DNA from: a virus
Taxonomy: Duplodnaviria > Caudoviricetes
IMG/VR virus record: IMGVR_UViG_3300016484_000638
Location: 1-57,234 of that record
Direction: 5' to 3' (one strand)
Length of the DNA stretch: 57,234 nucleotides
Positions 1 to 57,234 of the stretch are shown here, one piece after another. A program made the position numbers and the translations under genes. Within the stretch, counting starts at the first letter, position 1, and the number at the start of each line of letters is the position of its first letter. The notes under the pieces were generated by a model. That model did no database searches, was not told the DNA's origin, and worked only from the letters and a program-made list of their open reading frames with translations.

Positions 1-16
1 TAAATTATACAATAAC

Positions 17-1114
17 ATGTGGAACAAGATTATTAGTTGGTCAATAATGTTATTTTTGACAGGGACACTAATGTCACTATCAAAAGTTTATTCACAAACT
101 GCGTTGTGTACAAGTTACCCAACAAGTTTTTGTTGTGAGTACGTATCAAGTATTACAATCAACGGGCAAACATTTGCGGGGTCAAATGGTTATGCCGCAA
201 CTTCAGGTGGTAACCCTCCAGGATATTACAATTACACCAACGGACCACTTATACCTACGATCACCGCAGGACAGAATATCTCATTACAATATACCGCACA
301 GACTAATGGAAACTATATGGAGTACTTCAAGATGTGGATTGATTTTAATGGTAATGGTGTTCTGACGGATGCAGGTGAATTAGTTCACGAATATAATTTT
401 TCGTGGTTAGGAACACACACGAAGTCAGCGACTTTTGTTGTACCAACCACAGTATTCAACGGACCAGTGTTAGTTAGATTTGTAATGGTATACGCAAACA
501 TCCCTAACTTGTGTGGGACATACGCTTACGGAAATACATTTGACTTTAAAACAAATATTACAGGGGCGATCAGTCCTTATGGTCATTCAGGTTATGTATA
601 TGGTGCTGAAGGTAATGGTATTGCAAATGTACCTGTAAAACTTTTTAAGAAATTAACAAATGAAACAAACTACAGTTTACACGGAACATACAATACAAAC
701 TCAAACGGACAATACAACATCACAACAAACCTTAATGCTGCTTCATACGATTTTCAAATAGTAGTAGACAACCTAACGGTTGCAAATCCTACCGTCACAG
801 ATGCTCAATTCTTTAATCAAAAAATATTAACACAAGGTTTTAGTTCTAAAGATTATTATAGATTAAATACGAATGGTAACAACATTCTAACAATATCAGA
901 TGTTTATGAGGTTTATCAAAAGACTTATAATGTTCCTTGGAACTCAGGGATACCAACATATAGGATATTTAATCAAACAGAATGGAATGTGATTAATTCG
1001 TCGTATGGTGATTTAAGAACAACTTACCCTGGAGTTCAGGGATTAACAATACAAAGTCCTGCAAACAGTGGGACAACAAACATTTATTTAATAAGAACAG
1101 GTTATGCGAATTAA
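17..1114 (+). CDS. Secreted GEVED-domain protein with C-terminal Ig/dockerin-like region
   Basis: Signal peptide; 'EYFKMWIDFNGNGVLTDAGE' GEVED-type motif; 'NTNGNNILTISDV' EF/dockerin-like loop. Confidence 0.65.
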   Translation: MWNKIISWSIMLFLTGTLMSLSKVYSQTALCTSYPTSFCCEYVSSITINGQTFAGSNGYAATSGGNPPGYYNYTNGPLIPTITAGQNISLQYTAQTNGNYMEYFKMWIDFNGNGVLTDAGELVHEYNFSWLGTHTKSATFVVPTTVFNGPVLVRFVMVYANIPNLCGTYAYGNTFDFKTNITGAISPYGHSGYVYGAEGNGIANVPVKLFKKLTNETNYSLHGTYNTNSNGQYNITTNLNAASYDFQIVVDNLTVANPTVTDAQFFNQKILTQGFSSKDYYRLNTNGNNILTISDVYEVYQKTYNVPWNSGIPTYRIFNQTEWNVINSSYGDLRTTYPGVQGLTIQSPANSGTTNIYLIRTGYAN

Positions 1115-1688
1115 GTTATTATTTTTATTTTTATTTCCACTATTCGTTTTCGCTCAGAAAACATTAAGAGATTCAATCTATATTAAAACTGATATGTTTG
1201 AGATTGTGTACTCTGAAAAATTACAACAACCTCTCTGGGTTACTTATACAGTAGAATGTCCTAAAGGTTCTGCATCAAGGTCTGGTATGGATTTTTTCAC
1301 ATGTGATTCTGTTAAAACTTCAGATAATAAAGATTATGAAAATAATATTTGGGATAAGGGTCACATGGCTCCTGCGGCAGATTTTAACTGTGATAAAGTG
1401 ATGTTAAAGAAGACTTTTAGTTATTTAAATTGTACGTTACAACAACAAGACTTAAATAGAACTACATGGAGGTTATTAGAAGCCTATGAAAGGGAGTTGG
1501 CTCTTAAATATGAGGTTTCTGTTGAAATAAGATGTGTTTTTTCTAAAACATCTATAGTATTAAAATCTGGGGCAACAGTACCAGATTCGTATTATAAAAT
1601 AATAAAATACAATGGTAAAATTGAAACTTATTTTTTTAAAAATGAGAAACCTTCTACCACTGATTTTAAGAAGTTTATTGTTATTTAA
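1104..1688 (+). CDS. Secreted DNA/RNA non-specific endonuclease (NucA family)
   Basis: Signal peptide; DKGHMAPA motif; 'TFSYLNC..Q..LNR..W..LE'. Confidence 0.9.
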   Translation: MRIKLLFLFLFPLFVFAQKTLRDSIYIKTDMFEIVYSEKLQQPLWVTYTVECPKGSASRSGMDFFTCDSVKTSDNKDYENNIWDKGHMAPAADFNCDKVMLKKTFSYLNCTLQQQDLNRTTWRLLEAYERELALKYEVSVEIRCVFSKTSIVLKSGATVPDSYYKIIKYNGKIETYFFKNEKPSTTDFKKFIVI

Positions 1689-1929
1689 AATCTACATAAC
1701 CATTAGTTTCTAATTCTTTAGAGAACTGTAAAACTAATTTGTAATTATCACATAATTCACCAGAACAATTGTCCAAACCAAACTCAGCCACAAACATATC
1801 ATAGGCTAATTTTTTTACAATTTCAGTCATAGGTTCCACCCTAATTAGAAACTCATAAGACTTTCCATCACCTATTGCGTTTGCTATCATCATAATAGCA
1901 CTTTTTAATTGATCTTTAGTACAATCCAT
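1681..1929 (-). CDS. Hypothetical protein
   Basis: ORF in tightly packed minus-strand run. Confidence 0.6.
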   Translation of the reverse strand: MDCTKDQLKSAIMMIANAIGDGKSYEFLIRVEPMTEIVKKLAYDMFVAEFGLDNCSGELCDNYKLVLQFSKELETNGYVDFK

Positions 1930-1939
1930 ATTAAATAAT

Positions 1940-2206
1940 TTATTCGTATCTCCAATATATAATTTCTACTATTAAAGTATGACCAGTAATAGAACACTTC
2001 CATTCCAAACAGTCAGGGTTGCCACAATTACATCTAAAACAAAAATAACTAAGACCTTCAGAGTCGTACCCAATGATGTCTACACCCTTAGTCGGTAACT
2101 TATCCTTAATATTATATACTACACTATTTTTTTCGAATTTAAATTCGGTCAAAATTTTTGTAGATTTTTGTAATTTATGCCAAAGGTCCCAGTTAATAAT
2201 AGACAT
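1940..2206 (-). CDS. Hypothetical protein with Cys cluster
   Basis: ORF; CxCxxxxCxxxxC. Confidence 0.6.
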   Translation of the reverse strand: MSIINWDLWHKLQKSTKILTEFKFEKNSVVYNIKDKLPTKGVDIIGYDSEGLSYFCFRCNCGNPDCLEWKCSITGHTLIVEIIYWRYE

Positions 2207-2214
2207 TACATTTT

Positions 2215-2586
2215 TTATTTTAAATTAGGGATAACCATCTCTAAAGTATAGATGTTATCTAAATCTTTTTTATTCTTCTTCTTTTTAGATTTTAGAAGTT
2301 CCAACTCTTCTAAAAGTTCTTCTTTTTTAGTTTTAGGTTTAACCCCAGTAACTGGGGTCTCAACTTTAACATTTTTTTCTATCTCTTTATATATGATTTT
2401 ATCCTTGTAGATAATTTTATCTTTATAAACAATTTTATCTTTGTATACAATTTTATCTTTGTATACAATATTGTCTTTATAGATAATCTTATCCTTATAA
2501 ATAACTTTAGACTTACCCTCTTTAGATAAAGAGTACAATACTATAAAAGAAATGATGTTTAATATAATTGAAGTTGCTAATACCAT
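2215..2586 (-). CDS. Membrane-anchored protein with (I/V)YKD(K/N)I hexapeptide repeats
   Basis: N-terminal hydrophobic helix; about 7 tandem 18-nt repeats. Confidence 0.7.
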   Translation of the reverse strand: MVLATSIILNIISFIVLYSLSKEGKSKVIYKDKIIYKDNIVYKDKIVYKDKIVYKDKIIYKDKIIYKEIEKNVKVETPVTGVKPKTKKEELLEELELLKSKKKKNKKDLDNIYTLEMVIPNLK

Positions 2587-2620
2587 ATCACAAAGATATA
2601 AAAATATCTTTAAACCACAA

Positions 2621-3037
2621 TCATATCGTTACACTTTCTAAAACTTCTTTAACAATTTTTGAAACCAAAGCATTATCCGCTTTACCTTTATATTCTTTAT
2701 TGAATGTACCCATCATTTGTCCTACATTAGTAATCCCAGTATTTTTATACGATTCAATTATTGAACGAATCAATGTTTCATCCATCATCTTAGGTAGGTA
2801 AGGTTTAATATACTCCAGTTCGTTTAAAGATTCTGGTGTATTAGTTTGAGTTAAAGATTTTTCCATTTTCTTTAAAATACCTAAAACAACTTCATCTGTT
2901 GCTGTACCAGTTCTTCCTTCTTCAGTTTGGATTTCTCCTTTAACTACCCCAAGAAAGTTTTTCTTTTCCATTTCTTTATTCTTAAATGCGGACATAAAAT
3001 CTGCATTAATTCTTTCTTTTAGTGTCATATTATTCAT
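2621..3037 (-). CDS. GatB/YqeY domain protein
   Basis: 'LKERINADFMSAFK...YLPKMM...GQMMG...GKADNALVS'; start moved to ATG at 3037. Confidence 0.85.
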   Translation of the reverse strand: MNNMTLKERINADFMSAFKNKEMEKKNFLGVVKGEIQTEEGRTGTATDEVVLGILKKMEKSLTQTNTPESLNELEYIKPYLPKMMDETLIRSIIESYKNTGITNVGQMMGTFNKEYKGKADNALVSKIVKEVLESVTI

Positions 3038-3239
3038 CTTCTTCTTTTTCAATATTTTCCAACGCAATTAAAATTAACCCATTTAGGTATTGCCATTTTG
3101 GACACGCGTTTGGGTAATGTCCAAATATCTCAACCAATTTTTGTTCTTGCCATTCCCTCTCTGAAGGAACAGGTGATAACCATTGACCGTCAATGTTATC
3201 TGATTTAATAAAAGCACTTTTTTCGAAGTTTTCTAAATT
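3030..3239 (-). pseudogene. 5'-truncated ORF remnant (NLENFEKS...IEKEEDE*)
   Basis: About 70-codon open frame with no upstream ATG; its stop overlaps the YqeY start (ATGAATAA). Confidence 0.45.
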
Positions 3240-3247
3240 TTAAAAGT

Positions 3248-3472
3248 TTATACTATCCATCTGATTAATAATTTAGCTTCCATAGTAGGTAGAAAATCTG
3301 CATCACCCATATCATCAACAGGAACCTCAAAAAATATGGTTTTACTCTTAATTACAGGTTCTTCCTCAACCCTAATAACACTATCGTAATACGCAACCCC
3401 TTTTCTAATCTGAAATAATTTTGCTTCAGGGTTTTGTTTATACAAAACTTTTTTAATTTCGTTTTTTTCCAT
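3248..3472 (-). CDS. Hypothetical phage protein
   Basis: ORF; 'FEVPVDDMGDADF...AKLLIRW'. Confidence 0.7.
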   Translation of the reverse strand: MEKNEIKKVLYKQNPEAKLFQIRKGVAYYDSVIRVEEEPVIKSKTIFFEVPVDDMGDADFLPTMEAKLLIRWIV

Positions 3473-3492
3473 TTTATTTATTTTTAATTTTG

Positions 3493-3594
3493 TAGTCAGG
3501 ACAGGATTCGAACCTGTATGAGTGCCATTACTAAGATCTAGGACATACTCCAGGGCTTGTTTCCCTTGCGTCTACACTATTCCGCCACCTGACT
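3493..3594 (-). ncRNA. tRNA-like RNA (Leu-type D arm, aberrant anticodon arm, long variable region)
   Basis: AGTCAGG/CCTGACT acceptor; GCGGAATAGTGTAGACGC D arm; ACAGG-TTCGAAT-CCTGT T arm; loop AAACAAG lacks U33. Confidence 0.75.
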
Positions 3595-3698
3595 ATTTAC
3601 TTGTCTTTCCAAGTTGTCAAACAATTGTTAAAGCTAATTTAATAACCCAGCATTAATCTGTTAATAACCTCTACTCTGCATTGTTATGTCAGCAATCG

Positions 3699-3796
3699 TA
3701 GTCAGGACAGGATTCGAACCTGTATCATGTCGGCTAAGTGCCGTTTTTCGTATCACATAATAGATACTAAGTGCTAACCAATTACACCACCTAACT
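3699..3796 (-). ncRNA. tRNA-like RNA
   Basis: AGTTAGG/CCTGACT acceptor; T arm and 3' end identical to the 3493 copy; GTATC-TATTATGT-GATAC arm has an 8-nt loop. Confidence 0.75.
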
Positions 3797-3799
3797 ATT

Positions 3800-3994
3800 T
3801 TAAAATGCTTGTAAATAATCTATCTCAATTTCTTTGTTTCTTCTAAATGGGGATAACCCACCTAATTTCCCAATTTCCTCATTGATGATTTTCATGTCTA
3901 CGTCACCTTCTATGGTTAAAATAAGATATTTAGTATCCGTTTTACGACCATTTTCATGATAACCCCTAAATTTAACTATAAATCTACTTTTCAT
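3800..3994 (-). CDS. Hypothetical protein
   Basis: ORF; start MKSRF overlaps upstream gene end. Confidence 0.55.
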   Translation of the reverse strand: MKSRFIVKFRGYHENGRKTDTKYLILTIEGDVDMKIINEEIGKLGGLSPFRRNKEIEIDYLQAF

Positions 3995-4169
3995 AATTTT
4001 TAATTTCTTTAAGAGCATCAACACAAATACCTTTTTTAACAGCATCATAATCTTCTTGTGAATGTTTAGGAAACCCCACTAAACGACAATTTCTATCATC
4101 TTTAGGGTATAACCATAACTTACCACTTAATTTTTTCTTAATTTTTCTAGGTAATCTAAATTTTTTCAT
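3984..4169 (-). CDS. Hypothetical protein (FRLPRKIKK motif)
   Basis: ORF. Confidence 0.6.
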   Translation of the reverse strand: MKKFRLPRKIKKKLSGKLWLYPKDDRNCRLVGFPKHSQEDYDAVKKGICVDALKEIKNYEK

Positions 4170-4362
4170 TATAAAAAATGTTAAACAATAAATAAATTAT
4201 TAAAATAAAAAGAATGGTATAAATAATTAATATAAATGTATCACCATTCTTTTTATATTTTTTAGTTAACCAGTTAGAAAACCCTTTGTAACCTAAACTC
4301 TTAGGTAAGATATCAAAAAATAGATAACCTGGTAATAATATCAAAGCTAATAATAATTCCAT
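4156..4362 (-). CDS. Small membrane protein
   Basis: Two hydrophobic segments. Confidence 0.55.
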   Translation of the reverse strand: MELLLALILLPGYLFFDILPKSLGYKGFSNWLTKKYKKNGDTFILIIYTILFILIIYLLFNIFYNEKI

Positions 4363-4387
4363 AATTAGACAACTATTTTTTTCATTA

Positions 4388-4969
4388 TTAATTGTTTAAA
4401 AAATTTATAATCTTTTCTTTAATTCCTAATTGTTTAATACCCTCATTTGATTTTGGGGTTAGTACAAAGTTATCCAATGACCACACATCTTTCCAAGGTT
4501 CACCATTTTTACCCATATCTAAGTCGTCAACAGATACCCAATGAGTAATTTCAGGGTGATCGTTAAGATATTGATTAATCTCGATACTTCTTGTTTGTTC
4601 TAAATCCCATTGTGGTGACCAAATAAAGTTATTTTTGTGACTAGTACAATCTTGTATGTTAGGAGTTAATCCAATTGGTTTTTTACATAGACCGTGTAGT
4701 TCATAATATTCACCAAGTTCTTCTAATGTTGCGTGTAACTTCCAATCAGAAGAAATAACAATCTCAGCACCTGTTTTTTCAATAATTTCATTAAGCACCT
4801 TAACAGCCTTTTTATCAAAATCATCAAATCTTACAGATACAGGAGCATCTTTTAGTTCCTTACTACTGTCAGGGTTTGAACCTCGGTACTTAGACCATTT
4901 CTTTGTACGTCCTCCCCAATTATTAGAAAGACAAATTACTCCATCATGATCTAAAAATATAACTTTCAT
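4388..4969 (-). CDS. HAD-family phosphatase (Swiss-army-knife RNA-repair type)
   Basis: IFLDHDGV, ISSDW, VSVDD motifs. Confidence 0.85.
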   Translation of the reverse strand: MKVIFLDHDGVICLSNNWGGRTKKWSKYRGSNPDSSKELKDAPVSVRFDDFDKKAVKVLNEIIEKTGAEIVISSDWKLHATLEELGEYYELHGLCKKPIGLTPNIQDCTSHKNNFIWSPQWDLEQTRSIEINQYLNDHPEITHWVSVDDLDMGKNGEPWKDVWSLDNFVLTPKSNEGIKQLGIKEKIINFLNN

Positions 4970-4975
4970 GGTTGA

Positions 4976-5407
4976 TTATTTATGACTATCTATTTTCTCT
5001 AGAATTTTGTTTAAACTATTACTGATTTGAGATTTGATTTTTTCCTCGTATGTAATTCTAATATTCTCTGTTTTATTGTCATACATATGCTTCAATCTAC
5101 TAGAATCTCTAGCATCTAATCTAACAACATAATGATATACATGGTTAGTAATCTCAACCTTTTGGTCCTGGAACACCACAAACATCCCAAGAGTCTCATT
5201 TATGATATATTTTTTATCAGAGATAGGGGCAATTGTGAATTTAGAATCTGGGTGTCCAATCAATTTTCTACAAATAGATAGACACACTTTTTCGTACTCA
5301 GTTTTTTCACCTTCAGGTTTAAGAAACTTAGTACCTTTTTCCCACATAAAAAATTTAATACCAAATCTTTTAAATTTTCTTTTTAACCACTTTCCGAATC
5401 GTTTCAT
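4976..5407 (-). CDS. Hypothetical protein
   Basis: ORF with upstream TATCTTTG promoter. Confidence 0.7.
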   Translation of the reverse strand: MKRFGKWLKRKFKRFGIKFFMWEKGTKFLKPEGEKTEYEKVCLSICRKLIGHPDSKFTIAPISDKKYIINETLGMFVVFQDQKVEITNHVYHYVVRLDARDSSRLKHMYDNKTENIRITYEEKIKSQISNSLNKILEKIDSHK

Positions 5408-5469
5408 AATTATATCTTTTTATTTATTCAACAAAGATAGTAATTTAATTCTGATTAATAAACAAATTT

Positions 5470-5901
5470 CTAAGATTTTTTAACAGAGTTTTCTTCTGAC
5501 TGAGTTATAAGTTCTAAAACTCTCCTTCTACCCTTTTCACCAATTGGAATGGGATTACCTTCTTCATCAATTTGTACAAATCTTATGTTGGTCCTTAGTA
5601 CTACTATCTGATTGCCTGTATATACATTATGGGCTCTTGCCTCCATATATAAGGTTATAGAAGTTGTACCTATTTTAGAAGGGTAACCATAAATTTTTAA
5701 TAATTGACCTTCTTTTGCCGGTTTCTCAAAATTACATTTATCTATAGACACTGTAACCATTCTTGGTGTATCACAAAGTTGCATTGAGTATCCTGCGGCA
5801 GCACCATCAAGGAGTGATAGTAACTTACCCCCGAAGAGATTTCCGTGAAACCCTAAGTCGGATTTTTTAATTGGGTGCGTTGTTATTAAATCCATAACCA
5901 T
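5470..5901 (-). CDS. Acyl-CoA thioesterase (hotdog fold, YciA-like)
   Basis: HGNLFGGKLLSLLD, MVTVSID, GTTSI motifs. Confidence 0.9.
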   Translation of the reverse strand: MVMDLITTHPIKKSDLGFHGNLFGGKLLSLLDGAAAGYSMQLCDTPRMVTVSIDKCNFEKPAKEGQLLKIYGYPSKIGTTSITLYMEARAHNVYTGNQIVVLRTNIRFVQIDEEGNPIPIGEKGRRRVLELITQSEENSVKKS

Positions 5902-6554
5902 TTATATGTTTTTTTTTGTTTTATTGATGTTATTTGTGCAGGACTTATATTATATTTTTCAGATATAAATTTATAACTTTTACCGTTACTAATTAAGTCA
6001 ACTATTTCTAACACTTCATTATCAGATAATTTTGAATTATGTTTTGATAATTTTTCTTTAGTTTCTTGTGTTAAAATCTTACCCTTATGTTTATCTGATA
6101 TTTTCTTTCTCCATTCAGTTCTAGATTCACGGTCATTTTCTTTGTAGAAATTTTTTAAACCATCTACTCTAGACTTTATTTGTTCTTCAGACCATTTTAT
6201 ACCTTTTAATTTTTCTTTCATTTTTTGTGTTACTTCTGGTGGACGTTTTTTTCCTTTTAAAGCCTTTCGTATTTTTTCACGAGTTTCCAGTGAAACTGTC
6301 CACCCAGTTAAATCTTCAACACTTTTATCAATCCTACTTGATAAAAAAACTAAAGACCTAAATTCTTTTTCAGATTTTGTTTCTTCAAATTGTTTAAGAT
6401 GTATTTTATAATGGTCTTCCAGAGATAGACATATTAAATTTTCTATTGAATTATTTTTTCTATTACCATCAATATGGTGGATGTCATATGTCCTACCTTG
6501 TTCGTCTTTTGGTATTTGTCCGTGGGTCTGTTCCCATATTTTCCTATAGTTCAT
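5886..6554 (-). mobile_element. HNH homing endonuclease with NUMOD3 repeats
   Basis: IHHIDGNRKNNSIENL; 'ETREKIR' repeats; C-terminal HTH. Confidence 0.85.
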
Positions 6555-6584
6555 ATTAATAAATATGTACTTACCACCAAAAAA

Positions 6585-6803
6585 CTACTTACCACCAAAT
6601 AGATTTCCATTTTGTATTTTGTTTAAATATAATTTATTCCCTTGACATTGATATTTTTCTTTTAAGTCCCATAACGAACCTATTTTGTCTAATGGTACCA
6701 TATGACAATTATGTTTTTTACCAGTTCTTTTTGAAAATGTGGTGATTGAGTCGTTATGTTTATTTTTAACAACCCAGGGACATTCTTTACAAGGTTTACT
6801 CAT
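6585..6803 (-). CDS. Small Cys-rich protein ending in a thioesterase remnant (GNLFGGK)
   Basis: KPCKECPW..HNCH..CQG. Confidence 0.6.
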   Translation of the reverse strand: MSKPCKECPWVVKNKHNDSITTFSKRTGKKHNCHMVPLDKIGSLWDLKEKYQCQGNKLYLNKIQNGNLFGGK

Positions 6804-6978
6804 TAGGGAATATATTAGTATTAATTACACCTACTAAAATTTTTTCATCTGATGTGATATCACAAGCGTTTTTAGTTAAGTCAGTTACTAATCTTTGTGT
6901 TACTTTTTTAAGTAAATCTTCATCTATAGAAGACATTTCTATCCGAATTGAAACGTTTTTATAATATTTTTTTTCCAT
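6796..6978 (-). CDS. Hypothetical protein
   Basis: ORF. Confidence 0.5.
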   Translation of the reverse strand: MEKKYYKNVSIRIEMSSIDEDLLKKVTQRLVTDLTKNACDITSDEKILVGVINTNIFPNE

Positions 6979-7002
6979 TAAAACACTTTTAAAAATTAAA
7001 AT

Positions 7003-7066
7003 GGAGGTGGTTGTGATAGCGAATCAAGCCACCTCCTATAGCCGTAGCTATAACGGTCCTAACCGT
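7003..7066 (-). ncRNA. Three-hairpin element containing sequence antisense to 23S rRNA helix 69
   Basis: ACGGT-TAGG-ACCGT, TATAGC-TACG-GCTATA, GGAGGTGG..CCACCTCC. Confidence 0.45.
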
Positions 7067-7076
7067 ATTTTAAATT

Positions 7077-7376
7077 TTAATTACTAAATTCTTTAATTCT
7101 ATCTTCTAAAATTCTTTTTTCCATAGCACCAGCTTGTCTCCAAACAACCTCACCATTTTTAAACAATAAGAAAGTAGGTATTCCTCTAATATTGTATTCA
7201 CTTAAAATGTCCTTATTAGTGTCGGCGTCAATTTTTACTACATTAACAAACTCTGACATTTCATTTGAGATTTCTGCTATTACTGGATTCATCATTCTAC
7301 ACGGACCACACCATTGTGCCCATATATCTACCAATGTTAATTTTTCTGATTTAATCAATTCACTAAGTTCTGACAT
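7077..7376 (-). CDS. trxA: Thioredoxin
   Basis: WCGPC, IRGIPT. Confidence 0.95.
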   Translation of the reverse strand: MSELSELIKSEKLTLVDIWAQWCGPCRMMNPVIAEISNEMSEFVNVVKIDADTNKDILSEYNIRGIPTFLLFKNGEVVWRQAGAMEKRILEDRIKEFSN

Positions 7377-7728
7377 AATTTAATTGTTTTAATTTTAATA
7401 TTTTATTACTTATAGGGTATTTTATACTCCCAACCTCCCAAAGGTCATCTCTTTTTTTACTATTACAGGAGTCACAAGAAACTATAAAATTATCTTCATT
7501 CATTCTTAATTCTTCATACTTTGAAGATGGATAAAAATGGTCAACAGTGGCCATATCATTTCTATTAAATTTTTCGTACCATTCATAGATAACTAAATTT
7601 TCTTTACCACAGTATTCACAATGTAAAGGACCAAAGGTCTCTTCTATTTTTTTTAAATAATTTTTATTGAATTCTAATCTACCCCATTTTTCTGGGTTTC
7701 TTTTACCCCATTCAGGTATTTTATTCAT
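7363..7728 (-). CDS. HNH endonuclease
   Basis: CEYC..TVDH..SCDSCNSKK. Confidence 0.85.
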   Translation of the reverse strand: MNKIPEWGKRNPEKWGRLEFNKNYLKKIEETFGPLHCEYCGKENLVIYEWYEKFNRNDMATVDHFYPSSKYEELRMNEDNFIVSCDSCNSKKRDDLWEVGSIKYPISNKILKLKQLNYVRT

Positions 7729-7926
7729 TTATCTATTTTTTATCACAACTAACTCATAGACCCAACCACTATCAGAGTTTTCGTTTAATATTTTAACTAA
7801 TTTTTTAGCATCATCTTTATTATCCATTTCAAGGACTTCACTATCACCATTTGTCATAAAAATATGATTTTTCTTACCGTTGGGTAAAACCATAACCTTT
7901 TTTATTACGTAAACTTCGTTTTCCAT
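7729..7926 (-). CDS. Hypothetical protein
   Basis: ORF. Confidence 0.65.
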   Translation of the reverse strand: MENEVYVIKKVMVLPNGKKNHIFMTNGDSEVLEMDNKDDAKKLVKILNENSDSGWVYELVVIKNR

Positions 7927-7978
7927 AAAACTATTTTTTTTTAAAAATATAATAAAAATAATTTAATTAGAAAAGTGT

Positions 7979-9655
7979 TTAAAAAGGTAAATCATCTGGA
8001 TTAGTACGATTTTTAGATTTTAGGTCGTTCCATTGGTCAACCAATTTATCTCTTTCATCATATAACTTATCTAAATATACATCTAGTTTTTTGATTCTAT
8101 CTACATTACCCTTAGAGTCTTCATTATATAGGTCTTGCCACATCTCTTCATAAGAATCTATTTTAGCATCTAAATCATTTATAGATTTATCAATAGAATC
8201 TAATGTACTAGATATAGAACCTGTGACACTTGTTTGTGGGGTATTTGTAGTAACTGGTTTTTGACCAGCAGCTGTTTGTGTTACAGTAGTAACAGGTTTA
8301 GCTGTATAAGGTTTAGGTGTATAAGGTTTAGGTTCTGGTTTATTATGAACGTACCTCATTTTATTAATTCTTTTAAGAATATCAGCACCTCTTTTATTGA
8401 AATATTTTTCAGTATAGTTTAAAAAATCTACAACATCAGGAAATTTTCTAAATAATGGTATATTATAATCTATTAACAAATCAGTCCACATGTCTTGTAA
8501 ACCTTTAGCTGGTTTACCTTCTTTATTTAAAAAATTAGATGCTTTAAAATTCATTAAACTTTTAGCAGTCTGTTTATAATTAAAACCTGCATTATCATAT
8601 TCATTTTCTAAATAAGCTGGAGCCTCTAATTTTGACCCTAGGTAATAATTTTTTATAATAGGGTTTAATTGACCATATTTAGCACCACCACCCAAAACTA
8701 ATTTCTCAAAGTCTTTAGTGTAAATATTTTTAATTTCCCAACCATCTCTAATTGGTTTAGCACCTCTACTCATTCTATTCCAGTCATCGTAAGCATGTTT
8801 AATTTCATGTACTAAGATTGAACCACCTATAGAACTCATAGGCATGTTTAAATAAACTACATATTCACCTTCTTCATTGTAACCAGATTTCCAGTGATCA
8901 TATTCTATTCTATTAGAACTAGTTAAAACCCATTTATCTACTTTAAAATTTTCATAAGCTTCAGGGAAATCTTTACCGTTAATTTCTATTTTATCTATTT
9001 TTGGTTGTGGAATATAATTACCACCATAACCACCGTAACCACCATATCCACCGTAACCACCTTGGTAACCATAATCCCCATAAGCGGATTCTGTCATATA
9101 ACTACCATAAGTGTCATCGTCGTAATTTACAGCATAAACAAGTTCATAGTCATCTGTATAGAAAGCTTCACCGTTAAGCATATGGTCTTCGATAACTTCT
9201 TCTATACCTATTCTAAATTTTTCAGGAAACTCAGACTCTACAGTGTCAACGAAAAAACTACCTTCACCATCTAATTTAATATTAAATAATTTACCAGATA
9301 CTTCACGTTTAATACCAGGAAACTCATATAAGACATCAGAATTTATAACTAATTCATCACCATAAACATTAGCCTCCTCATAAGGTTCACCAGCCTCATT
9401 CTCAAAATGAGTGTAACCTATTTTATAACTGTAATCGTCTTTTTCATCTTCTAATGGTGCTGACCAAGAGAAATTTTTTGGGCTTTGTGGTTGTGGACTA
9501 GGTGTTTTAGGAGTCTGTGTTGCCATTTTTTCTCTTTCCGCCTTAACGTAGTCACTAACATATTTTTCAATAATTTTAGCCCAAGCTCTAGTTTCAAATG
9601 AAATACCGGCCACCTCTGATAATATTGTTGTTTTGATTATTTTACTAATTTTCAT
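7979..9655 (-). CDS. Large protein with HExxH zincin-like motif and ILSE-type N-terminal tag
   Basis: HEIKH ... LEAPAY; GGY repeats; N-terminus MKISKIIKTTILSE. Confidence 0.6.
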   Translation of the reverse strand: MKISKIIKTTILSEVAGISFETRAWAKIIEKYVSDYVKAEREKMATQTPKTPSPQPQSPKNFSWSAPLEDEKDDYSYKIGYTHFENEAGEPYEEANVYGDELVINSDVLYEFPGIKREVSGKLFNIKLDGEGSFFVDTVESEFPEKFRIGIEEVIEDHMLNGEAFYTDDYELVYAVNYDDDTYGSYMTESAYGDYGYQGGYGGYGGYGGYGGNYIPQPKIDKIEINGKDFPEAYENFKVDKWVLTSSNRIEYDHWKSGYNEEGEYVVYLNMPMSSIGGSILVHEIKHAYDDWNRMSRGAKPIRDGWEIKNIYTKDFEKLVLGGGAKYGQLNPIIKNYYLGSKLEAPAYLENEYDNAGFNYKQTAKSLMNFKASNFLNKEGKPAKGLQDMWTDLLIDYNIPLFRKFPDVVDFLNYTEKYFNKRGADILKRINKMRYVHNKPEPKPYTPKPYTAKPVTTVTQTAAGQKPVTTNTPQTSVTGSISSTLDSIDKSINDLDAKIDSYEEMWQDLYNEDSKGNVDRIKKLDVYLDKLYDERDKLVDQWNDLKSKNRTNPDDLPF

Positions 9656-9703
9656 GTCTATATATAATATATTATAAATATCATTAAAAATAATAAAAAT
9701 AAA

Positions 9704-9940
9704 CTAATCTATAGATTCAGCTTTCTTAACACCAATACCGGCTTTATGTTTAATTAATTCTGAAATAATTATTAACATTTCAGGTGTTAAACCTTGTTTA
9801 TTAGTTATTGAACTATCAGGTATAAATCTAAATTCATCAGTTACCTTACCTAAAACCATTTCAAAATCTGAATAATATCTTACATTATTCAGTTCATCTA
9901 TATACATAGATGCTGAACTTTTTAACTTAATTGTTACCAC
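9704..9940 (-). CDS. Hypothetical protein
   Basis: ORF. Confidence 0.55.
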   Translation of the reverse strand: MVTIKLKSSASMYIDELNNVRYYSDFEMVLGKVTDEFRFIPDSSITNKQGLTPEMLIIISELIKHKAGIGVKKAESID

Positions 9941-10028
9941 TTTAATTACTTTTTATTTTTTCTATGTTCAATATATGCCCAAACACATACTAAGATTGGT
10001 GTTAGTATGGCGATAACTACCTCAATAT

Positions 10029-12236
10029 TCATCGTATAAGTGTTAAATGTCCATGTATAATCTTACGAGAATCATTATATTCTGACCCGTATTCTATTTT
10101 CCAAATGTAAACCCCATCAAGACACATCTTATTATCGTAAGTACCGTCCCAACCAACAGTATGGTTATGTGATTCAAATACCATTTGACCCCATCTATTG
10201 ATTATAAATAAATTATAGTCATACATATCAAAACCATCAGTAAATACTGGTAACCAAATATTGTTAACCGCATCACCATCAGGTGTGAATGTGTTAGGTA
10301 TATAGATTAACTCTTGTGGACACTCTTCTATTGCAATAGTAGCTTGTTCTTCATTAGAAACACAACCATTAACTGTTTGGGAAACGCTGATAGTATAGAA
10401 ACCAACATTATTCCAAACATAAGGTAAATTATTATCTTGTATTGTATCACCTTCAACAACCCAGTCAAACAACCCAGACAAAGATGAATAAGCAGCATAA
10501 ACTCTAAAAATACTATCACCCTCACAAAGTTCACGAAATTCATAAGATGGTATTATAGATGTTATAATAGGTTGTGGGTTTACAATAACATTAATTGTTG
10601 TATCAAATGAACAGTTACTTTGTGTGTAAGTGTATGTTACGTTATTATTAGTTATAATACCTTGTTCTGGACAGAACTCATCAGTTTGAACTCCATTCAC
10701 CAAGAAAGTACCATTTAAAGGTGTACCAACCAAATCTACACAACCATCGTAATCACAAAAAGGCCCGATAGGGTCTATTGTTGGGTTTATATCTAAAACA
10801 AATGTAGTAAAGTAAGATGTATCACTACTACACCCATTAGGACTAACTGAATACACACTTACAGAGTCTTGATATAAACCACTAGGTTCTAATGACCAGT
10901 CCGTAGTTATAGTATCTGTACCCTGACCACCCAATAATTGGGGAGTAGTTGACCATACATAAGTGTAACCAGCACCCATAGAAGGTACGTTATAGGACTC
11001 TAAAGATGATAAGTAACATATTGTATCTGGACCGTTAATTGGGTTCATTATTATTTGTGGTGGATTAGTAAGGGTTACATTACCAGACACCGTACAACCA
11101 ATACCATCAGTAATTAAAAAACTATAATTACCACTACAAAGATTGTTTGGATTAAAAGAAGTTTGTAAGGTATTCCAGGATATTGTTGTCACACCATTAG
11201 TACCATTTGGAATTACGTTTATGTCACCATCACAAAAATTATGACATGTTGGATTGTTAAAAGTAACTATAGGTTGTGGTAAGTTAGGTGGTCCAGGTTG
11301 TACAAATACTGTATCAGGTCCAGGTCCCACTGAAGCATTACAAGTCGACCATCCAGCATTACAGGTTGGATAAACAAAATGACAAGTATAGTTAGCACCC
11401 GCAGTAGGTGGTGTAACAGTAATAGTCGGACCAGTACCAATTGGATTAGGATTACCAACTTGATACCAAGTTAGAACTGGATTAACAACAGGCCCACTTG
11501 GAGTCCATCTCCAAGAATCATTATTTGTTACCCAAGCAGTTGAGTTTCTACCAGGTACTGTAATACCAATAGTTCCAGCTAAATTATGAATACCCTGAAC
11601 TGCGGTTCCTCCTTGCCATTGAATACAAGCCGGTTTACTTTGTATATGATTTTCAATTACATTAGTAGATTCGTAAATAACAATATGGAACGTACCTTGA
11701 TTCCCAGTACAAGAGAACATAGGAACACCAACCCAACTAACTGTTAGTTTTCTACAAGGAGCCACACCTGAAGTTTGATATTTAATCTGGCCACCAAGTC
11801 CTGGATGCCAATCTTGCCAAGGACCCATTATACAATTTTTAGGTACTAACCCATTTCCAGTTGGTATTGTTTGTGAAGTAAACGTAGTAGGTTGAGCGGC
11901 TGAAAAAGATATCCACCCATTCGAACCGATATAAAATTGGGTATAAGTAGTTCCAAAGAAGCAAAAGTTAAATCCAATATTAAAAGGACCTTGTTGTGAA
12001 TCATCGGTCATAAAAACGTTAGTACCCGTATTGGTCTGAGCAACATATGGGATATTTGTTACACCATAGTTTGTTGTTTGGTTAGGGTTTGTACCTGCCA
12101 CACATTGTGATAAGTCAGCCGTTAATGTTGTTGACCCAACACCACAAGGTAATATCTGGTCTGGCCCTAAATAAGGACAATATTGTGAATAACCAAAAAA
12201 GGTTATAAAAATAAATAAATACTTTAATAATTTCAT
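10029..12236 (-). CDS. Secreted adhesin-like protein with T9SS type-B (gliding motility-associated, CHU_C) C-terminal domain
   Basis: Signal peptide; SprB-like repeat; 'YIPNTFTPDGDAVN...INRWG...WDG...DGVYIW...GHLTLIR'. Confidence 0.85.
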   Translation of the reverse strand: MKLLKYLFIFITFFGYSQYCPYLGPDQILPCGVGSTTLTADLSQCVAGTNPNQTTNYGVTNIPYVAQTNTGTNVFMTDDSQQGPFNIGFNFCFFGTTYTQFYIGSNGWISFSAAQPTTFTSQTIPTGNGLVPKNCIMGPWQDWHPGLGGQIKYQTSGVAPCRKLTVSWVGVPMFSCTGNQGTFHIVIYESTNVIENHIQSKPACIQWQGGTAVQGIHNLAGTIGITVPGRNSTAWVTNNDSWRWTPSGPVVNPVLTWYQVGNPNPIGTGPTITVTPPTAGANYTCHFVYPTCNAGWSTCNASVGPGPDTVFVQPGPPNLPQPIVTFNNPTCHNFCDGDINVIPNGTNGVTTISWNTLQTSFNPNNLCSGNYSFLITDGIGCTVSGNVTLTNPPQIIMNPINGPDTICYLSSLESYNVPSMGAGYTYVWSTTPQLLGGQGTDTITTDWSLEPSGLYQDSVSVYSVSPNGCSSDTSYFTTFVLDINPTIDPIGPFCDYDGCVDLVGTPLNGTFLVNGVQTDEFCPEQGIITNNNVTYTYTQSNCSFDTTINVIVNPQPIITSIIPSYEFRELCEGDSIFRVYAAYSSLSGLFDWVVEGDTIQDNNLPYVWNNVGFYTISVSQTVNGCVSNEEQATIAIEECPQELIYIPNTFTPDGDAVNNIWLPVFTDGFDMYDYNLFIINRWGQMVFESHNHTVGWDGTYDNKMCLDGVYIWKIEYGSEYNDSRKIIHGHLTLIR

Positions 12237-12302
12237 ACTATTATAAATATGTTAACTTGATTGAGTTTTGTTGTTAGATGTGCATTTGACCGCTGCCATT
12301 TA

Positions 12303-12764
12303 TCATTCGGTCAATTTAAACTTACTTCTTTTTTTTAAAACCATAGATTCACTAGATTTTTCTAATTCATTGTGTAGAGTTTTAGTCATTTCAACGACAA
12401 CATTCACAAAAACATTTTTGTCTTCTTCTTTTATATTAAATACAGGTCTACTATCAATCTCATTAACATAAGCCTTTTCATTAATCATCTGAGTTACCAT
12501 TTGTAATGCCCAAATACGCATCAATTGTACATTAATTTCTGGTTTCTCACTGTCTGTTTCATTGTATAAATTCCAATTCATACGACCACCACTTTTATAT
12601 AAATTATAATCATGGTTTAATTCAGTATCAAGACTTACATTTAAGGGTATACCACCTAAATCTTTGGCAGTTTTGTTCATAGTAGAAACATCACCAATAT
12701 CACTAGGTTCATTAATATAATACTCTGGTTGTAATTTAATGTGAAAAGGTTTTTCAAATTTCAT
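12303..12764 (-). CDS. Hypothetical protein
   Basis: ORF. Confidence 0.65.
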   Translation of the reverse strand: MKFEKPFHIKLQPEYYINEPSDIGDVSTMNKTAKDLGGIPLNVSLDTELNHDYNLYKSGGRMNWNLYNETDSEKPEINVQLMRIWALQMVTQMINEKAYVNEIDSRPVFNIKEEDKNVFVNVVVEMTKTLHNELEKSSESMVLKKRSKFKLTE

Positions 12765-13203
12765 CTTCTTCTCCTTTAATAATATTAATAACTTTTTCTA
12801 TTTTACTTTCTTTTTTCTTTGCCGGTCTTACTGATATACTTTCTTTATCGTTTATAACAGTATCACCTATATGTAGATTAATCACTTTGTGTTTTCTACC
12901 CTCAGATAAATTTAGTTTAATCCTTACGATATCCTCCCTATCAGATTCTATTTCAATAGTATTAAGATCTTTTGGTATTATGTTTATCCCTGATTCATCA
13001 TATATAATCTCAAAATAATTAGATAAACTATCGGCCCACGCTAAATCTATTTTATATAAAATTTCTTCAGACTTAACCCAGTAATTTTTACCACCAAGTG
13101 ATACTTCATAAGAACCGTTGGCCATAAAAGATGAAGGTAGATTGATTATTTTAACCTCTCTACCGTCCATCAATTTTACTATATCACCTTTTTTTAATTC
13201 CAC
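12754..13203 (-). CDS. Hypothetical protein (N-terminal KOW/SH3-like)
   Basis: LKKGDIVKLMDGREVKI. Confidence 0.6.
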   Translation of the reverse strand: MELKKGDIVKLMDGREVKIINLPSSFMANGSYEVSLGGKNYWVKSEEILYKIDLAWADSLSNYFEIIYDESGINIIPKDLNTIEIESDREDIVRIKLNLSEGRKHKVINLHIGDTVINDKESISVRPAKKKESKIEKVINIIKGEEDEI

Positions 13204-14186
13204 CCTTCAACATTTGGAGAAATATCTGGCCCCATTACCTCAGAATCACTTATTGGTGATTGTTTGATTGCTATTTTTTCCATTACCTCAAATGTGTCCT
13301 CCATTTCAGTATAAGTCGCTTCACCAATGTATTCGAATTGTCCCGTTGCCAACCCCAAGTTCGCATATTCTTGATTTATTGGTTCGTCAACATTAACCTC
13401 CTCATAAAATATGGGTTGTAACATAGCTTTACTACCAAAATATGAAGAGTTTTTAATTTCTTCATCAGAAAACAATTCAATGTTCTTTGGGTTTTTATCT
13501 ATAAATGACTTTTCCATGATAATCTGTAATAAATTAAAAGGTAACCCAGATTGCATCGAATCTATTCTACTATCTAAAGTGTTCCAAATAGAAAACTCCT
13601 CATCTGATGAATAAACACCAAACTTTTTACCTTCTATTTTATCGATAACATAAATTAATATCCCCTCTCTAGAGTAACGATAAAAATAAGATGGTTCGGT
13701 TTTCATAGCAGTACACCATTTAGTACCAGAACCATAAGCTAAAGAAGCTTTAAATGATAAAGGTTTTAAAATTAAGTAATTAGAATCTTCGTAAATACGT
13801 TCAATCTGTTTAGTTAACTCTTTATCAATAAGTTTTAACTCTGCTTTACCATTTTCAGTTAAAAAATCTTCCCATGAATTATATTCATTTATATCAGTCT
13901 TTTCTATCCTGTTGTTTTCCAAATGTTGATTAAACTGGTTAAGAATATCCAAATTATGATCACCACCCACAAAATCTTTTAAGATAGAAATCATAGTATA
14001 TTCGATTCTACTTTTATATTTAAGTTTCTTAATATAATAGTCTTCATCATAAGCATTATATTTATCGAACTGTTTTAATAGAAAAGGTAAATACTTACTT
14101 TTCCCACTTGGATCAATCATTGATAGGTAATCAATCAATGACATATCATATTCACTGTATTGTTTTTTTAATTCTTTTTTTCCCAT
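13194..14186 (-). CDS. YGxxTKWC-family protein (paralog 1)
   Basis: DPSGKSKYL, DINEY, ASLAYGSGTKWCT. Confidence 0.75.
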   Translation of the reverse strand: MGKKELKKQYSEYDMSLIDYLSMIDPSGKSKYLPFLLKQFDKYNAYDEDYYIKKLKYKSRIEYTMISILKDFVGGDHNLDILNQFNQHLENNRIEKTDINEYNSWEDFLTENGKAELKLIDKELTKQIERIYEDSNYLILKPLSFKASLAYGSGTKWCTAMKTEPSYFYRYSREGILIYVIDKIEGKKFGVYSSDEEFSIWNTLDSRIDSMQSGLPFNLLQIIMEKSFIDKNPKNIELFSDEEIKNSSYFGSKAMLQPIFYEEVNVDEPINQEYANLGLATGQFEYIGEATYTEMEDTFEVMEKIAIKQSPISDSEVMGPDISPNVEGWN

Positions 14187-14241
14187 TATTTTAATAAATT
14201 ATAAGTTAATTTTAATAATTTAAAATCACTTAGTAAATAGG

Positions 14242-14562
14242 TTAATCTAAATTTTTAATAATACCTGCGTGTTCAGTTTGTACGGCTTTACCGTATATTG
14301 TTTTTGTCCAACCGTTCTCCCAACCATCATAGTTAGCTATCATCCAACCTCTTTTGGGGTCTTTCTTAGTAATGATGTGTGCATCAATGTACCATCCAGA
14401 AACTTTACAAAAAACAACATCACCAATGTTATAATCGTCTTGTTTAACAAATGTGATTTTACTTCCAGATTTAATTAAAGGTAACATAGAGTTACCAAAA
14501 CATTTCATACTACCAGTACCTAAAGTATTTAGGTCTATTTGTAGTCTCTCAAATTTATTCAT
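14242..14562 (-). CDS. S24/S26-like peptidase domain protein
   Basis: GNSMLPLIKSG, GDVVF, H. Confidence 0.6.
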   Translation of the reverse strand: MNKFERLQIDLNTLGTGSMKCFGNSMLPLIKSGSKITFVKQDDYNIGDVVFCKVSGWYIDAHIITKKDPKRGWMIANYDGWENGWTKTIYGKAVQTEHAGIIKNLD

Positions 14563-14894
14563 ATTTTATTTATTTTATTGTATATTAGTTCGTAATCATC
14601 AGGGAATAATTTGACCCATATTTCAGTAGGTGAGTATAAATTTTTTAACGTATCACGTCTCTCATTTAAAGGTACCAAATCTTCTATTTTTAAATCATCT
14701 GACCATCTAAAAGATAACCAACCAACACATCTAAGGTCTAAAGGTGTATTAACTTTGGCGTAACCAATACTTCTAATTTGGTCGTATATAGAATCTTTCT
14801 TTAAATCTAGATTCAATCTATCTTCTCTATAACCATAATGAGACATCCATTCTATCTCATTAGAAACTAATTTCCATAGTTTTTCTTTTTCCAT
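14559..14894 (-). CDS. Hypothetical protein
   Basis: ORF. Confidence 0.65.
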   Translation of the reverse strand: MEKEKLWKLVSNEIEWMSHYGYREDRLNLDLKKDSIYDQIRSIGYAKVNTPLDLRCVGWLSFRWSDDLKIEDLVPLNERRDTLKNLYSPTEIWVKLFPDDYELIYNKINKI

Positions 14895-14909
14895 ATTTTA
14901 ATTAAATAA

Positions 14910-14934
14910 AAAAGGTCACATCTCTGTGACCTTT
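14910..14934. terminator. Intrinsic terminator hairpin
   Basis: AAAGGTCACA-TCTC-TGTGACCTTT with T-tract on minus strand. Confidence 0.7.
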
Positions 14935-14937
14935 ATA

Positions 14938-15849
14938 TTATCTTACAATTTTTTCTGTTGTACCATCCTGATATACCACAATTACCAACCCTCTAACATC
15001 ATCATTTACTATTTGACCTAGTAAATTTGTAAAATATAACACTTCTTTTGTTTTACCAGCATTATTGACCGATATTGTTTTAAACATTTCTGATTTACCA
15101 TCAAAATCAATTTGAGATAGTCGATAATAGTTAATACCTGATTCATAAGTGAAATCTCTGAAACTATAATCAATCTGACTTGTTGAGTTACCAGCACCCT
15201 TCTGATTAGTTATTACAGACCAATTAATACCATCTGTTGAGCGCTCTAGCAAATAATAATCATTATTATGCTCAGAAGCACTTGACCAAGTTAGTAAATT
15301 ATAATTAGATTGGTTTGAGCCATTAAACGATATCAATTCAATTGGTAGCATTGGATTACACATAATTTTAAAATTTGATAATTTATATCCACTATATCTA
15401 AGTATATTATCTGATATAAATGTGAATCTAAAGTTAAAATTATTAGAACTAGGTACAACATTTGAAATATTTGTTACAGATGGGAAATTACCAGTCCAAC
15501 CAATACCAGACCCATACGGATTAACCCATGTAAATCCACCATCTAAAGAATATTCTAAGAATAAAAAATCATATCCATATTCAGCATTTCCTATAATATC
15601 AAAAGAGATATTAACGGTACTAGCATTAGAACATGTTGTATTTATAATCGGTGATGTATATGTTGAATTAATATTATTCGCATAATTACCAGTACAATTA
15701 GTGGTTACAACCGAACAAGCTGGTCTCCATTGTAATGCACCAACATTTACCCACCCTGGGTCAACACCTGACGTCCAACTATAAACTGTTTGACTTAAAC
15801 TTAATTGTGTCACCAAGATTAGTAACATAGTTAAAAATAATTTTTTCAT
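14938..15849 (-). CDS. Secreted Bacteroidota-type protein (T9SS-cargo-like)
   Basis: Signal peptide; 'LPIELISF..W.SASE.NN...YYRLSQIDFDG'; 'NLLGQ' C-terminus. Confidence 0.75.
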   Translation of the reverse strand: MKKLFLTMLLILVTQLSLSQTVYSWTSGVDPGWVNVGALQWRPACSVVTTNCTGNYANNINSTYTSPIINTTCSNASTVNISFDIIGNAEYGYDFLFLEYSLDGGFTWVNPYGSGIGWTGNFPSVTNISNVVPSSNNFNFRFTFISDNILRYSGYKLSNFKIMCNPMLPIELISFNGSNQSNYNLLTWSSASEHNNDYYLLERSTDGINWSVITNQKGAGNSTSQIDYSFRDFTYESGINYYRLSQIDFDGKSEMFKTISVNNAGKTKEVLYFTNLLGQIVNDDVRGLVIVVYQDGTTEKIVR

Positions 15850-15921
15850 TTTTTTTTGTTTTTAGTTTTTATAAAAAAAGGACTCTTTATTATATAAATA
15901 TAAAGAGCCCTTTAAAAATTG

Positions 15922-15989
15922 AGCGGGTGAATGGTTCGATACACTATCCTCTAACTGGAAGTCAGATACTTTCGTTAAGCTACACCCGC
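15922..15989 (-). tRNA. tRNA-Gly(TCC), degenerate D and T arms
   Basis: GCGGGTG/CACCCGC acceptor; TCTGA-CTTCCAG-TTAGA; U73. Confidence 0.65.
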
Positions 15990-16193
15990 TTGTATGGGTA
16001 ATCCTAAAATTACCCATTATATAAATTAACTTTGGAGTCTTTTTCTATATTTATGACTTCAGATATCATCCACGATCAATTACTAATCTTTCCGAATACC
16101 TAGTCTATTTTTTAACTTTTGTAGACTCTCTCGTTAAACAACAATACAATATTAGTACTTTAATTTTGAATTGTCAACAGGTTAAATAAAAAA

Positions 16194-16949
16194 TTAATCA
16201 TTTAACATGTATTTTTCTGCTGCCCAGATACCATTAATAGTACATTCAGCAAACATTTTTACAATGTAATTACCGTTCCATTCAACAACCTTATCAAAGG
16301 CTAACATTTTATATTCAAAATTTAATGGGTTACCACCTGGTGTTGTGAAATACATTTTAGTAATGTTAACAAAATCTGTTACTCTAGGGTTTCTAGATAA
16401 ATCAATAACCTCTGAGATTACAGACCTATCTTGGGTGGATGTAGGTATGTAAAATTCTATTAATTTATTTTTACCATCTATATCTCTAACCAATACTAAA
16501 TTAGAAGCTTGTTCAATCTTATTTCTAGGGAAAATACCTCTCTGTACTTTAATAGGTTTGATTTTTTCTTCAACTTCATAAACACCTTTAGACATTTCCA
16601 TGTTATCAACTGTAACCTCAACTGGGTAAGTATCATAGGGGTCACCCTTAGCATTTTTTCTACTATTAATTTCTGCCTCAGTTAATATTTGGAAATCACC
16701 ATCAGAACCCCATCTAACTTTAAACTTCTCAGATTCTCTTAAAAGTTTATAATGGTGTTCTCTAAATTGTTTCACTTCTTGTGTTAATCTACCTTGTTTT
16801 AAGTCATTCATTAAAGTATTTTGTCTATAAGGATTGACGACACCTGTTTGGTTACCAACACCTTCATCACTTTGACTTAAAGAATCCTGTTCTACCTTAC
16901 CTGTTGCTAAAGCAAAGGTAATTAATCCTTTTTTAATCCAATTACTCAT
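16194..16949 (-). CDS. Hypothetical protein
   Basis: 251-aa ORF. Confidence 0.75.
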   Translation of the reverse strand: MSNWIKKGLITFALATGKVEQDSLSQSDEGVGNQTGVVNPYRQNTLMNDLKQGRLTQEVKQFREHHYKLLRESEKFKVRWGSDGDFQILTEAEINSRKNAKGDPYDTYPVEVTVDNMEMSKGVYEVEEKIKPIKVQRGIFPRNKIEQASNLVLVRDIDGKNKLIEFYIPTSTQDRSVISEVIDLSRNPRVTDFVNITKMYFTTPGGNPLNFEYKMLAFDKVVEWNGNYIVKMFAECTINGIWAAEKYMLND

Positions 16950-17560
16950 TTTAATCCTTTGTTTATATCAGATAAAGAAAATATAAATAATTCTTTACCT
17001 ATCTTTTGGTTCCAAAATCTAGTAGATGTCTGAGATTTCTTTTTGTCAGAAATTTTTAACAACCATTCCTCTTCAGACTTATCTACATTAGTAACCATGT
17101 TATCATTTAACAAAACTTGGCGTACATATTTTAACATTTTATCTACTTGTTCTGTATACTCTTCTTTTGTTAATTGTTTTTTAGACGTTGATTCATCTTC
17201 ATAGTTGTCAGAGAACTCAACGGCAAAGTCTACAATAGGGTTAGATTCAGGTGTTGCTTTAGATAATAAAAATTCTTTATTCTCAACGATTTTCTCCAAT
17301 AACAAAGACAATAAATTTTCCAAATCAAAATTAGGACCAACCCTTCTATATAATCTTCTAATAATTGGCATACTACACTCCTCTAGAAGATTAAAATCAT
17401 CTTTAGGTAATTTACTAATAACTACGTTAGATAATATAATACGTACTGTATTATCATATAATGTCGCCAATTCCTCCTTTTCCCAAATAGGTAAGCCATC
17501 TATCAATCCAGTTGGTTCCCATCTTGAGATAACTTCCATATCTAAATTAATTTCTGACAT
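16946..17560 (-). CDS. Hypothetical protein; N-terminus resembles major capsid protein N-termini
   Basis: ISRWEPTGLIDGL...LYDN...PIIRR. Confidence 0.6.
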   Translation of the reverse strand: MSEINLDMEVISRWEPTGLIDGLPIWEKEELATLYDNTVRIILSNVVISKLPKDDFNLLEECSMPIIRRLYRRVGPNFDLENLLSLLLEKIVENKEFLLSKATPESNPIVDFAVEFSDNYEDESTSKKQLTKEEYTEQVDKMLKYVRQVLLNDNMVTNVDKSEEEWLLKISDKKKSQTSTRFWNQKIGKELFIFSLSDINKGLK

Positions 17561-17561
17561 A

Positions 17562-18221
17562 TTATCCTATTAATTCTTTTGTTGTTATATAACTTAAATC
17601 AATTATTTCTTTAGGTTTTATATCTGCATCTGGTGATGTTTGTGAAATGATAATATCTTCTTTTCTAAATGGTTGTCCATTTGTATTAACATTAGCATCA
17701 CTAACTACCATAACAGTATAACCCCTTTTTAATAAACCTAAAACCGTCATTCCTACCTCAACACCATAAACTACAAACGTAGGTCTTTCCATAAATGGTA
17801 CACCTAAATTGTGTATTATTGCCTCAAAAAATGAGTTACCCTCAAATAACTCAACCACTTTTTTAGTTACAACAATATTTCTATTACTGTGTATGTGTTG
17901 GAACGCTAAACCGTTAGGTTGTTCCCAATTAAGTAAGTAAAACTTATCTGGTGCTGTTTGATTCATAAATCTAGCCCCTTTAGTATCTTTGATACAATGT
18001 TTCGGGAACGTTTCTCTATAATCAGGTAATTCAGAAAAGAATGGTGAATCATCTTTAAACCATCTTATTGAACTAACGGTTTTAATGTTATTATCATTAG
18101 CTACTTTAGTTAAAGCAGCTAAGTTTGTAAGAATAGAATCACCATTAGGTATGTCTACAGTACCTTCACTAAAAAAGTCTTGTTGAGTGTCAACGTTAAA
18201 AAATACAAAACTAGCACTCAT
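17562..18221 (-). CDS. Isochorismatase/nicotinamidase-like protein (nucleophilic Cys not evident)
   Basis: VDTQQDF, FPKHC, YGVEVGMTV. Confidence 0.75.
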   Translation of the reverse strand: MSASFVFFNVDTQQDFFSEGTVDIPNGDSILTNLAALTKVANDNNIKTVSSIRWFKDDSPFFSELPDYRETFPKHCIKDTKGARFMNQTAPDKFYLLNWEQPNGLAFQHIHSNRNIVVTKKVVELFEGNSFFEAIIHNLGVPFMERPTFVVYGVEVGMTVLGLLKRGYTVMVVSDANVNTNGQPFRKEDIIISQTSPDADIKPKEIIDLSYITTKELIG

Positions 18222-18222
18222 A

Positions 18223-18402
18223 TTACTTAGTATTAATTACGTACCACTTAGTAACGTTACCTTCTTTATTTAAATCATTAACAATGTCAGTTATTTCACT
18301 CTCTTTATTAACATAAAAAGATAATGTATTTCTTAAAATCATTTTACCATTATCTTCTTTTTCTTTTTTAACATTTTTTAAATGTACTGTCAATCTTTTC
18401 AT
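18223..18402 (-). CDS. Small hypothetical protein (not in ORF track)
   Basis: MKRLTVHLK...KWYVINTK*, translationally coupled. Confidence 0.55.
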   Translation of the reverse strand: MKRLTVHLKNVKKEKEDNGKMILRNTLSFYVNKESEITDIVNDLNKEGNVTKWYVINTK

Positions 18403-18596
18403 CTTCTATTTAATTTTTCAATTTTATTTAAAACAATAGTCTCCTCAACCCAACTAGATAAATCGTAGTAGTCTGGTAAAATTTCAGTACCAAATTTTTT
18501 AATGAAATCAAACTTCATATTAAAAGGTAACTCAACGCTCTCAAATGTATTTTCATTTTCATTAAATGAAAGAATATTATAATAATTATTCTCCAT
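18399..18596 (-). CDS. Hypothetical protein
   Basis: ORF. Confidence 0.55.
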   Translation of the reverse strand: MENNYYNILSFNENENTFESVELPFNMKFDFIKKFGTEILPDYYDLSSWVEETIVLNKIEKLNRR

Positions 18597-18798
18597 TTTC
18601 TTTTGGGTTTAAACTCTTTAGGATCCCTTCAAAATAAGAACCTTTATCTTTAGCGTCTTTAAAAACACCTAACAGATAATCAACATCACCTTCGTCTCCT
18701 TCACCACTAAATAAAATTTTATTTATTTTAGCAACAGAAGATTTCATTTCATATTGATACTTAGCTCTAATAGCTTCAATTAATTTTTCATCCATCAT
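18586..18798 (-). CDS. Hypothetical protein
   Basis: ORF. Confidence 0.55.
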   Translation of the reverse strand: MMDEKLIEAIRAKYQYEMKSSVAKINKILFSGEGDEGDVDYLLGVFKDAKDKGSYFEGILKSLNPKENGE

Positions 18799-19427
18799 AA
18801 TGATTTAATTTTAGCTTGCATAATAACCTCTGACATAGATTTAAGCGTATTACTATTCTCCAACCAACAAACGGCAACTAATGATTTAGCATCGATTAAT
18901 TGGTATGGTGGTATAATCTTACCCTCAACACCTTGTTCCAAATTAGCGAACGGGTCTTGGAAGAAAATCCTGCCTCCTGAACCTAATTGTGATACCTCAA
19001 TGATTTTAATTCTCTCATCACCAATACCACCACCTTCATTAACTTGTTCACTTACTTCTACATAAAATAAAGAACAAATTTCATCAGTTCTACCTGGTGA
19101 TGTATAAAAATCGAAAACATGTTCCATTGCATCGACTTTATATCCAGTCTCCTCCATGATTTCTCTTTTTAAGGCCTCTTCTGGAGTCTCATTCTCATCA
19201 ATTTTTCCTGCGACAATCTCAACCATAACTCCGTCAACTGGGGCTCTATACTGTTCAACAAAAATATATTTATTTTTAACAGTATCTTTAACAATACCGG
19301 CTACAACGTTACTTAATTTAACGATTTCTCTCTCTATTGTTTTTTCACCGTTATCAATAGTAATACTCTCAACACTATTGACACCCTCAAAAACAATTTT
19401 TCTATCTTTTATTTCGTAATTAGACAT
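18795..19427 (-). CDS. NUDIX hydrolase (ADP-ribose pyrophosphatase-like)
   Basis: QYRAP; AGKIDENETPEEALKREIMEETG Nudix box; YTSPG. Confidence 0.9.
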   Translation of the reverse strand: MSNYEIKDRKIVFEGVNSVESITIDNGEKTIEREIVKLSNVVAGIVKDTVKNKYIFVEQYRAPVDGVMVEIVAGKIDENETPEEALKREIMEETGYKVDAMEHVFDFYTSPGRTDEICSLFYVEVSEQVNEGGGIGDERIKIIEVSQLGSGGRIFFQDPFANLEQGVEGKIIPPYQLIDAKSLVAVCWLENSNTLKSMSEVIMQAKIKSL

Positions 19428-19428
19428 A

Positions 19429-19599
19429 TTATGCTTCGTTTTCGTTTAATTTATCTACTTCAGACTGAACTTCAGTGTTGAACTGTTGTTTAAATTTCTC
19501 TCTAAAATTTTTCAAAAAGGCATTCTTTTTCTCTTTTTGTCTTTGTTTAAACGCCTCAACTTTTTGTTTGTGATTTTTTCTGTGTCTACTCTTAGCCAT
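19429..19599 (-). CDS. Small basic protein (not in ORF track)
   Basis: MAKSRHRKNHKQKV... Confidence 0.55.
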   Translation of the reverse strand: MAKSRHRKNHKQKVEAFKQRQKEKKNAFLKNFREKFKQQFNTEVQSEVDKLNENEA

Positions 19600-19687
19600 A
19601 CTATAACTTAAATTTAAAATACATTATTTATTTAGATAAGGTTAATGTATTTAATTAAGTTTTTAAAGCTTTTAAAACAGTATTATT

Positions 19688-20353
19688 TTAATAATTTACA
19701 CTATATATAGCGTTTGGTAATCTTCTTTTGGCATACTTAACCCAGGTATTTAAAAGTATTTCCGATTCCCTTTTTGTTAATTCACCTAATTCTATTTCTT
19801 TATTCAAGTCATCTAACATAATAACATCTAAAGGTTTTTTTTCTAATTTAGCTCTACGATAAAAACCATGTACAAGAGCTTCTATTTCTGAAGGTTCTAA
19901 ATGGTGTTTAAAAACTGAATTTATATTAGATGAGTCTACTGGTTTAGATTTGTCTAAAAATATTTGTTGTGAATAATGTTCTATTTCGTGTCTAATATCT
20001 TCACTTATTTTATAGAAAATTTTTTCATAAGACTTTGGTTCTGAGTTAACGTCAATGGTAATTTCTAAAACTATTTCATCATCCTCATCAATAAAAGTGT
20101 TAATAAAAAAATCATAAGATTTATCACCATATTTTATTTCCTGAACTTTATTAAGATAAACATAAACCCCAAAACTTATTCCAGATTCATGTGAATAGAC
20201 ATCCTCTGAATCATCATTAGGTAAATTATATTCGTAAAGACCCTTCTCTCCTTCATGAGTCTTTATAGTATCCATAATATCAGTAGTAATTTTTCTACTG
20301 AATGAGTCATATCTACCTTCTGTTAATAAAGGTTTTTTTAAAAGTATCTTCAT
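19688..20353 (-). CDS. HExxH zincin-like protein with LLTE N-terminal tag
   Basis: RHEIEH ... EIEA. Confidence 0.65.
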   Translation of the reverse strand: MKILLKKPLLTEGRYDSFSRKITTDIMDTIKTHEGEKGLYEYNLPNDDSEDVYSHESGISFGVYVYLNKVQEIKYGDKSYDFFINTFIDEDDEIVLEITIDVNSEPKSYEKIFYKISEDIRHEIEHYSQQIFLDKSKPVDSSNINSVFKHHLEPSEIEALVHGFYRRAKLEKKPLDVIMLDDLNKEIELGELTKRESEILLNTWVKYAKRRLPNAIYSVNY

Positions 20354-21894
20354 CTAACCCAAACTTCTTTAACATTTTTTAATATAGCTTCATTAGCTCT
20401 ATAAACAGGTTTACCTGTTTCAAACTCAACAAAGGTATCGTTAACATAAGGGTTATAAGTAACTAAAGTCCAGCCTGTGGTATTATAGTCACCACCAGAA
20501 TGTTTAATTATACCAGTAATACCAGCATGAACATTTTTTTGTTTAACTTTTCTAACTTTATTCTTACCCGCTTCTTGTACAATAAAAGTAACATTTGTTA
20601 ACCATAATGTTTTATCGTAACCTATAACCAAATTAGTAGATTTATTTCTAATTGACCAGTAAGGTGGTTTATTTAAATTTCTGTGTACAAAGACATTACC
20701 ACTAAAACCTTTGTGACCAGATAACCTTATATCATCAGAACCAAAATCTTCATTTTCTTTTAAAGATTTTTTACTAGGATAAGGGTTAATAACATCACCA
20801 TCCTCACCACTTTGTGTAGGGTGTTTTTTAGCGTATTCTGAAGCTTTTTTAGCTTGTCTTTCTAATTTTTTAATAGTTTTTTTTGGTTCATCCATTTTAC
20901 CATCATAACTATCATAGTTAAGTAAGGCACTATTATATTTAGAAACATCCACAGTGTAAGGTTTTAACTCTTCTGGGTTAAAAAGTCTTAAACCTGGTCT
21001 CATTGGTGCAACATAAGAACCTCTAGAATGTGAAAAATTTGAAGTAGATTCATTAATATCGTCTAATTCCCTATTTCTAAGTAAGTTCATACCATTCTTT
21101 GCGTAATAAGTATCTATAGCTATTTTAGCCGACTCCCAACTATTATAAACTTTTTTTGTGTTTTCTGGTATATCAGTTATATCAATCCCTAATGTTGGAT
21201 TGTAGTATCTTCTAACTCCAAACAACATCGATTCTATGTCTGAACCCTCCATTCTAGTGTCTGTATTGGTGAAATACTCACCTTCAGTTTCATATTGATA
21301 TCCGTGAGGTATATATCTAGCTATTTTTTGATATTGTCCTAAATGTTCAGGCATTTTAAGTTTCCACAATATAAAAAATAAGTTTCCATCTTTATTATAA
21401 CTAGTGAACAAATTACCATCAGTAGCTGAAACACACCATTTAGTGTTTGACCCATAAATACAAGAGCCCTTTACAGTTAAAGGTACAACAACACTTAAAT
21501 TAACATCATCGTATATTTTAGTAGCACCTTCTAATTTCTCTTCTCGTCTAGTCCTTTTTAATTTAACACCCTCAATAGCTCTCTCTAATTCAGATAAATC
21601 ATCATATTTATTTATATCTTTTACAGTAAATCTAGGACTGTTCTCATGAAAAAAAATAATGGCGTTTATGATTTGACTATGATAATCTCTTGAAAAAACA
21701 TTAACCCTATCATATTGTCTAGAATCAATTAATGTAGCCTTTAATAACCAATTCAAATATTTTTGATTACCAGAGGGGTCATTATTTACATAAAAATTAA
21801 ATATTTCATCAGAAAATTGTGGATATTTTAATCTAGCATTTTCAATACGACCTTCCAACAATAAAGATTCTTTTATTAATTTTTTAATATTCAT
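20350..21894 (-). CDS. Multi-module protein with YGxxTKWC domain (paralog 2)
   Basis: LIKESLLLE tag; DPSGNQKYL; YGSNTKWCV; internal INE/S and LKE/N junctions. Confidence 0.75.
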   Translation of the reverse strand: MNIKKLIKESLLLEGRIENARLKYPQFSDEIFNFYVNNDPSGNQKYLNWLLKATLIDSRQYDRVNVFSRDYHSQIINAIIFFHENSPRFTVKDINKYDDLSELERAIEGVKLKRTRREEKLEGATKIYDDVNLSVVVPLTVKGSCIYGSNTKWCVSATDGNLFTSYNKDGNLFFILWKLKMPEHLGQYQKIARYIPHGYQYETEGEYFTNTDTRMEGSDIESMLFGVRRYYNPTLGIDITDIPENTKKVYNSWESAKIAIDTYYAKNGMNLLRNRELDDINESTSNFSHSRGSYVAPMRPGLRLFNPEELKPYTVDVSKYNSALLNYDSYDGKMDEPKKTIKKLERQAKKASEYAKKHPTQSGEDGDVINPYPSKKSLKENEDFGSDDIRLSGHKGFSGNVFVHRNLNKPPYWSIRNKSTNLVIGYDKTLWLTNVTFIVQEAGKNKVRKVKQKNVHAGITGIIKHSGGDYNTTGWTLVTYNPYVNDTFVEFETGKPVYRANEAILKNVKEVWVR

Positions 21895-21991
21895 ATCTAT
21901 AAATATTTTGTTTTTGTAAAAAACCTTAATTACTTAAAAAATAACTAAATAACAATATTGATTATTTAAAAAAATATATTAACGTTATATT

Positions 21992-22126
21992 ACTTGGGTG
22001 GCGAAAGGTATATGCGACCTATTGACGGATAGGTTGGTTTCGTAAATAAGACTAATTAGAGTTGGGCCTATAATTTTAATTAGTTCGAAAGGAGATCGTG
22101 AGGGGTTAAATACCCCTCCCCAGGTA
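21992..22126 (+). ncRNA. tRNA-like RNA with tetraloop in place of anticodon and long variable hairpin
   Basis: ACTTGGG/CCCAGGT-A acceptor; ACCTATT-GACG-GATAGGT; GAGGGG-TTAAATA-CCCCTC. Confidence 0.65.
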
Positions 22127-22240
22127 CAAAAGTTCTATTAGGGTGTTATTAATAATATAATAATAGGTAACTATATCAGAATTTCCTCCAGATATGACTA
22201 TAAAAAACCTCATATATTGATTTATATGGGGTTTTTTATT

Positions 22241-22248
22241 TATCTTTG
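22241..22248 (+). promoter_or_regulatory. Bacteroidota sigma-A type -7 box (example)
   Basis: TATCTTTG just upstream of ATG 22253; motif recurs before many genes. Confidence 0.7.
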
Positions 22249-22252
22249 TTGT

Positions 22253-22657
22253 ATGAAAACATTATTATGGCTTGACGATATTAGAAACCCATTTACCGAT
22301 AATTGGTTAAGGGACTACGCACCACAATTCTCAAATGGTGAGGGTAAAGTTGTATGGGTTAAAAATTATGATGAATTTATTAACCATATCATATTTAATG
22401 GTATTCCTGACATGATTTCATTTGACCACGACTTAGGGGAGGATGTTGCCAAAAAAAGAGTTTCTAATGGTATGAGTAAACGACAAGCTCGTAGTCTTAA
22501 ACGTGAAACTAAAAGTGGTTACGATTGTACTAAATGGTTGGTGGACTATTGTTTGGATAACGGTGTATCAATACCTCATTTCGGTGTTCATTCAGCTAAC
22601 CCTGTTGGGGCAGAAAATATTCGTGGATTATTAAATAACGCGATAAAACATATGTAA
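22253..22657 (+). CDS. Cyclic-phosphate processing receiver-domain protein
   Basis: LWLDDIR, SFDHDLG, SGYD, HSANPVG. Confidence 0.8.
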   Translation: MKTLLWLDDIRNPFTDNWLRDYAPQFSNGEGKVVWVKNYDEFINHIIFNGIPDMISFDHDLGEDVAKKRVSNGMSKRQARSLKRETKSGYDCTKWLVDYCLDNGVSIPHFGVHSANPVGAENIRGLLNNAIKHM

Positions 22658-22678
22658 AATTTTATTATATTTGTAATT

Positions 22679-23380
22679 ATGAAAAAATTAACTTTTATTT
22701 GTGACACTCACACCAAACATGAGAAACTTAACGGTTTTCTTCCTGGTGGTGATATGTTAATTTGTGGTGGTGATATCACTAACCGAGGATATCTAACTGA
22801 GATTGAAAATTTTCTTACGTGGTTTGATAAAATTGATAACTATGATCATAAAATTTTCATTGCAGGTAATCACGACTTTGGTTTCCAAGACCGACCTAAT
22901 GAAACTAATGGTTTATTAACTAACTATAAAACAGTTAATTACTTACAAGATGAACTTTTATTGGTTGGTAATGAGTATGATGATTATGAAGATATGGTTA
23001 AAGTTTGGGGTACTCCTTGGCAACCTGAATTCTACAATTGGGCATTTAACTTACCAAGAGGTGAAGCTTTAAAAGAAAAATGGGATATGATTCCCATGAA
23101 TACTGATATTCTTATTACTCATGGACCACCTCACGGTAAATTGGATTATGTAAGATACCCAAACCAAAATGTTGGTTGTGAAGAACTTATTAAAAGAATT
23201 AATGTGGTTAAACCAAAAATTAATATCTTTGGGCACATCCATGAAGGATATGGTTACGTCTTTGATGGAGATACACATTATATTAATGCAGCAGTTTTAA
23301 ATGGTAGATATGAATTTCAAAACAAACCTGTTAATGTTTTATGGGATAAATACACAAATCATTTGGAATTTGTTGATTAA
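22679..23380 (+). CDS. Calcineurin-like metallophosphoesterase
   Basis: DTH, GD, GNHD, THGPP, GHIHE. Confidence 0.9.
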   Translation: MKKLTFICDTHTKHEKLNGFLPGGDMLICGGDITNRGYLTEIENFLTWFDKIDNYDHKIFIAGNHDFGFQDRPNETNGLLTNYKTVNYLQDELLLVGNEYDDYEDMVKVWGTPWQPEFYNWAFNLPRGEALKEKWDMIPMNTDILITHGPPHGKLDYVRYPNQNVGCEELIKRINVVKPKINIFGHIHEGYGYVFDGDTHYINAAVLNGRYEFQNKPVNVLWDKYTNHLEFVD

Positions 23381-23397
23381 TCCATTATCTTTGTGAT

Positions 23398-23430
23398 ATG
23401 GAAAAGAAAAGAATTTATCTAGACGATGTT
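23398..23430 (+). pseudogene. Stranded 5' end (MEKKRIYLDDV) of the 24232 gene
   Basis: Matches 'RIYLDDV' of 24232..24705; own TATCTTTG promoter. Confidence 0.75.
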
Positions 23431-23473
23431 GTTTTTTTATTGATTTCACAATATTTATTGTTAAACAATAGAT

Positions 23474-24247
23474 ATGGGTAAACTAGTTGGAATTTACAAA
23501 ATAACAAATATGATAAATAATAAAGTTTATGTGGGTAGTGCTGTTAATATCAAGAATAGATTTAAAACACATAAAAGATTATTAAAAAATCACAAACATT
23601 TTAATAATCATTTACAATCTTCTTATATCAAATATGGGGAGGAACAATTCAGATATGATATAATTGAAACAACTTCCACTGAAGAATTATTAGAAAAAGA
23701 GTTTCATTGGATAAAATTATTAAATGCAAACAATCCTAAATACGGGTATAATAAAAGGTTAATTGTTAATAGTAATTTGGGTATTAAATTATCGGAGGAA
23801 ACCAAAAAAAAACTAAGTGAGAGTCATCTAGGTCATAAAAGAAGTGACGAAAGTAATAAGAAAATAATCGAGTCTCAATATAAAAAAATATGTCAGTTCG
23901 ATAGGGATGGGATTTATATTAAAACTTATAATAGTTTACAAGATGCAGCAAAAGAACTCAATTGTAAGTACACCACTTCAATAACAGCATGTCTAAAAAA
24001 AAGGTTACCATCCGCCTTAGGATTTTTATGGTGTTATGAACACGAAAAGGATAATTTTGTACCGATAGAAACAAAAAAAAGAGGAAAAAATAAAATCAAA
24101 TTAAAAGTTACTTGTATTTTTACGAATAAAATTATTATGTTTGAATCAATTACTGATGCAATTAATGATTTAAAACTGTCAAGTAAAACCGTTTATAAAG
24201 GAATAAAAGAAAAAAATTATAAAAATTTAATATGGGAAAAAATTTAA
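23474..24247 (+). mobile_element. GIY-YIG homing endonuclease (NUMOD3/NUMOD1)
   Basis: GIYKITN...VYVGS...YGYN. Confidence 0.9.
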
Positions 24248-24705
24248 AACCTTATCGCATCTATCTAGATGATGTTCGTATGCCAGTTGACAAAGAATGG
24301 ATTGTGGTTCGTTCATATGAAGAATTTATTAAAAAAGTTAATGAGATAGGCCTCAATAATATTGAACTTATTTCTTTGGACCATGATTTGGATGATACAG
24401 CTATGAATGAGTATTATAATAATGTTTCACCTAACTACAAATTAGATTACAACAACATAAAAGAAAAGACTGGGTATGATGCTTCCAAATTCTTGGTTAA
24501 CTTGTTTTATTCTTTAAATGAAAACAGAATCAACATGAGTCGTACTGAGAAAAAAAGAGATAAAAATTTTTACTTCCCAAAAGTGGTAGTTCATTCAGCT
24601 AACCCAATAGGTTCAGCAAACATTATGGGTTATATTAATAATTTCTTAATGAATGAGGGACAACCACAAGATTGTATTAGAGTTAATATAGAACATTATG
24701 TATAA
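24232..24705 (+). CDS. Cyclic-phosphate processing receiver-domain protein (second copy)
   Basis: IYLDDVR, SLDHDL, TGYD, HSANPIG. Confidence 0.8.
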   Translation: MGKNLKPYRIYLDDVRMPVDKEWIVVRSYEEFIKKVNEIGLNNIELISLDHDLDDTAMNEYYNNVSPNYKLDYNNIKEKTGYDASKFLVNLFYSLNENRINMSRTEKKRDKNFYFPKVVVHSANPIGSANIMGYINNFLMNEGQPQDCIRVNIEHYV

Positions 24706-24841
24706 TATTGAAGAACCAAAACTAACAAAACAACAAAAAAAAGATATTAAAAAAGTTGTTGACAGGTATTTGCGTATAAAATTTAAAAAAAAATTTAAGA
24801 AAATTACTGGCATTAAACTTAAATAATATTATATTTGTGGT

Positions 24842-25303
24842 ATGAGAACATTAAGAAATTTTTTATTTTTAGTATTAACAGTTTCAACTTTATTTTCTTG
24901 TGAAAAATATCAACCAACTTTTCATAAAATTAAATACGAAATAACGTTAATTGAAGGAGCTGACCCAGTTGGTTCCCCTATCTTAAACGATGTAACGTGT
25001 AAACCATTTTATAAAGAAGATGGTGAACCAGTTTTTCCAACCATTGTTGAACAAGTACCATATACCTGGGATTATGAATATTGGCAATTAGTTGATGGTG
25101 AACCAGTTTCTTTTAGTTTCTCACCAACAGCGGACTATATGTTTAAGATGTCTATATACATTGATGATGTATTAGTGTCTTGGAAGATTGTAGATACGGA
25201 CAATAGTGGTAATTATTACGCTTATCAAGGTGTAGACCAAGGTGGTTTAGATGAAAGTGGTAAACCAGATTATCCTGTAATAAAGTTTACATACAAGGAG
25301 TAA
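24842..25303 (+). CDS. Lipoprotein
   Basis: Lipobox LFSC followed by EK. Confidence 0.7.
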   Translation: MRTLRNFLFLVLTVSTLFSCEKYQPTFHKIKYEITLIEGADPVGSPILNDVTCKPFYKEDGEPVFPTIVEQVPYTWDYEYWQLVDGEPVSFSFSPTADYMFKMSIYIDDVLVSWKIVDTDNSGNYYAYQGVDQGGLDESGKPDYPVIKFTYKE

Positions 25304-25346
25304 TCCTTATAAATAAAAAAAGAGTTGACCTACATCAACTCTTTTT

Positions 25347-25667
25347 TTATTGTTTATATTTCTCATTTAAAAATACTCTAATAGTTTTTCTGATAACACC
25401 TTTATCCAAATCAGGAAAATCATCTTCAATTAACCAATAAATTTTGTTAAGAATTGTTTTTTTACTAACAAAATTCATGTTAAAAATCTCATCCATACCA
25501 ACTAAAGATTTAATTACTAATGGATTCTCACCAAATTCATAAGTTCTTTCTGTTACTTTAAAATTTTGATTTAAAAAATTATATAATTCTAAATTGTAAT
25601 CAGATGGGACAGACTCCATCCAATCTAAATTAGATTCTTTCAGTATTTTTCTAATTAAATTATTCAT
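25347..25667 (-). CDS. ILKE/DW-tag protein
   Basis: MNNLIRKILKESNLDW. Confidence 0.7.
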   Translation of the reverse strand: MNNLIRKILKESNLDWMESVPSDYNLELYNFLNQNFKVTERTYEFGENPLVIKSLVGMDEIFNMNFVSKKTILNKIYWLIEDDFPDLDKGVIRKTIRVFLNEKYKQ

Positions 25668-26365
25668 AAATTAAATTCTTTTCTTCCGTTAACAAACTTT
25701 TTATTTTGATAACTATAAAAACCAGCGTGTATTGGGGTAGACGTACACCAGCCAGCTATTCTACTATCAACATGATTTCCTGTAACAAAATAATTTAAAC
25801 TTTTACCTTTCTTAGTTAAGTTATTATACGCAGTAGTCATTAACCAATTTTTAATATGTTCCGAGTTAACTATAGAAGCAGCTAATGTTATAACCTCATC
25901 ACTATTTAATGAGGGTTCAAAATAATAAAATGTGTTCGGTTGAAGTTCTACACCAGTCGGAATATCACTAATCCACTGTAATGGGTTGTCGTCAGATTCA
26001 TTGATAGATTTATTGTAATAAGTTAAGGCTCTATTATAAATTCCACAGTCGTCACAATCCATCCCACTGGAATCCCAATACTTATTTGATTCCTCTAAGT
26101 CAGGCCACACGATCAATCTCATTCCTGGATCTTTTACAAATCGTTCTGTATAAACCTCAGTATAGGAGACAACAATAATTCTTCCCTCAACATAACCAGA
26201 TCCACCACCAGTCTCCTTATCATCGTTACCTTCAAAACCTGGTAAACAAATAAGAACATCACCTTCTTGTGGTGGGTTCTCTGCTGTTATGGTTGGTACC
26301 ACATCTCTAATCCAATCAAAGTCATCACTGGATTCTTTTAATATTTTTTTAATAATCTTTTTCAT
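25664..26365 (-). CDS. ILKE/DW-tag two-module protein
   Basis: MKKIIKKILKESSDDFDW; internal INESDDNPLQW. Confidence 0.7.
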   Translation of the reverse strand: MKKIIKKILKESSDDFDWIRDVVPTITAENPPQEGDVLICLPGFEGNDDKETGGGSGYVEGRIIVVSYTEVYTERFVKDPGMRLIVWPDLEESNKYWDSSGMDCDDCGIYNRALTYYNKSINESDDNPLQWISDIPTGVELQPNTFYYFEPSLNSDEVITLAASIVNSEHIKNWLMTTAYNNLTKKGKSLNYFVTGNHVDSRIAGWCTSTPIHAGFYSYQNKKFVNGRKEFNL

Positions 26366-27267
26366 TATAATTTTCTAATATCATATGAATCACCGTATAG
26401 ATAATAAGGTCTCCATTGTTTTATAGCCGATACCATTTTATTCGCCTCTGCTTTTGTTCTAAATATTTTAGGCATATTATCATCTTCACGACTAAATATA
26501 CCCTCCCTCCAATCATTACCTATATAACCAGATAAACCACCTTCTTCATCTACAAAAAATTTAGCTCCAGTGGCGTACGAATTTACTGTAATTATATAAC
26601 CTTTTAAGGGTTTATCTCCAACCCACTCAAAATCTTCTTTTAATATTTTTTTAATTTTTACGGTTAAATCACCATTCCCTTTAATCACTCTATGATAAGT
26701 ATTTTTAGGTATGTAAATTGTTTCTGTTAATGGTTTTGGTAACTCATTATCTAGTTGTACCATCCAATCAGTATGACCTACAGATTTAACAATTCTATCT
26801 TCTCTATCTCTATGCCAAACAAGTTCGTCATTATCTACACCATTAGTGAAAGTTCTAATATGATAACCTTCTTTCACCGTTTCTGAATACGGTTTACTTA
26901 CGTCAACTAAAAATTTATTATCATCTAAAAATTTCTTACCTAATAAAACAGGGTACTTCATTTTATCTCTATTATTTAAAGTAAAGTCAGATTCAAAAGA
27001 TTCATCCCCAAGAGTAAATTTTAATTTAACACAATATCTTTTATTTTTTAACCCATTAGAACTTTTAACATTTTTAATTTTATAATTTTTAAATGTAATC
27101 ACTTCTGGATGGTCCAATAATTTACAATGTAAATCACCGTTTTTTATAAAAGCTTCAGGACAATGTATTGAACTGGTTTCAGCACCAGTATCTATTTTTG
27201 ATTTTATACTCTCAGGTTTAAAATCAAAAATTATTATAGAATCACTACCAATTATTTTATTTTCCAT
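26365..27267 (-). CDS. Retropepsin-like (RimK-associated) protease + cupin-like module + ILKE/EW module
   Basis: KIDTGAETSS, MKYPVLLG; WHRDREDR..YHRVIKG; KKILKEDFEW. Confidence 0.75.
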   Translation of the reverse strand: MENKIIGSDSIIIFDFKPESIKSKIDTGAETSSIHCPEAFIKNGDLHCKLLDHPEVITFKNYKIKNVKSSNGLKNKRYCVKLKFTLGDESFESDFTLNNRDKMKYPVLLGKKFLDDNKFLVDVSKPYSETVKEGYHIRTFTNGVDNDELVWHRDREDRIVKSVGHTDWMVQLDNELPKPLTETIYIPKNTYHRVIKGNGDLTVKIKKILKEDFEWVGDKPLKGYIITVNSYATGAKFFVDEEGGLSGYIGNDWREGIFSREDDNMPKIFRTKAEANKMVSAIKQWRPYYLYGDSYDIRKL

Positions 27268-27268
27268 A

Positions 27269-28408
27269 TTACCACCATGTTCCTCCACCAGATAACCCTA
27301 ATGACTTAGCATATCTTGGTAGTCTACATGCCCAATAACCAGCAGAACATTTATCATTCTTTTGTGGGCAATTATGCCTATCAGAAAAGGCTTTTCTAGC
27401 TTTAGGGTCTCTTAATTTAACGGCTAATTTACCACCACCAGATTTGGCACCAAAAGAAACTTTTTTAATTCTATCACCACATTTAGTATAAACATAGAAT
27501 TTTTTAGAACCACCTCTTTTAGGTTTACCTAATTGAACTTTCTTTCCTTGGTACTCAGCTTCATTAATTAACTCCTCTTCCTCTTCATAAATAATATCTA
27601 ACCAAACCTCGTTACCCTCATAAACACCTTTTTTACCGATGTCCGTATTGATAAATTCTATATCTTGTTCAGACAAATTTATTTGACCTTGTAAGTATAA
27701 CTCTCTAGTTTCATTAATCAAGTTAAAATACGCTTCAGATCCATATCTATATATATTTTCTGTTAAAGGTATTCTATTTTCTAAATGATATATAACAGAT
27801 TCAGAGATAGATTCATTTTTGGTTTTCTTACCCCAAGACTCCCCTTTACTAGATTTATATTTTTTACAAGAACTAGGTGTGGGTCTACAGGCTGGATATT
27901 TACTTCTAGTCTCACCTTCTTGTCTACCACATGATTTACATTTAGTTCTACCAGTTTCACTATCTTTTCTACAAGTATTACAATCTACCCACCCACCAGT
28001 AGAACCTTTAGAACCTTTTCTTTTAAACCAGTCTCTTAGGTTACCTTCAGAACCAGGTTTTGAGGTAAGTTTTCTTTTTTCAGTAATTAAATCCTCTAAT
28101 TCAAAAACACTTTCATTTTTTTTAAGTCCTTGGCAATGTGCCTTTTGTGAGAATCCTTTAGGGTTATTACAATTTATTGATTTTTTATATTTTTCAGACC
28201 ATTTTTCTTCTAAATGGGTTTCTTCTTCTTTAGTTGAATTACCCCAATTTTCGGCACCAACCTTTCTACATTTAGATAAAGCACCAGAAGCATAAGCAGA
28301 AGGCCAAACATCGTATCTACTTTTTACCTTATAGTAACAAGCGTCTCTCTTTTTTTTCTTCTCTGATTCAAAGAGTAATTCTTCTTTTATAATTTCTTTG
28401 ATGTCCAT
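27269..28408 (-). CDS. Multi-module basic/Cys-rich phage protein
   Basis: WPSAYASG, KYPACRP, KKVSFG modules separated by xxE junctions. Confidence 0.7.
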   Translation of the reverse strand: MDIKEIIKEELLFESEKKKKRDACYYKVKSRYDVWPSAYASGALSKCRKVGAENWGNSTKEEETHLEEKWSEKYKKSINCNNPKGFSQKAHCQGLKKNESVFELEDLITEKRKLTSKPGSEGNLRDWFKRKGSKGSTGGWVDCNTCRKDSETGRTKCKSCGRQEGETRSKYPACRPTPSSCKKYKSSKGESWGKKTKNESISESVIYHLENRIPLTENIYRYGSEAYFNLINETRELYLQGQINLSEQDIEFINTDIGKKGVYEGNEVWLDIIYEEEEELINEAEYQGKKVQLGKPKRGGSKKFYVYTKCGDRIKKVSFGAKSGGGKLAVKLRDPKARKAFSDRHNCPQKNDKCSAGYWACRLPRYAKSLGLSGGGTWW

Positions 28409-28414
28409 AAAAAA

Positions 28415-28795
28415 TTATTTTCTCCAGTCTGATGTACCTGTTGGGTAAATATCGTCCATATCATCGTCTTCATCGTAAGGTAAACTATCTTCACCCATTT
28501 CAACTGATTTCAATATATCACCACTTTTAGTTTCATTCATTAAGAAATCAAAGACTTGATCCATATTATTTTTAGCTTCAGCTATATGGTCTTGAGCCCA
28601 ATCATGACCATTTTCCAATATCTCTTCTATTTGGTCTTCGTTTAAATCTAATAATAACTCAGCTTGTCTTTTAATTTGTTCTAAATTAGAGAAAAACATA
28701 TAACGAGAAGATTCCTGTGGTTCTCCACCCTCTCTAATTATTTTCTTAACCAAACCCTCAATGTCCGACTGTGTAAGTCTAACTACTTTTTTCAT
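28415..28795 (-). CDS. Hypothetical protein with VRLTQSD...KIIRE tag
   Basis: ORF after ATATTTAT motif. Confidence 0.7.
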   Translation of the reverse strand: MKKVVRLTQSDIEGLVKKIIREGGEPQESSRYMFFSNLEQIKRQAELLLDLNEDQIEEILENGHDWAQDHIAEAKNNMDQVFDFLMNETKSGDILKSVEMGEDSLPYDEDDDMDDIYPTGTSDWRK

Positions 28796-28819
28796 ATTTA
28801 TATTTTATTATAAATATTA

Positions 28820-29056
28820 CTAAACTCTTTTAAATTTAATTACAGACCATATTAGATATAAAAAAGAGAATATAAAATTTAAAATAGGTAGATAAAAAAA
28901 TAGGCTTAAACCTTTATGTTTTTTATCGGATAAGTTATTATCTAACATCATGGCTTTACCCATAAAAATATGTGATAAAGGGTATGAGATTAAAATAGTT
29001 ATTATTAGTGCTATAATCATTTGAGTAATATTTATATTATATGAAAAATGTATCAA
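28820..29056 (-). CDS. Small membrane protein
   Basis: Two TM segments. Confidence 0.5.
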   Translation of the reverse strand: MIHFSYNINITQMIIALIITILISYPLSHIFMGKAMMLDNNLSDKKHKGLSLFFYLPILNFIFSFLYLIWSVIKFKRV

Positions 29057-30045
29057 ATTTAAATTTAAACATACTTGTGGAAAAACTGTATATTGAATCC
29101 GCAGTTAATAAAATTTTTGAAAAGATATCTGATTTTGATTGGGTGGATGAAATTGAACCAACATTAAAAAAACCTAATTTTGAATTTGACGGTGAACATG
29201 AATACTGGGTAGATTTAAGTAAATTACGTCCACACGAAATTAGTGTTGTTGGTGACTATATGCTTAAAGTATTACCAAAAATTAGGTTAGATGGACATAG
29301 AGGTGAGAAATTTAATAATCTAAAATATTATAAAGGTATTGTTATTCATTGTGGTAGTGATGTCACTGATTACGAACCAGATGAAAATAATGTATGTTTT
29401 ATGGAAGTTTCTTTTGATGAGGATACAGAGACGAGTAATAGTATTTATGTTGACGGTAGAGAAGTTTACGATTATGTCATGGTTTTAAAAAATCAAAATA
29501 TTAATGAAAATGTACAATTAATAAAAGAAACTGAAGATAAATCTATAATTAAACAAGTTATTGATGATTTAGGTTTAACAAGAAGATTATTATTTACGTT
29601 TAGTACTGGTATGGCCGCTTTTATTGAACCTATAACAAACTTATTAAACGGTTCTGGGATACATCTAAATAAGACACAAATTATTATGTTAATAATAACA
29701 TCAATAGCTGTGTTACTTCAGGATATTGACACTAAAAGAGCTATTGAAAAATTAAAAGAAGAAGGTATATTAAAGTATCTTGATAATGTTATAGACTCAA
29801 TTACAGATATAAAAGAAGTTTTAAATTCTATATTAAAGAAGGTTATGGGTGTAACTTACGGATTAACTGATGTTCTTGGATTTGCCTTTATAATGGTACC
29901 ATTCATGAAAGTACTTAATGAATTAATAGTTGATAATGGTATTAATATGGGGTCAATAAAACAGTTATCAGCCGGTCTTTTAAGTGGTATACTAGCCTAT
30001 ACAGTTAAAAACGTTGTTAATAAAATAAAAAAAAGGTTAAATTAA
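29041..30045 (+). CDS. DFDW module fused to C-terminal hydrophobic domain
   Basis: KIFEKISDFDW; INE/LIKE junction; hydrophobic helices. Confidence 0.65.
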   Translation: MKNVSNLNLNILVEKLYIESAVNKIFEKISDFDWVDEIEPTLKKPNFEFDGEHEYWVDLSKLRPHEISVVGDYMLKVLPKIRLDGHRGEKFNNLKYYKGIVIHCGSDVTDYEPDENNVCFMEVSFDEDTETSNSIYVDGREVYDYVMVLKNQNINENVQLIKETEDKSIIKQVIDDLGLTRRLLFTFSTGMAAFIEPITNLLNGSGIHLNKTQIIMLIITSIAVLLQDIDTKRAIEKLKEEGILKYLDNVIDSITDIKEVLNSILKKVMGVTYGLTDVLGFAFIMVPFMKVLNELIVDNGINMGSIKQLSAGLLSGILAYTVKNVVNKIKKRLN

Positions 30046-30284
30046 TTTAACCTTTTTTTCTTTACAACATCTTTAACAAAAGCTCTAATTTTACCATCCA
30101 CAAAAACTTCAAAAATAGGAACGTTTTTTCCATAATATTTTTTAATTGCTTCAGGGTCCGTCATAGGAATTTGTTCAAACGGTAATTCGTACATATCAGC
30201 AACTTTTGCCTCTAGTGGTGGGTTGTAAGCGGTAACTAAAACCATCTCCCCAATTTGAAAATTATCTATCTGTATTTTCCCCAT
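30042..30284 (-). CDS. Hypothetical protein
   Basis: ORF. Confidence 0.6.
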   Translation of the reverse strand: MGKIQIDNFQIGEMVLVTAYNPPLEAKVADMYELPFEQIPMTDPEAIKKYYGKNVPIFEVFVDGKIRAFVKDVVKKKRLN

Positions 30285-30828
30285 TTTTCTTAATTTTTTC
30301 TAAATATAATCTAGATGTTCTTAAATCTGTAACTGAATCAGTTAACAATATTTCTTCATCATCATAGTATAATTCACAATATAACGATGAAACTAAAGGA
30401 TTGTCAACATTATATATAATATCTTTTCTAATTAATTTAAGTTTATTAATGTCAAATGGTTCATTAACTATTAATAACATATCACAAATAACCCCTTCCT
30501 GGTGTTGTACTGTTGTTATAACAACATCATCTGTTTTTGGGTAAGGTATTATTTTATTAAGGATTAGATTTTCATTAACAACCTCAAGTGTTGTTATTTC
30601 AGAATCTAAAATAACTTCTTCATCTATTTCTATTTTAATATTCCCGTTGACGATACCATAGTCTTCAGATAATATTTTAATATCACTCTTTTCTTTTAAT
30701 TTTTTAATTAAATTTTTATGCCATACATTGTCTACATTTTTTTTGAATTTTTTATAATTAGTTTCGTTTATGGTGCCCCTGGCTATTTCGCAACCATAAC
30801 CAAACATGGTGATTTTCACAATATCCAT
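30262..30828 (-). CDS. Hypothetical protein
   Basis: ORF. Confidence 0.65.
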   Translation of the reverse strand: MDIVKITMFGYGCEIARGTINETNYKKFKKNVDNVWHKNLIKKLKEKSDIKILSEDYGIVNGNIKIEIDEEVILDSEITTLEVVNENLILNKIIPYPKTDDVVITTVQHQEGVICDMLLIVNEPFDINKLKLIRKDIIYNVDNPLVSSLYCELYYDDEEILLTDSVTDLRTSRLYLEKIKKNGENTDR

Positions 30829-30980
30829 GATAGTTTTTTTTAATGAAAAAGTTAATTGGGAATTCTATGTCATAAAAAATGTTTTTCATTTATTGACTTT
30901 TTATTATAAATATCGTCATATCTTAATACCATTTAAGAAAAAATGTTATCTTTGTGTATAATTAATTAAAAACAAACAAT

Positions 30981-31904
30981 ATGAACAAAATTATCAGTTT
31001 TTTATTTTCCATGTTTATTATCCTTTCTTTTAACTCTTGCCAAAAAGAAGTTATTGAAAAACCTAATAACACTGTAAACCCACCAACCAATACTGACTTA
31101 GTACCTTTATTAATAGATAAAGACTGGGTTTTAGAGTCTGGTAACTTCTATTACGAAGACCCTAAGATTTATTACACACACCCTAACGTTAGTTGCCTAA
31201 ATCCTTTCTATGGACCTGGGTGTGATTTTGATAACTTAAACATGAGCATTACTATTTGGAGATTTTCTATGACTCAATTCTTTTTAAATGGTGTAGAACA
31301 AACTGAACCAAACTTATATAATAATACTATCTCTGTTGGGGTTTATAATGGTTCTAATGTTGTTACAAGAATAATTGAGGTTATCTCTATTACTGATACT
31401 AGACTGGAGGTTAGGGTTGGTGAACTAGGTTTAGTTATTGGTAACCCTTATAGTGTTCTAGTTTTTAGAAAATCTGGAACTACTACTGGAACTTATATCC
31501 CTACAGTACCTTATGGGTATCAATACCAAGGTGATTTAAACACAAACACTGGTGGTAGTTTTACACAAACTAGTGATTTGTATGGTACTAAATGGGTTGT
31601 TACTAAAATTTATAACGGATTTGGTTACGACCGACCAAACGATACTCTAGAGTTTTTTAGTGATAATACTTACACTATTAATGGGGTTGGTAACGGTAGT
31701 TGTACTTTTAATATCACACAAATAGTAGGTAATACATCAATTAATTTAAACCTAAACAACTTTATAACTGTAGGTGGTAATAACTATAGTATTATGACTA
31801 GTAGTACTTTTGTGAGTGACGGTATAATTAATGGTTCACAATTTACTGACATACTAAACCAAAACACATCCAATAAATTAATATGGATGGAAAAACTACC
31901 ATAA
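30981..31904 (+). CDS. Lipoprotein with two lipocalin-like repeats
   Basis: Lipobox FNSC; 'LIDKDWVL' and 'LYGTKWVV'. Confidence 0.65.
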   Translation: MNKIISFLFSMFIILSFNSCQKEVIEKPNNTVNPPTNTDLVPLLIDKDWVLESGNFYYEDPKIYYTHPNVSCLNPFYGPGCDFDNLNMSITIWRFSMTQFFLNGVEQTEPNLYNNTISVGVYNGSNVVTRIIEVISITDTRLEVRVGELGLVIGNPYSVLVFRKSGTTTGTYIPTVPYGYQYQGDLNTNTGGSFTQTSDLYGTKWVVTKIYNGFGYDRPNDTLEFFSDNTYTINGVGNGSCTFNITQIVGNTSINLNLNNFITVGGNNYSIMTSSTFVSDGIINGSQFTDILNQNTSNKLIWMEKLP

Positions 31905-31917
31905 AAAAAGGGAGAAT

Positions 31918-32103
31918 TTAATTATTCTCCCTTTTCTTTTTTTCTTTGTAAATACCTTTACTCTTATCTTCCCTTTTTTGTACAGAACCTTTTTTAAATT
32001 CTTTCCTTTCGTTTAGTTCAGACATTTGTCTTGTCTTGATGATCTTAGAACGATATGTTTTTATCGCCTCTTCTAATTTACCATTAACTTTTACCACTAA
32101 CAT
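31918..32103 (-). CDS. rpsU: Phage-encoded ribosomal protein bS21 homolog
   Basis: MLVVKV...LEEAIKTYRSK..KT..MSELNERKEFKKGSVQKRE, Bacteroidota bS21 pattern. Confidence 0.8.
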   Translation of the reverse strand: MLVVKVNGKLEEAIKTYRSKIIKTRQMSELNERKEFKKGSVQKREDKSKGIYKEKKKRENN

Positions 32104-32204
32104 ATAGTAATATATATCAATATAATTCAATAAAGTCAATTAAATTGTTTACGTTTTTTTATAGTTTTTTTTGTATTTATATTTATAATTTATGAAAAAA
32201 TTTT

Positions 32205-32969
32205 ATGGAAAATAAAACAGGAATATACAAAATTAAAAATATATTAACAGGAAAAGTTTATGTGGGTTCCTCTATTAATATTCATGATAGAATTTTAGAT
32301 CATAAACAAATGCTTAAAAAAGACAAACACCATTCACCTAAACTTCAAAATTCAGTCAACAAATATGGTATTGAGAATTTTTTATTTGAGATGATTGAAG
32401 AGTGTTCTAAAGAATTTTTGGTGGAGAGAGAACAATACTGGATTGACACATTTAGTGGGTATACAAAAGGATATAATTCAAGACCTAAGGCAAGTAATAA
32501 CTTAGGTTTTAAATTTTCAGAAGAAAGTAAAGAAAGGATTAGAAAATCACAAAAAGGTTTACAAGCCGGAAATAAACACCCTTTATATGGTAAAAAACAT
32601 TCAGAAGAATCTAAACAAAAAATGCGTTTATCTAAGTTAGGTAAAAAATTAAGTGAAGAAACAAAAAATAAAATGTCAGAAATACGTAAAGGTAGAAAAT
32701 CACCTATGAAAGGTAAAAAACATTCAGAAGAATCTAAAAAAAAGATATCTGAAAAAGGTAAAAATCTTAGGTGTGGTATTAATAATAGGATGTCTAAACT
32801 TAATGATGAGATAGTTTGTGAAATACGTAAATTTTGGGATGAATTAAAACCAGAAAAAAATAATGTAACTTATAAAACAATTTTATTATTTTGTGAAAAA
32901 TATGGTGTAACATATTCAACTATGTATAATATAGTTAAGAAAAAATCTTGGTTACATATTTGTCTGTAA
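32205..32969 (+). mobile_element. GIY-YIG homing endonuclease with NUMOD3 repeats
   Basis: GIYKIKN..VYVGSS; GKKHSEESK repeats. Confidence 0.9.
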
Positions 32970-32986
32970 ATTATTTTTAGTAAATA

Positions 32987-34336
32987 TTAACGTGTCATTG
33001 GGGTATTTTTCTCAGGGTCATAAAAAACTAATTTTTTTGAACTTATCTTACCATTAATTTTTTGTATCTTACTTTCGATAGTAGCCTTATTTAAACGTAA
33101 AGCTTGTCTTTTACCTATAAGTTTTTGATAAATTTCGTGAGCTTTATCTCTTTGTTGATCTACCCATTCAGCATATTCAGGTTCATCTTCATCGTCTAAA
33201 CGGTCCCTAAAAGCAGATAATCTAGATATAACATTTTCTATTCTATCTATTTTATAGTAGTAGGCATTATCTTTTGTAATAAGGTCATTTAATTGTTGTT
33301 CTAGTGTTCTTAATTCAGTACTATACTTGGAAACGTCACCTAATGAATCATAATATTCACCCATGGCCTTTTTTGTGTACTCCTGCATTACATTCTTAAT
33401 CTTTGTTAAAGCTTCAGTACCTTTTTTTGTTTGACCTCTACCAGGTCCACCTAAAAACTTTAAGATTGTTTTTTCAGGTTTTTTATCATCAGCAACATTC
33501 CAGTAATCAATTTGAGCTTGGTCGGAATTAGCCCCATTAATAAATTCTTCTCTTGTTCTAGATTTAGCTAGTTCAAAAGCTTGTCTACCAGCATTATCAA
33601 AACGACCTTTAAAAGGACGATAATGCATCGCTATTTTATAATAGTTAGGTGTGTCCATACTATTAGTTGGTTCAAGTTTTCTTTTATCAATTAAAAAGAA
33701 TATTGGTCCCTGGGTAAAATAATTTTCATAATATCCACTATAACCTCTCATAGTTACACACCATCTTGTATTAGAACCGTATCTACATGAAGCCTTATGA
33801 GTTTTAGGCATTAAAATAAGGAAATCCTCATCTTCATATACCTTATCAACACCAGTATTTTTTTGTTCTTTTCTAGAAAGTTTTAATTTGGCTTCATTTG
33901 TTGCATCAGAAAGATCTTTTAAACTTGTATATTGATTAATATCTTTTCTTTCGTATTTAGTAGGGTTCTGATGGAAATATTCAATATCATCAGCTAAGTT
34001 CAATAATGATGTATTATCTACAGAAGATATATTATTCCTAAGAGCGTTGTTTTGTTCCCACCTAGGGTCTTCAGCCGTATCAGGAACGTCATCTAATGTC
34101 CAAGAATACCAACCTCTACTGGCATTATCTTTAAACCATTTTATTGTTTTAGGGTAAATATTTTTAGTCATCCAATCCAAATACTTAAGGTTAGTAGATG
34201 GGTCTTTTGAGGCAATTGAATCTATTGCGTCCCAAGAGGTTACGGGGTATTTAGCTTTAATATCCTCAAGTCTGCCTTCTAAGAGTAGGTTTTCTACTCT
34301 TTCTAATACTAATTTTGTTATGTTTTTTGTTTGCAT
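32987..34336 (-). CDS. YGxxTKWC-family protein (paralog 3)
   Basis: LLLEGRLE tag; DPSTNLKYL; DINQY; YGSNTRWCV; coiled-coil tail. Confidence 0.75.
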   Translation of the reverse strand: MQTKNITKLVLERVENLLLEGRLEDIKAKYPVTSWDAIDSIASKDPSTNLKYLDWMTKNIYPKTIKWFKDNASRGWYSWTLDDVPDTAEDPRWEQNNALRNNISSVDNTSLLNLADDIEYFHQNPTKYERKDINQYTSLKDLSDATNEAKLKLSRKEQKNTGVDKVYEDEDFLILMPKTHKASCRYGSNTRWCVTMRGYSGYYENYFTQGPIFFLIDKRKLEPTNSMDTPNYYKIAMHYRPFKGRFDNAGRQAFELAKSRTREEFINGANSDQAQIDYWNVADDKKPEKTILKFLGGPGRGQTKKGTEALTKIKNVMQEYTKKAMGEYYDSLGDVSKYSTELRTLEQQLNDLITKDNAYYYKIDRIENVISRLSAFRDRLDDEDEPEYAEWVDQQRDKAHEIYQKLIGKRQALRLNKATIESKIQKINGKISSKKLVFYDPEKNTPMTR

Positions 34337-34396
34337 ATATAATAAATATTATCTAAGCATATAAATATTAAAAAAGGGAGTAAAAACTCCCCACTT

Positions 34397-35893
34397 TTAA
34401 TATTCTTTTTTTATTTTAAACTTTGGAAAGAAGTTACAATCTTTTATCCATATGTTATTTAAGGATTTTTTTAAGGCTGCTAGTTTTAATTCTTTTGAGA
34501 AAGTATTAAAATTTTTCCTATCTATTTTATTAAATCTCCTAATACACTTAACAAGTGTGTTAACATCTAATTGTTCTTCTTTTTTATTATAAAACATCCT
34601 AGTAACTTCAATTAGTATCTCTAGATGATCTCTAACATTATCTACAAAAAAAGAATTTAATTCTAGTGAATGACTTTCTAACTGAAAAGATTCAATCTTC
34701 TCTAAATCATCACAAGAAAACTCCTTATCTAGGTAACCTGGTATTAAACCTATAGCCTCAAAAAAATTAAATTTTTTAAGGAAAACCATGGAACTCATAC
34801 TAATGTTAACGTCACCAGAAAAAATAGATTCATTATAGAAATCAAAGTTTCCTGAATATTGTATACCTAATTCACTGATAGACCGTTCAATATTTTTTTG
34901 TTTAAACTTATTTAAGAATTCTGTAATAATCACTTTTTTTTCTGGATTTTTATCTCTAACCATTATATTCCATAAAACCATGAGACCAGCCTTACTGAAA
35001 TAATTTCTAGAAACAACAAAAGCGAAATCCTCAATTCTAAATTTTTTTGGTTGATATGTATAAATATTTTTATTAATCCCTCCGACATCAAATAATAATT
35101 GTGTTAATGATTTATCATTCTTTTGTGTCGCAATCTCAAAATGTTCTGTAACAATTTCTAGATTATTATTAATTTTTTCATACCACTCATCACCAAATCT
35201 TCTATCAAACATATCACCACAAATAAAGGCATGTTTTAATAGTTTAATCTCATTTTCCAAGTCACATTCACAATTAAGGTCTTTGATTTTATTGTGTAGT
35301 CTAATGAAAGTTTTAATAGGTGTATGTAGTGTTGTAATTTCTATTTTATTTTTTAATAAAAAATAAATAAAGTTCTCTGTGTAAACAATTTTATTATTAA
35401 CCCTATCTATACCGGCAGAACAACAATTAATATCAAATTGATTTAAAACTTCATTATAATAATTTATAGGATTAAAATCGGTAATATAACCAAGTCTATT
35501 ATTAGAAACTTTAATAGATACTTTATTCACTATACCAAACCTCTGACTATCGTACATAGAAATTCTTTCGCCTTGTGGTCCCAAGTAGGTGCTTCCATAA
35601 CTATCTTGATTAATACCCACCCCAGTAAACTCATCAATAAAACTATTCTCATTAAACTGGAGGAACCATAGATCTGAAATATTATATATACAAAAAACAT
35701 CGATGTCGTTTATAACTGGTTTTGTGGTATTATTTAAAATATGATGTATGGTATTAGCGACTGACCCACCAGCAATAAACCCACCTAAGGGTTGGTGACT
35801 TAATTCGTCACCACCCTTATCCTGGATAATTTCTAGAACTTTATTGTAGGTCTCCTTACTATCAAGAAACTCTATTATCTCAGTTCTAGTCAT
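34397..35893 (-). CDS. Nucleotidyltransferase-superfamily-like protein
   Basis: IAGGSV...INDIDVF...FDINCC. Confidence 0.6.
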   Translation of the reverse strand: MTRTEIIEFLDSKETYNKVLEIIQDKGGDELSHQPLGGFIAGGSVANTIHHILNNTTKPVINDIDVFCIYNISDLWFLQFNENSFIDEFTGVGINQDSYGSTYLGPQGERISMYDSQRFGIVNKVSIKVSNNRLGYITDFNPINYYNEVLNQFDINCCSAGIDRVNNKIVYTENFIYFLLKNKIEITTLHTPIKTFIRLHNKIKDLNCECDLENEIKLLKHAFICGDMFDRRFGDEWYEKINNNLEIVTEHFEIATQKNDKSLTQLLFDVGGINKNIYTYQPKKFRIEDFAFVVSRNYFSKAGLMVLWNIMVRDKNPEKKVIITEFLNKFKQKNIERSISELGIQYSGNFDFYNESIFSGDVNISMSSMVFLKKFNFFEAIGLIPGYLDKEFSCDDLEKIESFQLESHSLELNSFFVDNVRDHLEILIEVTRMFYNKKEEQLDVNTLVKCIRRFNKIDRKNFNTFSKELKLAALKKSLNNIWIKDCNFFPKFKIKKEY

Positions 35894-35895
35894 TA

Positions 35896-36150
35896 TTACT
35901 TAATATTATAAATTTCACGAAATTTATCACCCAAAAGGTCTTTAGCCTTACTCACAGCTAAGTCTTTTGTTTTAAAACCTTTTTCCACAACTTTTTTAGC
36001 GTGAACAACTAAATACTCTGTTGAAGCCACGGCCGGTTTATCATACTTGTGTTTTGAGTCACGTTTAGGTCTATGTACGTCTTTTGCATAGATATCATAA
36101 AAACCTACTTTTGTGATGTAACGACCTTTGTTTCCTGATTTTGTTGCCAT
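35896..36150 (-). CDS. Hypothetical protein
   Basis: ORF. Confidence 0.65.
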   Translation of the reverse strand: MATKSGNKGRYITKVGFYDIYAKDVHRPKRDSKHKYDKPAVASTEYLVVHAKKVVEKGFKTKDLAVSKAKDLLGDKFREIYNIK

Positions 36151-36236
36151 TTTTCTTTTTATATTAAATGATTAAATAATTATTTGTACAAATATAGTAA
36201 TTTATTTTTAATTATGGGAATAAATTATTTTTTTTT

Positions 36237-37064
36237 TTATTTAATAATTCCCATTTCTTTCATTATGGAAATTAAAGCTTCATTAACTTCTTCATTAGTA
36301 AAATCAACAGACTTTAACATTTGTACCGCGTGATTAATACTTTTTTTAGAATCTGCCATAAATTTTACTCTTAATTTTAATTTAAGTTGATTAACAAAGT
36401 CTAACTTAACTTTTTCCGCTACTAAGTTAAAATTTTCACCGTAGATAAGTTTTATTTGGCCTAAACTTAAACCACAATCTTCATTGTTATAAAAGGTAAA
36501 ACCAGTAACGCTCACACCTAAACCTTTACTATAAGAAATAGGTAGACCAAACTTTCTATTAATTCTTTTATCTACAATGTAATATAACAAACCATCTCTC
36601 ATGTAGTTATCGTAGTATGTCTTTTGAGTTGTACACCATTTAGTACCCATACCATATAACCTAGAAGAATCAAAACTAAGTGGGATAAGAATTTTCCAAT
36701 TATCATCCTCAAAAACAACTCTTACATCGTTCTTAACTTCAGACCTAGAAGGTGTCATTAATTCTTGAGCCTTTTCCAAAAATTCGGTAACTGTTTTAAA
36801 TTTATTTATATCTCTAAAATCAGTTGGAATTTTACCATTTAAGTTTCTCTCAAACCAAATCAAAGTTTCTTTAACTGTAGTCTCTAATGATGCTGGAAAA
36901 TCAGCGTTAAGTCTATACTTACCATTAGTAAGACTAACATATCTAACTTTGAATAACCATTCAACATACTTTTGATTAGTAGTTGGGTCCATTCTACCTA
37001 TTAATAAAGCAGACCTTTCAGATACACCGTATTTAGTTTTTAATTCCTCCAATTTCCTAGACAT
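36237..37064 (-). CDS. YGxxTKWC-family protein (paralog 4)
   Basis: DPTTNQKYV; DINKF; YGMGTKWCT. Confidence 0.75.
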   Translation of the reverse strand: MSRKLEELKTKYGVSERSALLIGRMDPTTNQKYVEWLFKVRYVSLTNGKYRLNADFPASLETTVKETLIWFERNLNGKIPTDFRDINKFKTVTEFLEKAQELMTPSRSEVKNDVRVVFEDDNWKILIPLSFDSSRLYGMGTKWCTTQKTYYDNYMRDGLLYYIVDKRINRKFGLPISYSKGLGVSVTGFTFYNNEDCGLSLGQIKLIYGENFNLVAEKVKLDFVNQLKLKLRVKFMADSKKSINHAVQMLKSVDFTNEEVNEALISIMKEMGIIK

Positions 37065-37129
37065 GACCTTTGATTTTAAATTATGATACAAATATAGGTA
37101 TAATTTTTATTATAAACAAAAAAAAGTGA

Positions 37130-37603
37130 CTATCTAGTCACTTTCTTATATTTCTTACCACCACAAACAGGTCCAATACCAGATTTAATTGACTCAGGTG
37201 TTGTTAGTGTTTTATAACAATGTCCACAACGACCATGGTGGTAAACTTCTACTTGTGGAAATTTATTTTGTTCGTGAAAATATTTATCCAGGAACCAATC
37301 AAACGTTTTAACTTTTTGATTATCAAGACCTAAATCAGAATTAGTGCTATGTTTGAATTTTTTATCTTCAAAACAAGTTCCGATAAAGGTATAATCATGC
37401 ACATTAAGTACTTGTACAAACCAGATATCATCCTCTTTATGTTTTTTAACACGGTAAGTAAAATAGTTACCACTGTCTTTATTTAGAATAGTAAAAAGAG
37501 CGTTTCCAGCAAAAACAAATTCACGTAATGTTTTACCATTTAAAATATGTTCTGGTGTAAACTGTAAGGGTTTTAGTTGATTTGGTATTTTTACAAAGTC
37601 CAT
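37130..37603 (-). CDS. DUF6011-type zinc-ribbon protein
   Basis: GRCGHCYKTLTTPESIKSGIGPVC. Confidence 0.75.
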   Translation of the reverse strand: MDFVKIPNQLKPLQFTPEHILNGKTLREFVFAGNALFTILNKDSGNYFTYRVKKHKEDDIWFVQVLNVHDYTFIGTCFEDKKFKHSTNSDLGLDNQKVKTFDWFLDKYFHEQNKFPQVEVYHHGRCGHCYKTLTTPESIKSGIGPVCGGKKYKKVTR

Positions 37604-37648
37604 ATATTTTATTTTTACAAATATAATAAATTTTTGTATATTTGTACT

Positions 37649-37963
37649 ATGAAATTAATAAAAAATATTTTTAAAAATAATAAACACCTAATGAATGAAC
37701 CTGAAGTTCAGGAATTGATTGATTATTGTCAAGAGCTTGAGGGTCAGGTAATTTCTAGAAATATTGATGATGTTTATGATAAAGAATTAATTTATCTAGA
37801 AATGATTCGTGATATCTATAATAGTTGTAATGATATAGGGGAACAAGAAATGTTAAATGAAAGATACCCTAATGAATTCCCTCAAGTTGATTACAAAGAA
37901 ATGGTTGTAAATTTAAAAATCTATATAGAAAAAATGGCTCGTGAGAATAAATTACTTATATAA
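37649..37963 (+). CDS. Hypothetical protein
   Basis: ATG after TATATTTG box. Confidence 0.65.
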   Translation: MKLIKNIFKNNKHLMNEPEVQELIDYCQELEGQVISRNIDDVYDKELIYLEMIRDIYNSCNDIGEQEMLNERYPNEFPQVDYKEMVVNLKIYIEKMARENKLLI

Positions 37964-38374
37964 CCTGCTAGGCATAAATTTATCCATAAACTCCTCGTAC
38001 CAAAAACAACCCTCTTCTTTACTCATTTCAATTAATTCTTCATCACTTACTGTAGGACCAACAAAATATTTACCATATTTAACAAAAAGACCCGTAGCTT
38101 CTGGTTGTTTTTTTATTTCTATATAAGAAAGATATCTTTCAAAAACAAGATTTTCAGGCATATAATCCCTGTCCTCCAGATAATAGGTTACATTTTTAAA
38201 TTTTTCATTTGCCGTTTGTATTGTTGGGTTAAATAATATTCTTTTAACTTCTCGTAATGATTTTATGTATCTTTTATTTTGTGAAATTAAATCCAAATGA
38301 AAATCATGTTGTTTAATCCAATCCAATGAATCATCAATCTCTTCTTTAATTATTTTTCTTAAAAATTTATCCAT
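37952..38374 (-). CDS. ILKE/DW-tag protein
   Basis: MDKFLRKIIKEEIDDSLDW. Confidence 0.7.
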   Translation of the reverse strand: MDKFLRKIIKEEIDDSLDWIKQHDFHLDLISQNKRYIKSLREVKRILFNPTIQTANEKFKNVTYYLEDRDYMPENLVFERYLSYIEIKKQPEATGLFVKYGKYFVGPTVSDEELIEMSKEEGCFWYEEFMDKFMPSRLYK

Positions 38375-38378
38375 AATA

Positions 38379-38915
38379 CTATACAAAAATTATAACCTGT
38401 TTTTGGAATATTTCACGTAAAAACTTTTCTTGATCCTCAATTCCGTCATAAGAATCACCAAAAAAAATTAGAGCAAAAAATCTACCATCACTTTTTCTTT
38501 TCCAAATTATTCTATCACTATAACTTTGACTATCTAAATCCCAGTTAATAGTTTCTCGTGTAATAAATTCCCATTTGGAACAGTCACTTGAAAGTGGATC
38601 TATTATTTCATAATAAGCAAGACTTGGTTCGTTATCCCACTCACCATTTTCTTTCCAATCACCATTTCTCCATCGATCTAAACCAAAGTCATCCCACTCT
38701 TCTGACGTATATCTTTCTTCATACTCACTAGTTGGGGTATAGATATTTTCTGAAAATAAAAAATCTATCAGGTTAACGTCTTCCAACATATAATCAGACA
38801 CTAAATCTGTAAATGGTATTTTAACCCTCTCCTTCCAAGCAGGTACCTCATCAGAGACATCTTTAATCCAATCTAAATCAGATTCTTTTAATATTTTTTT
38901 AATTATATTTTTCAT
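38379..38915 (-). CDS. ILKE/DW-tag protein
   Basis: MKNIIKKILKESDLDW. Confidence 0.7.
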   Translation of the reverse strand: MKNIIKKILKESDLDWIKDVSDEVPAWKERVKIPFTDLVSDYMLEDVNLIDFLFSENIYTPTSEYEERYTSEEWDDFGLDRWRNGDWKENGEWDNEPSLAYYEIIDPLSSDCSKWEFITRETINWDLDSQSYSDRIIWKRKSDGRFFALIFFGDSYDGIEDQEKFLREIFQKQVIIFV

Positions 38916-39238
38916 TCCGCAACTTCTAAATCATAAAGTGTTAATCCTAAATCCTTTAATCTAGTTTCAATATATAATGGGGTATAAGAATGATACTGAC
39001 CACCTAACTTACCAAAAACTAAAAGACCCCTACCATCCTCATAGGTCTGTCCCATACCGGCACTACTATAAAATTTAAAAATAACATAACCTGATGGATT
39101 ATTTTTATGTAAAACATCCATCTTGTATTCTTTACCAGGTATAAAAAAATCTATGGTATAGTTTGGTTCGGTGTCTCTAATCCAATCCAGGTCATCCTCA
39201 AATGATTCTTTTAATATTTTTCTAATAATATTTTTCAT
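38912..39238 (-). CDS. ILKE/DW-tag protein
   Basis: MKNIIRKILKESFEDDLDW. Confidence 0.7.
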   Translation of the reverse strand: MKNIIRKILKESFEDDLDWIRDTEPNYTIDFFIPGKEYKMDVLHKNNPSGYVIFKFYSSAGMGQTYEDGRGLLVFGKLGGQYHSYTPLYIETRLKDLGLTLYDLEVAE

Positions 39239-39264
39239 TCTTATTATAAATATATGATAAGCAT

Positions 39265-39395
39265 AAAAAACCCCCATGATTAAGTACTATTATCAAGGGG
39301 GTTGTAGCTACTAGTTGTGAAAAGTGGATGTAACTAATTCCACCATTATCTTCTACCCATTTTAGTTACCCTGGGGAGACCATTTAATCAATCAA
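39265..39395 (-). ncRNA. Putative small RNA
   Basis: TATATTTG promoter, GC-richer non-coding stretch, terminator ACCCCC..GGGGGT-TTTTT. Confidence 0.4.
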
Positions 39396-39443
39396 CAGTA
39401 CAAATATAATATTTTTTTTTAACTAATCAAGATTATTTTTTTC

Positions 39444-40601
39444 TTATATATATTCTTCTAAATATTCTTCACATAATCTATCAGCTTCGTTGTAATAAAT
39501 ATCTAAAACACTCATACCCACTACTTCATCTAGTATTTCATGGAATTCCTCGTCATACTTCTTAACTATTTTTTTATTTAAAATATCTGATACTTCTAAA
39601 GGTCTACCAAACACTTCCTCTATTTGTTCTTCATAAGGTAGTTGGTTATTAAACCCATAAGATACTCTTAATATTAACATAACCGTATACCTTAAATCTT
39701 CTAATAATAGGTCATAATCAATATTAATCTTCTCAATAATCGGTAAATTTTCTAAATCTGTTAATAATCTATCAAACAACTCATCCTCGTCCACACCATG
39801 GTCAAATAATTCCTCCATACTGATACTAGGTGTGGCAAACAAATTGTCCATAACCTCAGTATTTAACATCTGACTTGAATAACTTTCAATAAATTCGTTG
39901 ATGTCTAATAAAGTTTTAAATTCTTGAATAACTTCATCTTCATTGTTATTTAACCAATTATAAATATAGCTGCCATTAAGTTTTTCTAGTGGTACTGTCA
40001 CTCCTCTTGAATCGTGATACTCTATTAATTTTTCAATAATTTGTTCGTATTTTGGGTGTTGTTTTGGGTAAGATGTTTCAGGTAAATTTGTTCTACAATT
40101 ATTGACAGCATTACACCAATCCATCTCACCACCTATTTTAATGTGATGAGAAAATTTATGGTTTGGGTCGTCCTGTGGTTTGTTTTTAAAAATCCAAAAG
40201 AATTCTGTACCCGTACTGTTATGTCTCTCCCAATAACTGTTAGTATCTCTTGCTGTAGTACACCACTTAGAACCAGCACCATATTTACAAGAAGATTCCC
40301 ATGTATTAGCAGCAATAACTAATAAATCTTTATCTTCATAAAACTTAGTAATATCATCAGTAACTTTACTAGCTTTAATCATATTTAAATCCTTTAATAA
40401 CTCTTCGTAAGAATTATATTTAGCAAAGTCTTTTTTTGGCAAACTTCTCCTATTTGAAATAACATCATCCATTATTTTCATTGCAGCTTCTGGATTACCA
40501 CTCTTCTTATTAGCCCAAGCTTTATATAAGTTTTCCATGTGCTCAACACCTTCAAAAATTGAACGTCTAATCTCTTCTAAAATAATTTTTTTAATATTCA
40601 T
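39444..40601 (-). CDS. YGxxTKWC-family protein (paralog 5)
   Basis: IILEE tag; YGAGSKWCT. Confidence 0.75.
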   Translation of the reverse strand: MNIKKIILEEIRRSIFEGVEHMENLYKAWANKKSGNPEAAMKIMDDVISNRRSLPKKDFAKYNSYEELLKDLNMIKASKVTDDITKFYEDKDLLVIAANTWESSCKYGAGSKWCTTARDTNSYWERHNSTGTEFFWIFKNKPQDDPNHKFSHHIKIGGEMDWCNAVNNCRTNLPETSYPKQHPKYEQIIEKLIEYHDSRGVTVPLEKLNGSYIYNWLNNNEDEVIQEFKTLLDINEFIESYSSQMLNTEVMDNLFATPSISMEELFDHGVDEDELFDRLLTDLENLPIIEKINIDYDLLLEDLRYTVMLILRVSYGFNNQLPYEEQIEEVFGRPLEVSDILNKKIVKKYDEEFHEILDEVVGMSVLDIYYNEADRLCEEYLEEYI

Positions 40602-40639
40602 ATTAATAAATATATTCATATTAATAAATATATTGTATA

Positions 40640-40789
40640 AAAAAAAAGACCCACATTTCTGTGAGTCTCTTTAGGGCCGAATGGATATAATATCTTTCGG
40701 ATTCCACCACCTTGTTTTTCTAAACAAGGAAACAATTAGAGTGTAGTGAGGCTGCAGACCTATGTGGCACCTACACAAGTTATCCCACT
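40640..40789 (-). ncRNA. Putative structured RNA overlapping HEG 3' end
   Basis: Hairpins CTTGTTT/AAACAAG, CCGAA/TTCGG, terminator GACTCACA/TGTGGGTC. Confidence 0.5.
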
Positions 40790-41317
40790 TTTATAAAATT
40801 TATAAATTGTTTCACAAAAAGTCAACATCTCTTCGTGTGACATAGTACTTTTAGCGTAATTACAGGCTATACTAATAAACTGTATATTTCCCTTAACATA
40901 TCCTTTATTAGAATCTATTCTATCCAAAGAAGCTTTATTTAAATTATTCCCACCGTCGATTGGGTGGGATAACTTTACACCACTATAAACACATTTACCA
41001 TCTTGTTTATCCCACTGTTCTAATAAATCTTCTAAAGTTATATTATAGTTTTTGTCTCTTTTTTTAACTCTTCTTAAGTGTTCCCTTAAACCAGTAAAAT
41101 TATCTCTTTGATTCCCTGATACTGCTATTAGATATTTTACATTTTCTTTAACATATTTCCTTAGATGCTTGTTATTTGATTTACCATTACACTTTAACGA
41201 ACAATAATTTTTCCTACCAATTTTTTTATTTCTATTTATTTCGGATTGGTCTTTTAAAAATTCTTTTCCACAATCTGGGTTATTACAAATAGTTAAACCC
41301 TTTTTTCTATTAGACAT
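40760..41317 (-). mobile_element. HNH-type endonuclease with N-terminal Zn finger
   Basis: CVYSG..SLDRIDSNKGYVKGNIQF..CNYAK. Confidence 0.8.
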
Positions 41318-41413
41318 AATACTTTTTATATATAAATATTAAGTCTCCACAAAAAATACAATAAGGTTCCACAATTTTTTTCAATAAAAACCCCCATTTT
41401 GTGGGGGTTATTT

Positions 41414-42029
41414 TGGTGGAGGCGGAGGGGTTCGTAAATAATCAATAATTTTCATTACTGTTTGGACTATATCATCATCTCATTGAGATGTTGGACGCTC
41501 TTGCTGGTTATTAAGTGTATCGCCACACTCCAGTAGTCTCTGCACCTTCTTACTCTGTAAGCTTGGCTCAGGATTGCCATCACCATTACGTGTTAAGGTT
41601 TCCCTGAATTCATCCAATTTTTAATCTATTGTCACCAATAGATGGGTCCGAAATCAAACCCTCGTCCTGCGTTACATTACTAACGTCTTCTACATGCTTA
41701 TTCCATTTTAATCTAAATGGACAAAATATTTGATTTATTCTTTACCATTGGAAATCAACAAACAATGGGTATCATTCGATTTTGGGTTCAATGATAATCC
41801 ACCACAACTACGACTTCTGTTGCTAGGTTATATGTCTGCCGACCCCGTAGTAACACCTAATCCGATTAGGCAGCTACTGTTGCACCTTCAGTCACAAAAT
41901 GACCTACAGTTGCGTTTGCGAATACGTCGCCGTTTAAAAGTTTCAATACGTGTATTAACGTGATAGTATTATTTCACGACATGCTTACCCATTACCAATC
42001 GTTAACCAGTCAAATCCAAAAACACCCCC
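41414..42029 (-). ncRNA. ssrA: tmRNA, intron-interrupted; tag (A)GDVFANATVGHFVTEGATVAA*
   Basis: GGGGGTG/CGCCTCC-ACCA acceptor with G3.U70; GGATTTGAC; GCATG..GCATGTAG; tag ORF ending AA-TAA. Confidence 0.95.
41435..41656 (-). mobile_element. Group I intron in tmRNA T loop (222 nt, no ORF)
   Basis: CAGAGACTA and GATATAGTCC (P7), GAATTCAGGGAA / AATCCTGAGC (P4), GAAA-capped P9, P1 GGGTT/GACCC. Confidence 0.9.
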
Positions 42030-42034
42030 AATAA

Positions 42035-42044
42035 TTCAAAGAAC
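42035..42044 (-). promoter_or_regulatory. boxA-like antitermination motif before tmRNA
   Basis: GTTCTTTGAA directly after TATATTTG promoter. Confidence 0.5.
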
Positions 42045-42080
42045 TCTTACAAATATAAGAATAAATATTAGATAATCAAA

Positions 42081-42272
42081 TTAAAGACTACCTAAATTCA
42101 TTGCTTTTCTTTGTAGTAAATCCATTTCTTTTTGAATTTCTTCAATTTTTTTATTATCCTCTTTTGAAAGATCAAATTTACTTCTAATTAAAGATACTTC
42201 TCTAGCTTTTTTATCGTACTCAAGTAAATAATTGTCGTACATCTTAGCTTTTTCGTCATTAGTCATTGCCAT
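42081..42272 (-). CDS. Small coiled-coil protein
   Basis: ORF. Confidence 0.6.
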   Translation of the reverse strand: MAMTNDEKAKMYDNYLLEYDKKAREVSLIRSKFDLSKEDNKKIEEIQKEMDLLQRKAMNLGSL

Positions 42273-42317
42273 AATATATATTTTTTAATAATTATACTTA
42301 TATATACCCATAAGTCA

Positions 42318-42707
42318 ATGGCAATTAAAAGAACTAAAAGAGAACTTGAGATAATAAAAGAATGTAAACTATTCTTAAGTAAGAATCCTAAGTTAAAAAA
42401 ACGTAAGTTAAATAAGATTAAAAATTTAGAGAAAAGATTATATTATATAAAAGTATGGTTTATAACAGAATCAATGCCCATACATAATCTTAAGAACTTT
42501 GATAAACGTTGTTATTATGGAGCTAGTTGTTACAATCTTGACCACATCTTACCAATATCTTATGGGTTCCATAATAATATACCCCCAGAAAAGATTGGTA
42601 ATATCTCTAATTTAAGGTTTATCCCATCTGAGGAAAATATAAAAAAGGGTTTTAAGTTAACAGAAGAATCTAATAAAGTACTTAGAAAGATAAAAAGAAG
42701 TACTTAA
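42318..42707 (+). CDS. HNH-like protein
   Basis: LDHILPIS..ISNLRFI..EENIKK. Confidence 0.7.
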   Translation: MAIKRTKRELEIIKECKLFLSKNPKLKKRKLNKIKNLEKRLYYIKVWFITESMPIHNLKNFDKRCYYGASCYNLDHILPISYGFHNNIPPEKIGNISNLRFIPSEENIKKGFKLTEESNKVLRKIKRST

Positions 42708-42886
42708 TTAAAGTAAGCTAATTTATGTTTAACCTTTCTTGTGTAATCCTTATCAGATTTATGTACCTTATGTTTGCAGACCCAACCAGTAGAATTTTCT
42801 AACTCCATCTCACGAGAAACCTTTCTATTAACTTTCATAGAATCTTCTTTTGTGAATTTACCGATATGTATCTTACCCTGTTTCAT
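42704..42886 (-). CDS. Small basic protein
   Basis: HKVHKSDKDYTRKVKHK, reminiscent of the ArfA-like KxxYxRK segment. Confidence 0.55.
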   Translation of the reverse strand: MKQGKIHIGKFTKEDSMKVNRKVSREMELENSTGWVCKHKVHKSDKDYTRKVKHKLAYFN

Positions 42887-42942
42887 AATACAAATATATG
42901 AAATTATTTAATACCAAATAATTTTTTATAAATATTTTATAG

Positions 42943-43013
42943 AGGCCCCGATTGGACTTGAACCAATGTAAGCGGTTTTGCAGACCGCCTCCTAACCACT
43001 CGGACACGGGACC
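42943..43013 (-). tRNA. tRNA-Cys(GCA)
   Basis: Full cloverleaf, loop CTGCAAA, U73. Confidence 0.95.
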
Positions 43014-43020
43014 TTAAATT

Positions 43021-43098
43021 TGGTGGATCGTAAGGGACTTGAACCCTTGACCCCCGCAGTGCAAATGCGGTGCTCTAGCCAATCTGAGCTAACAACCC
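43021..43098 (-). tRNA. tRNA-Ala(TGC)
   Basis: Cloverleaf, G3.U70, encoded CCA. Confidence 0.95.
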
Positions 43099-43109
43099 AT
43101 AATAACGTC

Positions 43110-43208
43110 GATAGGACTTAACTGGAACCTCTCATTTATATCCAATCATCAATAGGTAATTAACCCATACCAGGTGCATCCCAATTTTAACTGGGAATAT
43201 ATCCTATC
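43110..43208 (-). ncRNA. Unassigned structured RNA in tRNA operon
   Basis: Closing stem GATAGGAT/GTCCTATC; CCCAGTT/AATTGGG hairpin. Confidence 0.55.
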
Positions 43209-43213
43209 TATTG

Positions 43214-43284
43214 AGCGGGTAGATGGTAACTCTCCATCTTCCTCGGTTTGGAAGACCGACGCATTAATTTTATGCTATACCCGC
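43214..43284 (-). tRNA. tRNA-Gly(TCC), non-canonical D/T loops
   Basis: Perfect stems; D loop AAAATTA; T loop AGAGTTA. Confidence 0.85.
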
Positions 43285-43295
43285 AAATTGTGGGT

Positions 43296-43393
43296 AGGGG
43301 TCTCCCACGATAGACTTAAGGTTTCGGATTATTTAACGACAATTCCTAAATGTCAACCGCCCGCATGTCCTTCACCTTGAAGCGGGAACCCCT
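43296..43393 (-). ncRNA. Unassigned structured RNA overlapping HEG 3' end
   Basis: Closing stem AGGGGTTCCCGC/GTGGGAGACCCCT. Confidence 0.55.
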
Positions 43394-44204
43394 TATGATT
43401 TTTAATTTTATTTATAATATCTAATACCTCTATCTCATATTTTTTATTTAATAAAGGTTTAACCTTAAATCTTATTAATTTATATTTTTCTTTTATTATA
43501 TTTTCTCTAATTATTTCTTTTTCATTATTACTATCATGCCATCTTTCACCATCTATTTCGACACATAGATTAAGTTTTGGAAAAAAGAAATCCACATAAT
43601 AATTATTCACCTTAAATTGTTTAATAAAATCCTCACCATTGACCAACCCTTTTAAAACTAAAAATTCATTAAAAAATTTTTCAGGATATGTTTCCTTAAT
43701 TGAAGCACATCTTTTATTAGGATGCAGGTCTGGGTTTTTTTTATATCTTTCTTTGGCTATTATACTTAATTTTTCTTTAAAGATTTTTGAATTTTTAAGA
43801 CAACTTAAAGAACAATACTTTTGTTTATTTTTTTTAACTTTTTTACCACACTCAATACAATCTGTTCTAGGTAATTTATTATTATTTGGTATATTTTTAA
43901 GTGACTCACTTATTTTAATTTTGGTGAGTTGACTTTTTATTTTACCCTTATTATTATAACTAGCAGAACAACTATTATTACAAAAATTTCTATCTCTTGA
44001 TTCTAAATCAACAAAATCTTTACCACAATTTTTACAAATAAAATTTTTATAAAAATTTTTTCTAATAGATTTAATACCTAAACGATTACATCTATTAGTT
44101 ACTGAACTAATAGTTATATTCATTTTTTCAGAAATTTCTTTATAACTAAAACCATCTTTTATTAAAGATTTCAGTTCGTTATCTTTCTCTACAATCCATT
44201 TCAT
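43353..44204 (-). mobile_element. PD-(D/E)XK (Vsr/DUF559-like) homing endonuclease with Zn fingers
   Basis: YYVDFF...VEIDGERWH; CxxC..CxxxC repeats. Confidence 0.8.
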
Positions 44205-44270
44205 ATAAATAAATATCTCAAAATGAGTTAAAAAATATTCTTGAACCTATATTTTTGGTTATAGAACTTG

Positions 44271-44344
44271 AGAGGGTGATCGGGATCTAACCGACTCTAT
44301 TCCACATTGGCAATGTGGTGCACCAACATTTATGCGTCACCCTC
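44271..44344 (-). tRNA. tRNA-Gly(GCC), non-canonical elbow
   Basis: CCACA-TTGCCAA-TGTGG; T loop TTAGATC. Confidence 0.85.
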
Positions 44345-44350
44345 TTGTGT

Positions 44351-44443
44351 GGGTGGAGTCAGACGCGTTCTGTCCACCGAGACCGTAACTTGAATTTCTT
44401 CAGAGGTTAACGACACAAGATTTGTGGGAACCGCACCCCACCC
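44351..44443 (-). ncRNA. Unassigned multi-arm RNA
   Basis: GGGTGGGGT/ACTCCACCC closing stem; three internal hairpins. Confidence 0.55.
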
Positions 44444-44474
44444 TGAACTTGTACTTCGTTCTTTTAAGCGTTTT

Positions 44475-44551
44475 TGGCGGTCCTGATGGGACTCGAACCC
44501 ACGATCTCCGCCGTGACAGGGCGGCGTCCACTCCATCTGGACTGCAGGACC
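44475..44551 (-). tRNA. tRNA-Asp(GTC)
   Basis: Cloverleaf, G73, CCA. Confidence 0.95.
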
Positions 44552-44586
44552 TTTTATATCTTTATTAAGAAGTTCAGAAAAATGTT

Positions 44587-44721
44587 TTAAAAGTTAGCAT
44601 CTTTTTTTTTATTTGCTGAAATTTTTCTTTTTATCTTCTTTATTTTTCTTTCTAACCAATTGGTATGCTTTTTCCTTAATATATCCTTACTTGACTCTAA
44701 TTTACCTGTTAATACTTCCAT
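44587..44721 (-). CDS. 44-aa Lys-rich ORF inside tRNA operon
   Basis: MEVLTGK...KKDANF*. Confidence 0.4.
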   Translation of the reverse strand: MEVLTGKLESSKDILRKKHTNWLERKIKKIKRKISANKKKDANF

Positions 44722-44747
44722 TCTTAATTTCTCTCTCTTTATTTCTG

Positions 44748-44828
44748 TGGGAGAAGAGGGACTCGAACCCCCAAGGCTTTCGCGACAGATTTACAGTCTG
44801 CTGAGCCAACCAATTGCTCAACTCTCCC
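44748..44828 (-). tRNA. tRNA-Tyr(GTA)
   Basis: Cloverleaf with variable arm. Confidence 0.95.
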
Positions 44829-44834
44829 TTATTG

Positions 44835-44909
44835 TGTCCCCGATAGGGTTCGAACCTATGACCCCTCCATTAAAAGTGGAGTGCTCTAAACCAACTGAGC
44901 TACGAAGAC
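44835..44909 (-). tRNA. tRNA-Lys(TTT)
   Basis: Cloverleaf, loop CTTTTAA. Confidence 0.95.
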
Positions 44910-44929
44910 GTTATTAATATTATGACAAT

Positions 44930-44963
44930 AAAAAAACCCCAACTAATTCTTTAGTCAGGGTTT
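44930..44963 (-). terminator. Attenuator terminator of tRNA operon A
   Basis: AACCCTGACTAA-AGAA-TTAGTTGGGGTTTTTTT just upstream of tRNA-Lys. Confidence 0.85.
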
Positions 44964-44990
44964 CATGTATAATTTTATATTTATAAAATA

Positions 44991-45080
44991 CTATACAGAC
45001 ATATTCTGACCATTTAAGATGTAATCACATCCTTTGTCGGCTTTCGCGTCACAACCTTTATATGTTTTATAGTTTTTCAT
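44991..45080 (-). CDS. Leader peptide A: MKNYKTYKGCDAKADKGCDYILNGQNMSV
   Basis: Lies between promoter and terminator; K/Y/G/C/D/A rich, matching downstream tRNAs. Confidence 0.85.
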   Translation of the reverse strand: MKNYKTYKGCDAKADKGCDYILNGQNMSV

Positions 45081-45109
45081 GTTTATAATATTGTTTATCT
45101 TTAAATATG

Positions 45110-45142
45110 ATACAAAGATAGTAAAAGTTTTACAATTGTCAA
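45110..45142 (-). promoter_or_regulatory. Promoter of tRNA operon A
   Basis: TTGACAATTGTAAAACTTTTACTATCTTTGTA. Confidence 0.75.
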
Positions 45143-45159
45143 GTATTTTTATTTTTTTT

Positions 45160-45570
45160 TTAATTTTTTCTCCCCCACGAGTAATGAACAATGGTTCCGT
45201 TTATATATTCTTTCCAGTATTTATTCCATGGTCCAGAAAATAATAGGGTACAACAACCATTACTATTAGCAATTCTATGGTAACAATTTCTTGGGAAGAA
45301 TTTTATAAACTGGGTTCTTCTTTCAACATGGAAATCACCAGTTAATTCATCATCCAATATGTGTTCATCATATTCACCAAACAATTTAAAAGATAGTGCG
45401 TTAAATGCATGTGTATGAAACCTATCTTGTGGTTTGTTTGATTTATGAAAATAAAAAAATATGATTGAACCCAACCATTTACACTCAAATACTACAAATT
45501 GAGTTACTTTCTGCTCACCAAACTCAAATCTATTGAGTCTTAAAAATGAAATATAATCCGTCTTTATCAC
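45160..45570 (-). CDS. Cupin-like protein
   Basis: FHTHAF...GEYDE...YHRI...TLLFSGP. Confidence 0.65.
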   Translation of the reverse strand: MIKTDYISFLRLNRFEFGEQKVTQFVVFECKWLGSIIFFYFHKSNKPQDRFHTHAFNALSFKLFGEYDEHILDDELTGDFHVERRTQFIKFFPRNCYHRIANSNGCCTLLFSGPWNKYWKEYINGTIVHYSWGRKN

Positions 45571-45596
45571 GGAATATAAAACTAAGGTTTTTTAAC

Positions 45597-46385
45597 TTAA
45601 TGGTCAAGTTTTAAATTAAAATATTCTCTTCCATCTATAATTTCTGGCTCGTCAAAATTTTCACTACGTTCTACATATCTTTCTGCATCACCCATTAAAT
45701 CATACCAATCTCTAACCTTATTTCTTTTATTAGATGCACCAAAAACCACCCTACCATTTAAACCTATCACTAAATGGTGTAAATATTTGTAAGTTAAAAA
45801 AGGTTTTAAAGTTACTATACCACCTTGAGCACAATAAAGACCTTCATCAGAATTTAATAATGTATTTAAAACAACATTATATTCGTCCTCTGTAATCAAT
45901 GGTTCAAATTTAATTATCTTGTTTTTAAATGATGGGTTAGTGTTAATAATCCAATCTAAATCTTCAGATTCATTTAATCTATCGTTAAAAATGTGATTTA
46001 ATTTATATTGTATATATGGTTTGCCTTCTAAATCTTTTCTAACATCAAGATATTTATTTTCATAAAATATAAGTTTATTATCACCATAGCCAATTCTTCT
46101 TACATTATACTGATTTATAAAAAATCTAATATATGCTGACCCATTTTTAGAATATTTTAAAAGACTTCTAATAAATTGTTGCCTACTATCACCCATTCTC
46201 GTATTTACTTGGGTAAGCATGTCGTATAGCTGACCCAGTTCTGATTCAGTGGTTGATTCATCTAGCCACACAACAACTAATGGATCATCAGTCATAAACG
46301 GGTTAGGTGCCTCCATATTAATCCAATCAAAATCATCCATTTCTTCTTCTTTTATAATTTTTTTAATATTCTTTCTTAATATCAT
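45597..46385 (-). CDS. ILKE/DW-tag two-module protein
   Basis: KKIIKEEEMDDFDW; internal LNESEDLDW. Confidence 0.7.
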   Translation of the reverse strand: MILRKNIKKIIKEEEMDDFDWINMEAPNPFMTDDPLVVVWLDESTTESELGQLYDMLTQVNTRMGDSRQQFIRSLLKYSKNGSAYIRFFINQYNVRRIGYGDNKLIFYENKYLDVRKDLEGKPYIQYKLNHIFNDRLNESEDLDWIINTNPSFKNKIIKFEPLITEDEYNVVLNTLLNSDEGLYCAQGGIVTLKPFLTYKYLHHLVIGLNGRVVFGASNKRNKVRDWYDLMGDAERYVERSENFDEPEIIDGREYFNLKLDH

Positions 46386-46500
46386 TTAATCCTTTTTTTC
46401 TGTTGCATATTTAATACCCATAATAGTTCCAACTATTGAAAAGGAAAACTACCATCAAAAATACTGATGAATATAATAACAATTTACGGTTTTTAGTCAT
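46386..46500 (-). pseudogene. Probable deleted/frameshifted small membrane gene
   Basis: MTKNRKLLLY.. in one frame; SFSIVGTIMGIKYATEKKD* in another, abutting next ATG. Confidence 0.35.
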
Positions 46501-46537
46501 ATTAATAAATATGCTAAAAAATTATAAACAGAAAAAG

Positions 46538-47263
46538 TTATTTTTTTTTGTGTTTATAATTTAAGTCTTTAAAGCACAGTATTGAGATTAATAAACCCAT
46601 AAATAATAGAATTAAGGCTATAGTCTTATATGTGTCACCAGAAGTGGATAAATTAAAATTCCATAAACCGTGATAAGTTACAGATGTTACAAACCCGATT
46701 AAACTAAAAATAAAAACTTTAAAATTTTTCTTTTTATTCACAAGTATACTGAAAATACTTTTACCGTTAGGTGTTGGTTTTTTTAATTTACTTAATCCGA
46801 TCCAATAACCAAATATAAATCCAGAAATGATATGGGCAATGGTTGATGTTACGGATCTAATAGGTATAATATATGGACCATATGATAAACCATATTGTAT
46901 GTTTTCAAATATAGAAAAACCTAAACCAAGCATACCAAAATATATCATAGTACTAAGTGGATGGTTTTTATCACTAATTAAATAAGATAATATAACAAAG
47001 GCAATTAATTTAGATAACTCTTCTTTTGTCGCAGTAACTAAAAAGTCATTATAAAAATGATTATTCCCCAACATTACCCAACCTGGTAAATTTAAAAAAA
47101 TAAAACTCAATATTAAAACTGATAATATACCACCAAAAATATATTGTATAGTTTTAGAAAATTTTATTGTACCATAAGGTAATATTGTGTAAAGTATTAA
47201 AATATAAGCATAAGCCGGCATTAATGATAATATAGTACAAACTGTTAAAATTGTTAAATCCAT
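46538..47263 (-). CDS. PrsW-family intramembrane glutamic protease
   Basis: EELSK, GFSIFENIQY, AH, YHGLWN; multiple TMs. Confidence 0.85.
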   Translation of the reverse strand: MDLTILTVCTILSLMPAYAYILILYTILPYGTIKFSKTIQYIFGGILSVLILSFIFLNLPGWVMLGNNHFYNDFLVTATKEELSKLIAFVILSYLISDKNHPLSTMIYFGMLGLGFSIFENIQYGLSYGPYIIPIRSVTSTIAHIISGFIFGYWIGLSKLKKPTPNGKSIFSILVNKKKNFKVFIFSLIGFVTSVTYHGLWNFNLSTSGDTYKTIALILLFMGLLISILCFKDLNYKHKKK

Positions 47264-47279
47264 ATACAAATATAATGAA

Positions 47280-47741
47280 TTAAAATTGTGAAACAAAATT
47301 ATCCATAACCATAGTGAATTCATTAATTTCATTAAATTCATAATCAATCTGAAAATCCCGTAAACTACAACCAATTAAAATCCATTGTGATATTACAGAC
47401 CCTAAAGGATCTATTGACATTAACGTTGCGTTAATTTTTCTACCGTAAATATTGTCTTGGTAGTTAACCCAACTATTTAAATCTCCACTTCTGATAACCT
47501 CTCTAATTATTACTCTGATAGGATTAATCTCCATAAGGCGAAAATTTCTACCCATTTCACCAAAATAACCATAATCAAAATTAGAACGACTTATTCTAGG
47601 TATCTCACTATCAACAAAATATTCACCATACGGACCTAAATCTAAAATATACCTATGTCTGTACATAGGTTCTTGTAAAATTCTTAATCCAGTTCGTTCT
47701 TTAAAATTATTTAATTTCTTAATATATTTTTTTGGTTGCAT
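47280..47741 (-). CDS. Tail-tube (gp19)-like divergent protein
   Basis: EP..HRYIL; 'SIDPLGSVISQWILIGC'. Confidence 0.45.
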   Translation of the reverse strand: MQPKKYIKKLNNFKERTGLRILQEPMYRHRYILDLGPYGEYFVDSEIPRISRSNFDYGYFGEMGRNFRLMEINPIRVIIREVIRSGDLNSWVNYQDNIYGRKINATLMSIDPLGSVISQWILIGCSLRDFQIDYEFNEINEFTMVMDNFVSQF

Positions 47742-47849
47742 GTTATAACATTAATTTATTTTTTTAGATTATAAATGATATTTATTTATAAATATTAAAA
47801 TGGAGGATGATGTTTTTGATGATACTTTTTGGCACCCAGACCAATCTTT

Positions 47850-48365
47850 ATGAAAAAATTTATTAAAAAAATATTAAAAGAAGATTTTGATTGGATAGAT
47901 GATATACCGTCATTTATTGAAATCACTGAACCAGTTACTCAAAGTAACCCCAAAGACATATTTAGATTATATTGGACAAATGAACACTACACTGGTGACT
48001 ATGGTGTATGGTCTGACGATTGGTATGGTTTTAAAAATGATTCTAATGGTGTTAATAATTTAACAAGATATGTTAAAATATTACAAAATGGTTTAGATGA
48101 CAGAACCAATGAATTTGATTTTGATTTATTAGTAGATTTATATTTTAATCAAGGTCATAGTTATATAGCCACTGATTTTATGAAACGTGAACTTTCTAAT
48201 GAGGACTACACAGATAAAAAACATATTTTATCTCAAATGTTAAAAGATGATTTAAATGACTTGGGTATTTTCAACTGGGGTGGTGGTGTTACATTAGAGA
48301 GGTGGAAAGTAACTTACTTCGACGAAAATGGTATAGAGTTTAACACAAAAATCAATAATATATAG
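47850..48365 (+). CDS. ILKE/DW-tag protein
   Basis: MKKFIKKILKEDFDW. Confidence 0.7.
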   Translation: MKKFIKKILKEDFDWIDDIPSFIEITEPVTQSNPKDIFRLYWTNEHYTGDYGVWSDDWYGFKNDSNGVNNLTRYVKILQNGLDDRTNEFDFDLLVDLYFNQGHSYIATDFMKRELSNEDYTDKKHILSQMLKDDLNDLGIFNWGGGVTLERWKVTYFDENGIEFNTKINNI

Positions 48366-48439
48366 TACACCTGGGAGGATTTGAACCTCCAACCTTTTGT
48401 TCCGTATACAAACGCTCTGTCCAGTTGAGCTACAAGTGT
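48366..48439 (-). tRNA. tRNA-Arg(ACG)
   Basis: Cloverleaf, loop ATACGGA. Confidence 0.9.
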
Positions 48440-48443
48440 GTGG

Positions 48444-48505
48444 GGTACACAAACACGGGAAATGTCGACCACTTCCCTGACTCTCTCGTCTTAGTTAGGT
48501 ATACC
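48444..48505 (-). ncRNA. Small structured spacer RNA
   Basis: GGTATAC/GTGTACC closing stem; GGGAAGTG/CATTTCCC hairpin. Confidence 0.45.
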
Positions 48506-48512
48506 TTTTAAG

Positions 48513-48596
48513 CGGAAAGCAGTGGCCCTGATCCACATACAGTTTCCCGTACCAACAACTTAGCAGGTTGTGCCTACCCTGGTAGATTTACTTTCC
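48513..48596 (-). tRNA. tRNA-Ser(GCT), 8/4 fold
   Basis: GGAAAGTA/TGCTTTCC, T stem GTGG/CCAC, loop CTGCTAA, G73. Confidence 0.8.
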
Positions 48597-48604
48597 ATTA
48601 ATTG

Positions 48605-48678
48605 CACGCCTGGATGGATTCGAACCACCAACACTCGGATTTGGAATCCGATGCTCTACCAATTGGAGCTACAGACGC
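48605..48678 (-). tRNA. tRNA-Trp(CCA)
   Basis: Cloverleaf, loop TTCCAAA. Confidence 0.95.
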
Positions 48679-48688
48679 GTTTATAAAG

Positions 48689-48762
48689 TAGTTATGGAGG
48701 GAGTTGAACCCCCGACCTTTTGAGTATCAGTCAAATGCTCTAACCAACTGAGCTACATAACT
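48689..48762 (-). tRNA. tRNA-Ile(GAT)
   Basis: Cloverleaf, loop CTGATAC. Confidence 0.95.
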
Positions 48763-48816
48763 ATTGTAAGACTATCTAAACTCCAAATGAGAACTTCGTC
48801 TTTTTTAGTTTTTTAG

Positions 48817-48903
48817 CTGATGGGGTGGGATTCGAACCCACGGTGGAGTATAACTCACCAGATTAACAGTCTGAACCCTTCGGCCAACTCGGGACACCCA
48901 TCA
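48817..48903 (-). tRNA. tRNA-Asn(GTT) with long variable arm
   Basis: TGATGGG/CCCATCA-G; loop CTGTTAA; 16-nt variable arm. Confidence 0.85.
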
Positions 48904-48917
48904 TTATTATTTTTTAG

Positions 48918-49000
48918 CGGAAGACGAGGGAATCGAACCCCCAAAGCTTTTACACCCAGCCGCTTTCAAGGCGGTGTCCTCGTCCATTCGGGCGCCTTCC
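48918..49000 (-). tRNA. tRNA-Ser(TGA)
   Basis: Loop CTTGAAA, variable arm, G73; can fold 8/4. Confidence 0.85.
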
Positions 49001-49012
49001 GTATTTTATTTG

Positions 49013-49084
49013 AGCCATAAGTCTGAATCGAACAGACGACCTCTTCCCTACCAAGGAAGTGCTCTGCCTCTGAGCTACAAACAC
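49013..49084 (-). tRNA. tRNA-Thr(GGT), chimeric with broken acceptor stem
   Basis: Loop TTGGTAG; 5' strand GTGTTTG identical to that of tRNA-His. Confidence 0.7.
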
Positions 49085-49089
49085 CATTT

Positions 49090-49731
49090 TTATTTTCTAC
49101 CTTTAACCCAATTTTCATTTAAGTAGGTTTCAAGGTCTTCTTTTTTAATCTTTTTGTTGATACCATCTTTAGTTATCCAACATGTACCGAATTGACTGTT
49201 TGTTTCACCAACTCCAGTACCTTTTCTTATTTCAGACATCAACTGTTTTGTTTCTTCTGAATGAGTTTTACCATTCCAATCATAATTAACATATCTATCA
49301 ATTTTACCTTCTTCATATGCTTTTTTAATCGATTTAGACAATGTATCACTTTTTTTCTTAACCCATTCTGGGTCTTGTCTTAAAAGCTTTTGTTTTTCAT
49401 TTGATTTAATCACATTTAATTTTTGTTGTTCCGAGCTAAACCCACCAGTACCACCTTCTCTAAGGTTCATACACATAGGGTTTTCCACTAATTCTTTATT
49501 AACAATTTCAATCTCTCTAAGAACTAACTCTTCTCTTGTTGGTGAAAACTCCAGTATTTCTTTAGTATGGTTTTCTACACCATATTTTCTAATTGAATAT
49601 CTAAGTCGTTTACCACTACCCATATAATTATCTTCTAAGTTATACGTACTATGCATCCCAACATAGTATCTTCCAGTTACATTACATGTTGTTTTATAGA
49701 TGTAATGAATATTTCTTTTTTTTCTTGCCAT
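49090..49731 (-). mobile_element. GIY-YIG (Seg-like) homing endonuclease
   Basis: YIYKTT..YYVGMH..YMGSG..CMNL..GG; NUMOD3; SQFGTCWIT. Confidence 0.85.
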
Positions 49732-49791
49732 TTTTACTTCTTTCTAAATAAATATCTAGAAATTTGTAAAAAGTACAAAAAAGTTTAAGAG

Positions 49792-49866
49792 GGTGAATGG
49801 TGGGAATCGAACCCACGACCTCTTGAACCACAATCAAGCACTCTAACCAACTGAGCTACAAACACC
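49792..49866 (-). tRNA. tRNA-His(GTG)
   Basis: G-1, C73, loop TTGTGGT; two U.U mismatches in acceptor stem. Confidence 0.9.
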
Positions 49867-49872
49867 ATAAAT

Positions 49873-49908
49873 AAAAAACCCGACTAGTTTTGAATTAGTC
49901 GGGTTTTT
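49873..49908 (-). terminator. Attenuator terminator of tRNA operon B
   Basis: AAAAACCCGACTA-ATTCAAAAC-TAGTCGGGTTTTTT just upstream of tRNA-His. Confidence 0.85.
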
Positions 49909-49928
49909 ATAATCTTAGATGAGTAATG

Positions 49929-50030
49929 TTACATTCCTGTACCACCTTCACAATTATACGTACCCGACACATGGTGACTATTGCGTCCCCAATTCGAAAT
50001 CGAAATCATATGTACATTAATTGTTTTCAT
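49929..50030 (-). CDS. Leader peptide B: MKTINVHMISISNWGRNSHHVSGTYNCEGGTGM (not in ORF track)
   Basis: Lies between promoter and terminator; T/I/N/H/S/W/R rich, matching downstream tRNAs. Confidence 0.85.
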   Translation of the reverse strand: MKTINVHMISISNWGRNSHHVSGTYNCEGGTGM

Positions 50031-50047
50031 CTTGTTTATAAATATAC

Positions 50048-50079
50048 TACAAATATAGTAAAAGTTTTTTAATTGTCAA
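50048..50079 (-). promoter_or_regulatory. Promoter of tRNA operon B
   Basis: TTGACAATTAAAAAACTTTTACTATATTTGTA. Confidence 0.75.
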
Positions 50080-50080
50080 T

Positions 50081-50548
50081 TTATTTTTGACTTTTTTTAT
50101 CTTCAGGTTTTAAAGAAATGATTAAATCTCTAATTTTAGCGGCATCTTCATATTTTTCTTCCTGGATTGCCTTATTAAGTTTAGACTCCAATAATTTAAC
50201 TGTGTCCATTTCTTGATTTCTTTCCCTACCTTCTGGACCAAAAAAGTTTTTCTTATAATATCTATAGTTCCTAGAACCATCTGGTGAAGACCAATTTTTT
50301 GATTCCCAAGAACCGTTATCATCTAAACCTTTATCTTCGTTAAATTCGTTAGGCATTTGTCCAAAGAAGTTTTTAATAAAACTATCCTCATCCATAGGTT
50401 TCATAAACCCAAACCTACTATTCATATCTGGTTGACCGTACATATCTCTCATAAAGTTATTCATTCCAGACTGATACATGTTTAAAATTCTGATAAACTC
50501 TTTTCTAAATTCATCATCACTCATGTTATTAAATCCAAATTCTTCCAT
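50081..50548 (-). CDS. UvrB/UvrC-motif protein
   Basis: LNKAIQEEKYEDAAKIRD. Confidence 0.75.
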   Translation of the reverse strand: MEEFGFNNMSDDEFRKEFIRILNMYQSGMNNFMRDMYGQPDMNSRFGFMKPMDEDSFIKNFFGQMPNEFNEDKGLDDNGSWESKNWSSPDGSRNYRYYKKNFFGPEGRERNQEMDTVKLLESKLNKAIQEEKYEDAAKIRDLIISLKPEDKKSQK

Positions 50549-50593
50549 ACTTTTTTTTATTATAAATATAATACAGAATTAAATTTTGTCAAT

Positions 50594-50832
50594 AAAAAAC
50601 CCTAGCAGTTTCTGTTGATCAAACAGTCTTACTAGGGTGTGATAATGGTTATAAGGTCGAACAAGTATGTCACGTCTGACAGATATTGTAGCGGGTCCAA
50701 TTTCCCAACATCTAAAAAGACCATCTAAGTGAGCGGATCTTACGGGACGCCCGATGGTTCTTGGCCTGCAAATACTATCTACAGGGGGGGGTGTAAAAGA
50801 CCTATTCTGGTACGCTGTTCTTATGGGTAGCG
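50594..50832 (-). ncRNA. Putative ~240-nt multi-hairpin RNA
   Basis: ATATTTAT motif upstream, several GC-rich hairpins, terminal ACCCTAGTA..TGCTAGGGT-TTTT. Confidence 0.55.
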
Positions 50833-50871
50833 TAATAGGTACTATTATTTTAATAATAAATATATTAAAAT

Positions 50872-50930
50872 GAGATAAACACGGGCCTAACTAGCCATCT
50901 TTCAGGAAAGGCCCTTCTAGTGTCTACCTC
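50872..50930 (-). ncRNA. Hairpin after tRNA-fMet
   Basis: GAGGTAGACAC/GTGTTTATCTC and GGGCCT/AGGCCC. Confidence 0.45.
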
Positions 50931-50934
50931 TTAG

Positions 50935-51009
50935 TAGCGGGGACAGGATTCGAACCTGTGATCTCTAGGTTATGAGCCTAGCGGGTTGACCAGCTACCAC
51001 TACCCCGCG
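50935..51009 (-). tRNA. tRNA-Met(CAT), initiator-like
   Basis: CGCGGGG with C1 x U72 mismatch; loop CTCATAA. Confidence 0.9.
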
Positions 51010-51507
51010 ATAATATTCTTTCATACGCTCTGATTGTTCATCTCTTTTAGATTTATCAGACCATCTTTGTTTTGCCTTTTCAGCTATCTTCTTTTTAGTT
51101 TCTTCAGATATGCCTCTTCTTCTATTAGACTCTGAAATTTTTTTTCTAGTTTCTTCTGAATGCTTTCTACCTTTTTGCATTTCAGAAAGTTTCTTTTTAG
51201 TTTCTTCTGAATGTTTTAAACCACTAAAATGTGGTCCACCCTCACCACCTAAACCAGTATTGTAAGTTTTATTTGTAGAAATAAATAATTCATTTACGAT
51301 TTCTTTTTCTTTATCATTCATTTCTTTTTCATTATCAAAAATGTACAATACTTCTTTTTTAAAATTTTCTTTACCGTATTGTTTTATAACATTTTTAATG
51401 ACTTTCCCACTACCAAAGTAGTTATCATAAGGATTGTTTGTTTGGTGCTTTCCAATATATGTTTTATCATTTAATTTATTAGTCACCTTATATATTGTAT
51501 ATTTCAT
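50965..51507 (-). mobile_element. GIY-YIG (Seg-like) homing endonuclease reading into tRNA-fMet
   Basis: TIYKVTN..YIGKH..YFGSG; C-terminus RGVVVAGQPARLIT is the tRNA 5' half. Confidence 0.85.
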
Positions 51508-51535
51508 ACATATAAATATACGGTAAGTAAATAAA

Positions 51536-51565
51536 CTAACGAGATACCAACTTCTCCACCCCACA
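51536..51565 (-). pseudogene. Stranded 5' half of a tRNA-fMet allele
   Basis: TGTGGGGTGGAGAAGTTGGTATCTCGTTAG. Confidence 0.75.
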
Positions 51566-51573
51566 ATATATTG

Positions 51574-51866
51574 TATCTAAGGAAGGATTCGAACCTCCAC
51601 GGACTTAATCAAAACTAGGTTTTTTTCAGTCCATACGTTTTACAAGAATTTAAGGATTTAATCTCATCTATTAAATCTATCTATCTTTATAATTATAAGT
51701 TGTCACGTTTGGGTTAAAGAGTAACGTAACCAAACCTCTTAACTAGTCTAATTTAGAGACCAATAAGGTTAGCTAATCCTAAAGTCTTTTTGGGTTTTTA
51801 TAGAACTCCCAATCTAACCTTAGACTCTCTTCAAACGTAAGCGTCTACCAATTCCGCCACTTAGAT
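51574..51866 (-). ncRNA. tRNA-scaffold RNA with ~190-nt insertion in place of anticodon loop
   Basis: ATCTAAG/CTTAGAT-A; TGGCGGAATTGGTAGACGC; TACGTTT/AAACGTA; GGAGG-TTCGAAT-CCTTC. Confidence 0.75.
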
Positions 51867-51882
51867 ATTTTAAAAAACTTTA

Positions 51883-52542
51883 TTACAAAATAGTCCTACC
51901 CATTGACCAACCAACTGGTATGCTATCTGATTTTTTTATTTTTTTATTTTCAAATCCATTAGTTATCCAACAAGTCCCAAATTGGGAGTTATTTTCTCCT
52001 TTTTGTTTGATTGAATTTTTCTCACCTATCTTTTTTTTAGATTCTTCTTTGTGTTTTTTACCATAAAAGGTACCTTCTTTAATTTTTAAATTTTTTTTTA
52101 ATCCAAAACTAATAGATTTTTTCCAAAAATCAACCCACTCACTATTATTTTCTCTAAGAAATTTCATAGTTTTATGACTATTTTTTGTTGCTTGTTTTTG
52201 AGACAAGTTTAATGACTCAATAAATTTTTTTCTATGTTCCTCACCACTAAAACCACCATCACCACCTAATTTAAGGTTCATACAAAGTTCTTCAGATAAT
52301 AATTGTTCATTAACAATTTCTTTTTCTCTTTTTTTTAATTCTTTTCTGTTTTTTAAAAACTCAAGAATTTTTTTTGTATGATTTTCCTTTCCATGATAAT
52401 TAATAGAATACCATAATCTCTTTCCACTACCTAAGTATCCATCTTCCAAATTATCAGTAGAATGCATTCCTATGTAGTATTTCCCATTTACATTACAAGT
52501 TGTTTTATAAATGTAATGATATTTCTTTTGCCTTCTCGCCAT
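51883..52542 (-). mobile_element. GIY-YIG (Seg-like) homing endonuclease, paralog of 49090
   Basis: YIYKTTCNV..YYIGMH..YLGSG. Confidence 0.85.
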
Positions 52543-52590
52543 ATCTATACTTTATATATAAATATGACGAGAAGGTACAAAAGTTCCAGG

Positions 52591-52700
52591 TACACAAGGA
52601 AGGATTCGAACCTCCAAAACCTACTTTCATCGCCCCTAGGGGAGATTACTTTTCGGTTAGAGTTGTTACACTCCGTGTTTACCAATTTCACCACTTGCGT
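52591..52700 (-). ncRNA. tRNA-like RNA
   Basis: ACGCAAG/CTTGTGT-A; Leu-type D arm; GAGT-GTAACA-ACTC 6-nt loop; variable region >40 nt. Confidence 0.7.
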
Positions 52701-52711
52701 ATATATTAAAA

Positions 52712-52927
52712 AAATGACTTACCTATTACAACACCCGTACTCGTCAGACTTAGTGAATTCGTCTTTCAGAGGTCTGTACTTGTTTCTTTCCGATTTGATT
52801 TCTAATCCTTATCAGTTATAACTTTTCTCCCAGTGTCCGTATTGTTTGTACAACTATCCGTCCCCCAAGGGTTGGGTCATTCGCGTGAAGGTGAGCTAAC
52901 CATCTTATTGAATAGGTTAAATCATTT
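52712..52927 (-). ncRNA. Putative ~215-nt structured RNA
   Basis: Closing stem AAATGATTTAACCTATT/AATAGGTAAGTCATTT after promoter and boxA-like motif. Confidence 0.6.
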
Positions 52928-52934
52928 TTATGTT

Positions 52935-52944
52935 TTCAAAGAAC
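52935..52944 (-). promoter_or_regulatory. boxA-like motif
   Basis: GTTCTTTGAA. Confidence 0.5.
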
Positions 52945-53005
52945 GTTTTCTTTAATTGTTTAACAAATATAGTAACTTTTTTCTGATTAGTCAAATATTT
53001 TTTAA

Positions 53006-54115
53006 TTAAAAATTCATTTTATAATTAGAAACATATGTAGGTAACTGATCAAAAGAAATCTGATATTGTTTAATAGGTGTGGCCCATAAACTTTGTTTAT
53101 ATTCGTATTGGTTTAATAAAAGTGTTTTATTTCCATAGTTTATATTCCTAATAATCCATTTAATATTATTATTAGGGTCCTCTTTAATGTATTGATTCGT
53201 ATAGTGTCTGTCTAATTTAAACCCTAAAGATTCTATTAAATTAATGAAATCTTTATAAGGTTTCAAAACACCCTCTTCATCTAAAATTTCTTCTGCTTTA
53301 TCTAAAAATTCATTAAATGCATCAGCAATTTCATCTTCAGCACCAGAAAGATCCCATTCTTGGTAAAATCCATCATACCAGTTTTCATCAATTAAAGTAC
53401 TTGATGTTATTTTTAAAATATCAGTTAGTGATACTATATTTTTTTCATGTAATTTAAAAATTTCTGTCATAGAAATTTTAATTACAATCTCACCATTACG
53501 TAATTTAAAAGATGAGTTAATTTTGTCTAAAATAGATGAAAAATGTGAACCACTACTCAACCATCTATTTTTTTGTATCTGATAACCTATAATATCTAAA
53601 TAACGAACACGTAAATCGTCAAATAATTTTTGTAATGGTTCATATTTTAAAACTGCTTTAACACTATTCATATCGTCATCAGCGAAAGCAGAAAAGTTAG
53701 TGCCAGGTGATGTTACATCTAATATTCTTTGGAATCTTTCTTTTTGGTCATCGTTGATTTGGTAGCCAGAATAATCGAACTCCTCATAGTCAAAGTCATA
53801 ATAATCACCATTACCGTCATAATTAGGACCATATGTTAAAAATGGTTCAAGATAACTTTGGTCGTCCTCATTAATATCAGAAAAATCTACCCAATCTTCA
53901 TAGTCTAAAACAAATGTTATATTATCGTCATTTATATTAACTTGACAATCACTACCTGAGTTAAAACATATGTCATCATCATTAAAGTAATTACCTGTGG
54001 TAAAAGGGTTTACATCACTAACCCAATCCCAGTCATCTTTATGATATTCACTTTCTAAAGATTCTCTAATAACTTTTTTAATAATATTTTTTGATAGAGG
54101 TTTTTTAAATTTCAC
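53006..54115 (-). CDS. ILKE/DW-tag protein
   Basis: IIKKVIRESLE..DDWDW. Confidence 0.7.
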   Translation of the reverse strand: MKFKKPLSKNIIKKVIRESLESEYHKDDWDWVSDVNPFTTGNYFNDDDICFNSGSDCQVNINDDNITFVLDYEDWVDFSDINEDDQSYLEPFLTYGPNYDGNGDYYDFDYEEFDYSGYQINDDQKERFQRILDVTSPGTNFSAFADDDMNSVKAVLKYEPLQKLFDDLRVRYLDIIGYQIQKNRWLSSGSHFSSILDKINSSFKLRNGEIVIKISMTEIFKLHEKNIVSLTDILKITSSTLIDENWYDGFYQEWDLSGAEDEIADAFNEFLDKAEEILDEEGVLKPYKDFINLIESLGFKLDRHYTNQYIKEDPNNNIKWIIRNINYGNKTLLLNQYEYKQSLWATPIKQYQISFDQLPTYVSNYKMNF

Positions 54116-54155
54116 AATAATAAATATGTTTATTGTATAAATATTTTAAAAACCA

Positions 54156-54404
54156 TTAAAACGCTACTATTTGTTCTTCTTCATTAAAGTATTTTTGTTT
54201 TATTATATCGGTATTGAATTGGAATTCATCTGCGAGATTGCCTTCTGACCCATCTTTAATATTTTCTTCGTACATAATACCGTTAAAGTAGGCAACAATC
54301 TCATCCTGAGTTTTACCTTCAAGTTCTGGATAATCCTCCAAATTAATCTCAATCGGTCCGTAAGATTCGTAAACCGAATAAGTTTTAGTCATATAAAGTT
54401 TCAT
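54156..54404 (-). CDS. Hypothetical protein
   Basis: ORF. Confidence 0.6.
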   Translation of the reverse strand: MKLYMTKTYSVYESYGPIEINLEDYPELEGKTQDEIVAYFNGIMYEENIKDGSEGNLADEFQFNTDIIKQKYFNEEEQIVAF

Positions 54405-54416
54405 AAATATATTTTT

Positions 54417-54581
54417 TTATTTTAATACCATGTATTTAACACCATCAACAATTTTGACCATGTATTTTCCTTGATCTTTTGTTTTGTTATTTGAACGTTT
54501 TGTAGACCTTGCAGTCTTTGTGTTCTTTTCTGTTTCACCATACTTGTTAGTGATAACTTCTTTCATTGAAAATCTTTCCAT
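54417..54581 (-). CDS. Small hypothetical protein (not in ORF track)
   Basis: MERFSMKE...GVKYMVLK* after TATATTTG. Confidence 0.55.
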   Translation of the reverse strand: MERFSMKEVITNKYGETEKNTKTARSTKRSNNKTKDQGKYMVKIVDGVKYMVLK

Positions 54582-54613
54582 AATTTTTATTTTTTACAAA
54601 TATAACAATTTTT

Positions 54614-54892
54614 TTAGAAAATTTTAGGTGGTACTTTAAAATTATTAAAACCTGGTTTAACTTTTAGATTATCGTACTTTTTGTATTTTGAATAAACGTT
54701 AGCCCAATAATTGACACCTTCAGGTGTTTTTCTAAATTCAAAAGAAATACCAATAAACCCCATCCAACCTAGAAATTCTAACTCTAAGAATTCCTCTACA
54801 GAATGGTGAAATTTATTTAATGAATTAAAGTTAACAATCCATTTAGATTGTTCTTCCTCATTCAACCAATTAAAGTAATCTTTACCTTTCAT
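54614..54892 (-). CDS. Hypothetical protein
   Basis: TPEG..YW motif. Confidence 0.6.
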   Translation of the reverse strand: MKGKDYFNWLNEEEQSKWIVNFNSLNKFHHSVEEFLELEFLGWMGFIGISFEFRKTPEGVNYWANVYSKYKKYDNLKVKPGFNNFKVPPKIF

Positions 54893-54910
54893 AAGGCAAA
54901 TATAATAAAA

Positions 54911-55699
54911 TTATTTTGATTGTTGTTCTTTGTCGGCTTTATAAAGTGTATAAATGTTTTTAAATAACATTTCTTTAGCTTCTGGTGTCTCACCTTGTTC
55001 TATATACTTATTAATGAATTTAACCAGTTCTATTTCTTTACCTCTACTTAATTTTGATTTATAATCCATTACATCGTAGATACTCATAAAATAAAAACCA
55101 TTTAAATTAACTGAATCTTTTAGAATTGTTCTATCATCTCTAACAGTAAAATCATTTGTACCTTGGACTTTAGCTATTTTAGGATCCCAATAAGTAAAAA
55201 CTTCCATGTCTTCTTTTATTAAACCCAAACCATTTTTACCTAAACCAGGCCTATATATTTTACCACCAAAATCTTGCCATTGTTTTTTAAATCTCTCAAC
55301 AACTTTTGGCACATTTTCTTCACCTATAGCTTTACCAATCTTTTTTATAAATTCAGAATCAGTAGTGTAGTTTTTATATAAATTTTGCCAATCACTCTCA
55401 TCTGGAACTATGATATCTAAATCACCAATATCCATAGGCCAAGTTCTATCGTCTATTTCATTTAGAGCTTTTAACAACATAGGGTTTTTAAATAACCTTG
55501 CTGAACCAGCAATAAAATATTTACGTTCAGAAGGTTTAATGTTAAAAGCCTCAAAGATTAATACTCTAGATTTATTTAAAAGGTCATTTAATTTTGTTGG
55601 GTCAGCCTCTTGTAAAATATCAGCGTTAGACAATATCTCATCCAACTTTTTCCAAGCCTTTTCAACCATTAGATCATTATATATTTCAGTTAATCTCAT
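54911..55699 (-). CDS. Nucleotidyltransferase-like protein
   Basis: IAGSARL...IGDLDII. Confidence 0.6.
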   Translation of the reverse strand: MRLTEIYNDLMVEKAWKKLDEILSNADILQEADPTKLNDLLNKSRVLIFEAFNIKPSERKYFIAGSARLFKNPMLLKALNEIDDRTWPMDIGDLDIIVPDESDWQNLYKNYTTDSEFIKKIGKAIGEENVPKVVERFKKQWQDFGGKIYRPGLGKNGLGLIKEDMEVFTYWDPKIAKVQGTNDFTVRDDRTILKDSVNLNGFYFMSIYDVMDYKSKLSRGKEIELVKFINKYIEQGETPEAKEMLFKNIYTLYKADKEQQSK

Positions 55700-55727
55700 A
55701 ATTATATTCTATCTATGTATCTGGTTT

Positions 55728-56048
55728 CTAAGTTGTAGTTATATTTTTTGGGTAATTAAGGAGTAAATCAAAATTAACAGGGCCTATTCTATAACTGTTA
55801 ACATAACCATCATCAAATCTAACTTTAACCCACCAATTACCGTCCCCCATCGGTATCTTATATAACTCTATTATTGTACCCTCCTTAGAATATTCTACTT
55901 GCCAATTATACTTAGATTCAGGGCTAATTTTAACCCTCATATCGACAGAGGCAATATCATGTGTGACAACATTAATATCATCGTCCATACCAATAAATCC
56001 CCAGTCTTCCAGGGATTCATTTAGTATTTTTCTGATTAATTTTTTCAT
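55728..56048 (-). CDS. ILKE/DW-tag protein
   Basis: MKKLIRKILNESLEDW. Confidence 0.7.
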   Translation of the reverse strand: MKKLIRKILNESLEDWGFIGMDDDINVVTHDIASVDMRVKISPESKYNWQVEYSKEGTIIELYKIPMGDGNWWVKVRFDDGYVNSYRIGPVNFDLLLNYPKNITTT

Positions 56049-56100
56049 ATTTATTATTTAACAGGTTACCCCATCAGTAATAAATATCATTAAAATTATA

Positions 56101-56292
56101 TTAATCTTCTTGATTATTATTTTTTTCCTTTAGGTCTTTGGACCCTTTTACGTGTTGTGGTTCAAAACAACAGTGTCTACAACCACTACCACAACAAGTA
56201 CCACGTTTTTTATGGTATCGTTCAGTTAAAACAATAGCCCCATTCTCTAGGTAATAATCTTTACCCTCTTCAAATATAAAATTCTTATTCAT
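56101..56292 (-). CDS. DUF5522-type Cys-rich protein
   Basis: DYYLE..TE.YH.KRGTCCGSGCRHC. Confidence 0.75.
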   Translation of the reverse strand: MNKNFIFEEGKDYYLENGAIVLTERYHKKRGTCCGSGCRHCCFEPQHVKGSKDLKEKNNNQED

Positions 56293-56794
56293 TTTTAAAT
56301 CCTAAATATTGTTTCCAATCATTACTAATTCTATTTATTTTTTCTACAAAATATAGATAGGAAGGTCTGAAAGGTTTATGTCTCATGGTTAAATTATACT
56401 CTGATAAAAACTCATCAACATCTTTACTACATTTTCTAACATTACAAATACCACAACAAGTAACCAGATTTTCCCAAGTATTAGGCCCACCTTTAGACCT
56501 TGGAATAACGTGATCAATGGTTAAATCAGTTGTAACACCACAGTAAATACATTGATTATCATCTCTTTTAAAAATATTTTGTCTAGATAAATGAACCTTC
56601 TTAAATGGTAAAACAATATATTTCAATAAACGAATAACCGTTGGCCGAATATAAGATTTTTTATCCGTCATTATAGGGTTTTCTGACTCGTGAGTCACGA
56701 CTTCAGCCTTACCTTTAAACACTAATTTAAACCCTTTTTGTAGTGTTGTCACATTAATTGGGCTGTAGTCCATATTTAGTACTAACACTTTCAT
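56285..56794 (-). CDS. HNH endonuclease (McrA-like)
   Basis: VLVLN..P; RD..CIYCG..LTIDHVIPRSKGG..WENLVTCC..CN. Confidence 0.9.
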   Translation of the reverse strand: MKVLVLNMDYSPINVTTLQKGFKLVFKGKAEVVTHESENPIMTDKKSYIRPTVIRLLKYIVLPFKKVHLSRQNIFKRDDNQCIYCGVTTDLTIDHVIPRSKGGPNTWENLVTCCGICNVRKCSKDVDEFLSEYNLTMRHKPFRPSYLYFVEKINRISNDWKQYLGFKNE

Positions 56795-56824
56795 AAGACT
56801 TTTTATTTATAAATATTATTTAAC

Positions 56825-57100
56825 TTATTTAAATTTGAATGACCTAAGATTCAAAAACATCGGATACAAATTAGGCTCATCCAACCTAGTTAATCTCCTA
56901 TGTGGTACATTTATATTATTGGTAATCACCATAAGTTTTCTTTTACCTCCAGCATCTGCTTCATCTAGATTAATTCCATAAGTCGTGAAGCCAAATCTAT
57001 CTTTACTAGACATATAGGCAATGGTACCAGTCATACCAACCCAAATATCTTTTTTACGACCCTCTTCAATTCTTACCCTAGTACCAATTCTATAATACAT
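56825..57100 (-). CDS. Hypothetical protein (SH3/KOW-like)
   Basis: IGTRVRI..GMTGTI. Confidence 0.55.
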   Translation of the reverse strand: MYYRIGTRVRIEEGRKKDIWVGMTGTIAYMSSKDRFGFTTYGINLDEADAGGKRKLMVITNNINVPHRRLTRLDEPNLYPMFLNLRSFKFK

Positions 57101-57159
57101 ATGTCATTTAATTTTATATAAAATATAACCCCCCAAATAAATGGAGGGTTATTTAATTG

Positions 57160-57233
57160 TAGGGATAGTAGGAATTGAACCCACGACCTTAACGATATAA
57201 GCGTTCTGCTCTCACCAACTGAGCTATATCCCC
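57160..57233 (-). tRNA. tRNA-Ile(TAT)
   Basis: Cloverleaf, loop CTTATAT, A73. Confidence 0.85.
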
Positions 57234-57234
57234 A

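What the first reader, a model, noticed from the sequence alone, without database searches (positions are those of the whole stretch)
42943..50079. Two phage tRNA operons under leader-peptide attenuation, each leader matching its own operon's tRNAs
Seen in sequence: both tRNA arrays share one layout. A near-identical promoter (TTGACAATT..AAAACTTTTACTAT[C/A]TTTGTA) is followed by a 29- or 33-aa ORF, an intrinsic terminator, then the first tRNA. Leader A is built from K,Y,D,G,A,C and operon A encodes Lys,Tyr,Asp,Gly,Gly,Ala,Cys. Leader B is built from H,T,S,N,I,W,R and operon B encodes His,Thr,Ser,Asn,Ile,Trp,Ser,Arg. The two amino-acid sets are disjoint and each leader follows its own operon. 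In both, the 3' part of the ORF can pair with the 5' arm of the terminator. Established: this is the logic of trp/his/ilv attenuators, which control amino-acid biosynthesis genes. Inference: the phage senses a shortage of any of several charged tRNAs (starvation or host anticodon nucleases) and transcribes replacement tRNAs on demand. I am not aware of this being described for tRNA operons.
Basis: partly seen in the sequence, partly recalled or inferred. Interest (0 to 1): 0.97.

Follow-up and report, generated by a model that had tools for sequence, protein, structure and literature searches.

The report
Leader-peptide switches gating phage tRNA genes
This uncultured freshwater phage places a tiny test gene, written in the codons that the following tRNA genes read, plus a switchable transcription stop in front of two tRNA gene blocks, so it probably makes each block only when ribosomes read those codons slowly.

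Summary
On the minus strand, two near-identical promoters (45142, 50079) are each followed by a 29- or 33-codon ORF. An intrinsic terminator comes next, and the first tRNA starts 10-25 nt after it.

Each leader is rich in the amino acids of its own array: window 2x2 [[18,6],[8,19]], p=0.0019; codons 2-21, p=1e-5.

The same layout recurs in related uncultured phages and in cultured Cellulophaga phage phi4:1.
- Across 13 non-redundant units, leaders match their own arrays in 288 of 419 residues. Permuted pairings average 189, and 0 of 200,000 permutations reach 288.
- The signal is frame-specific and codon-specific (AGA with Arg-UCU, CGN with Arg-ACG). It sits in codons 9-18.
- The ORF's last third is complementary to its own terminator's 5' arm (0 of 100,000 permutations).

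Best reading, about 0.8: ribosome-mediated attenuation that feeds tRNA supply back onto tRNA transcription.

Weak points:
- The Thr match in leader B fails at codon level.
- The switch appears only in a kinetic-style fold model.
- There are no RNA data.
- A third array with the same promoter class has no leader.

Five literature searches found no description. This scan has noted the same thing on other genomes.

The parts
50050..50079 (-). Promoter B: TTGACA, a 16-17 nt spacer, then TAnnTTTG
   Evidence: Exact pattern match, 0 expected by chance. One of only 3 sites of this class in the window. 11 of 12 in the sigma-70 scan.
49929..50030 (-). Leader ORF B, 33 codons plus stop (MKTINVHMISISNWGRNSHHVSGTYNCEGGTGM)
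   Evidence: ORF list. 19 of 32 residues fall in the array's amino-acid set. 16 of 32 codons are readable by array anticodons under simple wobble.
49971..50021 (-). Sensor block of leader B, codons 4-20 (I N v H m I S I S N W g R N S H H)
   Evidence: Codon choice fits the isoacceptors: ATT with Ile-GAU, TCG with Ser-UGA, AGT with Ser-GCU, CGC with Arg-ACG, TGG with Trp, CAY with His, AAT with GUU.
49961..49969 (-). Antiterminator 5' strand B (UGUCGGGUA, codons 21-24), complementary to the terminator's 5' arm
   Evidence: Duplex -13.4 kcal/mol against -8.6 +/- 1.8 in 1000 shuffles, p=0.015. The pairing is lost in the model when the A site is at codons 18-28.
49870..49906 (-). Intrinsic terminator B (11-pair stem, 9-nt loop, U tract)
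   Evidence: Hairpin plus T-run script. Folding gives P=0.92 in the free full-length leader.
48366..49865 (-). Array B: His(GUG) 49865..49792; GIY-YIG homing endonuclease ORF 49731..49090; Thr(GGU)-like 49084..49013; Ser(UGA) 49000..48917; Asn(GUU) 48903..48816; Ile(GAU) 48762..48689; Trp(CCA) 48678..48605; Ser(GCU) 48596..48512; Arg(ACG) 48439..48366
   Evidence: ARAGORN, Rfam, and PHROGs phrog_314 homing endonuclease, E=6e-37.
45113..45142 (-). Promoter A, same class as promoter B
44991..45080 (-). Leader ORF A, 29 codons plus stop (MKNYKTYKGCDAKADKGCDYILNGQNMSV)
   Evidence: 18 of 28 residues fall in the array's set. 17 of 28 codons are readable by array anticodons.
45021..45077 (-). Sensor block of leader A, codons 2-20
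   Evidence: 17 of 19 residues are K, Y, G, C, D or A. Five AAA codons fit Lys-UUU, GGT fits Gly-GCC and GGA fits Gly-UCC.
45005..45013 (-). Antiterminator 5' strand A (AUGGUCAGA, codons 23-26)
   Evidence: Duplex -9.6 kcal/mol against -6.0 +/- 1.8, p=0.038. The modelled pairing falls from about 0.55 to about 0.1 once the A site reaches codon 20.
44927..44964 (-). Intrinsic terminator A (13-14 pair stem, 4-nt loop, U tract)
   Evidence: Related strains carry a compensatory U-A to C-G change at 44953/44944.
42942..44909 (-). Array A: Lys(UUU) 44909..44835; Tyr(GUA) 44828..44748; Asp(GUC) 44551..44478; Gly(GCC) 44346..44270; HNH-like endonuclease ORF 44204..43353; Gly(UCC) 43284..43213; Ala(UGC) 43098..43021; Cys(GCA) 43013..42942
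   Evidence: ARAGORN, Rfam, and PHROGs HNH endonuclease, E=2e-8.

Best explanation
Each unit is a ribosome-mediated (leader-peptide) transcription attenuator that controls a tRNA operon.

Proposed sequence of events:
1. Host RNA polymerase starts at a strong promoter and transcribes a 24-40 codon leader.
2. Codons of about 4 to 20 of that leader are a sampler of the codons read by the tRNAs encoded downstream.
3. If every sampled codon is decoded quickly, the ribosome runs into the last third of the ORF and covers the RNA strand that could pair with the terminator's 5' arm. The terminator hairpin, whose stem starts 20-34 nt after the stop codon, then forms. Transcription ends 10-25 nt before the first tRNA.
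4. If any sampled codon is decoded slowly because its tRNA is scarce, the ribosome waits upstream. The ORF's 3' strand pairs with the terminator's 5' arm as an antiterminator, and the polymerase reads into the tRNA array.

The product of the operon therefore shuts the operon off. This is supply-and-demand feedback, separate for each array.

Shown here: the anatomy, the codon/anticodon correspondence, its frame and position, the complementarity, and conservation in many phages.

Inferred, not shown: that the leaders are translated, that the hairpins terminate, the sign of the response, and the physiological trigger.
For: WINDOW ANATOMY.

WINDOW STATISTICS: 2x2 of own set against other set is [[18,6],[8,19]], p=0.0019. 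For codons 2-21 it is [[17,3],[2,15]], p=1e-5.

RELATIVES
- The promoter pattern TTGACN7AAACTTTTNNTANNTTTGTA was found in 29 IMG/VR stretches and 59 metagenome stretches.
- 33 of 34 sites in the viral and fetched loci have the full layout: ORF of 15-45 aa, terminator, then tRNA. That set includes regions fetched twice.
- 40 of 61 metagenome sites have the full layout. 13 of the 21 failures have under 450 nt of contig left after the promoter.

AMINO-ACID MATCH (13 non-redundant units)
- 288 of 419 leader residues lie in the unit's own array set.
- Permuted arrays give a mean of 189, sd 15.6, maximum 261. None of 200,000 permutations reaches 288.
- Against proteome composition, the Fisher-combined p is 2e-22.

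CODON LEVEL
- 250 codons are readable by own-array anticodons, against 157.8 +/- 14.1 for permuted arrays (0 of 100,000).
- Arrays with only Arg(UCU/CCU) have 15 AGR and 1 CGN codons in their leaders. Arrays with only Arg(ACG) have 4 AGR and 15 CGN, p=2e-5.
- Leu shows the same split (p=0.021), as does Ile ATA/UAU (p=0.029).

FRAME AND POSITION
- The match is 0.69 in frame and 0.40-0.46 in the five other frames.
- Codons 9-18 match at 0.85-1.00. The last 11 codons match at 0.31-0.62, against a baseline of 0.43.

PRESENCE/ABSENCE: across 47 distinct leaders, the association is significant for 18 of 19 amino acids. A tRNA type in an array is almost never missing from the leader.

SPECIFIC GAINS
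- Homologues of leader A carry CCG codons exactly where the array has Pro(UGG).
- The MKTTMTYK family has Glu codons only where Glu(UUC) is present.
- One relative's 36-residue leader has no A, D, E or G, and exactly those four tRNAs lie in that phage's second array.

ANTITERMINATOR
- The best pairing partner of the terminator's 5' arm lies in the ORF's distal third or so (between codons 16 and 33) in 12 of 12 units. Combined p=2e-6 against shuffles.
- The unit's own arm is preferred over the arms of 33 other units, 0 of 100,000 permutations.
- In the ribosome-blocking fold model, the pairing probability drops where the matched codons end. For A: 0.5-0.6 at codons 1-19, then 0.1-0.2. Units from relatives with Glu/Arg and Gln/Phe/Thr/Val/Leu arrays switch at codons 18-20.

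SPACING: the distance from stop codon to terminator stem is 20-34 nt, median 26, in 73 units.

STRAIN VARIATION: there is a compensatory U-A to C-G change in terminator A.

INDEPENDENT LINEAGE: cultured Cellulophaga phage phi4:1_13 has two such units.
- MKIQRLHLQELEQP... precedes Pro, Glu, Gln, His, Leu, Leu, Arg(ACG).
- A second leader precedes Ala, Lys, Ile, Gly, Met, Asp, Thr, Val, Arg(UCU), Met, Tyr.

SENSOR-LIKE CODON BIAS: for U34 tRNAs, leaders use NNG in 43 of 100 cases against 17.3 expected from the phages' long ORFs, p=2e-9. TCG is used 10 of 11 times and CCG 7 of 8.
Against: - No expression data of any kind exist. No RNA run holds the stretch.
- With the complete terminator present, equilibrium folding favours the terminator at every ribosome position in 10 of 11 units. 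The switch shows only when the 3' arm is left out, which assumes kinetic control.
- Single-unit duplex tests are weak. Only 5 of 12 have p<0.05, and 3 have p>0.45.
- In leader B, the antiterminator strand is uncovered again once the ribosome reaches the last 6 positions (pairing back to 0.4-0.6). Termination there needs either timing or a competing upstream pairing, seen only in the full-length MFE.
- One relative's unit (L027) shows no ribosome-position dependence in the model.
- 10 of 28 residues in leader A and 13 of 32 in leader B do not match.
- K, N and T occur near the N terminus of almost all leaders whatever the array: T p=1, K p=0.042, N p=0.038.
- The Thr codons of leader B are not read by GGU.
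- A third array behind the same promoter class (52994) has no leader or terminator.
- The units used in the statistics share ancestry, so the permutation figures overstate independence.
- Many arrays are cut by contig ends.
Confidence: 0.8

Rival explanations
1. The same elements work with the opposite sign. Fast translation keeps the ribosome close behind the polymerase and suppresses the terminator just downstream of the stop codon. Abundant cognate tRNA would then increase array transcription (feed-forward), and slow decoding would cause termination.
For: The stop codon sits at a tightly kept 20-34 nt from the terminator stem. The abstract of PMC4824070, seen in the listing, reports that a terminator a few base pairs after a gene is repressed by the translating ribosome, and that efficiency rises with distance. 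Codon matching alone does not fix the sign of the response.
Against: This model needs no antiterminator. Yet the ORF's 3' third is specifically complementary to its own terminator's 5' arm. The matched codons also stop just where a ribosome would begin to cover that strand. A gap of 20-34 nt lies beyond the reach of a ribosome at the stop codon. That footprint is about 12-15 nt downstream of the A site, a figure I recall and did not test.
Confidence: 0.1
2. The small ORFs are ordinary small-protein genes, or the transcripts are small RNAs, each with its own terminator. The tRNA arrays would be expressed by constitutive leak-through, and the composition match would be incidental.
For: Leader A homologues keep some order (for example ...DKGCD...NSVS). 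Some are Cys-rich, and one family looks hydrophobic like a membrane helix. A leader in phi4:1 is annotated as a hypothetical protein.
Against: Composition follows the downstream array across unrelated leader families. It does so down to synonymous codon choice, which a peptide function cannot explain. The effect is frame-specific. There is no room for a separate promoter between terminator and first tRNA, only 10-25 nt in the window.
Confidence: 0.05
3. The attenuator works as in the best explanation, but its relevant signal is amino-acid starvation (uncharged tRNA), as in the biosynthetic operons, rather than the amount of tRNA.
For: The ribosome senses charged tRNA, so starvation would also cause stalling and read-through. 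This follows from the established logic of the trp, his and ilv leaders, which I cite from recall.
Against: Making more tRNA does not relieve a lack of amino acid, so selection for this response is hard to see. The precise matching to the phage's own anticodons, including wobble NNG codons, points to the tRNA pool as the measured quantity. Nothing here tests it.
Confidence: 0.05

Closest known systems
Multivalent leader-peptide attenuators of enterobacterial amino-acid operons: ilvGMEDA leader (Ile, Leu, Val), thrL (Thr, Ile), also trpL, hisL, pheL, leuL. Named from recall; the pheL paper PMC3082878 was seen as an abstract.
   Same: A short translated ORF lies between the promoter and the first gene. 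It holds control codons for more than one amino acid, followed by an intrinsic terminator and an alternative pairing of the ORF-distal strand with the terminator's 5' arm. Ribosome position decides the outcome.
   Different: The controlled genes are tRNAs, not biosynthetic enzymes, so the product is itself the sensed molecule. Six to 17 amino acids are sampled, mostly one to five codons each, rather than in runs. Synonymous codons are matched to the operon's anticodons. The units are phage-borne and sit behind a TAnnTTTG-type promoter. No Rfam leader family matches.
pheST (pheM leader) attenuation of phenylalanyl-tRNA synthetase in E. coli (recalled, no paper read)
   Same: A gene of the translation apparatus is controlled by a leader peptide that senses charged tRNA.
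   Different: It has a single amino acid, and a protein enzyme is controlled. It is a cellular gene, not a viral one.
T-box riboswitches
   Same: They set transcription read-through at a terminator according to tRNA status.
   Different: A T-box binds uncharged tRNA directly through a specifier codon and the T-box sequence, without translation. No T-box match was found in the window at gathering score or, in the finding's region, at E<=0.1. Here a translated ORF is the sensor.
Cys-rich small ORFs of mycobacteria that respond to tRNA-Cys loss. Polycysteine leaderless sORF attenuators: bioRxiv 10.1101/834739, abstract. VapC4 cleavage of tRNA-Cys stalls ribosomes at Cys codons: PMC13096801, abstract. 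Barth et al. 2021 was seen only as a reference.
   Same: Depletion of one tRNA is read out by ribosome stalling in a short upstream ORF rich in its codons.
   Different: They are cellular stress regulons for one amino acid, and they do not control tRNA genes.

Membership tests
Ribosome-mediated (leader-peptide) transcription attenuator | Short ORF between the promoter and the first structural gene | tested here: met
   29- and 33-codon ORFs start 33 and 20 nt after the promoter motif. Lengths are 24-40 aa in 73 units.
Ribosome-mediated (leader-peptide) transcription attenuator | Control codons in the ORF correspond to what the operon supplies | tested here: met
   Own-array match against permuted arrays: 0 of 200,000 at amino-acid level, 0 of 100,000 at codon level. 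The match is frame-specific. Arg, Leu and Ile codon classes follow the anticodons.
Ribosome-mediated (leader-peptide) transcription attenuator | Intrinsic terminator between the ORF and the first gene | tested here: met
   The stop-to-stem distance is 20-34 nt. There is a compensatory change in strains.
Ribosome-mediated (leader-peptide) transcription attenuator | Antiterminator that competes with the terminator and is covered by a ribosome that has passed the control codons | tested here: inconclusive
   Complementarity is significant overall, and the kinetic-style model switches at the right codon in most units. Equilibrium folds show a switch in only 1 of 11 units, and leader B re-exposes the strand near the stop codon.
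Ribosome-mediated (leader-peptide) transcription attenuator | The leader is translated, and read-through rises when the cognate charged tRNA is scarce | not testable with these tools
   No RNA holder was listed. This needs Ribo-seq, Term-seq or reporters.
T-box riboswitch | Specifier loop and conserved T-box sequence (Rfam model) | tested here: not met
   No match at gathering score in the window, nor at E<=0.1 in 42900-50100.
Curated amino-acid operon leader families in Rfam (His, Trp, Thr, Leu and similar leaders) | Match to the family covariance model | tested here: not met
   None at gathering score. At E<=0.1 the only leader-type match is a sub-threshold one to the Pseudomonas rnk leader, 28.7 bits against a cut-off of 55.
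Stand-alone small-protein gene or sRNA with its own terminator | Sequence constraint independent of the downstream genes | tested here: not met
   Content changes with the downstream array, including synonymous codons.

The most novel reading that the evidence does not exclude
The units form a phage 'tRNA-stat' that doubles as an inducible counter-defence. Each array is switched on specifically when its isoacceptors run short. The causes could be host anticodon nucleases, phage-induced decay of host tRNA, or a mismatch between phage codon demand and the host pool. The leaders deliberately probe with G-ending wobble codons (TCG, CCG, CAG, GAG). The quantity measured would then be the phage-type U34 tRNA itself. 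Arrays are split into separately sensed groups so that only the missing group is replaced.
Probability: 0.3. Interest if true: 0.95.

Novelty: new variant of a known kind. Interest (0 to 1): 0.88.

Why it matters
Why phages carry tRNA genes, and how they are expressed, has been argued for decades. The hypotheses include codon compensation, replacement of degraded host tRNA, and escape from tRNA-cleaving defences; I read only the abstract and reference list of PMC10264068.

A leader that lists the codons of the tRNAs behind it would show that the phage measures decoding speed for each tRNA group and supplies tRNAs on demand. It would also extend leader-peptide attenuation from amino-acid biosynthesis to the decoding machinery itself, with the product as its own signal.

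Three practical consequences follow.
- The leaders give a sequence-only read-out of which tRNAs belong to one transcription unit.
- The choice of sensor codons shows which codons the phage treats as limiting.
- The presence of the layout in cultured Cellulophaga phage phi4:1 makes the idea directly testable.

Tried and rejected
- Synteny through the neighbouring 136-aa gene. 24 related loci were found, but none carries a tRNA array next to that gene. The arrays had to be found elsewhere in those records.
- The neighbouring 155-aa gene gave no relatives.
- The window-specific promoter pattern gave no hit in IMG/VR.
- A DNA search of cultured phages with the whole 7.2-kb region matched only tRNA genes.
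- Equilibrium folding with the whole terminator present does not show a switch except in one unit. I therefore do not claim thermodynamic bistability.
- Rfam gave no family for the leaders or for the structured spacers.
- PHROGs named only the two homing endonucleases and a cupin-like protein among the 10 proteins I submitted, so host and taxonomy remain open.
- Expression: no RNA holder was listed. Only Logan contigs of four DNA runs were laid. They say nothing about transcripts, and their variant table was cut (264 rows not shown). I therefore make no claim that the leader ORFs are invariant among strains.
- ARAGORN at a very low threshold misfolded the Thr-like gene.
- Literature: five full-text searches and look-ups in two papers found no account of leader peptides or attenuators before tRNA genes.
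- Rows dropped before counts. One search used 13 of the 20 distinct units. I left out 7 close variants of units already included: L052, L043, L044, L059, L053, L041 and L055-542.
- In one search I added by hand the Thr-like gene to array B and the two units of L025, which my promoter regex had missed.

Full report
WHAT IS THERE

The window is a 57-kb viral contig, and it is the whole of what is held for this genome. All elements of the finding lie on the minus strand.

A 25-nt promoter pattern occurs exactly twice, at 50079 and 45142, with none expected by chance. The looser class TTGAC-N16-22-TAnnTTTG occurs only three times in the window, at 52994, 50079 and 45142. Each time it lies ahead of tRNA genes. 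The TAnnTTTG element is what I recall as the -7 box of Bacteroidota promoters. That is recall, not a test.

After promoter B come four elements:
- a 33-codon ORF, 50030..49929;
- a 22-nt gap;
- a hairpin with a U tract, 49906..49870;
- tRNA-His, 11 nt later.

After promoter A come the corresponding elements:
- a 29-codon ORF, 45080..44991;
- a 27-nt gap;
- a 13-14 pair hairpin with a U tract, 44964..44927;
- tRNA-Lys, 25 nt later.

There is no room for a second promoter, so the arrays can only be reached by reading through these terminators.

tRNA content, from ARAGORN at default and relaxed settings and from Rfam:
- Array A: Lys(UUU), Tyr(GUA), Asp(GUC), Gly(GCC), Gly(UCC), Ala(UGC), Cys(GCA). 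An HNH-like endonuclease ORF lies inside it.
- Array B: His(GUG), a Thr(GGU)-like gene, Ser(UGA), Asn(GUU), Ile(GAU), Trp(CCA), Ser(GCU), Arg(ACG). A GIY-YIG homing endonuclease ORF lies inside it.

IS THE MATCH MORE THAN CHANCE IN THE WINDOW ALONE?

Leader A has 18 of 28 residues in set A and 6 in set B. Leader B has 8 in set A and 19 of 32 in set B. Fisher p=0.0019. For codons 2-21 the table is [[17,3],[2,15]], p=1e-5. The second figure uses a cut-off chosen after looking.

At codon level, 17 of 28 codons in A and 16 of 32 in B are readable by the unit's own array anticodons under simple wobble. The fits are specific:
- five AAA codons for Lys-UUU;
- GGT and GGA for the two Gly tRNAs;
- TCG for Ser-UGA and AGT for Ser-GCU;
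- CGC for Arg-ACG;
- ATT for Ile-GAU.

The Ile(UAU) gene lies elsewhere, at 57233..57160.

RELATIVES

Genes next to the arrays gave relatives but no conserved neighbourhood. Searching those records for tRNAs and fetching the regions showed the same layout in three large uncultured phages.

A 318-kb relative has four units:
- a leader beginning MKNWHNISSIHSNRINSS precedes His, Asn x3, Ile, Trp, Ser, Ser, Ile(UAU), Arg;
- a homologue of leader A with two added CCG codons precedes Tyr, Pro, Asp, Gly, Ala, Cys, Lys;
- a leader made of T, L, F, V, Q and M precedes Gln, Phe, Thr, Val, Leu, Leu, Met;
- a leader with AGA GAG GAG AGA GAA precedes Glu(UUC) and Arg(UCU).

In another relative, a 36-residue leader contains no A, D, E or G, and its array has 17 tRNAs for exactly the other amino acids. 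The second leader of that phage reads ...LLGADLEAGD..., and its array is Leu, Gly, Ala, Glu, Asp, Met.

Scanning public collections with a promoter pattern gave 29 viral stretches and 59 metagenome stretches.
- 33 of 34 sites in the viral and fetched loci show the full layout. Some regions were fetched twice.
- 40 of 61 metagenome sites show the full layout.
- Of the 21 that do not, 13 have under 450 nt of contig left. Six are promoter-like matches followed by long ORFs, and two are partial.
- Leader length is 24-40 aa.
- The stop-to-terminator-stem distance is 20-34 nt, median 26.

STATISTICS ACROSS UNITS

From the 20 distinct leaders, I kept 13 and dropped 7 close variants.
- Own-array amino-acid matches: 288 of 419. 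Permuting arrays among leaders gives 189 +/- 15.6, maximum 261, and 0 of 200,000 permutations reach 288.
- At codon level: 250 against 157.8 +/- 14.1, with 0 of 100,000 reaching it.
- The match is 0.69 in the leader's frame and 0.40-0.46 in the other five frames, against a baseline of 0.43 with other units' arrays.
- By position, codons 9-18 match at 0.85-1.00, and the last eleven codons at 0.31-0.62.
- Over 47 distinct leaders, presence of an amino acid in the leader (minus its last ten codons) is associated with presence of its tRNA in the array for 18 of 19 amino acids. Thr is the exception and occurs in almost every leader.
- Arg codon class follows the anticodon. Arrays with only UCU/CCU have 15 AGR and 1 CGN. 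Arrays with only ACG have 4 AGR and 15 CGN, p=2e-5. Leu (p=0.021) and Ile (p=0.029) behave alike, and Ser is not significant (p=0.089).

These units are related to one another, so the permutation figures are not true probabilities. The signal does recur across leader families that share no sequence.

THE SWITCH

With the full terminator present, equilibrium folding gives the terminator at nearly every ribosome position in 10 of 11 units. That is expected for strong terminators, and it is no evidence for a switch.

I then left out the terminator's 3' arm, as at the moment of decision, and blocked 30 nt around the A site. The terminator's 5' arm then pairs with the ORF's distal part.
- In leader A the probability is 0.5-0.6 with the A site at codons 1-19 and 0.1-0.2 from codon 20 to the stop. 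Codon 20 is exactly where the matched codons end.
- In leader B it is 0.6-0.7 at codons 1-16, zero at 18-28, and 0.4-0.6 again at codons 29 to the stop.
- The relatives' Glu/Arg unit switches at codon 18, the last codon of its R-E-E-R-E-R block.

Against 1000 dinucleotide shuffles, the best duplex is significant for A (p=0.038) and B (p=0.015). It is significant in 5 of 12 units singly, with combined p=2e-6. In all 12 units the partner strand lies in the ORF's distal third or so (between codons 16 and 33). Across 34 units with different terminator arms, each ORF prefers its own arm (0 of 100,000 permutations).

In contigs of three other public runs, terminator A carries 44953 A>G together with 44944 T>C. 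This turns a U-A pair into C-G and keeps the antiterminator pairing possible.

HOW IT MOST LIKELY WORKS

A ribosome that decodes the sampler quickly moves onto the antiterminator strand, so the terminator forms and the array stays silent. A ribosome held at any sampler codon leaves that strand free, so the array is transcribed. Because the array's products speed up those very codons, the loop is negative feedback on tRNA supply, separately for each array.

In A and B the untranslated RNA is predicted to favour the antiterminator (0.59 and 0.65), so the default would be 'on'. In two of the relatives' units the free RNA favours termination (0.21 and 0.06).

For leader B, the re-exposure of the strand near the stop codon needs either timing or the competing upstream pairing seen in the full-length fold. 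This is inference.

A further hint of sensor design is the excess of G-ending codons where the array tRNA has U34. The count is 43 of 100 against 17.3 expected from the phages' long ORFs, with TCG 10 of 11 and CCG 7 of 8. Some of these positions are homologous between leaders, so the count overstates independence.

WHAT DOES NOT FIT

- The three Thr codons of leader B (ACA, ACG, ACA) are not read by GGU.
- The Thr-like gene has a poor acceptor stem by my reading and shares its first 18 nt with tRNA-His.
- Related strains in three runs skip 49008-49783, which is this gene plus the endonuclease (table 5). It looks like a mobile insertion that the leader does not yet 'know'.
- The third array (promoter 52994) has no leader or terminator. 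Its members are odd: ARAGORN reads them only with introns. An unchecked first-reader note calls them anticodon-less. If so, no codon sampler could exist for them.
- There is no RNA evidence.

COMPARISON WITH WHAT IS KNOWN

The logic is that of multivalent leader-peptide attenuators of amino-acid operons. The target (tRNA genes), the breadth (up to 17 amino acids), the synonymous-codon matching and the phage setting are different. No Rfam leader family or T-box matches.

Five full-text searches and two paper look-ups found no description. Supplements were closed.

Earlier notes of this scan report the same phenomenon on at least eight other genomes. They are unchecked AI notes and not independent support, but one led me to look at cultured Cellulophaga phages.

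In phi4:1_13 (KT962245.1) I found two units with the same anatomy:
- stop-to-stem distance of 25 nt in both;
- MKIQRLHLQELEQP... with CGT, TTA and CTA, and CCG, before Pro, Glu, Gln, His, Leu(UAG), Leu(UAA), Arg(ACG);
- a second leader, annotated as a hypothetical protein, with AGA, before an array that holds Arg(UCU).

VERDICT

I class it as a new variant of a known kind of control. It is of high interest and is testable in a cultured phage-host pair.

Noticed in passing
window 50560-52994 (minus strand): A third tRNA block lies behind the same promoter class (52994) but has no leader ORF or terminator. About 230 nt of G+C-richer sequence precede the first tRNA-like gene. Two GIY-YIG-type ORFs (52542..51883, 51564..50965) are interleaved with tRNA-like genes that ARAGORN reads only with introns (52700..52589, 51866..51573). 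tRNA-Met follows at 51009..50935.
   Followed up: partly
window 50595-50930 (minus strand): About 330 nt of G+C-rich, apparently structured sequence follow tRNA-Met and end in a terminator-like hairpin just before the next promoter at 50592. There is no Rfam match at E<=0.1.
   Followed up: partly
window 48816-48903 (minus strand): The only GUU-anticodon tRNA of array B is 88 nt long with a long variable arm. That is a class II body, as in Ser, Leu or Tyr tRNAs, carrying an Asn anticodon. Which amino acid it carries is open.
   Followed up: partly
window 49008-49783: A cassette of a GIY-YIG endonuclease ORF plus a Thr(GGU)-like tRNA is skipped in contigs of three other runs, with 17 other letters in its place. 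The Thr-like gene shares its first 18 nt with tRNA-His.
   Followed up: partly
window 15850-16180 (minus strand): A lone tRNA (Rfam 43.6 bits, 15989..15922, missed by ARAGORN) has a TTGACAATT... promoter-like site about 190 nt upstream and a strong terminator right after it. No leader ORF was seen.
   Followed up: no
window 3493-3796 (minus strand): Two oversized tRNA-like genes of 98-102 nt score 36-42 bits in Rfam. One has a 4-letter 'anticodon' by ARAGORN.
   Followed up: no
leaders of the window and of loci L025-L059: Leaders prefer G-ending codons (TCG, CCG, CAG, GAG, GGG, GTG) where the array tRNA has U34: 43 of 100 against 17.3 expected from the phages' long ORFs.
   Followed up: yes
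L119 (KT962245.1) 1960-2081 and 2920-3055: Cultured Cellulophaga phage phi4:1_13 has two leader-terminator units before tRNA arrays. One leader is annotated as hypothetical protein Phi4113_075 with a probably wrong start. A third block (Ser, Ser, Asn, Trp, Phe) has no leader.
   Followed up: partly
window 43099-43212, 43285-43352, 44347-44477, 48440-48511: G+C-richer spacers lie between tRNAs next to the endonuclease ORFs. They have no Rfam match, and their nature is unknown.
   Followed up: no

What the first reader, a model, noticed from the sequence alone, without database searches (positions are those of the whole stretch)
44930..45142. Attenuator A: MKNYKTYKGCDAKADKGCDY... upstream of Lys-Tyr-Asp-Gly-Gly-Ala-Cys
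17 of codons 2-20 encode K/Y/G/C/D/A. All five Lys codons are AAA (tRNA-Lys TTT), and Gly appears as GGT and GGA, matching both Gly(GCC) and Gly(TCC). A long antiterminator can form: TGGTCAG pairs with CTGACTA of the terminator arm, enclosing TGTATAG/TTATACA and ATTTTAT/ATAAAAT stems that contain the stop codon. A ribosome reaching the stop would melt it and allow termination. One Ala codon (GCC) is not a standard wobble match for TGC.
Basis: partly seen in the sequence, partly recalled or inferred. Interest (0 to 1): 0.9.

Follow-up and report, generated by a model that had tools for sequence, protein, structure and literature searches.

The report
Leader-peptide attenuator gating phage tRNA operon
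A large freshwater phage places a tiny test gene, written mostly in the amino acids served by the tRNA genes just downstream, and a switchable transcription stop in front of those tRNA genes, so it probably makes them only when ribosomes read those codons slowly.

Summary
On the minus strand a promoter (45142-45111) is followed by a 29-codon ORF (45080-44991). A strong intrinsic terminator (44964-44930) comes next, and then tRNA-Lys, Tyr, Asp, Gly(GCC), Gly(UCC), Ala and Cys. Seventeen of codons 2-20 name those six amino acids. That is the top score among 233 small ORFs of the window; the next best scores 11.

A paralogous unit at 50079-49875 has a different leader that mirrors its own tRNAs (His, Thr, Ser, Asn, Ile, Trp, Arg). 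Ten further units in related uncultured phages show the same rule. For 8 non-homologous units, the true leader/operon pairing scores best of 40,320 permutations. Cognate codons are enriched only in the reading frame.

All 12 units have a segment at codons 20-27 complementary to the terminator's 5' arm. This segment covaries between orthologues and between natural strain variants.

Best reading (0.8): this is a multivalent, ribosome-mediated transcription attenuator that raises tRNA transcription when those codons are decoded slowly. No expression data exist. Seven literature searches found no published case for tRNA genes. This scan has noted the same design before on other phage DNA. It is a new variant of a known kind.

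The parts
45111..45142 (-). Promoter of tRNA operon A. It has a -35-like hexamer at 45142-45137 and a -10/-7 box that fits the flavobacterial sigma-A consensus TAnnTTTG.
   Evidence: Consensus scan, 10 of 12 matches. A 32-nt pattern occurs twice in the window with 0 mismatches, against 0.00 expected. The second copy heads operon B. The -7 consensus is taken from passages of PMC9723704.
44991..45080 (-). Leader ORF A: 29 codons plus TAG. The regulatory codons are codons 2-20 (45077-45021).
   Evidence: 17/20 residues match the operon's tRNA set, p = 9e-7. Top of 233 small ORFs. Cognate codons 17/28 in frame against 8/28 and 4/28 out of frame.
45006..45012 (-). Antiterminator 5' strand (codons 23-25 of the leader). 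It pairs with 44958-44952 in the terminator's 5' arm.
   Evidence: RNAduplex -9.6 kcal/mol, p = 0.027. Present in the MFE of the nascent transcript. Both pairs altered in the strain variant stay paired.
44963..44999 (-). Inner AT-rich hairpin enclosed by the antiterminator. It contains the stop codon 44993-44991.
   Evidence: Folds.
44930..44964 (-). Intrinsic terminator: a 14-pair stem with a 4-nt loop (44964-44933), running into a tract of 7 T (44936-44930).
   Evidence: Hairpin energy -15.9 kcal/mol. Compensatory U-A to C-G change at pair 44953:44944 in contigs of three other metagenome runs.
44834..44909 (-). tRNA-Lys(UUU), the first gene after the terminator
44747..44828 (-). tRNA-Tyr(GUA)
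44475..44551 (-). tRNA-Asp(GUC)
44271..44344 (-). tRNA-Gly(GCC)
   Evidence: Rfam 43.5 bits. ARAGORN calls it only at the lowered threshold ps90.
43353..44204 (-). Endonuclease gene (DUF559 / HNH-like) inserted inside operon A
   Evidence: Pfam DUF559, E = 1e-7; PHROG HNH endonuclease families. The orthologous operon of relative G004 has no such gene.
43213..43284 (-). tRNA-Gly(UCC)
43021..43098 (-). tRNA-Ala(UGC)
42942..43013 (-). tRNA-Cys(GCA), the last gene of operon A
49875..50079 (-). Paralogous attenuator B. Promoter 50079-50048; 33-codon leader ORF 50030-49929; antiterminator strand about 49968-49962; terminator 49907-49875. It lies upstream of tRNA-His, Thr, Ser, Asn, Ile, Trp, Ser and Arg (49865-48365).
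   Evidence: (15/20, p = 3e-4)

Best explanation
The element is a ribosome-mediated (leader-peptide) transcription attenuator that gates a phage tRNA operon.

Proposed sequence of events:
1. Host RNA polymerase starts at the promoter at 45142-45111.
2. A ribosome translates the 29-codon leader, whose codons 2-20 are almost all codons of Lys, Tyr, Asp, Gly, Ala and Cys.
3. If those codons are read slowly because charged tRNA of those kinds is short, the ribosome stalls early.
4. The segment 45012-45006 then stays free and pairs with 44958-44952 as soon as that part of the terminator's 5' arm is made.
5. The terminator cannot form, and polymerase runs on into tRNA-Lys, Tyr, Asp, Gly, Gly, Ala and Cys.
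6. If decoding is fast, the ribosome runs through that segment to the stop codon, which lies inside the inner hairpin. The antiterminator is melted, the 14-pair terminator forms, and transcription ends 20 nt before tRNA-Lys.

The products, the tRNAs, relieve the very stall that induces them, so each operon would be a supply-and-demand loop.

What is shown: the anatomy, the operon-specific codon match, the frame specificity, the alternative pairings and their covariation.

What is inferred: that the leader is translated, the direction of the switch, and any regulation in vivo.
For: 1. Match to its own operon. Leader A scores 18/28 residues over the whole ORF and 17/20 over codons 2-21, against a background of 0.31 (p = 9e-7). 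It is the top of 233 small ORFs.

2. Replication inside the window. Unit B shares promoter and terminator sequence with A, but its leader matches its own set: 15/20, p = 3e-4. It matches set A at only 0.25, and leader A matches set B at only 0.21.

3. Replication in relatives. Ten more units were analysed in IMG/VR relatives: four in G004, two in G001, and L043, L054, L060 and L067. All 12 units are enriched for their own set; p ranges from 4e-7 to 0.08. For 8 non-homologous units, the true pairing gives the highest summed z of all 40,320 permutations. In G001 one leader has 36/36 residues within its 16-amino-acid operon set and contains no Ala, Asp, Glu or Gly. The next leader and operon carry Leu, Gly, Ala and Glu.

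4. Content covaries between orthologues. The G004 orthologue of operon A contains tRNA-Pro and its leader has two Pro codons. Window operon A has neither.

5. Frame specificity. Cognate codons number 157/297 in frame, against 72/297 and 53/297 in the other two frames.

6. Constant geometry. The stop codon lies 49-65 nt before the T tract, the antiterminator strand starts at codon 20-27, and the terminator's 5' arm lies 21-31 nt after the stop, in 12/12 units.

7. Antiterminator. Complementarity beats shuffles, with Fisher p = 7e-6 over 8 non-homologous units. The MFE of the nascent transcript pairs 6-11 nt of the 5' arm with the upstream strand in 12/12 units. With a ribosome parked at the stop codon, the free RNA folds into the terminator hairpin in 10/10 units modelled.

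8. Covariation. The orthologous pairs (A and G4_4; B and G4_3; L043 and L054) have different terminator arms, each with a matching antiterminator strand. Strain variants in runs X3, X4 and X5 change terminator pair 44953:44944 from U-A to C-G, which also turns the antiterminator pair 45011:44953 from G-U into G-C.

9. Plausible host machinery. The promoter fits the flavobacterial TAnnTTTG box. The same paper reports no Shine-Dalgarno use and signs of leader-peptide attenuation at amino-acid operons in a Flavobacterium (passages of PMC9723704).
Against: - There are no expression data. No RNA run holds this DNA (see Tried and rejected).
- For unit A alone the antiterminator is weak: 7 pairs, -9.6 kcal/mol, p = 0.027. 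The terminated fold is 7.2 kcal/mol more stable at equilibrium.
- Individual antiterminator p-values in 4 of 12 units are above 0.1.
- In unit B the antiterminator strand ends 29 nt before the stop codon. A ribosome parked at the stop would not cover it, so termination would have to depend on melting of the inner helices.
- The codon-level match is imperfect. GCC in leader A is not a standard match for Ala(UGC). The Thr codons of leader B are not read by Thr(GGU). GGC and GGT in G4_4 have no Gly(GCC) in that operon. Overall only 53% of leader codons are cognate by strict wobble rules.
- Not every promoter-tRNA unit has a leader. In G004 the same promoter core sits 31 nt before tRNA-Leu(UAA) with no leader; this accounts for 2 of the 17 promoter hits that have a tRNA within 600 nt.
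- A promoter-like site at 43356-43328 and the inserted endonuclease gene could uncouple Gly(UCC), Ala and Cys from the attenuator.
- The rule I used to pick the leader ORF (stop codon 35-75 nt before the T tract) was fixed after seeing the data.
- G1_2 is only weakly enriched (9/23, p = 0.08).
Confidence: 0.8

Rival explanations
1. The leader is translated and controls the terminator, but it senses general translation capacity or amino-acid supply of the infected cell rather than the supply of these particular tRNAs. Alternatively, the short peptide has a function of its own. The codon match would then be secondary.
For: A stalled ribosome cannot tell a missing tRNA from an uncharged one. The strict codon-level match is only 53%. 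Without any ribosome, the nascent fold still forms the antiterminator in 6 of 10 units, so any loss of translation would open the operon. Part of the peptide is conserved between orthologues A and G4_4.
Against: The leaders of different operons in one genome have nearly disjoint compositions, each matching its own tRNA set, and the true pairing is best of 40,320. A general sensor would not need that. Orthologues B and G4_3 keep composition but not sequence, which argues against a functional peptide.
Confidence: 0.1
2. Chance small ORF. The hairpin is merely the terminator of the upstream gene (45570-45160) or a constitutive partial terminator, and the tRNAs are made by unregulated readthrough or from the promoter without any sensing.
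For: AT-rich genomes hold many small ORFs; there are 233 of 20-60 codons in this window. The terminator is thermodynamically dominant. There are no expression data.
Against: The promoter lies between the upstream gene and the ORF, so the terminator ends a transcript that starts at that promoter. The ORF is a 6-sd outlier for its own tRNA set: 17, against mean 4.3 and sd 2.1. The same design recurs in 12 units with matched content.
Confidence: 0.05
3. Direct RNA-tRNA sensing, T-box-like. The run of codons would act as specifier triplets that pair with the anticodons of uncharged tRNAs, without translation.
For: There is terminator/antiterminator logic upstream of translation-related genes, as in T-boxes. 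Triplets complementary to the operon's anticodons are clustered.
Against: No T-box or other Rfam cis-regulatory family matches at gathering score on the window, or at E <= 0.1 on 42900-49900. The triplets are in one frame bounded by ATG and a stop codon in 12/12 units, with constant spacing between stop and terminator. No T-loop-binding or discriminator-binding elements are evident.
Confidence: 0.02

Closest known systems
Multivalent leader-peptide attenuators of enterobacterial amino-acid operons (thr leader sensing Thr and Ile; ilvGMEDA leader sensing Ile, Leu and Val), and the single-amino-acid trp, his, leu and phe leaders. Recalled from textbook knowledge. pheL is described in the abstract of PMC3082878 (listing).
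   Same: A short ORF rich in regulatory codons, an intrinsic terminator before the first regulated gene, an upstream strand that competes for the terminator's 5' arm, and ribosome position as the switch.
   Different: The regulated genes here are tRNA genes, not biosynthetic enzymes. Six to sixteen amino acids are sensed at once. The product acts directly on the stalled ribosome. The element is phage-borne. The stop codon lies downstream of the antiterminator strand, inside an enclosed hairpin. There is no sequence membership in the Rfam leader families.
pheM leader attenuator of the E. coli pheST (phenylalanyl-tRNA synthetase) operon (recalled, not checked in a paper here)
   Same: Leader-peptide attenuation applied to a component of the decoding apparatus.
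   Different: It controls a synthetase for one amino acid, in a cellular genome.
T-box riboswitches (recalled)
   Same: A terminator/antiterminator switch that reads the state of a specific tRNA and controls translation-related genes.
   Different: A T-box binds uncharged tRNA directly, with one specifier codon and no translation. It is not known to me upstream of tRNA genes. No Rfam match here.
Anabaena sp. PCC 7120 trn L-array of about 23-26 tRNA genes, induced under translational stress (PMC8421152, passages; PMC10272220, abstract)
   Same: A horizontally mobile, supernumerary tRNA gene array that is kept off and switched on when translation is impaired.
   Different: Control there is at the promoter: direct repeats over the -10 box and transcription start site, bound by the repressor TrcR. 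The words attenuat-, leader and terminator occur 0 times in PMC8421152. That system is not operon-specific for amino acids.
Drug-sensing leader peptides of resistance genes (erm, mef/mel, bmrCD; titles and abstracts in the listing)
   Same: Ribosome stalling on a short upstream ORF remodels downstream RNA structure.
   Different: There the stall is caused by a drug and a nascent-peptide motif, not by the supply of the tRNAs named by the codons.

Membership tests
Ribosome-mediated (leader-peptide) transcription attenuators | A short ORF with start and stop codons lies between the promoter and the first regulated gene | tested here: met
   ORF 45080-44991 lies downstream of promoter 45142-45111 and upstream of tRNA-Lys at 44909. 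The same holds in 12/12 units.
Ribosome-mediated (leader-peptide) transcription attenuators | The leader is enriched in codons tied to the regulated product | tested here: met
   17/20, p = 9e-7. Top of 233 small ORFs. True pairing best of 40,320 permutations. Enrichment only in frame.
Ribosome-mediated (leader-peptide) transcription attenuators | An intrinsic terminator lies between the leader and the regulated genes | tested here: met
   14-pair hairpin plus 7 T at 44964-44930. Compensatory change in natural variants.
Ribosome-mediated (leader-peptide) transcription attenuators | A mutually exclusive antiterminator uses the terminator's 5' arm | tested here: met
   45012-45006 pairs with 44958-44952. 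It is present in the nascent-transcript MFE in 12/12 units. Fisher p = 7e-6 over 8 units. It covaries between orthologues. For unit A alone, p = 0.027.
Ribosome-mediated (leader-peptide) transcription attenuators | The geometry lets ribosome position choose the fold: a stall leaves the antiterminator strand free, and completion removes it | tested here: inconclusive
   The spacing is constant and compatible in most units; the strand ends 10-19 nt before the stop codon in 9 of 12. It ends 29 nt before the stop in unit B, and overlaps the stop in L060 and G1_2. Footprint sizes are assumed, not measured.
Ribosome-mediated (leader-peptide) transcription attenuators | The leader is translated, and readthrough rises when cognate charged tRNA is limiting | not testable with these tools
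   No RNA or ribosome-profiling data are available for this uncultured phage.
Rfam leader families (Trp, His, Leu, Thr, Phe leaders and similar) | A match to the covariance model at gathering score | tested here: not met
   The only families reaching gathering score on the window are tRNA hits. Nothing relevant appears at E <= 0.1 on 42900-49900.
T-box riboswitch | A match to the T-box model, with specifier loop and T-box antiterminator bulge | tested here: not met
   No match.

The most novel reading that the evidence does not exclude
Each tRNA operon of these large phages is a self-closing supply-and-demand circuit. A multivalent 'test message' spelled in the operon's own amino acids lets the ribosome measure decoding capacity, and it opens transcription of exactly the tRNAs that are short.

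The boldest version adds a defence role. The circuit would work as an inducible counter-defence. When host anticodon nucleases or infection-triggered tRNA depletion remove, for example, tRNA-Lys or the Tyr/His/Asn/Asp group, the matching phage operon is switched on. The phage then pays for spare tRNAs only when it is attacked.
Probability: 0.25. Interest if true: 0.92.

Novelty: new variant of a known kind. Interest (0 to 1): 0.85.

Why it matters
Why phages carry tRNA genes has been debated for decades. The abstracts of PMC10264068 and PMC13015707 (listing) say their function remains unclear. Proposals range from codon compensation to escape from tRNA-targeting defences (PMC11464382 and PMC12409363 abstracts).

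A leader that spells out its own operon's tRNA content would show that the phage measures decoding of those codons and makes the tRNAs on demand. That turns the question into a testable one: which shortages open which operon.

It would also:
- extend classical attenuation from enzymes to the decoding machinery itself;
- give the most multivalent leaders known, with up to 16 amino acids in one leader;
- provide compact, programmable codon-specific sensors for Bacteroidota-type hosts.

Seven full-text searches found no paper describing it. Supplements and subscription journals were not searchable.

Tried and rejected
- Synteny route. The 136-aa gene just upstream (45570-45160) has 24 relatives in IMG/VR. 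In none of the 24 is it followed by a leader or by tRNA genes, so gene neighbourhood is not conserved. The 155-aa gene upstream of unit B gave no relative.
- Exact 25-nt promoter pattern: 0 matches in viral contigs. A 20-nt core pattern then gave 34 loci and 37 hits.
  - 20 hits have no tRNA within 6 kb on that strand, so the promoter is generic.
  - 15 hits are followed by a leader, a terminator and tRNAs.
  - 2 hits sit directly before tRNA-Leu(UAA) without a leader. These are the same site in two near-identical contigs.
- Rows dropped from the statistics:
  - L061. The locus is only 1302 nt, so its operon is cut off. Its leader is Asn/Ile/His/Ser/Arg/Trp-rich and is followed by tRNA-His and tRNA-Asn.
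  - L058. An ORF with five consecutive His codons follows the promoter core, but there is no terminator or tRNA.
  - Duplicates of L043 (five loci), L067 (L069), and G004 (L045, L050).
- Met covariation. I first thought that L054 had gained Met codons together with a Met tRNA relative to L043. At the lower ARAGORN threshold both operons have two tRNA-Met(CAU), so I dropped that claim.
- Phage database: DNA search of 42900-46400 hit only tRNA genes of unrelated phages.
- Family searches: PHROGs and Pfam on 9 + 8 + 9 proteins gave endonucleases and little else. No taxonomic placement resulted.
- Host: inferred as Bacteroidota only from the promoter box and the lack of a Shine-Dalgarno sequence. 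This was not tested further.
- Stop-codon recoding: reading TAG or TGA as sense raises long-ORF coverage only from 0.748 to 0.761 or 0.757. The TAG of leader A is therefore taken as a stop.
- Expression: no RNA holder was listed for 42900-50100. The contigs laid are DNA and say nothing about transcripts.
- Equilibrium energetics cannot decide a kinetic switch, and I ran no co-transcriptional folding simulation.
- Paper supplements were closed. Table S7 and Appendix D9 of PMC9723704, which list flavobacterial leader candidates, could bear on whether hosts use similar leaders.
- Structure prediction, complex prediction, protein-homology searches, the genome-contig scan and the metagenome scan were not used.
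Full report
**What the window is.** The window is a 57-kb fragment of an uncultured virus record, with CheckV completeness about 20%. Its G+C content is about 29%. The record carries many tRNA genes on the minus strand, interspersed with homing-endonuclease genes. Its relatives are 150-318-kb phage contigs. DNA holders are freshwater, riverine, aquatic, groundwater and estuary metagenomes from 11 studies.

**The observation.** On the minus strand the following lie in order:
- a promoter at 45142-45111;
- an A-rich untranslated stretch without a Shine-Dalgarno sequence;
- an ORF of 29 codons, 45080-44991;
- an AT-rich hairpin that contains the stop codon;
- a 14-pair hairpin followed by seven T, 44964-44930;
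- 20 nt later, tRNA-Lys(UUU).

tRNA-Lys is followed by Tyr(GUA), Asp(GUC), Gly(GCC), an endonuclease gene, Gly(UCC), Ala(UGC) and Cys(GCA). The five Lys codons are all AAA. Gly is written both as GGT and as GGA. GCC is the one codon that Ala(UGC) does not read by standard wobble.

**Is it more than chance?**
- Against the amino-acid frequencies of the window's own 45 long ORFs, the six amino acids make up 0.31. The leader has 17 of 20 in codons 2-21, p = 9e-7.
- Among all 233 ATG ORFs of 20-60 codons in the six frames of the window, this ORF ranks first with 17. The next scores 11; the mean is 4.3 and the sd 2.1.
- Codons readable by the operon's anticodons number 17/28 in frame, against 8/28 and 4/28 in the two other frames.

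**A second unit in the same window.** A DNA search of the record with the finding's sequence found a paralogue at 50088-50022. The promoter and terminator of the two units align well, while the ORFs between them do not. The 32-nt promoter pattern occurs exactly twice in the window.

Unit B has a 33-codon ORF (50030-49929) and a terminator (49907-49875). Downstream lie His(GUG), an endonuclease gene, Thr(GGU), Ser(UGA), Asn(GUU), Ile(GAU), Trp(CCA), a Ser(GCU)-like tRNA and Arg(ACG). The anticodon of Thr was read by eye from the Rfam hit at 49084-49013.

Fifteen of codons 2-21 of leader B belong to that set, p = 3e-4, and the leader ranks 2nd of 233. Leader A matches set B at only 0.21, and leader B matches set A at only 0.25.

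**Relatives.**
- Gene neighbourhood is not conserved.
- The promoter core led to relative G004 (318 kb). It has four such units:
  - one before Glu(UUC) and Arg(UCU), whose leader carries a block of five consecutive AGA/GAG/GAA codons;
  - one before Gln, Phe, Thr, Val, Leu and Leu, 21/29, p = 4e-7;
  - one before His, Asn x3, Ile, Trp, Ser, Ile and Arg, 20/30, p = 3e-5;
  - one before Tyr, Pro, Asp, Gly, Ala, Cys and Lys, which is the orthologue of unit A.
- That orthologue has a tRNA-Pro and two Pro codons in its leader. Unit A has neither.
- A scan of IMG/VR for the 20-nt promoter core gave 34 loci and 37 hits:
  - 15 hits are followed by a leader, a terminator and tRNAs;
  - 2 hits sit directly before tRNA-Leu(UAA) with no leader;
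  - 20 hits are not followed by tRNAs at all.
- Relative G001 adds two units. One leader has 36 of 36 residues within its operon's 16-amino-acid set and no Ala, Asp, Glu or Gly. The next operon and its leader carry Leu, Gly, Ala and Glu.
- Taking one unit per homologous group gives 8 units. The true leader/operon assignment then has the highest summed z-score of all 40,320 permutations.
- Over the 10 units tested for reading frame (those), cognate codons number 157/297 in frame, against 72/297 and 53/297 out of frame.

**Structure.**
- In 12 of 12 units the stop codon lies 49-65 nt before the T tract.
- In 12 of 12 units the terminator's 5' arm begins 21-31 nt after the stop.
- In 12 of 12 units a segment starting at codon 20-27 is complementary to that arm.
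- Individual shuffle p-values range from 0.001 to 0.25. Fisher's combination over the 8 non-homologous units gives 7e-6.
- I modelled a ribosome stalled at codon 12, with the 3' arm not yet transcribed. The minimum-energy fold then pairs 6-11 nt of the 5' arm with the upstream strand in 12/12 units.
- I also modelled a ribosome at the stop codon. The free RNA then folds into the terminator hairpin in 10/10 units.
- For unit A the terminated fold is 7.2 kcal/mol better at equilibrium; for unit B it is 4.7. If the antiterminator acts, it acts kinetically.
- Orthologous units have different terminator arms with matching antiterminator strands.
- Contigs from three other metagenome runs carry a variant of unit A. 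In it:
  - terminator pair 44953:44944 changes from U-A to C-G;
  - pair 44957:44940 changes from U-G to U-A;
  - the two changed bases of the 5' arm still pair with the antiterminator strand; one G-U pair becomes G-C.

**Mechanism.** I infer a classical attenuation logic. Slow decoding of codons 2-20 leaves the strand at codons 23-25 free to capture the terminator's 5' arm, and polymerase reads through into the tRNA genes. Fast decoding carries the ribosome through that strand to the stop codon inside the enclosed hairpin, and the terminator forms. Because the regulated products are the tRNAs that read the test codons, the circuit is a direct feedback on decoding capacity.

The promoter box fits the flavobacterial TAnnTTTG consensus. 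The same paper reports no Shine-Dalgarno use and signs of leader-peptide attenuation at amino-acid operons in Flavobacterium (passages of PMC9723704). A Bacteroidota host is therefore plausible but not shown.

**Weak points.**
- There are no expression data.
- The antiterminator of unit A is modest.
- In unit B the antiterminator strand lies 29 nt before the stop codon.
- The strict codon-level match is only 53%.
- One leaderless internal promoter exists in G004.
- A promoter-like site at 43356-43328 and the inserted endonuclease gene may uncouple the distal tRNAs of operon A.
- The ORF-picking rule was fixed post hoc.

**Comparison and novelty.** The design works like the multivalent leader-peptide attenuators of amino-acid operons. 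It meets the structural criteria of that class. It is not a sequence member of any Rfam leader or T-box family.

The nearest published regulated tRNA array that I found is the Anabaena trn operon. It is controlled by a promoter-bound repressor, not by attenuation.

Seven full-text searches found no paper on leader-peptide control of tRNA genes.

Earlier unchecked notes of this scan report the same design in other phages. I treat them as leads, not as support.

**Verdict.** It is a new variant of a known kind and of high interest.

Noticed in passing
window 52994-52964 (-) and 52960-52591 (-): A third copy of the same promoter type is followed by a 2-codon ORF only. There is no leader or terminator. 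About 250 nt later comes a 110-nt tRNA-like RNA (52700-52591), which Rfam calls tRNA at 36.7 bits but for which ARAGORN finds no anticodon. So the attenuator is not attached to every promoter that heads tRNA-like genes.
   Followed up: partly
window 48903-48816 (-): tRNA with anticodon GUU (Asn) but a long, Ser/Leu-type variable arm (88 nt; Rfam only 31.4 bits). G004 instead has three ordinary 73-76-nt tRNA-Asn genes.
   Followed up: no
window 49007-49784: Contigs of runs X2, X3 and X4 join 49007 to 49784 with 17 other letters between. This is an allele of operon B without the GIY-YIG/NUMOD3 homing-endonuclease gene (49731-49090).
   Followed up: partly
window 48596-48512 (-): A Ser(GCU)-like tRNA between tRNA-Trp and tRNA-Arg is found only at a lowered ARAGORN threshold and not by Rfam. 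Its T arm looks non-canonical.
   Followed up: no
window 44721-44587 (-): A 44-codon, very basic ORF lies between tRNA-Tyr and tRNA-Asp inside operon A. No Pfam or PHROG family matches.
   Followed up: no
L038 (G004) 14230-14267; L045 2328; L050 6014: The promoter core sits 31 nt before tRNA-Leu(UAA) inside the Gln-Phe-Thr-Val-Leu operon. This is an internal promoter without a leader.
   Followed up: partly
L072 (G004) 17-116 and L011/L025 downstream of the match: A 100-nt tRNA-like gene is read by ARAGORN (low threshold) with anticodon CUA. An ORF that, by eye, resembles the start of a peptide-chain release factor is interrupted by in-frame stop codons. Together these hint that relatives may recode a stop codon. 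The window itself shows no such sign.
   Followed up: no
L058 2240-2640: After the same promoter core lies a 23-codon ORF with five consecutive His codons, but with no terminator or tRNA behind it.
   Followed up: no

Follow-up and report, generated by a model that had tools for sequence, protein, structure and literature searches.

The analysed stretch (hereafter the window) comprises the 57,234 nt of the Caudoviricetes record IMGVR_UViG_3300016484_000638. Its minus strand encodes a series of tRNA genes interrupted by a homing endonuclease ORF, referred to as operon B. Directly upstream lies unit B, which is located wholly on the minus strand and consists of a promoter, a short ORF and an intrinsic terminator, followed by tRNA-His (Table 1). 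Since promoter, ORF and terminator precede the first tRNA gene, with only 7 nt between the terminator end and tRNA-His, operon B transcription from that promoter must read through the terminator. A promoter scan yielded no site between terminator and tRNA-His (49873 to 49865). Terminator B is absent from the consensus scan because its loop exceeds 8 nt. The operon boundaries were set by rule and several tRNAs were called only at a lowered ARAGORN threshold, both of which were counted against the attenuator reading developed below.

Table 1 Features of units A and B and of operon B in the window
Feature	Position	Strand	Remarks
Twin unit A (whole)	44930..45142	-	directly upstream of tRNA-Lys 44909
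Unit A promoter	45142-45115	-	
Unit A leader ORF	45080-44991	-	MKNYKTYKGCDAKADKGCDYILNGQNMSV, then stop
Unit A terminator	44963-44930	-	
Unit B promoter	50050..50079	-	TTGACA 50079-50074, 16 nt spacer, TATATT
-7 box of unit B promoter	50057-50050	-	TAnnTTTG-type, TATATTTG; alternative reading of the same promoter
Leader ORF B	49929..50030	-	33 codons + TAA, ATG start; translation of the window: MKTINVHMISISNWGRNSHHVSGTYNCEGGTGM, then stop
Segment 1 (candidate)	50010..50024	-	codons 3-7, ACAAUUAAUGUAC; base-paired with GUACGUAUAAUUGU (segment 2) when the full-length leader is folded at minimum energy
Sensor stretch B	49971..50012	-	codons 7-20 (H M I S I S N W G R N S H H); 12/14 codons cognate to operon B tRNAs
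Segment 2 (antiterminator 5' strand)	49952..49968	-	codons 21-27, GTCGGGT-ACG-TATAATT; from the fold without terminator 3' arm
Segment 3	49896..49913	-	ATTATA-AAA-ACCCGAC(TA); common to antiterminator and terminator 5' arm
Intrinsic terminator B	49873..49906	-	11-bp stem (AAACCCGACTA / TAGTCGGGTTT), 9-nt loop, T6 tract; hairpin -14.6 kcal/mol
Operon B	48365..49865	-	tRNA-His to tRNA-Arg(ACG); regulated in the proposed model
tRNA-His	49865-49791	-	
GIY-YIG homing endonuclease ORF	49731-49090	-	
Chimeric tRNA-Thr(GGT)	49084-49013	-	
tRNA-Ser(TGA)	49000-48917	-	called at lowered ARAGORN threshold
tRNA-Asn(GTT)	48903-48816	-	long variable arm
tRNA-Ile(GAT)	48762-48688	-	
tRNA-Trp	48678-48604	-	
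tRNA-Ser(GCT)	48596-48512	-	called at lowered ARAGORN threshold
tRNA-Arg(ACG)	48439-48365	-	

The promoter of unit B is located downstream of the stop codon of the upstream gene and upstream of the terminator. It shares 80% identity over 77 nt with the promoter of a second unit, unit A, and a 32-nt pattern common to both occurs exactly twice in the window, in none of 100 shuffles and without exact match in viral_contigs. Among 30 units of this kind collected by rule (see below), 21 contain TAnnTTTG in the 130 nt preceding the ATG, compared with 5.5% of shuffles. Leader ORF B begins 19 nt past its TATATTTG box, with A at positions -3 and -6; the stretch from -21 to -1 contains no second ATG. 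This context recurs in the family: 26 of the 30 leaders have A at -3, 14 have A at -6 (A or G in 28), and a competing ATG between -21 and -1 is absent from all 30. Such start signals correspond to the Bacteroidetes-type determinants described in an excerpt of PMC6847099. The leader ORFs are unannotated small ORFs.

From codon 2 to codon 20 of leader B, 15 of 19 specify an amino acid carried by a tRNA of operon B (binomial P=1.2e-4, with the long ORFs of the window as reference composition), versus only two for the amino acid set of operon A. The original prediction had assigned 15 of codons 3-20 to T, I, N, H, S, W and R, and the recount gave the same number (15/18). Among the 325 ATG ORFs of the window (at least 20 aa, six frames) two score 15/19 for the operon B set; with Thr removed from the set, leader B is the sole maximum with 14. 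The codon choice had likewise been predicted to suit the isoacceptors of operon B, and all 15 checkable codons are indeed readable by them, compared with 11.4 expected from synonymous usage. TCG is used three times and CGC once, codons that contribute only 2.6% of the Ser and 1.2% of the Arg codons in the long ORFs of the window.

Unit A precedes an operon with the tRNAs Lys-Tyr-Asp-Gly(GCC)-Gly(TCC)-Ala-Cys. Its leader devotes 17 of 19 codons to K, Y, D, G, A and C (P=1.9e-7), compared with 2/19 for the operon B set, and is the sole maximum among the 325 window ORFs (runner-up 11). Elsewhere in the window, the tRNA-like genes at 3796 and 15989 lack such a unit upstream. A promoter and about 230 non-coding nt do precede the one at 52700, but no matching ORF was present there.

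The Thr codons of leader B, ACA and ACG, had been noted as a misfit to the damaged chimeric tRNA-Thr(GGT). In this gene the 5'-terminal 15 nt of tRNA-His are present and the acceptor stem is unable to pair. Contigs from three other runs lack both the endonuclease and the chimeric gene and join position 49007 to 49784; the latter gene evidently came in with a homing-endonuclease insertion missing in other strains. The mismatch is hence explained, because ACA belongs to a recurrent N-terminal MKTIN motif and the chimeric tRNA came with the insertion.

The complete leader B folds with -44.8 kcal/mol (z=-3.7), a stability reached in 0 of 200 shuffles. In this fold the segment 1 candidate, a putative anti-antiterminator, is paired with segment 2. 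GTCGGGT had been recognized as the complement of terminator arm ACCCGAC, extended by TATAAT/ATTATA, and this duplex does appear in the minimum-energy fold when the terminator 3' arm is omitted: positions 49968-49962 and 49958-49953 pair with 49904-49898 and 49913-49908, respectively. Inclusion of the 3' arm replaces the antiterminator by the terminator. Among 30 terminator arms, the own arm ranks first for segment 2 of unit B, as it does for the leader of unit A. The antiterminator duplex of unit B (-13.4 kcal/mol) exceeds its shuffles (-9.0 +/- 2.0) by a modest margin, 13 of 300 being as good, which counts against the attenuator reading.

Ribosome positions were evaluated with a simple masking model that disregards the bulk of the ribosome within the 38-nt loop. 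With the A site at codons 1-16 of leader B, the terminator 5' arm is predicted to be sequestered with P about 0.6. Three aspects of unit B argue against the attenuator reading. A ribosome at codons 30-34 restores the sequestration of segment 3 (P about 0.6), and the mean over cognate codons (0.52) is therefore not above that of the last eight codons (0.54). Even the ribosome-free leader has segment 3 sequestered (P=0.64). Finally, S18, H19 and H20 are located very near segment 2, so a stall at these codons should mask it.

Further units were collected by a fixed rule with two conditions: a hairpin with T-run no farther than 150 nt ahead of a tRNA gene, and an ORF of 12-60 codons with an ATG start whose end is at most 110 nt from the hairpin. 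Applied to the window and to three phage genomes of 630-640 kb (LR745206.1, LR756502.1 and LR756504.1), it returned 22 sites, 20 of them with an ORF; six IMG/VR contigs added 10 distinct units, giving 30 rule-defined units in all. One more, in LR756503.1, stands outside this set. The hosts are probably Bacteroidetes, and the same rule found no attenuator unit in four tRNA-rich phages of non-Bacteroidetes. Vibrio phage D479 has one terminator with a short ORF, which was left unscored. A genome_contigs scan aimed at chromosomal tRNA operons of Bacteroidetes returned only one actinobacterium and one cyanobacterium. Among the relatives, tRNA clusters without a leader also exist (e.g. L011, L020 and L014), which counts against the attenuator reading.

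In the 30 units the leader composition follows the downstream tRNA set, in line with the comparative check named in the original prediction, by which another tRNA set should go along with other leader codons. A pairing test gave a summed z of 80.2 for leaders with their own operons versus 1.3 +/- 8.2 for permuted pairs, and 53.5 versus 2.4 +/- 6.5 for 13 non-homologous units; in both cases 0 of 200,000 permutations reached the observed value. Frames +1 and +2 scored -2.3 and -14.5, confining the signal to the ORF frame. The agreement extends to single codons, 204 of 225 leader codons being readable by the anticodons of their own operon (185.8 expected, z=4.9), with CGN accompanying Arg(ACG), AGA accompanying Arg(TCT) and ATA accompanying Ile(TAT). 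Conversely, the leaders cover their own operons well: of 109 distinct anticodons, 104 find at least one codon there that they can read, with a mean coverage of 0.96 versus 0.49 +/- 0.06 for permuted pairs (0/100,000). Homologous leaders conserve composition while the peptide sequence has diverged, and in a homologous His/Phe/Trp leader from a unit without Lys tRNAs the sensor Lys codons are gone.

Duplexes between leaders and their own terminator arms averaged -9.61 versus -6.99 +/- 0.35 for permuted combinations (0/100,000), and segment 2 lies within codons 14-31 in all 20 units. The antiterminator duplex beats 95% of its own shuffles in 12 of these units; in the other eight it is no better than 5% of shuffles, and the Pro/Gln/Asp leader family pairs weakly (-2.2 and -3.0 kcal/mol in two members), both points against the attenuator reading. 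In the ribosome-masking folds, the mean probability of segment 3 sequestration was 0.56 at cognate codons compared with 0.33 at the last eight (Wilcoxon P=1.3e-5), and in five of 20 units sequestration requires a stalled ribosome.

Taken together, unit B is quite probably a ribosome-mediated (leader-peptide) attenuator of the trp/his type that exerts feedback control on a phage tRNA operon. The original prediction of a leader peptide matched to the operon tRNAs is supported by the composition, the codon fit and the complementarity to the own terminator arm. Translation of leader B, ribosome stalling and regulated readthrough are what we infer from these sequence features. With plentiful cognate aminoacyl-tRNAs, the ribosome would cross the sensor codons and cover segment 2 during the synthesis of segments 3 and 4 by RNA polymerase; the terminator hairpin would then form and transcription stop. 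If any cognate tRNA were scarce, the ribosome would stall in the sensor stretch, leaving segment 2 free to pair with segment 3. This pairing would block the terminator and let the polymerase proceed into the genes from His to Arg, whose products would lift the stall and thereby close a negative feedback loop on tRNA supply. The arrangement suggests that the phage makes these tRNAs only while their cognate codons are decoded slowly. Each tRNA operon of the window phage and its relatives would have a separate leader matched to its tRNA set, apart from the leaderless clusters of some relatives. Leader-peptide attenuation upstream of amino acid operons of Flavobacterium psychrophilum is reported in an excerpt of PMC9723704.

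A reversed logic, in which a ribosome close behind RNA polymerase suppresses the terminator when tRNAs are plentiful and stalling permits it (positive feedback or licence), appears improbable. It accords with the constrained position of the stop codon, which all 20 units place 19-33 nt ahead of the terminator arm, with the final sensor codons of unit B abutting segment 2, and with an excerpt of PMC4824070 in which translation represses a terminator located a few bp behind a gene. Segment 2 would not be required under this logic, yet the leaders specifically complement their own terminator arms, and in five of 20 units a stalled ribosome is needed for the pairing of segments 2 and 3. Moreover, a distance of 19-33 nt is beyond the reach of the footprint of a terminating ribosome.

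Similarly improbable is an attenuator that senses general translation capacity or amino acid starvation of the host, the codon match merely mirroring host-limiting codons. Host tRNAs do read the same codons, and the classical trp and his attenuators respond to charging and not to the amount of tRNA. Nonetheless, leaders differ between operons of one genome and cover nearly all anticodons of their own operon, and the phage-rare codons TCG and CGC suit particular isoacceptors; a general sensor would not be expected to show such an isoacceptor- and operon-specific fit.

A translation-independent RNA element with an incidental ORF, be it T-box-like or another tRNA-binding leader, is very unlikely. 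Alternative terminator and antiterminator structures are also typical of riboswitches and T-boxes, and a sub-threshold match to rnk_pseudo, an unrelated leader family, overlaps 49866-49971 (28.7 bits, gathering score 55). Apart from that match, no T-box or other leader family was found at E<=1; for T-boxes this holds for 42000-57234, with none at gathering score across the whole window. A tmRNA candidate at the 42000 edge of this region reached 14 bits and was unconfirmed at gathering score. The codon match of about 14 codons to up to seven different tRNAs occurs solely in the ORF frame, and both start context and stop placement are conserved, features that speak against such an element. That the ORF arose by chance or encodes a genuine small protein beside the terminator of the upstream gene can practically be dismissed. 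In its favour are the small size of leader B, its lack of annotation and the equal raw count of a second window ORF. Against it, the promoter is placed between the stop of the upstream gene and the terminator, chance is ruled out by the tests of pairing, codons, coverage and frame across 20-30 units, and homologous leaders conserve composition instead of peptide sequence.

As a probable leader-peptide attenuator, unit B resembles trpL, hisL, thrL, ilvL, leuL and pheL of Proteobacteria in its short ORF rich in regulatory codons between promoter and gene. It also shares with these amino acid operon attenuators a terminator and a mutually exclusive antiterminator whose upstream strand is located just 3' of the regulatory codons; a 1:2 pairing may be a further parallel. 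The leaders of thr and ilv contain mixed codons and confer 'multivalent' attenuation. Unlike these systems, unit B would regulate tRNAs and not enzymes, and the sensed signal would be the RNA products of the operon itself. It further differs in addressing up to seven tRNAs within one 14-codon stretch by isoacceptor-specific codons, and in being phage-encoded with several bespoke copies per genome. Covariance models of the Rfam amino acid leader families (His, Trp, Thr and Leu) gave no match; hence the resemblance is one of mechanism and not of sequence family.

The pheM leader of pheST in E. coli attenuates an aminoacyl-tRNA synthetase operon. As proposed for unit B, it places a translation component that serves the sensed codons under leader-peptide control; in contrast, its product is a protein encoded by a cellular gene, it concerns a single amino acid, and tRNA is not what is regulated. 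T-boxes resemble the model of unit B in that the choice between terminator and antiterminator, ahead of genes with a role in translation, depends on the status of specific tRNAs. However, they bind uncharged tRNA through one specifier codon and a conserved motif without translation, whereas unit B contains an in-frame codon run with start and stop. The tRNA cluster of phage T4 contains the GIY-YIG homing endonuclease gene segB and encodes small stable RNAs. It is thus interrupted by a GIY-YIG homing endonuclease gene as is operon B; we know of no leader-peptide attenuator in the T4 cluster.

A broader proposal, which we regard as possible but tentative, is that every tRNA operon of these Bacteroidetes-infecting phages constitutes a closed feedback loop. 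Its multi-codon leader would gauge the decoding speed at codons of its own tRNAs, and the latter would be produced as needed, once the tRNA pool of the host becomes inadequate through codon-usage mismatch, host shut-off or anticodon-nuclease defences that cleave host tRNAs. Promoter-level control of tRNA genes is known from bacteria, and phage tRNA clusters are usually seen as passive supplements to codon usage. A full-text literature search found no earlier report of such attenuators of phage tRNA operons. If the closed-loop reading were true, these would be the first tRNA genes under translational attenuation, and the leaders would be natural, compact, tRNA-specific biosensors, their codon content reporting decoding by each odd phage tRNA. 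A leader-peptide attenuator composed of the codons of its operon would in itself mean that decoding demand regulates the output of phage tRNAs, and would be direct sequence evidence that these tRNAs relieve codon-specific limitation. The textbook mechanism would then extend to regulated products of a new class, RNAs acting back on the sensor that controls them. As small, modular and tRNA-set-specific elements they are candidate parts for sensing tRNA availability. For annotation, the codon content of a leader is an aid in assigning uncertain tRNA genes and in delimiting operons.

In the immediate surroundings of unit B, relatives of the 155-aa protein encoded upstream are absent from viral_contigs, and metagenome_contigs contains two (L057 and L058); no tRNA operon adjoins the homologue in L057, and L058 is a short fragment. 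A PHROGs search of the neighbouring proteins returned no function for the 155-aa protein. A search for RNA runs containing the window sequence found none. One diverged Logan contig (X7 record 24) shows 24 differences across 49869-50029. A search with the start motif MKTINV retrieved 31 stretches, composed of 29 ordinary or unrelated ORFs that share these residues and two true leaders. The elements are present in a cultured pair, Cellulophaga phage phi4:1 (KC821632.1) and C. baltica, and the idea is therefore directly testable. The three phi4:1 leaders map to about 87065-87133, 87989-88108 and 89771-89869. Outside the 30-unit set, phi4:1 contains two ATG-start units by rule, and a third ORF with a TTG start, annotated as gp075, was read as a leader by eye.

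Unit B, the promoter, leader ORF and terminator in front of the His-to-Arg tRNA operon B, has every part on the minus strand, and we consider it likely that it works as an attenuator suited to the tRNAs of its operon. tRNA-His is followed by a GIY-YIG homing-endonuclease ORF, Thr(GGT), Ser(TGA), Asn(GTT), Ile(GAT), Trp, Ser(GCT) and Arg(ACG), the two Ser genes being called only at a lowered ARAGORN threshold. The Thr(GGT) gene shares its first 15 nt with tRNA-His and its acceptor stem is unable to pair. The endonuclease ORF and this chimeric gene form an insertion absent from the strains of three other public runs, in whose contigs 17 other letters stand between 49007 and 49784. The Asn(GTT) gene (88 nt) is oddly built, with the long variable arm of Ser/Leu/Tyr tRNAs; a long-arm tRNA with this anticodon also occurs in the uncultured phage LR745206.1 (L004 20077-20163), the two measuring 87-88 nt, and AAT codons are present in the unit B leader.

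Features of the window in and around the tRNA regions
Feature	Position	Strand	Remarks
155-aa gene	stop at 50081	-	5' of unit B promoter
Unit B promoter	50079-50050	-	TTGACA-16-TATATT(TG)
Unit B leader ORF	50030-49929	-	MKTINVHMISISNWGRNSHHVSGTYNCEGGTGM, stop
Unit B terminator hairpin	49906-49873	-	11 bp, 9-nt loop, T6; -14.6 kcal/mol
tRNA-His, first gene of operon B	start 49865	-	just 7 nt past T-tract
Insertion	49007-49784		strain-variable
GIY-YIG homing-endonuclease ORF	49731-49090	-	within operon B
Chimeric Thr(GGT) tRNA-like gene	49084-49013	-	within operon B
Asn-anticodon GTT tRNA	48816-48903	-	88 nt
Unit A	45142-44930	-	leader MKNYKTYKGCDAKADKGCDYILNGQNMSV, stop
44-aa Lys/Arg-rich ORF	44587-44721	-	between tRNA-Tyr and tRNA-Asp inside operon A
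Non-coding stretch	50597-50930	-	~330 nt after tRNA-Met; strong terminator at end, next promoter right after
Promoter and ORF-less stretch	52591-52994	-	TTGACT-17-TATATT, TATATTTG, then ~230 nt without matching ORF
Endonuclease-like ORFs	51883-52542, ~51010-51564, 43353-44204	-	GIY-YIG-like and others, among tRNA genes
Oversized or odd tRNA-like gene	3493-3594
Oversized or odd tRNA-like genes	3698-3796, 15922-15989	-

Among codons 2-20 of the unit B leader, 15 of 19 residues belong to {H,T,S,N,I,W,R} (P = 1.2e-4, taking the window's long-ORF composition as background) and just 2 of 19 to the set of operon A. Scanning the six frames of the window for ATG ORFs of 20 aa or more gave 325, of which two, the leader included, reach this score of 15; with Thr left out of the set, the leader is the single maximum. 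The anticodons of operon B can read all 15 checkable leader codons (11.4 expected), and the five called at default threshold are all represented. TCG and CGC account for 2.6% of Ser and 1.2% of Arg codons in the window, and in the leader for three of four Ser codons (P ~7e-5 for TCG usage alone, by binomial arithmetic on window frequencies) and the only Arg codon. By reading, TCG matches Ser(TGA) and AGT matches Ser(GCT). Only Thr departs from this pattern: ACA falls within the recurrent N-terminal motif MKTIN and, since the endonuclease and the chimeric gene are absent in other strains, Thr probably never belonged to the sensed set. The original prediction of a leader of operon-cognate codons, suited to the operon's isoacceptors and with Thr codons that do not fit the chimeric Thr(GGT), is borne out in each of these respects.

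The twin unit A lies directly 5' of the Lys-Tyr-Asp-Gly(GCC)-Gly(TCC)-Ala-Cys operon A, and over 77 nt its promoter shares 80% identity with the unit B promoter. In its leader 17 of 19 codons fit the operon A set (P = 1.9e-7) and 2 of 19 that of operon B; it is the single maximum for operon A among the 325 window ORFs, the runner-up scoring 11.

The window (57 kb, 29.7% G+C, estimated as 20% complete in its IMG/VR virus record) has LR745206.1 as its nearest named relative (55.5% amino-acid identity over a 735-aa protein); as that phage measures 634,780 bp, the window is taken to be part of a very large phage genome. The Rfam tRNA model gave the positions of the tRNA clusters of LR745206.1, and the regions upstream of these were read. 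A unit was defined by a hairpin of -9 kcal/mol or below with at least 5 T within 150 nt upstream of a tRNA, and an ATG ORF of 12-60 codons ending at most 110 nt from the hairpin. In the window and the tRNA regions of LR745206.1, LR756502.1 and LR756504.1, 22 sites were found, 20 of them with an ORF; the two ORF-less sites are ordinary terminators (L007 after a 110-aa gene, L025 a weak hairpin). Thirty-six IMG/VR stretches gave 10 further distinct units on six contigs, with two duplicate rows left out and an internal ATG picked for one unit.

Leaders in other phage sequences and the tRNAs that follow them
Leader	Downstream tRNAs
MTTSFQQQQQQQINRTD	four Gln
MKTIAMIIRMRIIRPKMLG, AGA three times	Arg(TCT), Ile, Met
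MKTVNTNIAIVEIAVIGGAEEG...	Glu, Ala, Ile, Val, Gly
MKTINNTSKSSSRSSSMSEIRLYS, with CGC and CGA	Arg(ACG), Ser
MKNLNNISIAVIGNGAGAI..., ATA three times	Ile(TAT), Gly(TCC)
MNFRIINMIQEQMQQIQNLIGGTISY (LR756503.1)	Met, Gln, Ile, Glu
MKIQRLHLQELEQPIISGGTGV, stop (phi4:1)	Pro, Glu, Gln, His, Leu, Leu, Arg
...KKIKVQLTKTGITVIDKTKGARAYLGDTVIG, stop (phi4:1 annotated gp075, TTG start)	Ala, Lys, Ile, Gly, Met, Asp, Thr, Val, Arg, Met
MKTNYCTYNNSNWSFSYDTGS... (phi4:1)	Tyr, then Ser, Asn, Trp, Phe

Chance is the weakest of the rival explanations: pairing each leader with its own operon gave a summed z of 80.2, against 1.3 +/- 8.2 in permuted pairs (0/200,000), and 53.5 against 2.4 +/- 6.5 (0/200,000) with one representative for each of 13 non-homologous classes. 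Leader codons had been expected to change with the tRNA set in relatives, and this comparison upholds it. A translation-independent RNA element could also alternate between terminator and antiterminator folds; the leader-operon signal is specific to the reading frame (summed z of -2.3 in frame +1 and -14.5 in frame +2). A sensor of general translation or of starvation is a further rival; across units, operon anticodons can read 204 of 225 leader codons (185.8 expected, z = 4.9), 104 of 109 distinct anticodons are matched by a readable codon in their own leader, and coverage is 0.96 against 0.49 +/- 0.06 in permuted pairs (0/100,000). Homologous leaders, such as those of the Glu/Tyr and His/Phe/Trp/Lys units, keep composition and not sequence. 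The LR756504.1 His/Phe unit is without Lys tRNAs, and its sensor stretch, the cognate codons of the leader, holds one Lys against 3-4 in three homologues whose units include them; elsewhere Lys tRNAs follow a KKKK leader of their own.

Alternative pairings were found by folding as well. Without the terminator 3' arm (segment 4), the minimum-energy fold of unit B pairs GUCGGGU...UAUAAUU (segment 2) with AGAUUAUA...ACCCGAC (segment 3, the terminator 5' arm region); at full length (-44.8 kcal/mol, z = -3.7, 0/200 shuffles as stable) the fold contains the terminator, and the 3' part of segment 2 is taken up by codons 3-7. Unit A behaves in the same way. The best partner of the terminator 5' arm lies at codons 14-31, right after the cognate codons, in 20/20 units, and is better than 95% of its own shuffles in 12/20 (equalled by 13/300 in unit B). 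Complementarity to own rather than other units' arms averages -9.61 against -6.99 +/- 0.35 kcal/mol (30 units; 0/100,000), and the leaders of units A and B both rank their own arm 1 of 30. The predicted complementarity of GTCGGGT to ACCCGAC holds.

In a simple masking model, of equilibrium and not of kinetics, with a 30-nt ribosome footprint hidden at each codon and the transcript folded up to segment 3, this segment was sequestered with the A site in the sensor stretch and released when the ribosome covered segment 2 (mean P of sequestration 0.56 at cognate codons and 0.33 over the final eight; Wilcoxon P = 1.3e-5), by a margin above 0.15 in 11/20 units. In 5/20 units segment 3 was free without a ribosome (P <= 0.11) and sequestered only with one stalled in the sensor stretch, which in the model is classical four-segment logic. 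For unit B, P was ~0.6 at codons 1-16 and ~0.2 at codons 18-29, rising again at 30-34, which we attribute to the model ignoring ribosome bulk inside the 38-nt loop. The Pro/Gln/Asp leaders (L004 38382-38477, L033, L037, L040, L060) share a peptide tail that is conserved (NYVF-T/M-IS); their segments 2 and 3 pair weakly, at -2.2 and -3.0 kcal/mol in two members, and they may use another alternative structure or a nascent-peptide effect.

Leader starts carry A at -3 in 26/30 units, A or G at -6 in 28/30 and A at -12 in 24/30, and a second ATG within -21 to -1 was found in none of the 30. PMC6847099 describes the same translation determinants for Flavobacterium johnsoniae, which is without Shine-Dalgarno sequences. 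Within 130 nt upstream of the leader ATG, TAnnTTTG occurs in 21/30 units (5.5% of shuffles); such boxes are present in the window's promoters. We take this to be the -7 element of Bacteroidetes promoters, and such a host is no more than probable.

Architecture, frame- and isoacceptor-specific codon match and alternative pairings are thus in place, and codon match, own-arm pairing and permutation tests support the leader-peptide attenuator originally proposed, as far as sequence comparison goes. By analogy with trp/his-type attenuation, the unit B leader would be translated, a stall at its sensor codons (7-20) would favour the antiterminator, and the tRNAs thus made would then switch the operon off. 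The least certain part is which way the control runs, and a reverse logic using the same parts is among the rivals. Leader-peptide attenuation is plausible in such hosts; it is reported 5' of amino-acid operons in Flavobacterium psychrophilum (PMC9723704). This class of mechanism is already known. We know of no leader-peptide attenuation of tRNA genes, and a search of mostly open-access full text, covering subscription journals little, found none described; within that literature, what appears to be new is the kind of product regulated, the bespoke leaders for several tRNAs and the occurrence in phages.

Units were found in the window, LR745206.1, LR756502.1, LR756504.1, the six IMG/VR contigs and LR756503.1 (one in 40 kb examined), and also in the cultured Cellulophaga phage phi4:1, where the gp075 unit, outside the ATG-only rule, was found by eye; the first phi4:1 leader region is 99% identical in phi17:2. 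The same rule gave no unit in the tRNA regions of Bacillus phage G, Sphingomonas phage PAU and Salmonella phage SKML-39 or in two crAss-like phages, and in Vibrio phage D479 one unscored terminator with an 18-aa ORF. On this small sample of sequences, the device seems restricted to some phages whose hosts are probably Bacteroidetes.

The non-coding stretch after tRNA-Met, for which no Rfam match was found, may be a stable RNA. One endonuclease-region ORF reaches into the 5' end of tRNA-Met. No attenuator was found upstream of the odd tRNA-like genes at 3493-3594, 3698-3796 and 15922-15989, one of which ARAGORN assigns a 4-nt anticodon. The ORF-less stretch behind the promoter of the same type is followed by a 110-nt tRNA-like gene with an insertion (Rfam tRNA 36.7 bits). 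In LR745206.1 (L004 ~19200-19290; L006 ~11540-11640), promoters of this type precede small hairpin RNAs with the common loop AACGATTCAGATACAAA.

What the first reader, a model, noticed from the sequence alone, without database searches (positions are those of the whole stretch)
51574..51866. tRNA scaffold carrying a ~190-nt structured insert instead of an anticodon loop
Acceptor, Leu-type D arm, variable arm (GGACT/AGTCC) and T arm are intact. The anticodon stem TACGTTT/AAACGTA encloses a long insert with AAGGTTAG/CTAACCTT and GATTTAAT/ATTAAATC helices, plus interleaved pairings (TTAAGAG/CTCTTTAA, GTTTGG/CCAAAC, GTTACGTT/AACGTGAC) suggestive of pseudoknots. I found no group I S element (TATAGTC). 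Inference: a natural tRNA-scaffolded RNA domain or an unusual intron.
Basis: partly seen in the sequence, partly recalled or inferred. Interest (0 to 1): 0.72.

Follow-up and report, generated by a model that had tools for sequence, protein, structure and literature searches.

The report
Phage tRNA frame carrying structured insert
A large-phage gene has the outer arms of a leucine tRNA but carries a conserved, folded 190-base segment where the anticodon should be; it matches no known intron or RNA family, so it may be a new kind of intron or a natural tRNA-framed RNA.

Summary
On the minus strand, 51866..51574 is a 293-nt gene with an intact acceptor stem, Leu-type D arm, T arm and long variable arm. 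Its anticodon stem encloses a 190-nt insert (51832..51643).

One diverged homologue (287 nt) exists in a related phage lineage. All five exon-stem substitutions keep pairing. The insert is 85% identical (153/180), against 66% (38/58) at 4-fold sites of a neighbouring gene. Two insert helices show compensatory changes.

It is not a canonical group I intron. Rfam gives no hit in short-stretch searches, although RF00028 scores 99 bits on a real group I intron elsewhere in this window. No P1/guide sequence or P4-P6 domain is visible, and a U|...G| splice would leave a 6-nt loop.

The sister phage already encodes normal tRNA-Tyr, Phe and Leu, so the gene is redundant as a decoder. Related phages carry many Leu-type tRNA frames with non-standard centres.

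Best reading (about 0.4): a stable tRNA-framed structured RNA. Main rival (about 0.3): an intron of an undescribed type. Only two distinct sequences exist and no RNA data, so splicing remains untested.

The parts
51833..51866 (-). 5' part of the tRNA frame (positions 1-33/34): acceptor 5' strand AUCUAAG (51866-51860), U8 G9, Leu-type D arm GCGGAAUUGGUAGACGC (51857-51841), U26, anticodon-stem 5' strand UACGU (51839-51835), then UU.
   Evidence: Read. Identical to the homologue L009:1282-1315 except C3->A, which is compensated by G70->U.
51643..51832 (-). 190-nt insert. Nt 1 = 51832 (G) and nt 190 = 51643 (G). It begins GAAGAGAGUCUAAGG and ends CCUUAAAUUCUUG.
   Evidence: 153 of 180 aligned columns are identical to the homologue, with 5 indel events. 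No Rfam family matches. No conserved ORF in any of 6 frames.
51702..51730 (-). Helix GUUACGUU (insert 103-110) with AACGUGAC (insert 124-131). The 3' strand of the AAGAG/CUCUU helix lies in its loop, which makes a pseudoknot.
   Evidence: 8/8 pairs in both sequences. Changes are U-G to U-A, G-C to G-U, and U-A to G-C (compensatory).
51717..51740 (-). AAGAG (insert 93-97) pairing with CUCUU (insert 112-116), interleaved with the helix above.
   Evidence: 5/5 pairs and invariant in both sequences, so there is no covariation for or against. A second AAGAG (insert 2-6) and YUCUU (insert 185-189) allow alternative pairings.
51757..51787 (-). Hairpin AGACU (insert 46-50)/GGUCU (72-76) enclosing AGGAU (53-57)/AACCU (63-67).
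   Evidence: Changes are U-G to C-G, G-C to A-U (compensatory), and A.A to U-A.
51655..51677 (-). Hairpin GAUUUAAU/AUUAAAUC (insert 156-163 with 171-178).
   Evidence: 8/8 pairs and an invariant stem. The loop differs and carries a 4-nt indel in the homologue.
51644..51829 (-). Terminal pairing of the two insert ends: GAGAG (insert 4-8) with UUCUU (185-189), and UAAG (11-14) with CUUA (179-182). Together they prolong the anticodon stem beyond a 3x3 internal loop (GAA/GUA).
   Evidence: RNAalifold consensus. 5/5 pairs in both sequences, with G-U to A-U and G-U to G-C changes.
51574..51642 (-). 3' part of the tRNA frame: UAAA, anticodon-stem 3' strand ACGUA (51638-51634), variable arm GGACU...AGUCC (51632-51601) with inner hairpin AAAAC-CUA-GUUUU, T arm (51598-51582), acceptor 3' strand CUUAGAU (51581-51575), and discriminator A (51574). 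No CCA is encoded.
   Evidence: Substitutions against the homologue in the anticodon, variable and T stems are all G-C <-> G-U.
51883..52542 (-). Upstream ORF (219 aa) with weak GIY-YIG similarity. It is absent from the sister phage, where the neighbouring tRNA-like gene lies 63 nt from the target.
   Evidence: Pfam GIY-YIG 17 bits, below the 22.6 cut-off. Synteny.
50965..51564 (-). Downstream ORF (199 aa) with NUMOD3 and GIY-YIG/SegE-like similarity. It is absent from the sister phage.
   Evidence: NUMOD3 35.1 bits (cut-off 20.4). SegE_GIY-YIG 20.8 and GIY-YIG 18.3 bits, both below their cut-offs. Synteny.
52591..52700 (-). Paralogous Leu-type tRNA-like gene (110 nt) with the same T arm. Its 'anticodon' hairpin is GGAGU-GUAACA-ACUCU (6-nt loop), and it has a 42-nt variable region.
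   Evidence: RF00005 36.7 bits. 21-nt identity to the target's T arm. The homologue in the sister phage has a compensatory C-G to A-U change in the extra hairpin.

Best explanation
The gene makes a stable chimeric RNA: a leucine-type tRNA frame (acceptor, D, T and variable arms) that carries a conserved, multi-helix, pseudoknotted 190-nt domain at the tip of its anticodon stem.

Shown here:
- The frame and the insert are both under purifying selection.
- The insert is no known intron or RNA family.
- The phage lineage does not need this gene as a decoder.
- The lineage holds several other Leu-type tRNA frames with non-standard middles.

Inferred:
- The RNA is transcribed with the tRNA array.
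- Its ends are matured like a tRNA's (RNase P at the 5' end, trimming and CCA addition at the 3' end), because the parts those enzymes read are intact.
- The L-shaped frame protects and presents the inserted domain, which is the working part and binds a protein or an RNA.
- It could even be leucylated. This rests on my recollection, from no call, that bacterial LeuRS does not read the anticodon.

The target of the inserted domain is unknown.
For: (1) Frame under selection. There are 7 differences in 103 exon nt against the homologue. All 5 that fall in stems keep pairing, including the compensatory C3-G70 to A-U.

(2) Insert under selection. 153/180 aligned columns are identical, against 38/58 4-fold sites in the neighbouring ORF (Fisher p = 0.002). 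The five indel events lie outside every stem of the structure given to the model; that structure was chosen after the alignment had been seen. Two helices have compensatory changes.

(3) Not a canonical intron. There is no Rfam hit at E <= 10 other than weak tRNA and noise hits. The direct RF00028 search gave no match at the target at E <= 1, while a real 223-nt group I intron in the same window scored 99 bits.

(4) A U|...G| splice gives a 6-nt loop, UUUAAA. The only 7-nt loops obtainable give anticodons GUA or GAA, which do not fit a Leu-type body (read).

(5) Redundancy. ARAGORN finds 25 normal tRNAs in the sister phage record, which is 70% complete. They include Tyr-GUA x2, Phe-GAA, Leu-UAA and Leu-UAG.

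(6) Context. The adjacent paralogue (110 nt) and other Leu-type frames in this window and in related phages have centres of 36-220 nt without a regular anticodon arm, too short to be ribozyme introns.

(7) The variable arm is itself enlarged (32 nt).
Against: - The insert sits exactly in the anticodon loop, the classical site of bacterial tRNA introns.
- The 5' flank ends in U and the insert ends in G.
- U32 U33 and A37 A38-like bases are retained, and the insert's two ends pair so that the junctions are brought together. All of this is also what an intron would show.
- This phage does carry a self-splicing intron and homing-endonuclease-like genes.
- Only two distinct sequences exist, so covariation is thin. 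In the shuffle control, 54 of 500 shuffles reach the observed values.
- The single-sequence MFE folds of the two inserts differ.
- No partner or function for the cargo domain is known, and no RNA data exist.
Confidence: 0.4

Rival explanations
1. The insert is an intron of an undescribed type. It would be either a new or extremely reduced self-splicing ribozyme, or an intervening sequence removed by host or phage proteins. Excision would yield a type II tRNA with a 7-nt loop UUGUAAA (anticodon GUA) or UUGAAAA/UUGAAGA (anticodon GAA).
For: - It lies in the anticodon loop with the anticodon stem and U32 U33 / A37 A38 retained.
- The insert's ends pair.
- The core is conserved and pseudoknotted, with compensatory changes.
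- A partial group-I-like topology can be drawn: AAGGUUAG...AGACU...CUAACCUU...hairpin...GGUUU (by reading).
- G is the last insert base in both sequences.
- The phage hosts a group I intron in another tRNA-like gene.
- The sister phage also has two Tyr genes, so redundancy does not exclude a decoder.
Against: - No match to any Rfam intron or ribozyme family.
- No guide sequence for a P1 near the 5' end, and a single short hairpin in place of P4-P6.
- The R/S-like motifs are in the wrong order and are broken in the homologue (3/5 pairs).
- No bulge-helix-bulge motif.
- RtcB and the tRNA-splicing endonuclease were found in 0 of 4 partial phage records.
- The anticodons obtainable do not fit the Leu-type D arm.
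- The neighbouring paralogue has an aberrant loop without any long insert.
Confidence: 0.3
2. The gene is a dead or decaying duplicate tRNA gene, disrupted by an inserted DNA element (MITE-like), and makes no functional RNA product.
For: - Imperfect terminal inverted repeat (AAGAG..UAAGG / CCUUA..YUCUU).
- A 3-nt UUG present at both junctions.
- The gene is redundant with normal tRNAs.
- Mobile endonuclease-like genes crowd the locus.
- The centres of related tRNA-like frames turn over quickly.
Against: - The exons are 93% identical, with every stem change pair-preserving.
- The insert is significantly better conserved than 4-fold sites.
- There is a single copy in the window record and in each of the four sister-lineage records that hold it; the fifth record searched there (G004) gave only a 14-nt match at E 0.048. 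No further copy was found by patterns in IMG/VR or by the covariance model in 49 other records.
Confidence: 0.15
3. The insert is a canonical but divergent group I intron that splices to give tRNA-Leu(UAA), as in cyanobacteria and plastids.
For: The position in the anticodon loop of a Leu-type tRNA, U before the insert, G at its end, a size of ~190 nt, and an AGACUAG motif like part of the R element.
Against: - No RF00028 hit in short-stretch searches at E <= 10 or in the direct search at E <= 1, while the window's own group I intron scores 99 bits.
- No TATAGTC/S element downstream of the R-like motif.
- No P1 or P4-P6.
- The splice would leave the 6-nt loop UUUAAA.
- The sister phage already has a normal tRNA-Leu(UAA).
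Confidence: 0.05

Closest known systems
Group I introns in bacterial tRNA anticodon loops (tRNA-Leu(UAA) of cyanobacteria and plastids, Azoarcus tRNA-Ile; names recalled, listed in the references of PMC3984707)
   Same: A ~200-nt structured, pseudoknotted insert inside the anticodon loop of a Leu-type tRNA gene. U precedes it, G ends it, and the anticodon stem is retained.
   Different: No RF00028 match. No P1/guide sequence, no P4-P6, and no R...S order. The predicted ligation product has a 6-nt loop. Passages seen in PMC3984707 state that, as of 2014, all phage introns observed lay in protein-coding genes.
tmRNA (RF00023)
   Same: A tRNA-like frame whose middle is replaced by a large pseudoknotted domain, and which is matured like a tRNA.
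   Different: The target keeps a full D arm, an anticodon stem and a variable arm. It lacks the G3-U70 alanine identity (it has C3-G70, or A3-U70 in the homologue). It has no conserved tag reading frame. The phage has its own tmRNA gene.
Engineered tRNA scaffolds for recombinant RNA (search listing of PMC3753655; the principle is recalled)
   Same: A foreign structured RNA placed at the anticodon stem of a tRNA, so that the tRNA body gives processing and stability.
   Different: Those are man-made. This one is natural, conserved between two phage lineages, and uses a type II (Leu) body with an enlarged variable arm.
Stable RNAs of unknown function in the phage T4 tRNA cluster (species 1 and 2 RNAs; recalled, from no call)
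   Same: Non-decoding stable RNAs encoded within a phage tRNA gene array that also harbours Seg-type GIY-YIG endonuclease genes.
   Different: No sequence relation was tested. The T4 RNAs are not full tRNA cloverleaves with an insert.

Membership tests
Group I intron (RF00028) | Match to the family covariance model | tested here: not met
   No RF00028 hit at E <= 10 in 1501-nt, 301-nt and 295-nt searches. The direct search scored 5 candidates in the window and returned one match at E <= 1, which lies at 41443-41665 (99 bits) and not at the target.
Group I intron (RF00028) | Conserved core: P3/P7 pseudoknot around a P4-P6 domain, with the R element upstream of the S element | tested here: not met
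   By reading. The S-like AGUCU lies upstream of the R-like AGACU, and that pairing drops to 3/5 in the homologue. Only a 5-bp hairpin stands where P4-P6 should be. A weak alternative P7 (AGACU/GGUUU) can be drawn but rests on wobble pairs.
Group I intron (RF00028) | 5' exon ends in U paired with G of an internal guide sequence near the intron's 5' end (P1) | tested here: not met
   The U is present. There is no complement to ACGUUU in the 11 nt before the first long helix. The only complement (CAAACGU, insert 122-128) overlaps the covarying helix and loses a pair in the homologue.
Group I intron (RF00028) | Terminal G, and exon ligation that restores a working 7-nt anticodon loop | tested here: inconclusive
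   G190 is present in both sequences. However, U33|...G190| ligation gives UACGU-UUUAAA-ACGUA, a 6-nt loop.
Group I intron (RF00028) | Guanosine-dependent self-splicing | not testable with these tools
   No RNA run was listed, and there is no bench assay.
Protein-spliced (bulge-helix-bulge) tRNA intron | Two 3-nt bulges separated by a 4-bp helix at the splice sites, plus a splicing endonuclease and a ligase | tested here: not met
   The junction forms a symmetric 3x3 internal loop (GAA/GUA) between helices. PF01974 was found in 0 of 4 records and PF01139 in 0 of 4. Those records are 20-70% complete, and the host was not examined.
tRNA (RF00005) | Cloverleaf with acceptor, D, anticodon and T arms and a 7-nt anticodon loop | tested here: inconclusive
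   The acceptor, D, T and variable arms and the anticodon stem are present and covary. The 7-nt loop is replaced by 196 nt. RF00005 reaches only 16.4 bits (gathering score 29) on a false register.
tmRNA (RF00023) | Alanine identity pair G3-U70, and a tag reading frame ending in a stop codon | tested here: not met
   The 3-70 pair is C3-G70 in the window and A3-U70 in the homologue. A short frame GCU AAC CUU AUU GGU CUC UAA exists, but its changes are also explained by helix covariation. No tmRNA hit at the target. The phage's real tmRNA lies at 41639-42029.
MITE / small transposable element | Terminal inverted repeats, target-site duplication, and several copies | tested here: not met
   The inverted ends are imperfect, and a 3-nt UUG stands at both junctions. 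It is single-copy in the window record and in each of the four sister-lineage records that hold it. It was not found in 49 other records.

The most novel reading that the evidence does not exclude
The 190-nt insert is a self-splicing or self-processing ribozyme of a class not yet described (neither group I nor group II). It excises itself from the anticodon loop of a phage tRNA, using the prolonged anticodon stem to hold both splice sites together.
Probability: 0.13. Interest if true: 0.9.

Novelty: new variant of a known kind. Interest (0 to 1): 0.6.

Why it matters
If the RNA is not spliced, it would be a natural counterpart of the engineered tRNA scaffold. A phage would be using a tRNA body as a chassis for a functional RNA domain.

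The survey found 54 distinct Leu-type frames among the loci fetched. About 20 of these had non-standard centres, which hints at a whole family of such frames in large phages that probably infect Bacteroidota. That would open the question of what these cargo domains bind.

If the RNA is spliced, it would be an intron in a phage tRNA gene, and one without group I hallmarks. Passages of PMC3984707 say that, up to 2014, no intron in a phage tRNA gene had been seen.

Either outcome can be tested with one in-vitro transcript and one Northern blot.

Tried and rejected
- **Reversed group I core.** I considered an S-like GAAGAGAGUCU upstream of an R-like UUAGACUAG. A viral-contig pattern for the pair gave 1 chance hit in a coding region, and the pairing is broken in the homologue. 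Rejected.
- **tmRNA-like reading.** A short GCU...UAA frame exists, but there is no Ala identity and no tmRNA hit, and the phage has its own tmRNA. Rejected.
- **Bulge-helix-bulge intron.** Rejected on the junction geometry. Absence of RtcB and EndA from 4 incomplete records is weak evidence.
- **MITE.** The element is single-copy.
- **Small ORF, promoter or terminator inside the insert.** None found.
- **More homologues.**
  - Viral-contig patterns found only the same sister lineage or chance hits. One search gave 7 loci, of which 4 were real. One search gave 83 stretches; 82 were examined, 12 had a paired acceptor, and 9 were distinct. One search gave 83 stretches, and only the sister lineage was similar by blastn. 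each gave 4 loci.
  - The metagenome scan gave 2 chance hits.
  - The genome-contig scan gave 0 hits.
  - GenBank phages by blastn: 3 records matched only in the endonuclease ORF.
  - The 635-kb and 642-kb relatives had no match.
  - Of the 80 loci kept, blastn was run on 50 related records. Six matched, in exon parts only.
  - The covariance model R1 was run on 50 records: 47 of those 50, the two large GenBank phages, and the sister-phage control. Only the control matched (E 4.5e-45); the best of the other 49 had E 0.146.
  - About 27 short records were not searched.
- **RNA evidence.** No RNA holder was listed.
- **Literature.** Searches turned up no description of such a phage tRNA insert. 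These were listings and passages only, and supplements are closed.
- **Side family.** Folding of the other Leu-type frames was not done, so their structures remain unexamined.
- **Rfam scan of the whole window.** The gathering-mode scan missed the group I intron and the tmRNA that later calls found. Its silence at the target therefore carries no weight on its own.

Full report
**Setting.** The window is a 57,234-base IMG/VR virus record, estimated 20% complete, with about 29% G+C and most genes on the minus strand. Between 42.9 and 52.7 kb the minus strand carries an array of tRNA genes, interspersed with ORFs that resemble GIY-YIG/NUMOD3 homing endonucleases. A 735-aa protein of the window carries a CHU_C type IX secretion signal domain (50.3 bits), which suggests a Bacteroidota host. 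That protein is 55.5% identical over 98% of its length to one encoded by the 635-kb uncultured phage LR745206.1.

**The observation.** Read on the minus strand, 51866..51574 has these parts:
- acceptor stem AUCUAAG/CUUAGAU with discriminator A;
- U8 G9 and the D arm GCGGAAUUGGUAGACGC, typical of bacterial tRNA-Leu (recalled);
- U26 and anticodon stem UACGU/ACGUA;
- variable arm GGACU/AGUCC with a 22-nt loop that contains its own small hairpin;
- T arm GGAGG-UUCGAAU-CCUUC.

Between U33 and UAAA-ACGUA lie 190 nt (51832..51643). ARAGORN in default mode does not call the gene. In intron mode it calls a tRNA with a 200-nt intron here. The 293 nt fold better than shuffles (z = -2.95; 1 of 200 shuffles as good).

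**Homologues.** An exon-junction pattern found 7 viral loci. Four hold the same 287-nt homologue (L009:1282-1568 and identical copies), and 3 were chance hits. That phage lineage is syntenic with the window at about 80-85% nucleotide identity, but it lacks the endonuclease-like ORFs on either side of the gene.

Every other search returned only this lineage or noise:
- viral patterns;
- the metagenome scan (2 chance hits);
- Genome contigs (0 hits);
- GenBank phages;
- the two ~640-kb relatives;
- blastn over 50 related records reached through the 735-aa protein, where 6 matched in exon parts only;
- a covariance model of the insert over 50 records, where only the sister-phage control matched and the best other E-value was 0.146.

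The insert is single-copy in the window record and in each of the four sister-lineage records that hold it. The comparative evidence therefore rests on two distinct sequences.

**Selection.** The exons differ at 7 of 103 positions. The five differences that lie in stems all preserve pairing: C3-G70 to A-U in the acceptor stem, and G-C/G-U exchanges in the anticodon, variable and T stems.

The insert is identical at 153 of 180 aligned columns, with five indel events. In the neighbouring 262-aa gene only 38 of 58 4-fold degenerate sites are identical. Fisher p is 0.002 for the insert and 1.3e-5 for the exons. Both the frame and the insert are constrained.

Within the insert:
- GUUACGUU/AACGUGAC keeps 8/8 pairs through three changes, one of them compensatory.
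- The hairpin at insert 46-76 shows G-C to A-U and A.A to U-A.
- The GAUUUAAU hairpin and AAGAG/CUCUU are invariant.
- AAGAG/CUCUU interleaves with the covarying helix, forming a pseudoknot.

The limits need stating plainly. On the RNAalifold consensus all 77 pairs hold and 3 pairs changed on both sides, but 54 of 500 shuffles reach the same values. The single-sequence MFE folds of the two inserts also disagree over much of the insert. Projecting the window's fold on the homologue breaks 5 pairs and puts 8 in gaps; the reverse projection breaks 7. Several helices compete with one another, for example AAGGUUAG/CUAACCUU against the 46-76 hairpin.

**Is it a known intron or RNA?** The gathering-mode Rfam scan of the whole window listed only tRNAs. 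That scan also missed a real group I intron and a tmRNA found later, so I do not rely on it.

Short-stretch searches at E <= 10 over the target and its homologue gave only a weak, mis-registered tRNA hit and noise. A direct RF00028 search of four records returned one match, a 223-nt group I intron at 41443-41665 on the minus strand (99 bits), and nothing at the target. That intron shows the canonical GCAGAGACUAC and GAUAUAGUCC elements. The model therefore works in this A+T-rich genome.

By reading, the target has none of the following:
- a guide sequence for P1 in the 11 nt before its first long helix;
- a P4-P6 domain;
- R-like and S-like motifs in the right order. The ones present are reversed, and their pairing falls to 3/5 in the homologue.

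A splice after U33 and after G190 would leave UACGU-UUUAAA-ACGUA, a 6-nt loop. A 7-nt loop can only be UUGUAAA (anticodon GUA) or UUGAAAA/UUGAAGA (anticodon GAA).

The junction forms a symmetric 3x3 internal loop, not a bulge-helix-bulge. RtcB and the splicing endonuclease were found in 0 of 4 records, all of them incomplete. No conserved ORF, promoter-like site or terminator-like site lies in the insert on the gene's strand.

**Context that bears on function.** The sister phage record (70% complete) encodes 25 ordinary tRNAs, including Tyr-GUA twice, Phe-GAA, Leu-UAA and Leu-UAG, plus an uninterrupted tmRNA. Whatever anticodon a splice might restore is therefore already supplied.

The gene immediately upstream (52591-52700) is a paralogue with the same T arm. 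Its anticodon hairpin has a 6-nt loop and its variable region is 42 nt. It is conserved in the sister phage, with a compensatory change in its extra hairpin.

Two more Leu-type frames lie at 3493-3594 and 3698-3796. The second has an 8-nt loop according to ARAGORN.

About 30 are ordinary 74-86-nt tRNA-Leu genes. About 20 share an AGUCAGG-like acceptor and the T arm ACAGGUUCGAAUCCUGU, but their centres of 36-220 nt are unrelated to each other and show no regular anticodon arm on reading. One of these has a ~220-nt centre (L078), which also has no Rfam match.

In two more distant relatives, a 110-nt and a 122-nt frame of this kind stand directly upstream of a tRNA-Met, where the target stands in the sister phage. 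The sample is biased by how the loci were fetched, and I did not fold these genes.

**Interpretation.** I rank a non-spliced, tRNA-framed structured RNA first (0.4). The frame and cargo are both constrained. No intron hallmarks are present. The gene is redundant for decoding, its variable arm is enlarged, and it sits among tRNA frames whose centres are too short to be ribozymes.

Maturation by the tRNA-processing enzymes, and possible leucylation, are inferences from the intact acceptor, D and T parts and from recalled properties of LeuRS. The cargo's target is unknown.

An intron of an undescribed type comes second (0.3). It is favoured by the exact anticodon-loop position, the U...G boundaries, the paired ends, and the presence of a self-splicing intron elsewhere in this phage. 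A decaying gene hit by a small mobile element (0.15) fits the inverted ends and the UUG at both junctions, but not the conservation. A canonical group I intron is unlikely (0.05).

**Literature.** Passages of PMC3984707 state that, up to 2014, all introns seen in phages lay in protein-coding genes despite the many phage tRNA genes. Passages of PMC7886860 and PMC7824862 mention phage introns only in protein genes. Searches listed nothing that describes a phage tRNA gene with such an insert. These were listings and passages only, and supplements could not be seen.

**Verdict.** The feature is real, conserved and structured, and it belongs to no curated RNA family. Whether it is removed from the RNA is open and can be tested cheaply. 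Interest 0.6.

Noticed in passing
window 41443-42029 (minus strand): The phage has a tmRNA gene (RF00023, 46.6 bits against a gathering score of 47, E 4.5e-17, 41639-42029). Its T loop is interrupted by a canonical 223-nt group I intron (RF00028, 99 bits, 41443-41665). ARAGORN and the whole-window Rfam scan both missed it. The sister phage has an uninterrupted tmRNA (tag ANATVGHFVTEGATVAA*), and RF00028 gave no match at E <= 1 in any of the three sister-lineage records searched.
   Followed up: partly
window 52591-52700 (minus strand): A 110-nt Leu-type tRNA-like gene, paralogous to the target (same T arm). Its anticodon hairpin is GGAGU-GUAACA-ACUCU (6-nt loop, or 8-nt with a 4-bp stem), and its variable region is 42 nt. 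It is 91% identical in the sister phage, with a compensatory change in an extra hairpin. ARAGORN's intron model for it is not kept in the sister phage.
   Followed up: partly
window 3493-3594 and 3698-3796 (minus strand); also L044, L050, L055, L078, L301, L304, L305, L307 and others: A widespread set of phage genes has a Leu-type D arm, an AGUCAGG-like acceptor and the T arm ACAGGUUCGAAUCCUGU. Their centres of 36-220 nt are unrelated to each other, and they often stand in tandem. Some show CUA, CAA or UAG triplets in loop-like positions. One is called with an 8-nt loop. I did not examine their structures.
   Followed up: partly
window 48816-48903 (minus strand): An 88-nt type II tRNA with a long variable arm, G73, and a D arm that looks Tyr-like (recalled resemblance). 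Its anticodon is GUU (Asn), which may reflect an anticodon shift.
   Followed up: no
window 50934-51565 (minus strand): A 23-nt 5' fragment of an elongator-type tRNA-Met lies at 51563-51541; that gene is intact in the sister phage. Here the fragment is followed by a NUMOD3/GIY-YIG-like ORF (50965-51564), whose 3' end overlaps a different, initiator-like tRNA-Met (51009-50934). The endonuclease cassette appears to have replaced most of the original gene.
   Followed up: partly
window 52703-54411: This stretch is absent from the sister phage between two syntenic blocks, so it looks like an insertion. It holds a 369-aa ORF (53006-54115) with no significant Pfam family.
   Followed up: no
window 10029-12236 (minus strand): A 735-aa protein has a CHU_C type IX secretion signal domain and a PKD-like domain. 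At least 203 stretches in IMG/VR encode a relative of it, which points to a large family of big phages that probably infect Bacteroidota.
   Followed up: partly
whole window: The gathering-mode Rfam scan of the whole window listed neither the 99-bit group I intron nor the tmRNA that short-stretch and single-family searches found. Negative results from whole-window scans of this A+T-rich sequence should not be trusted on their own.
   Followed up: yes
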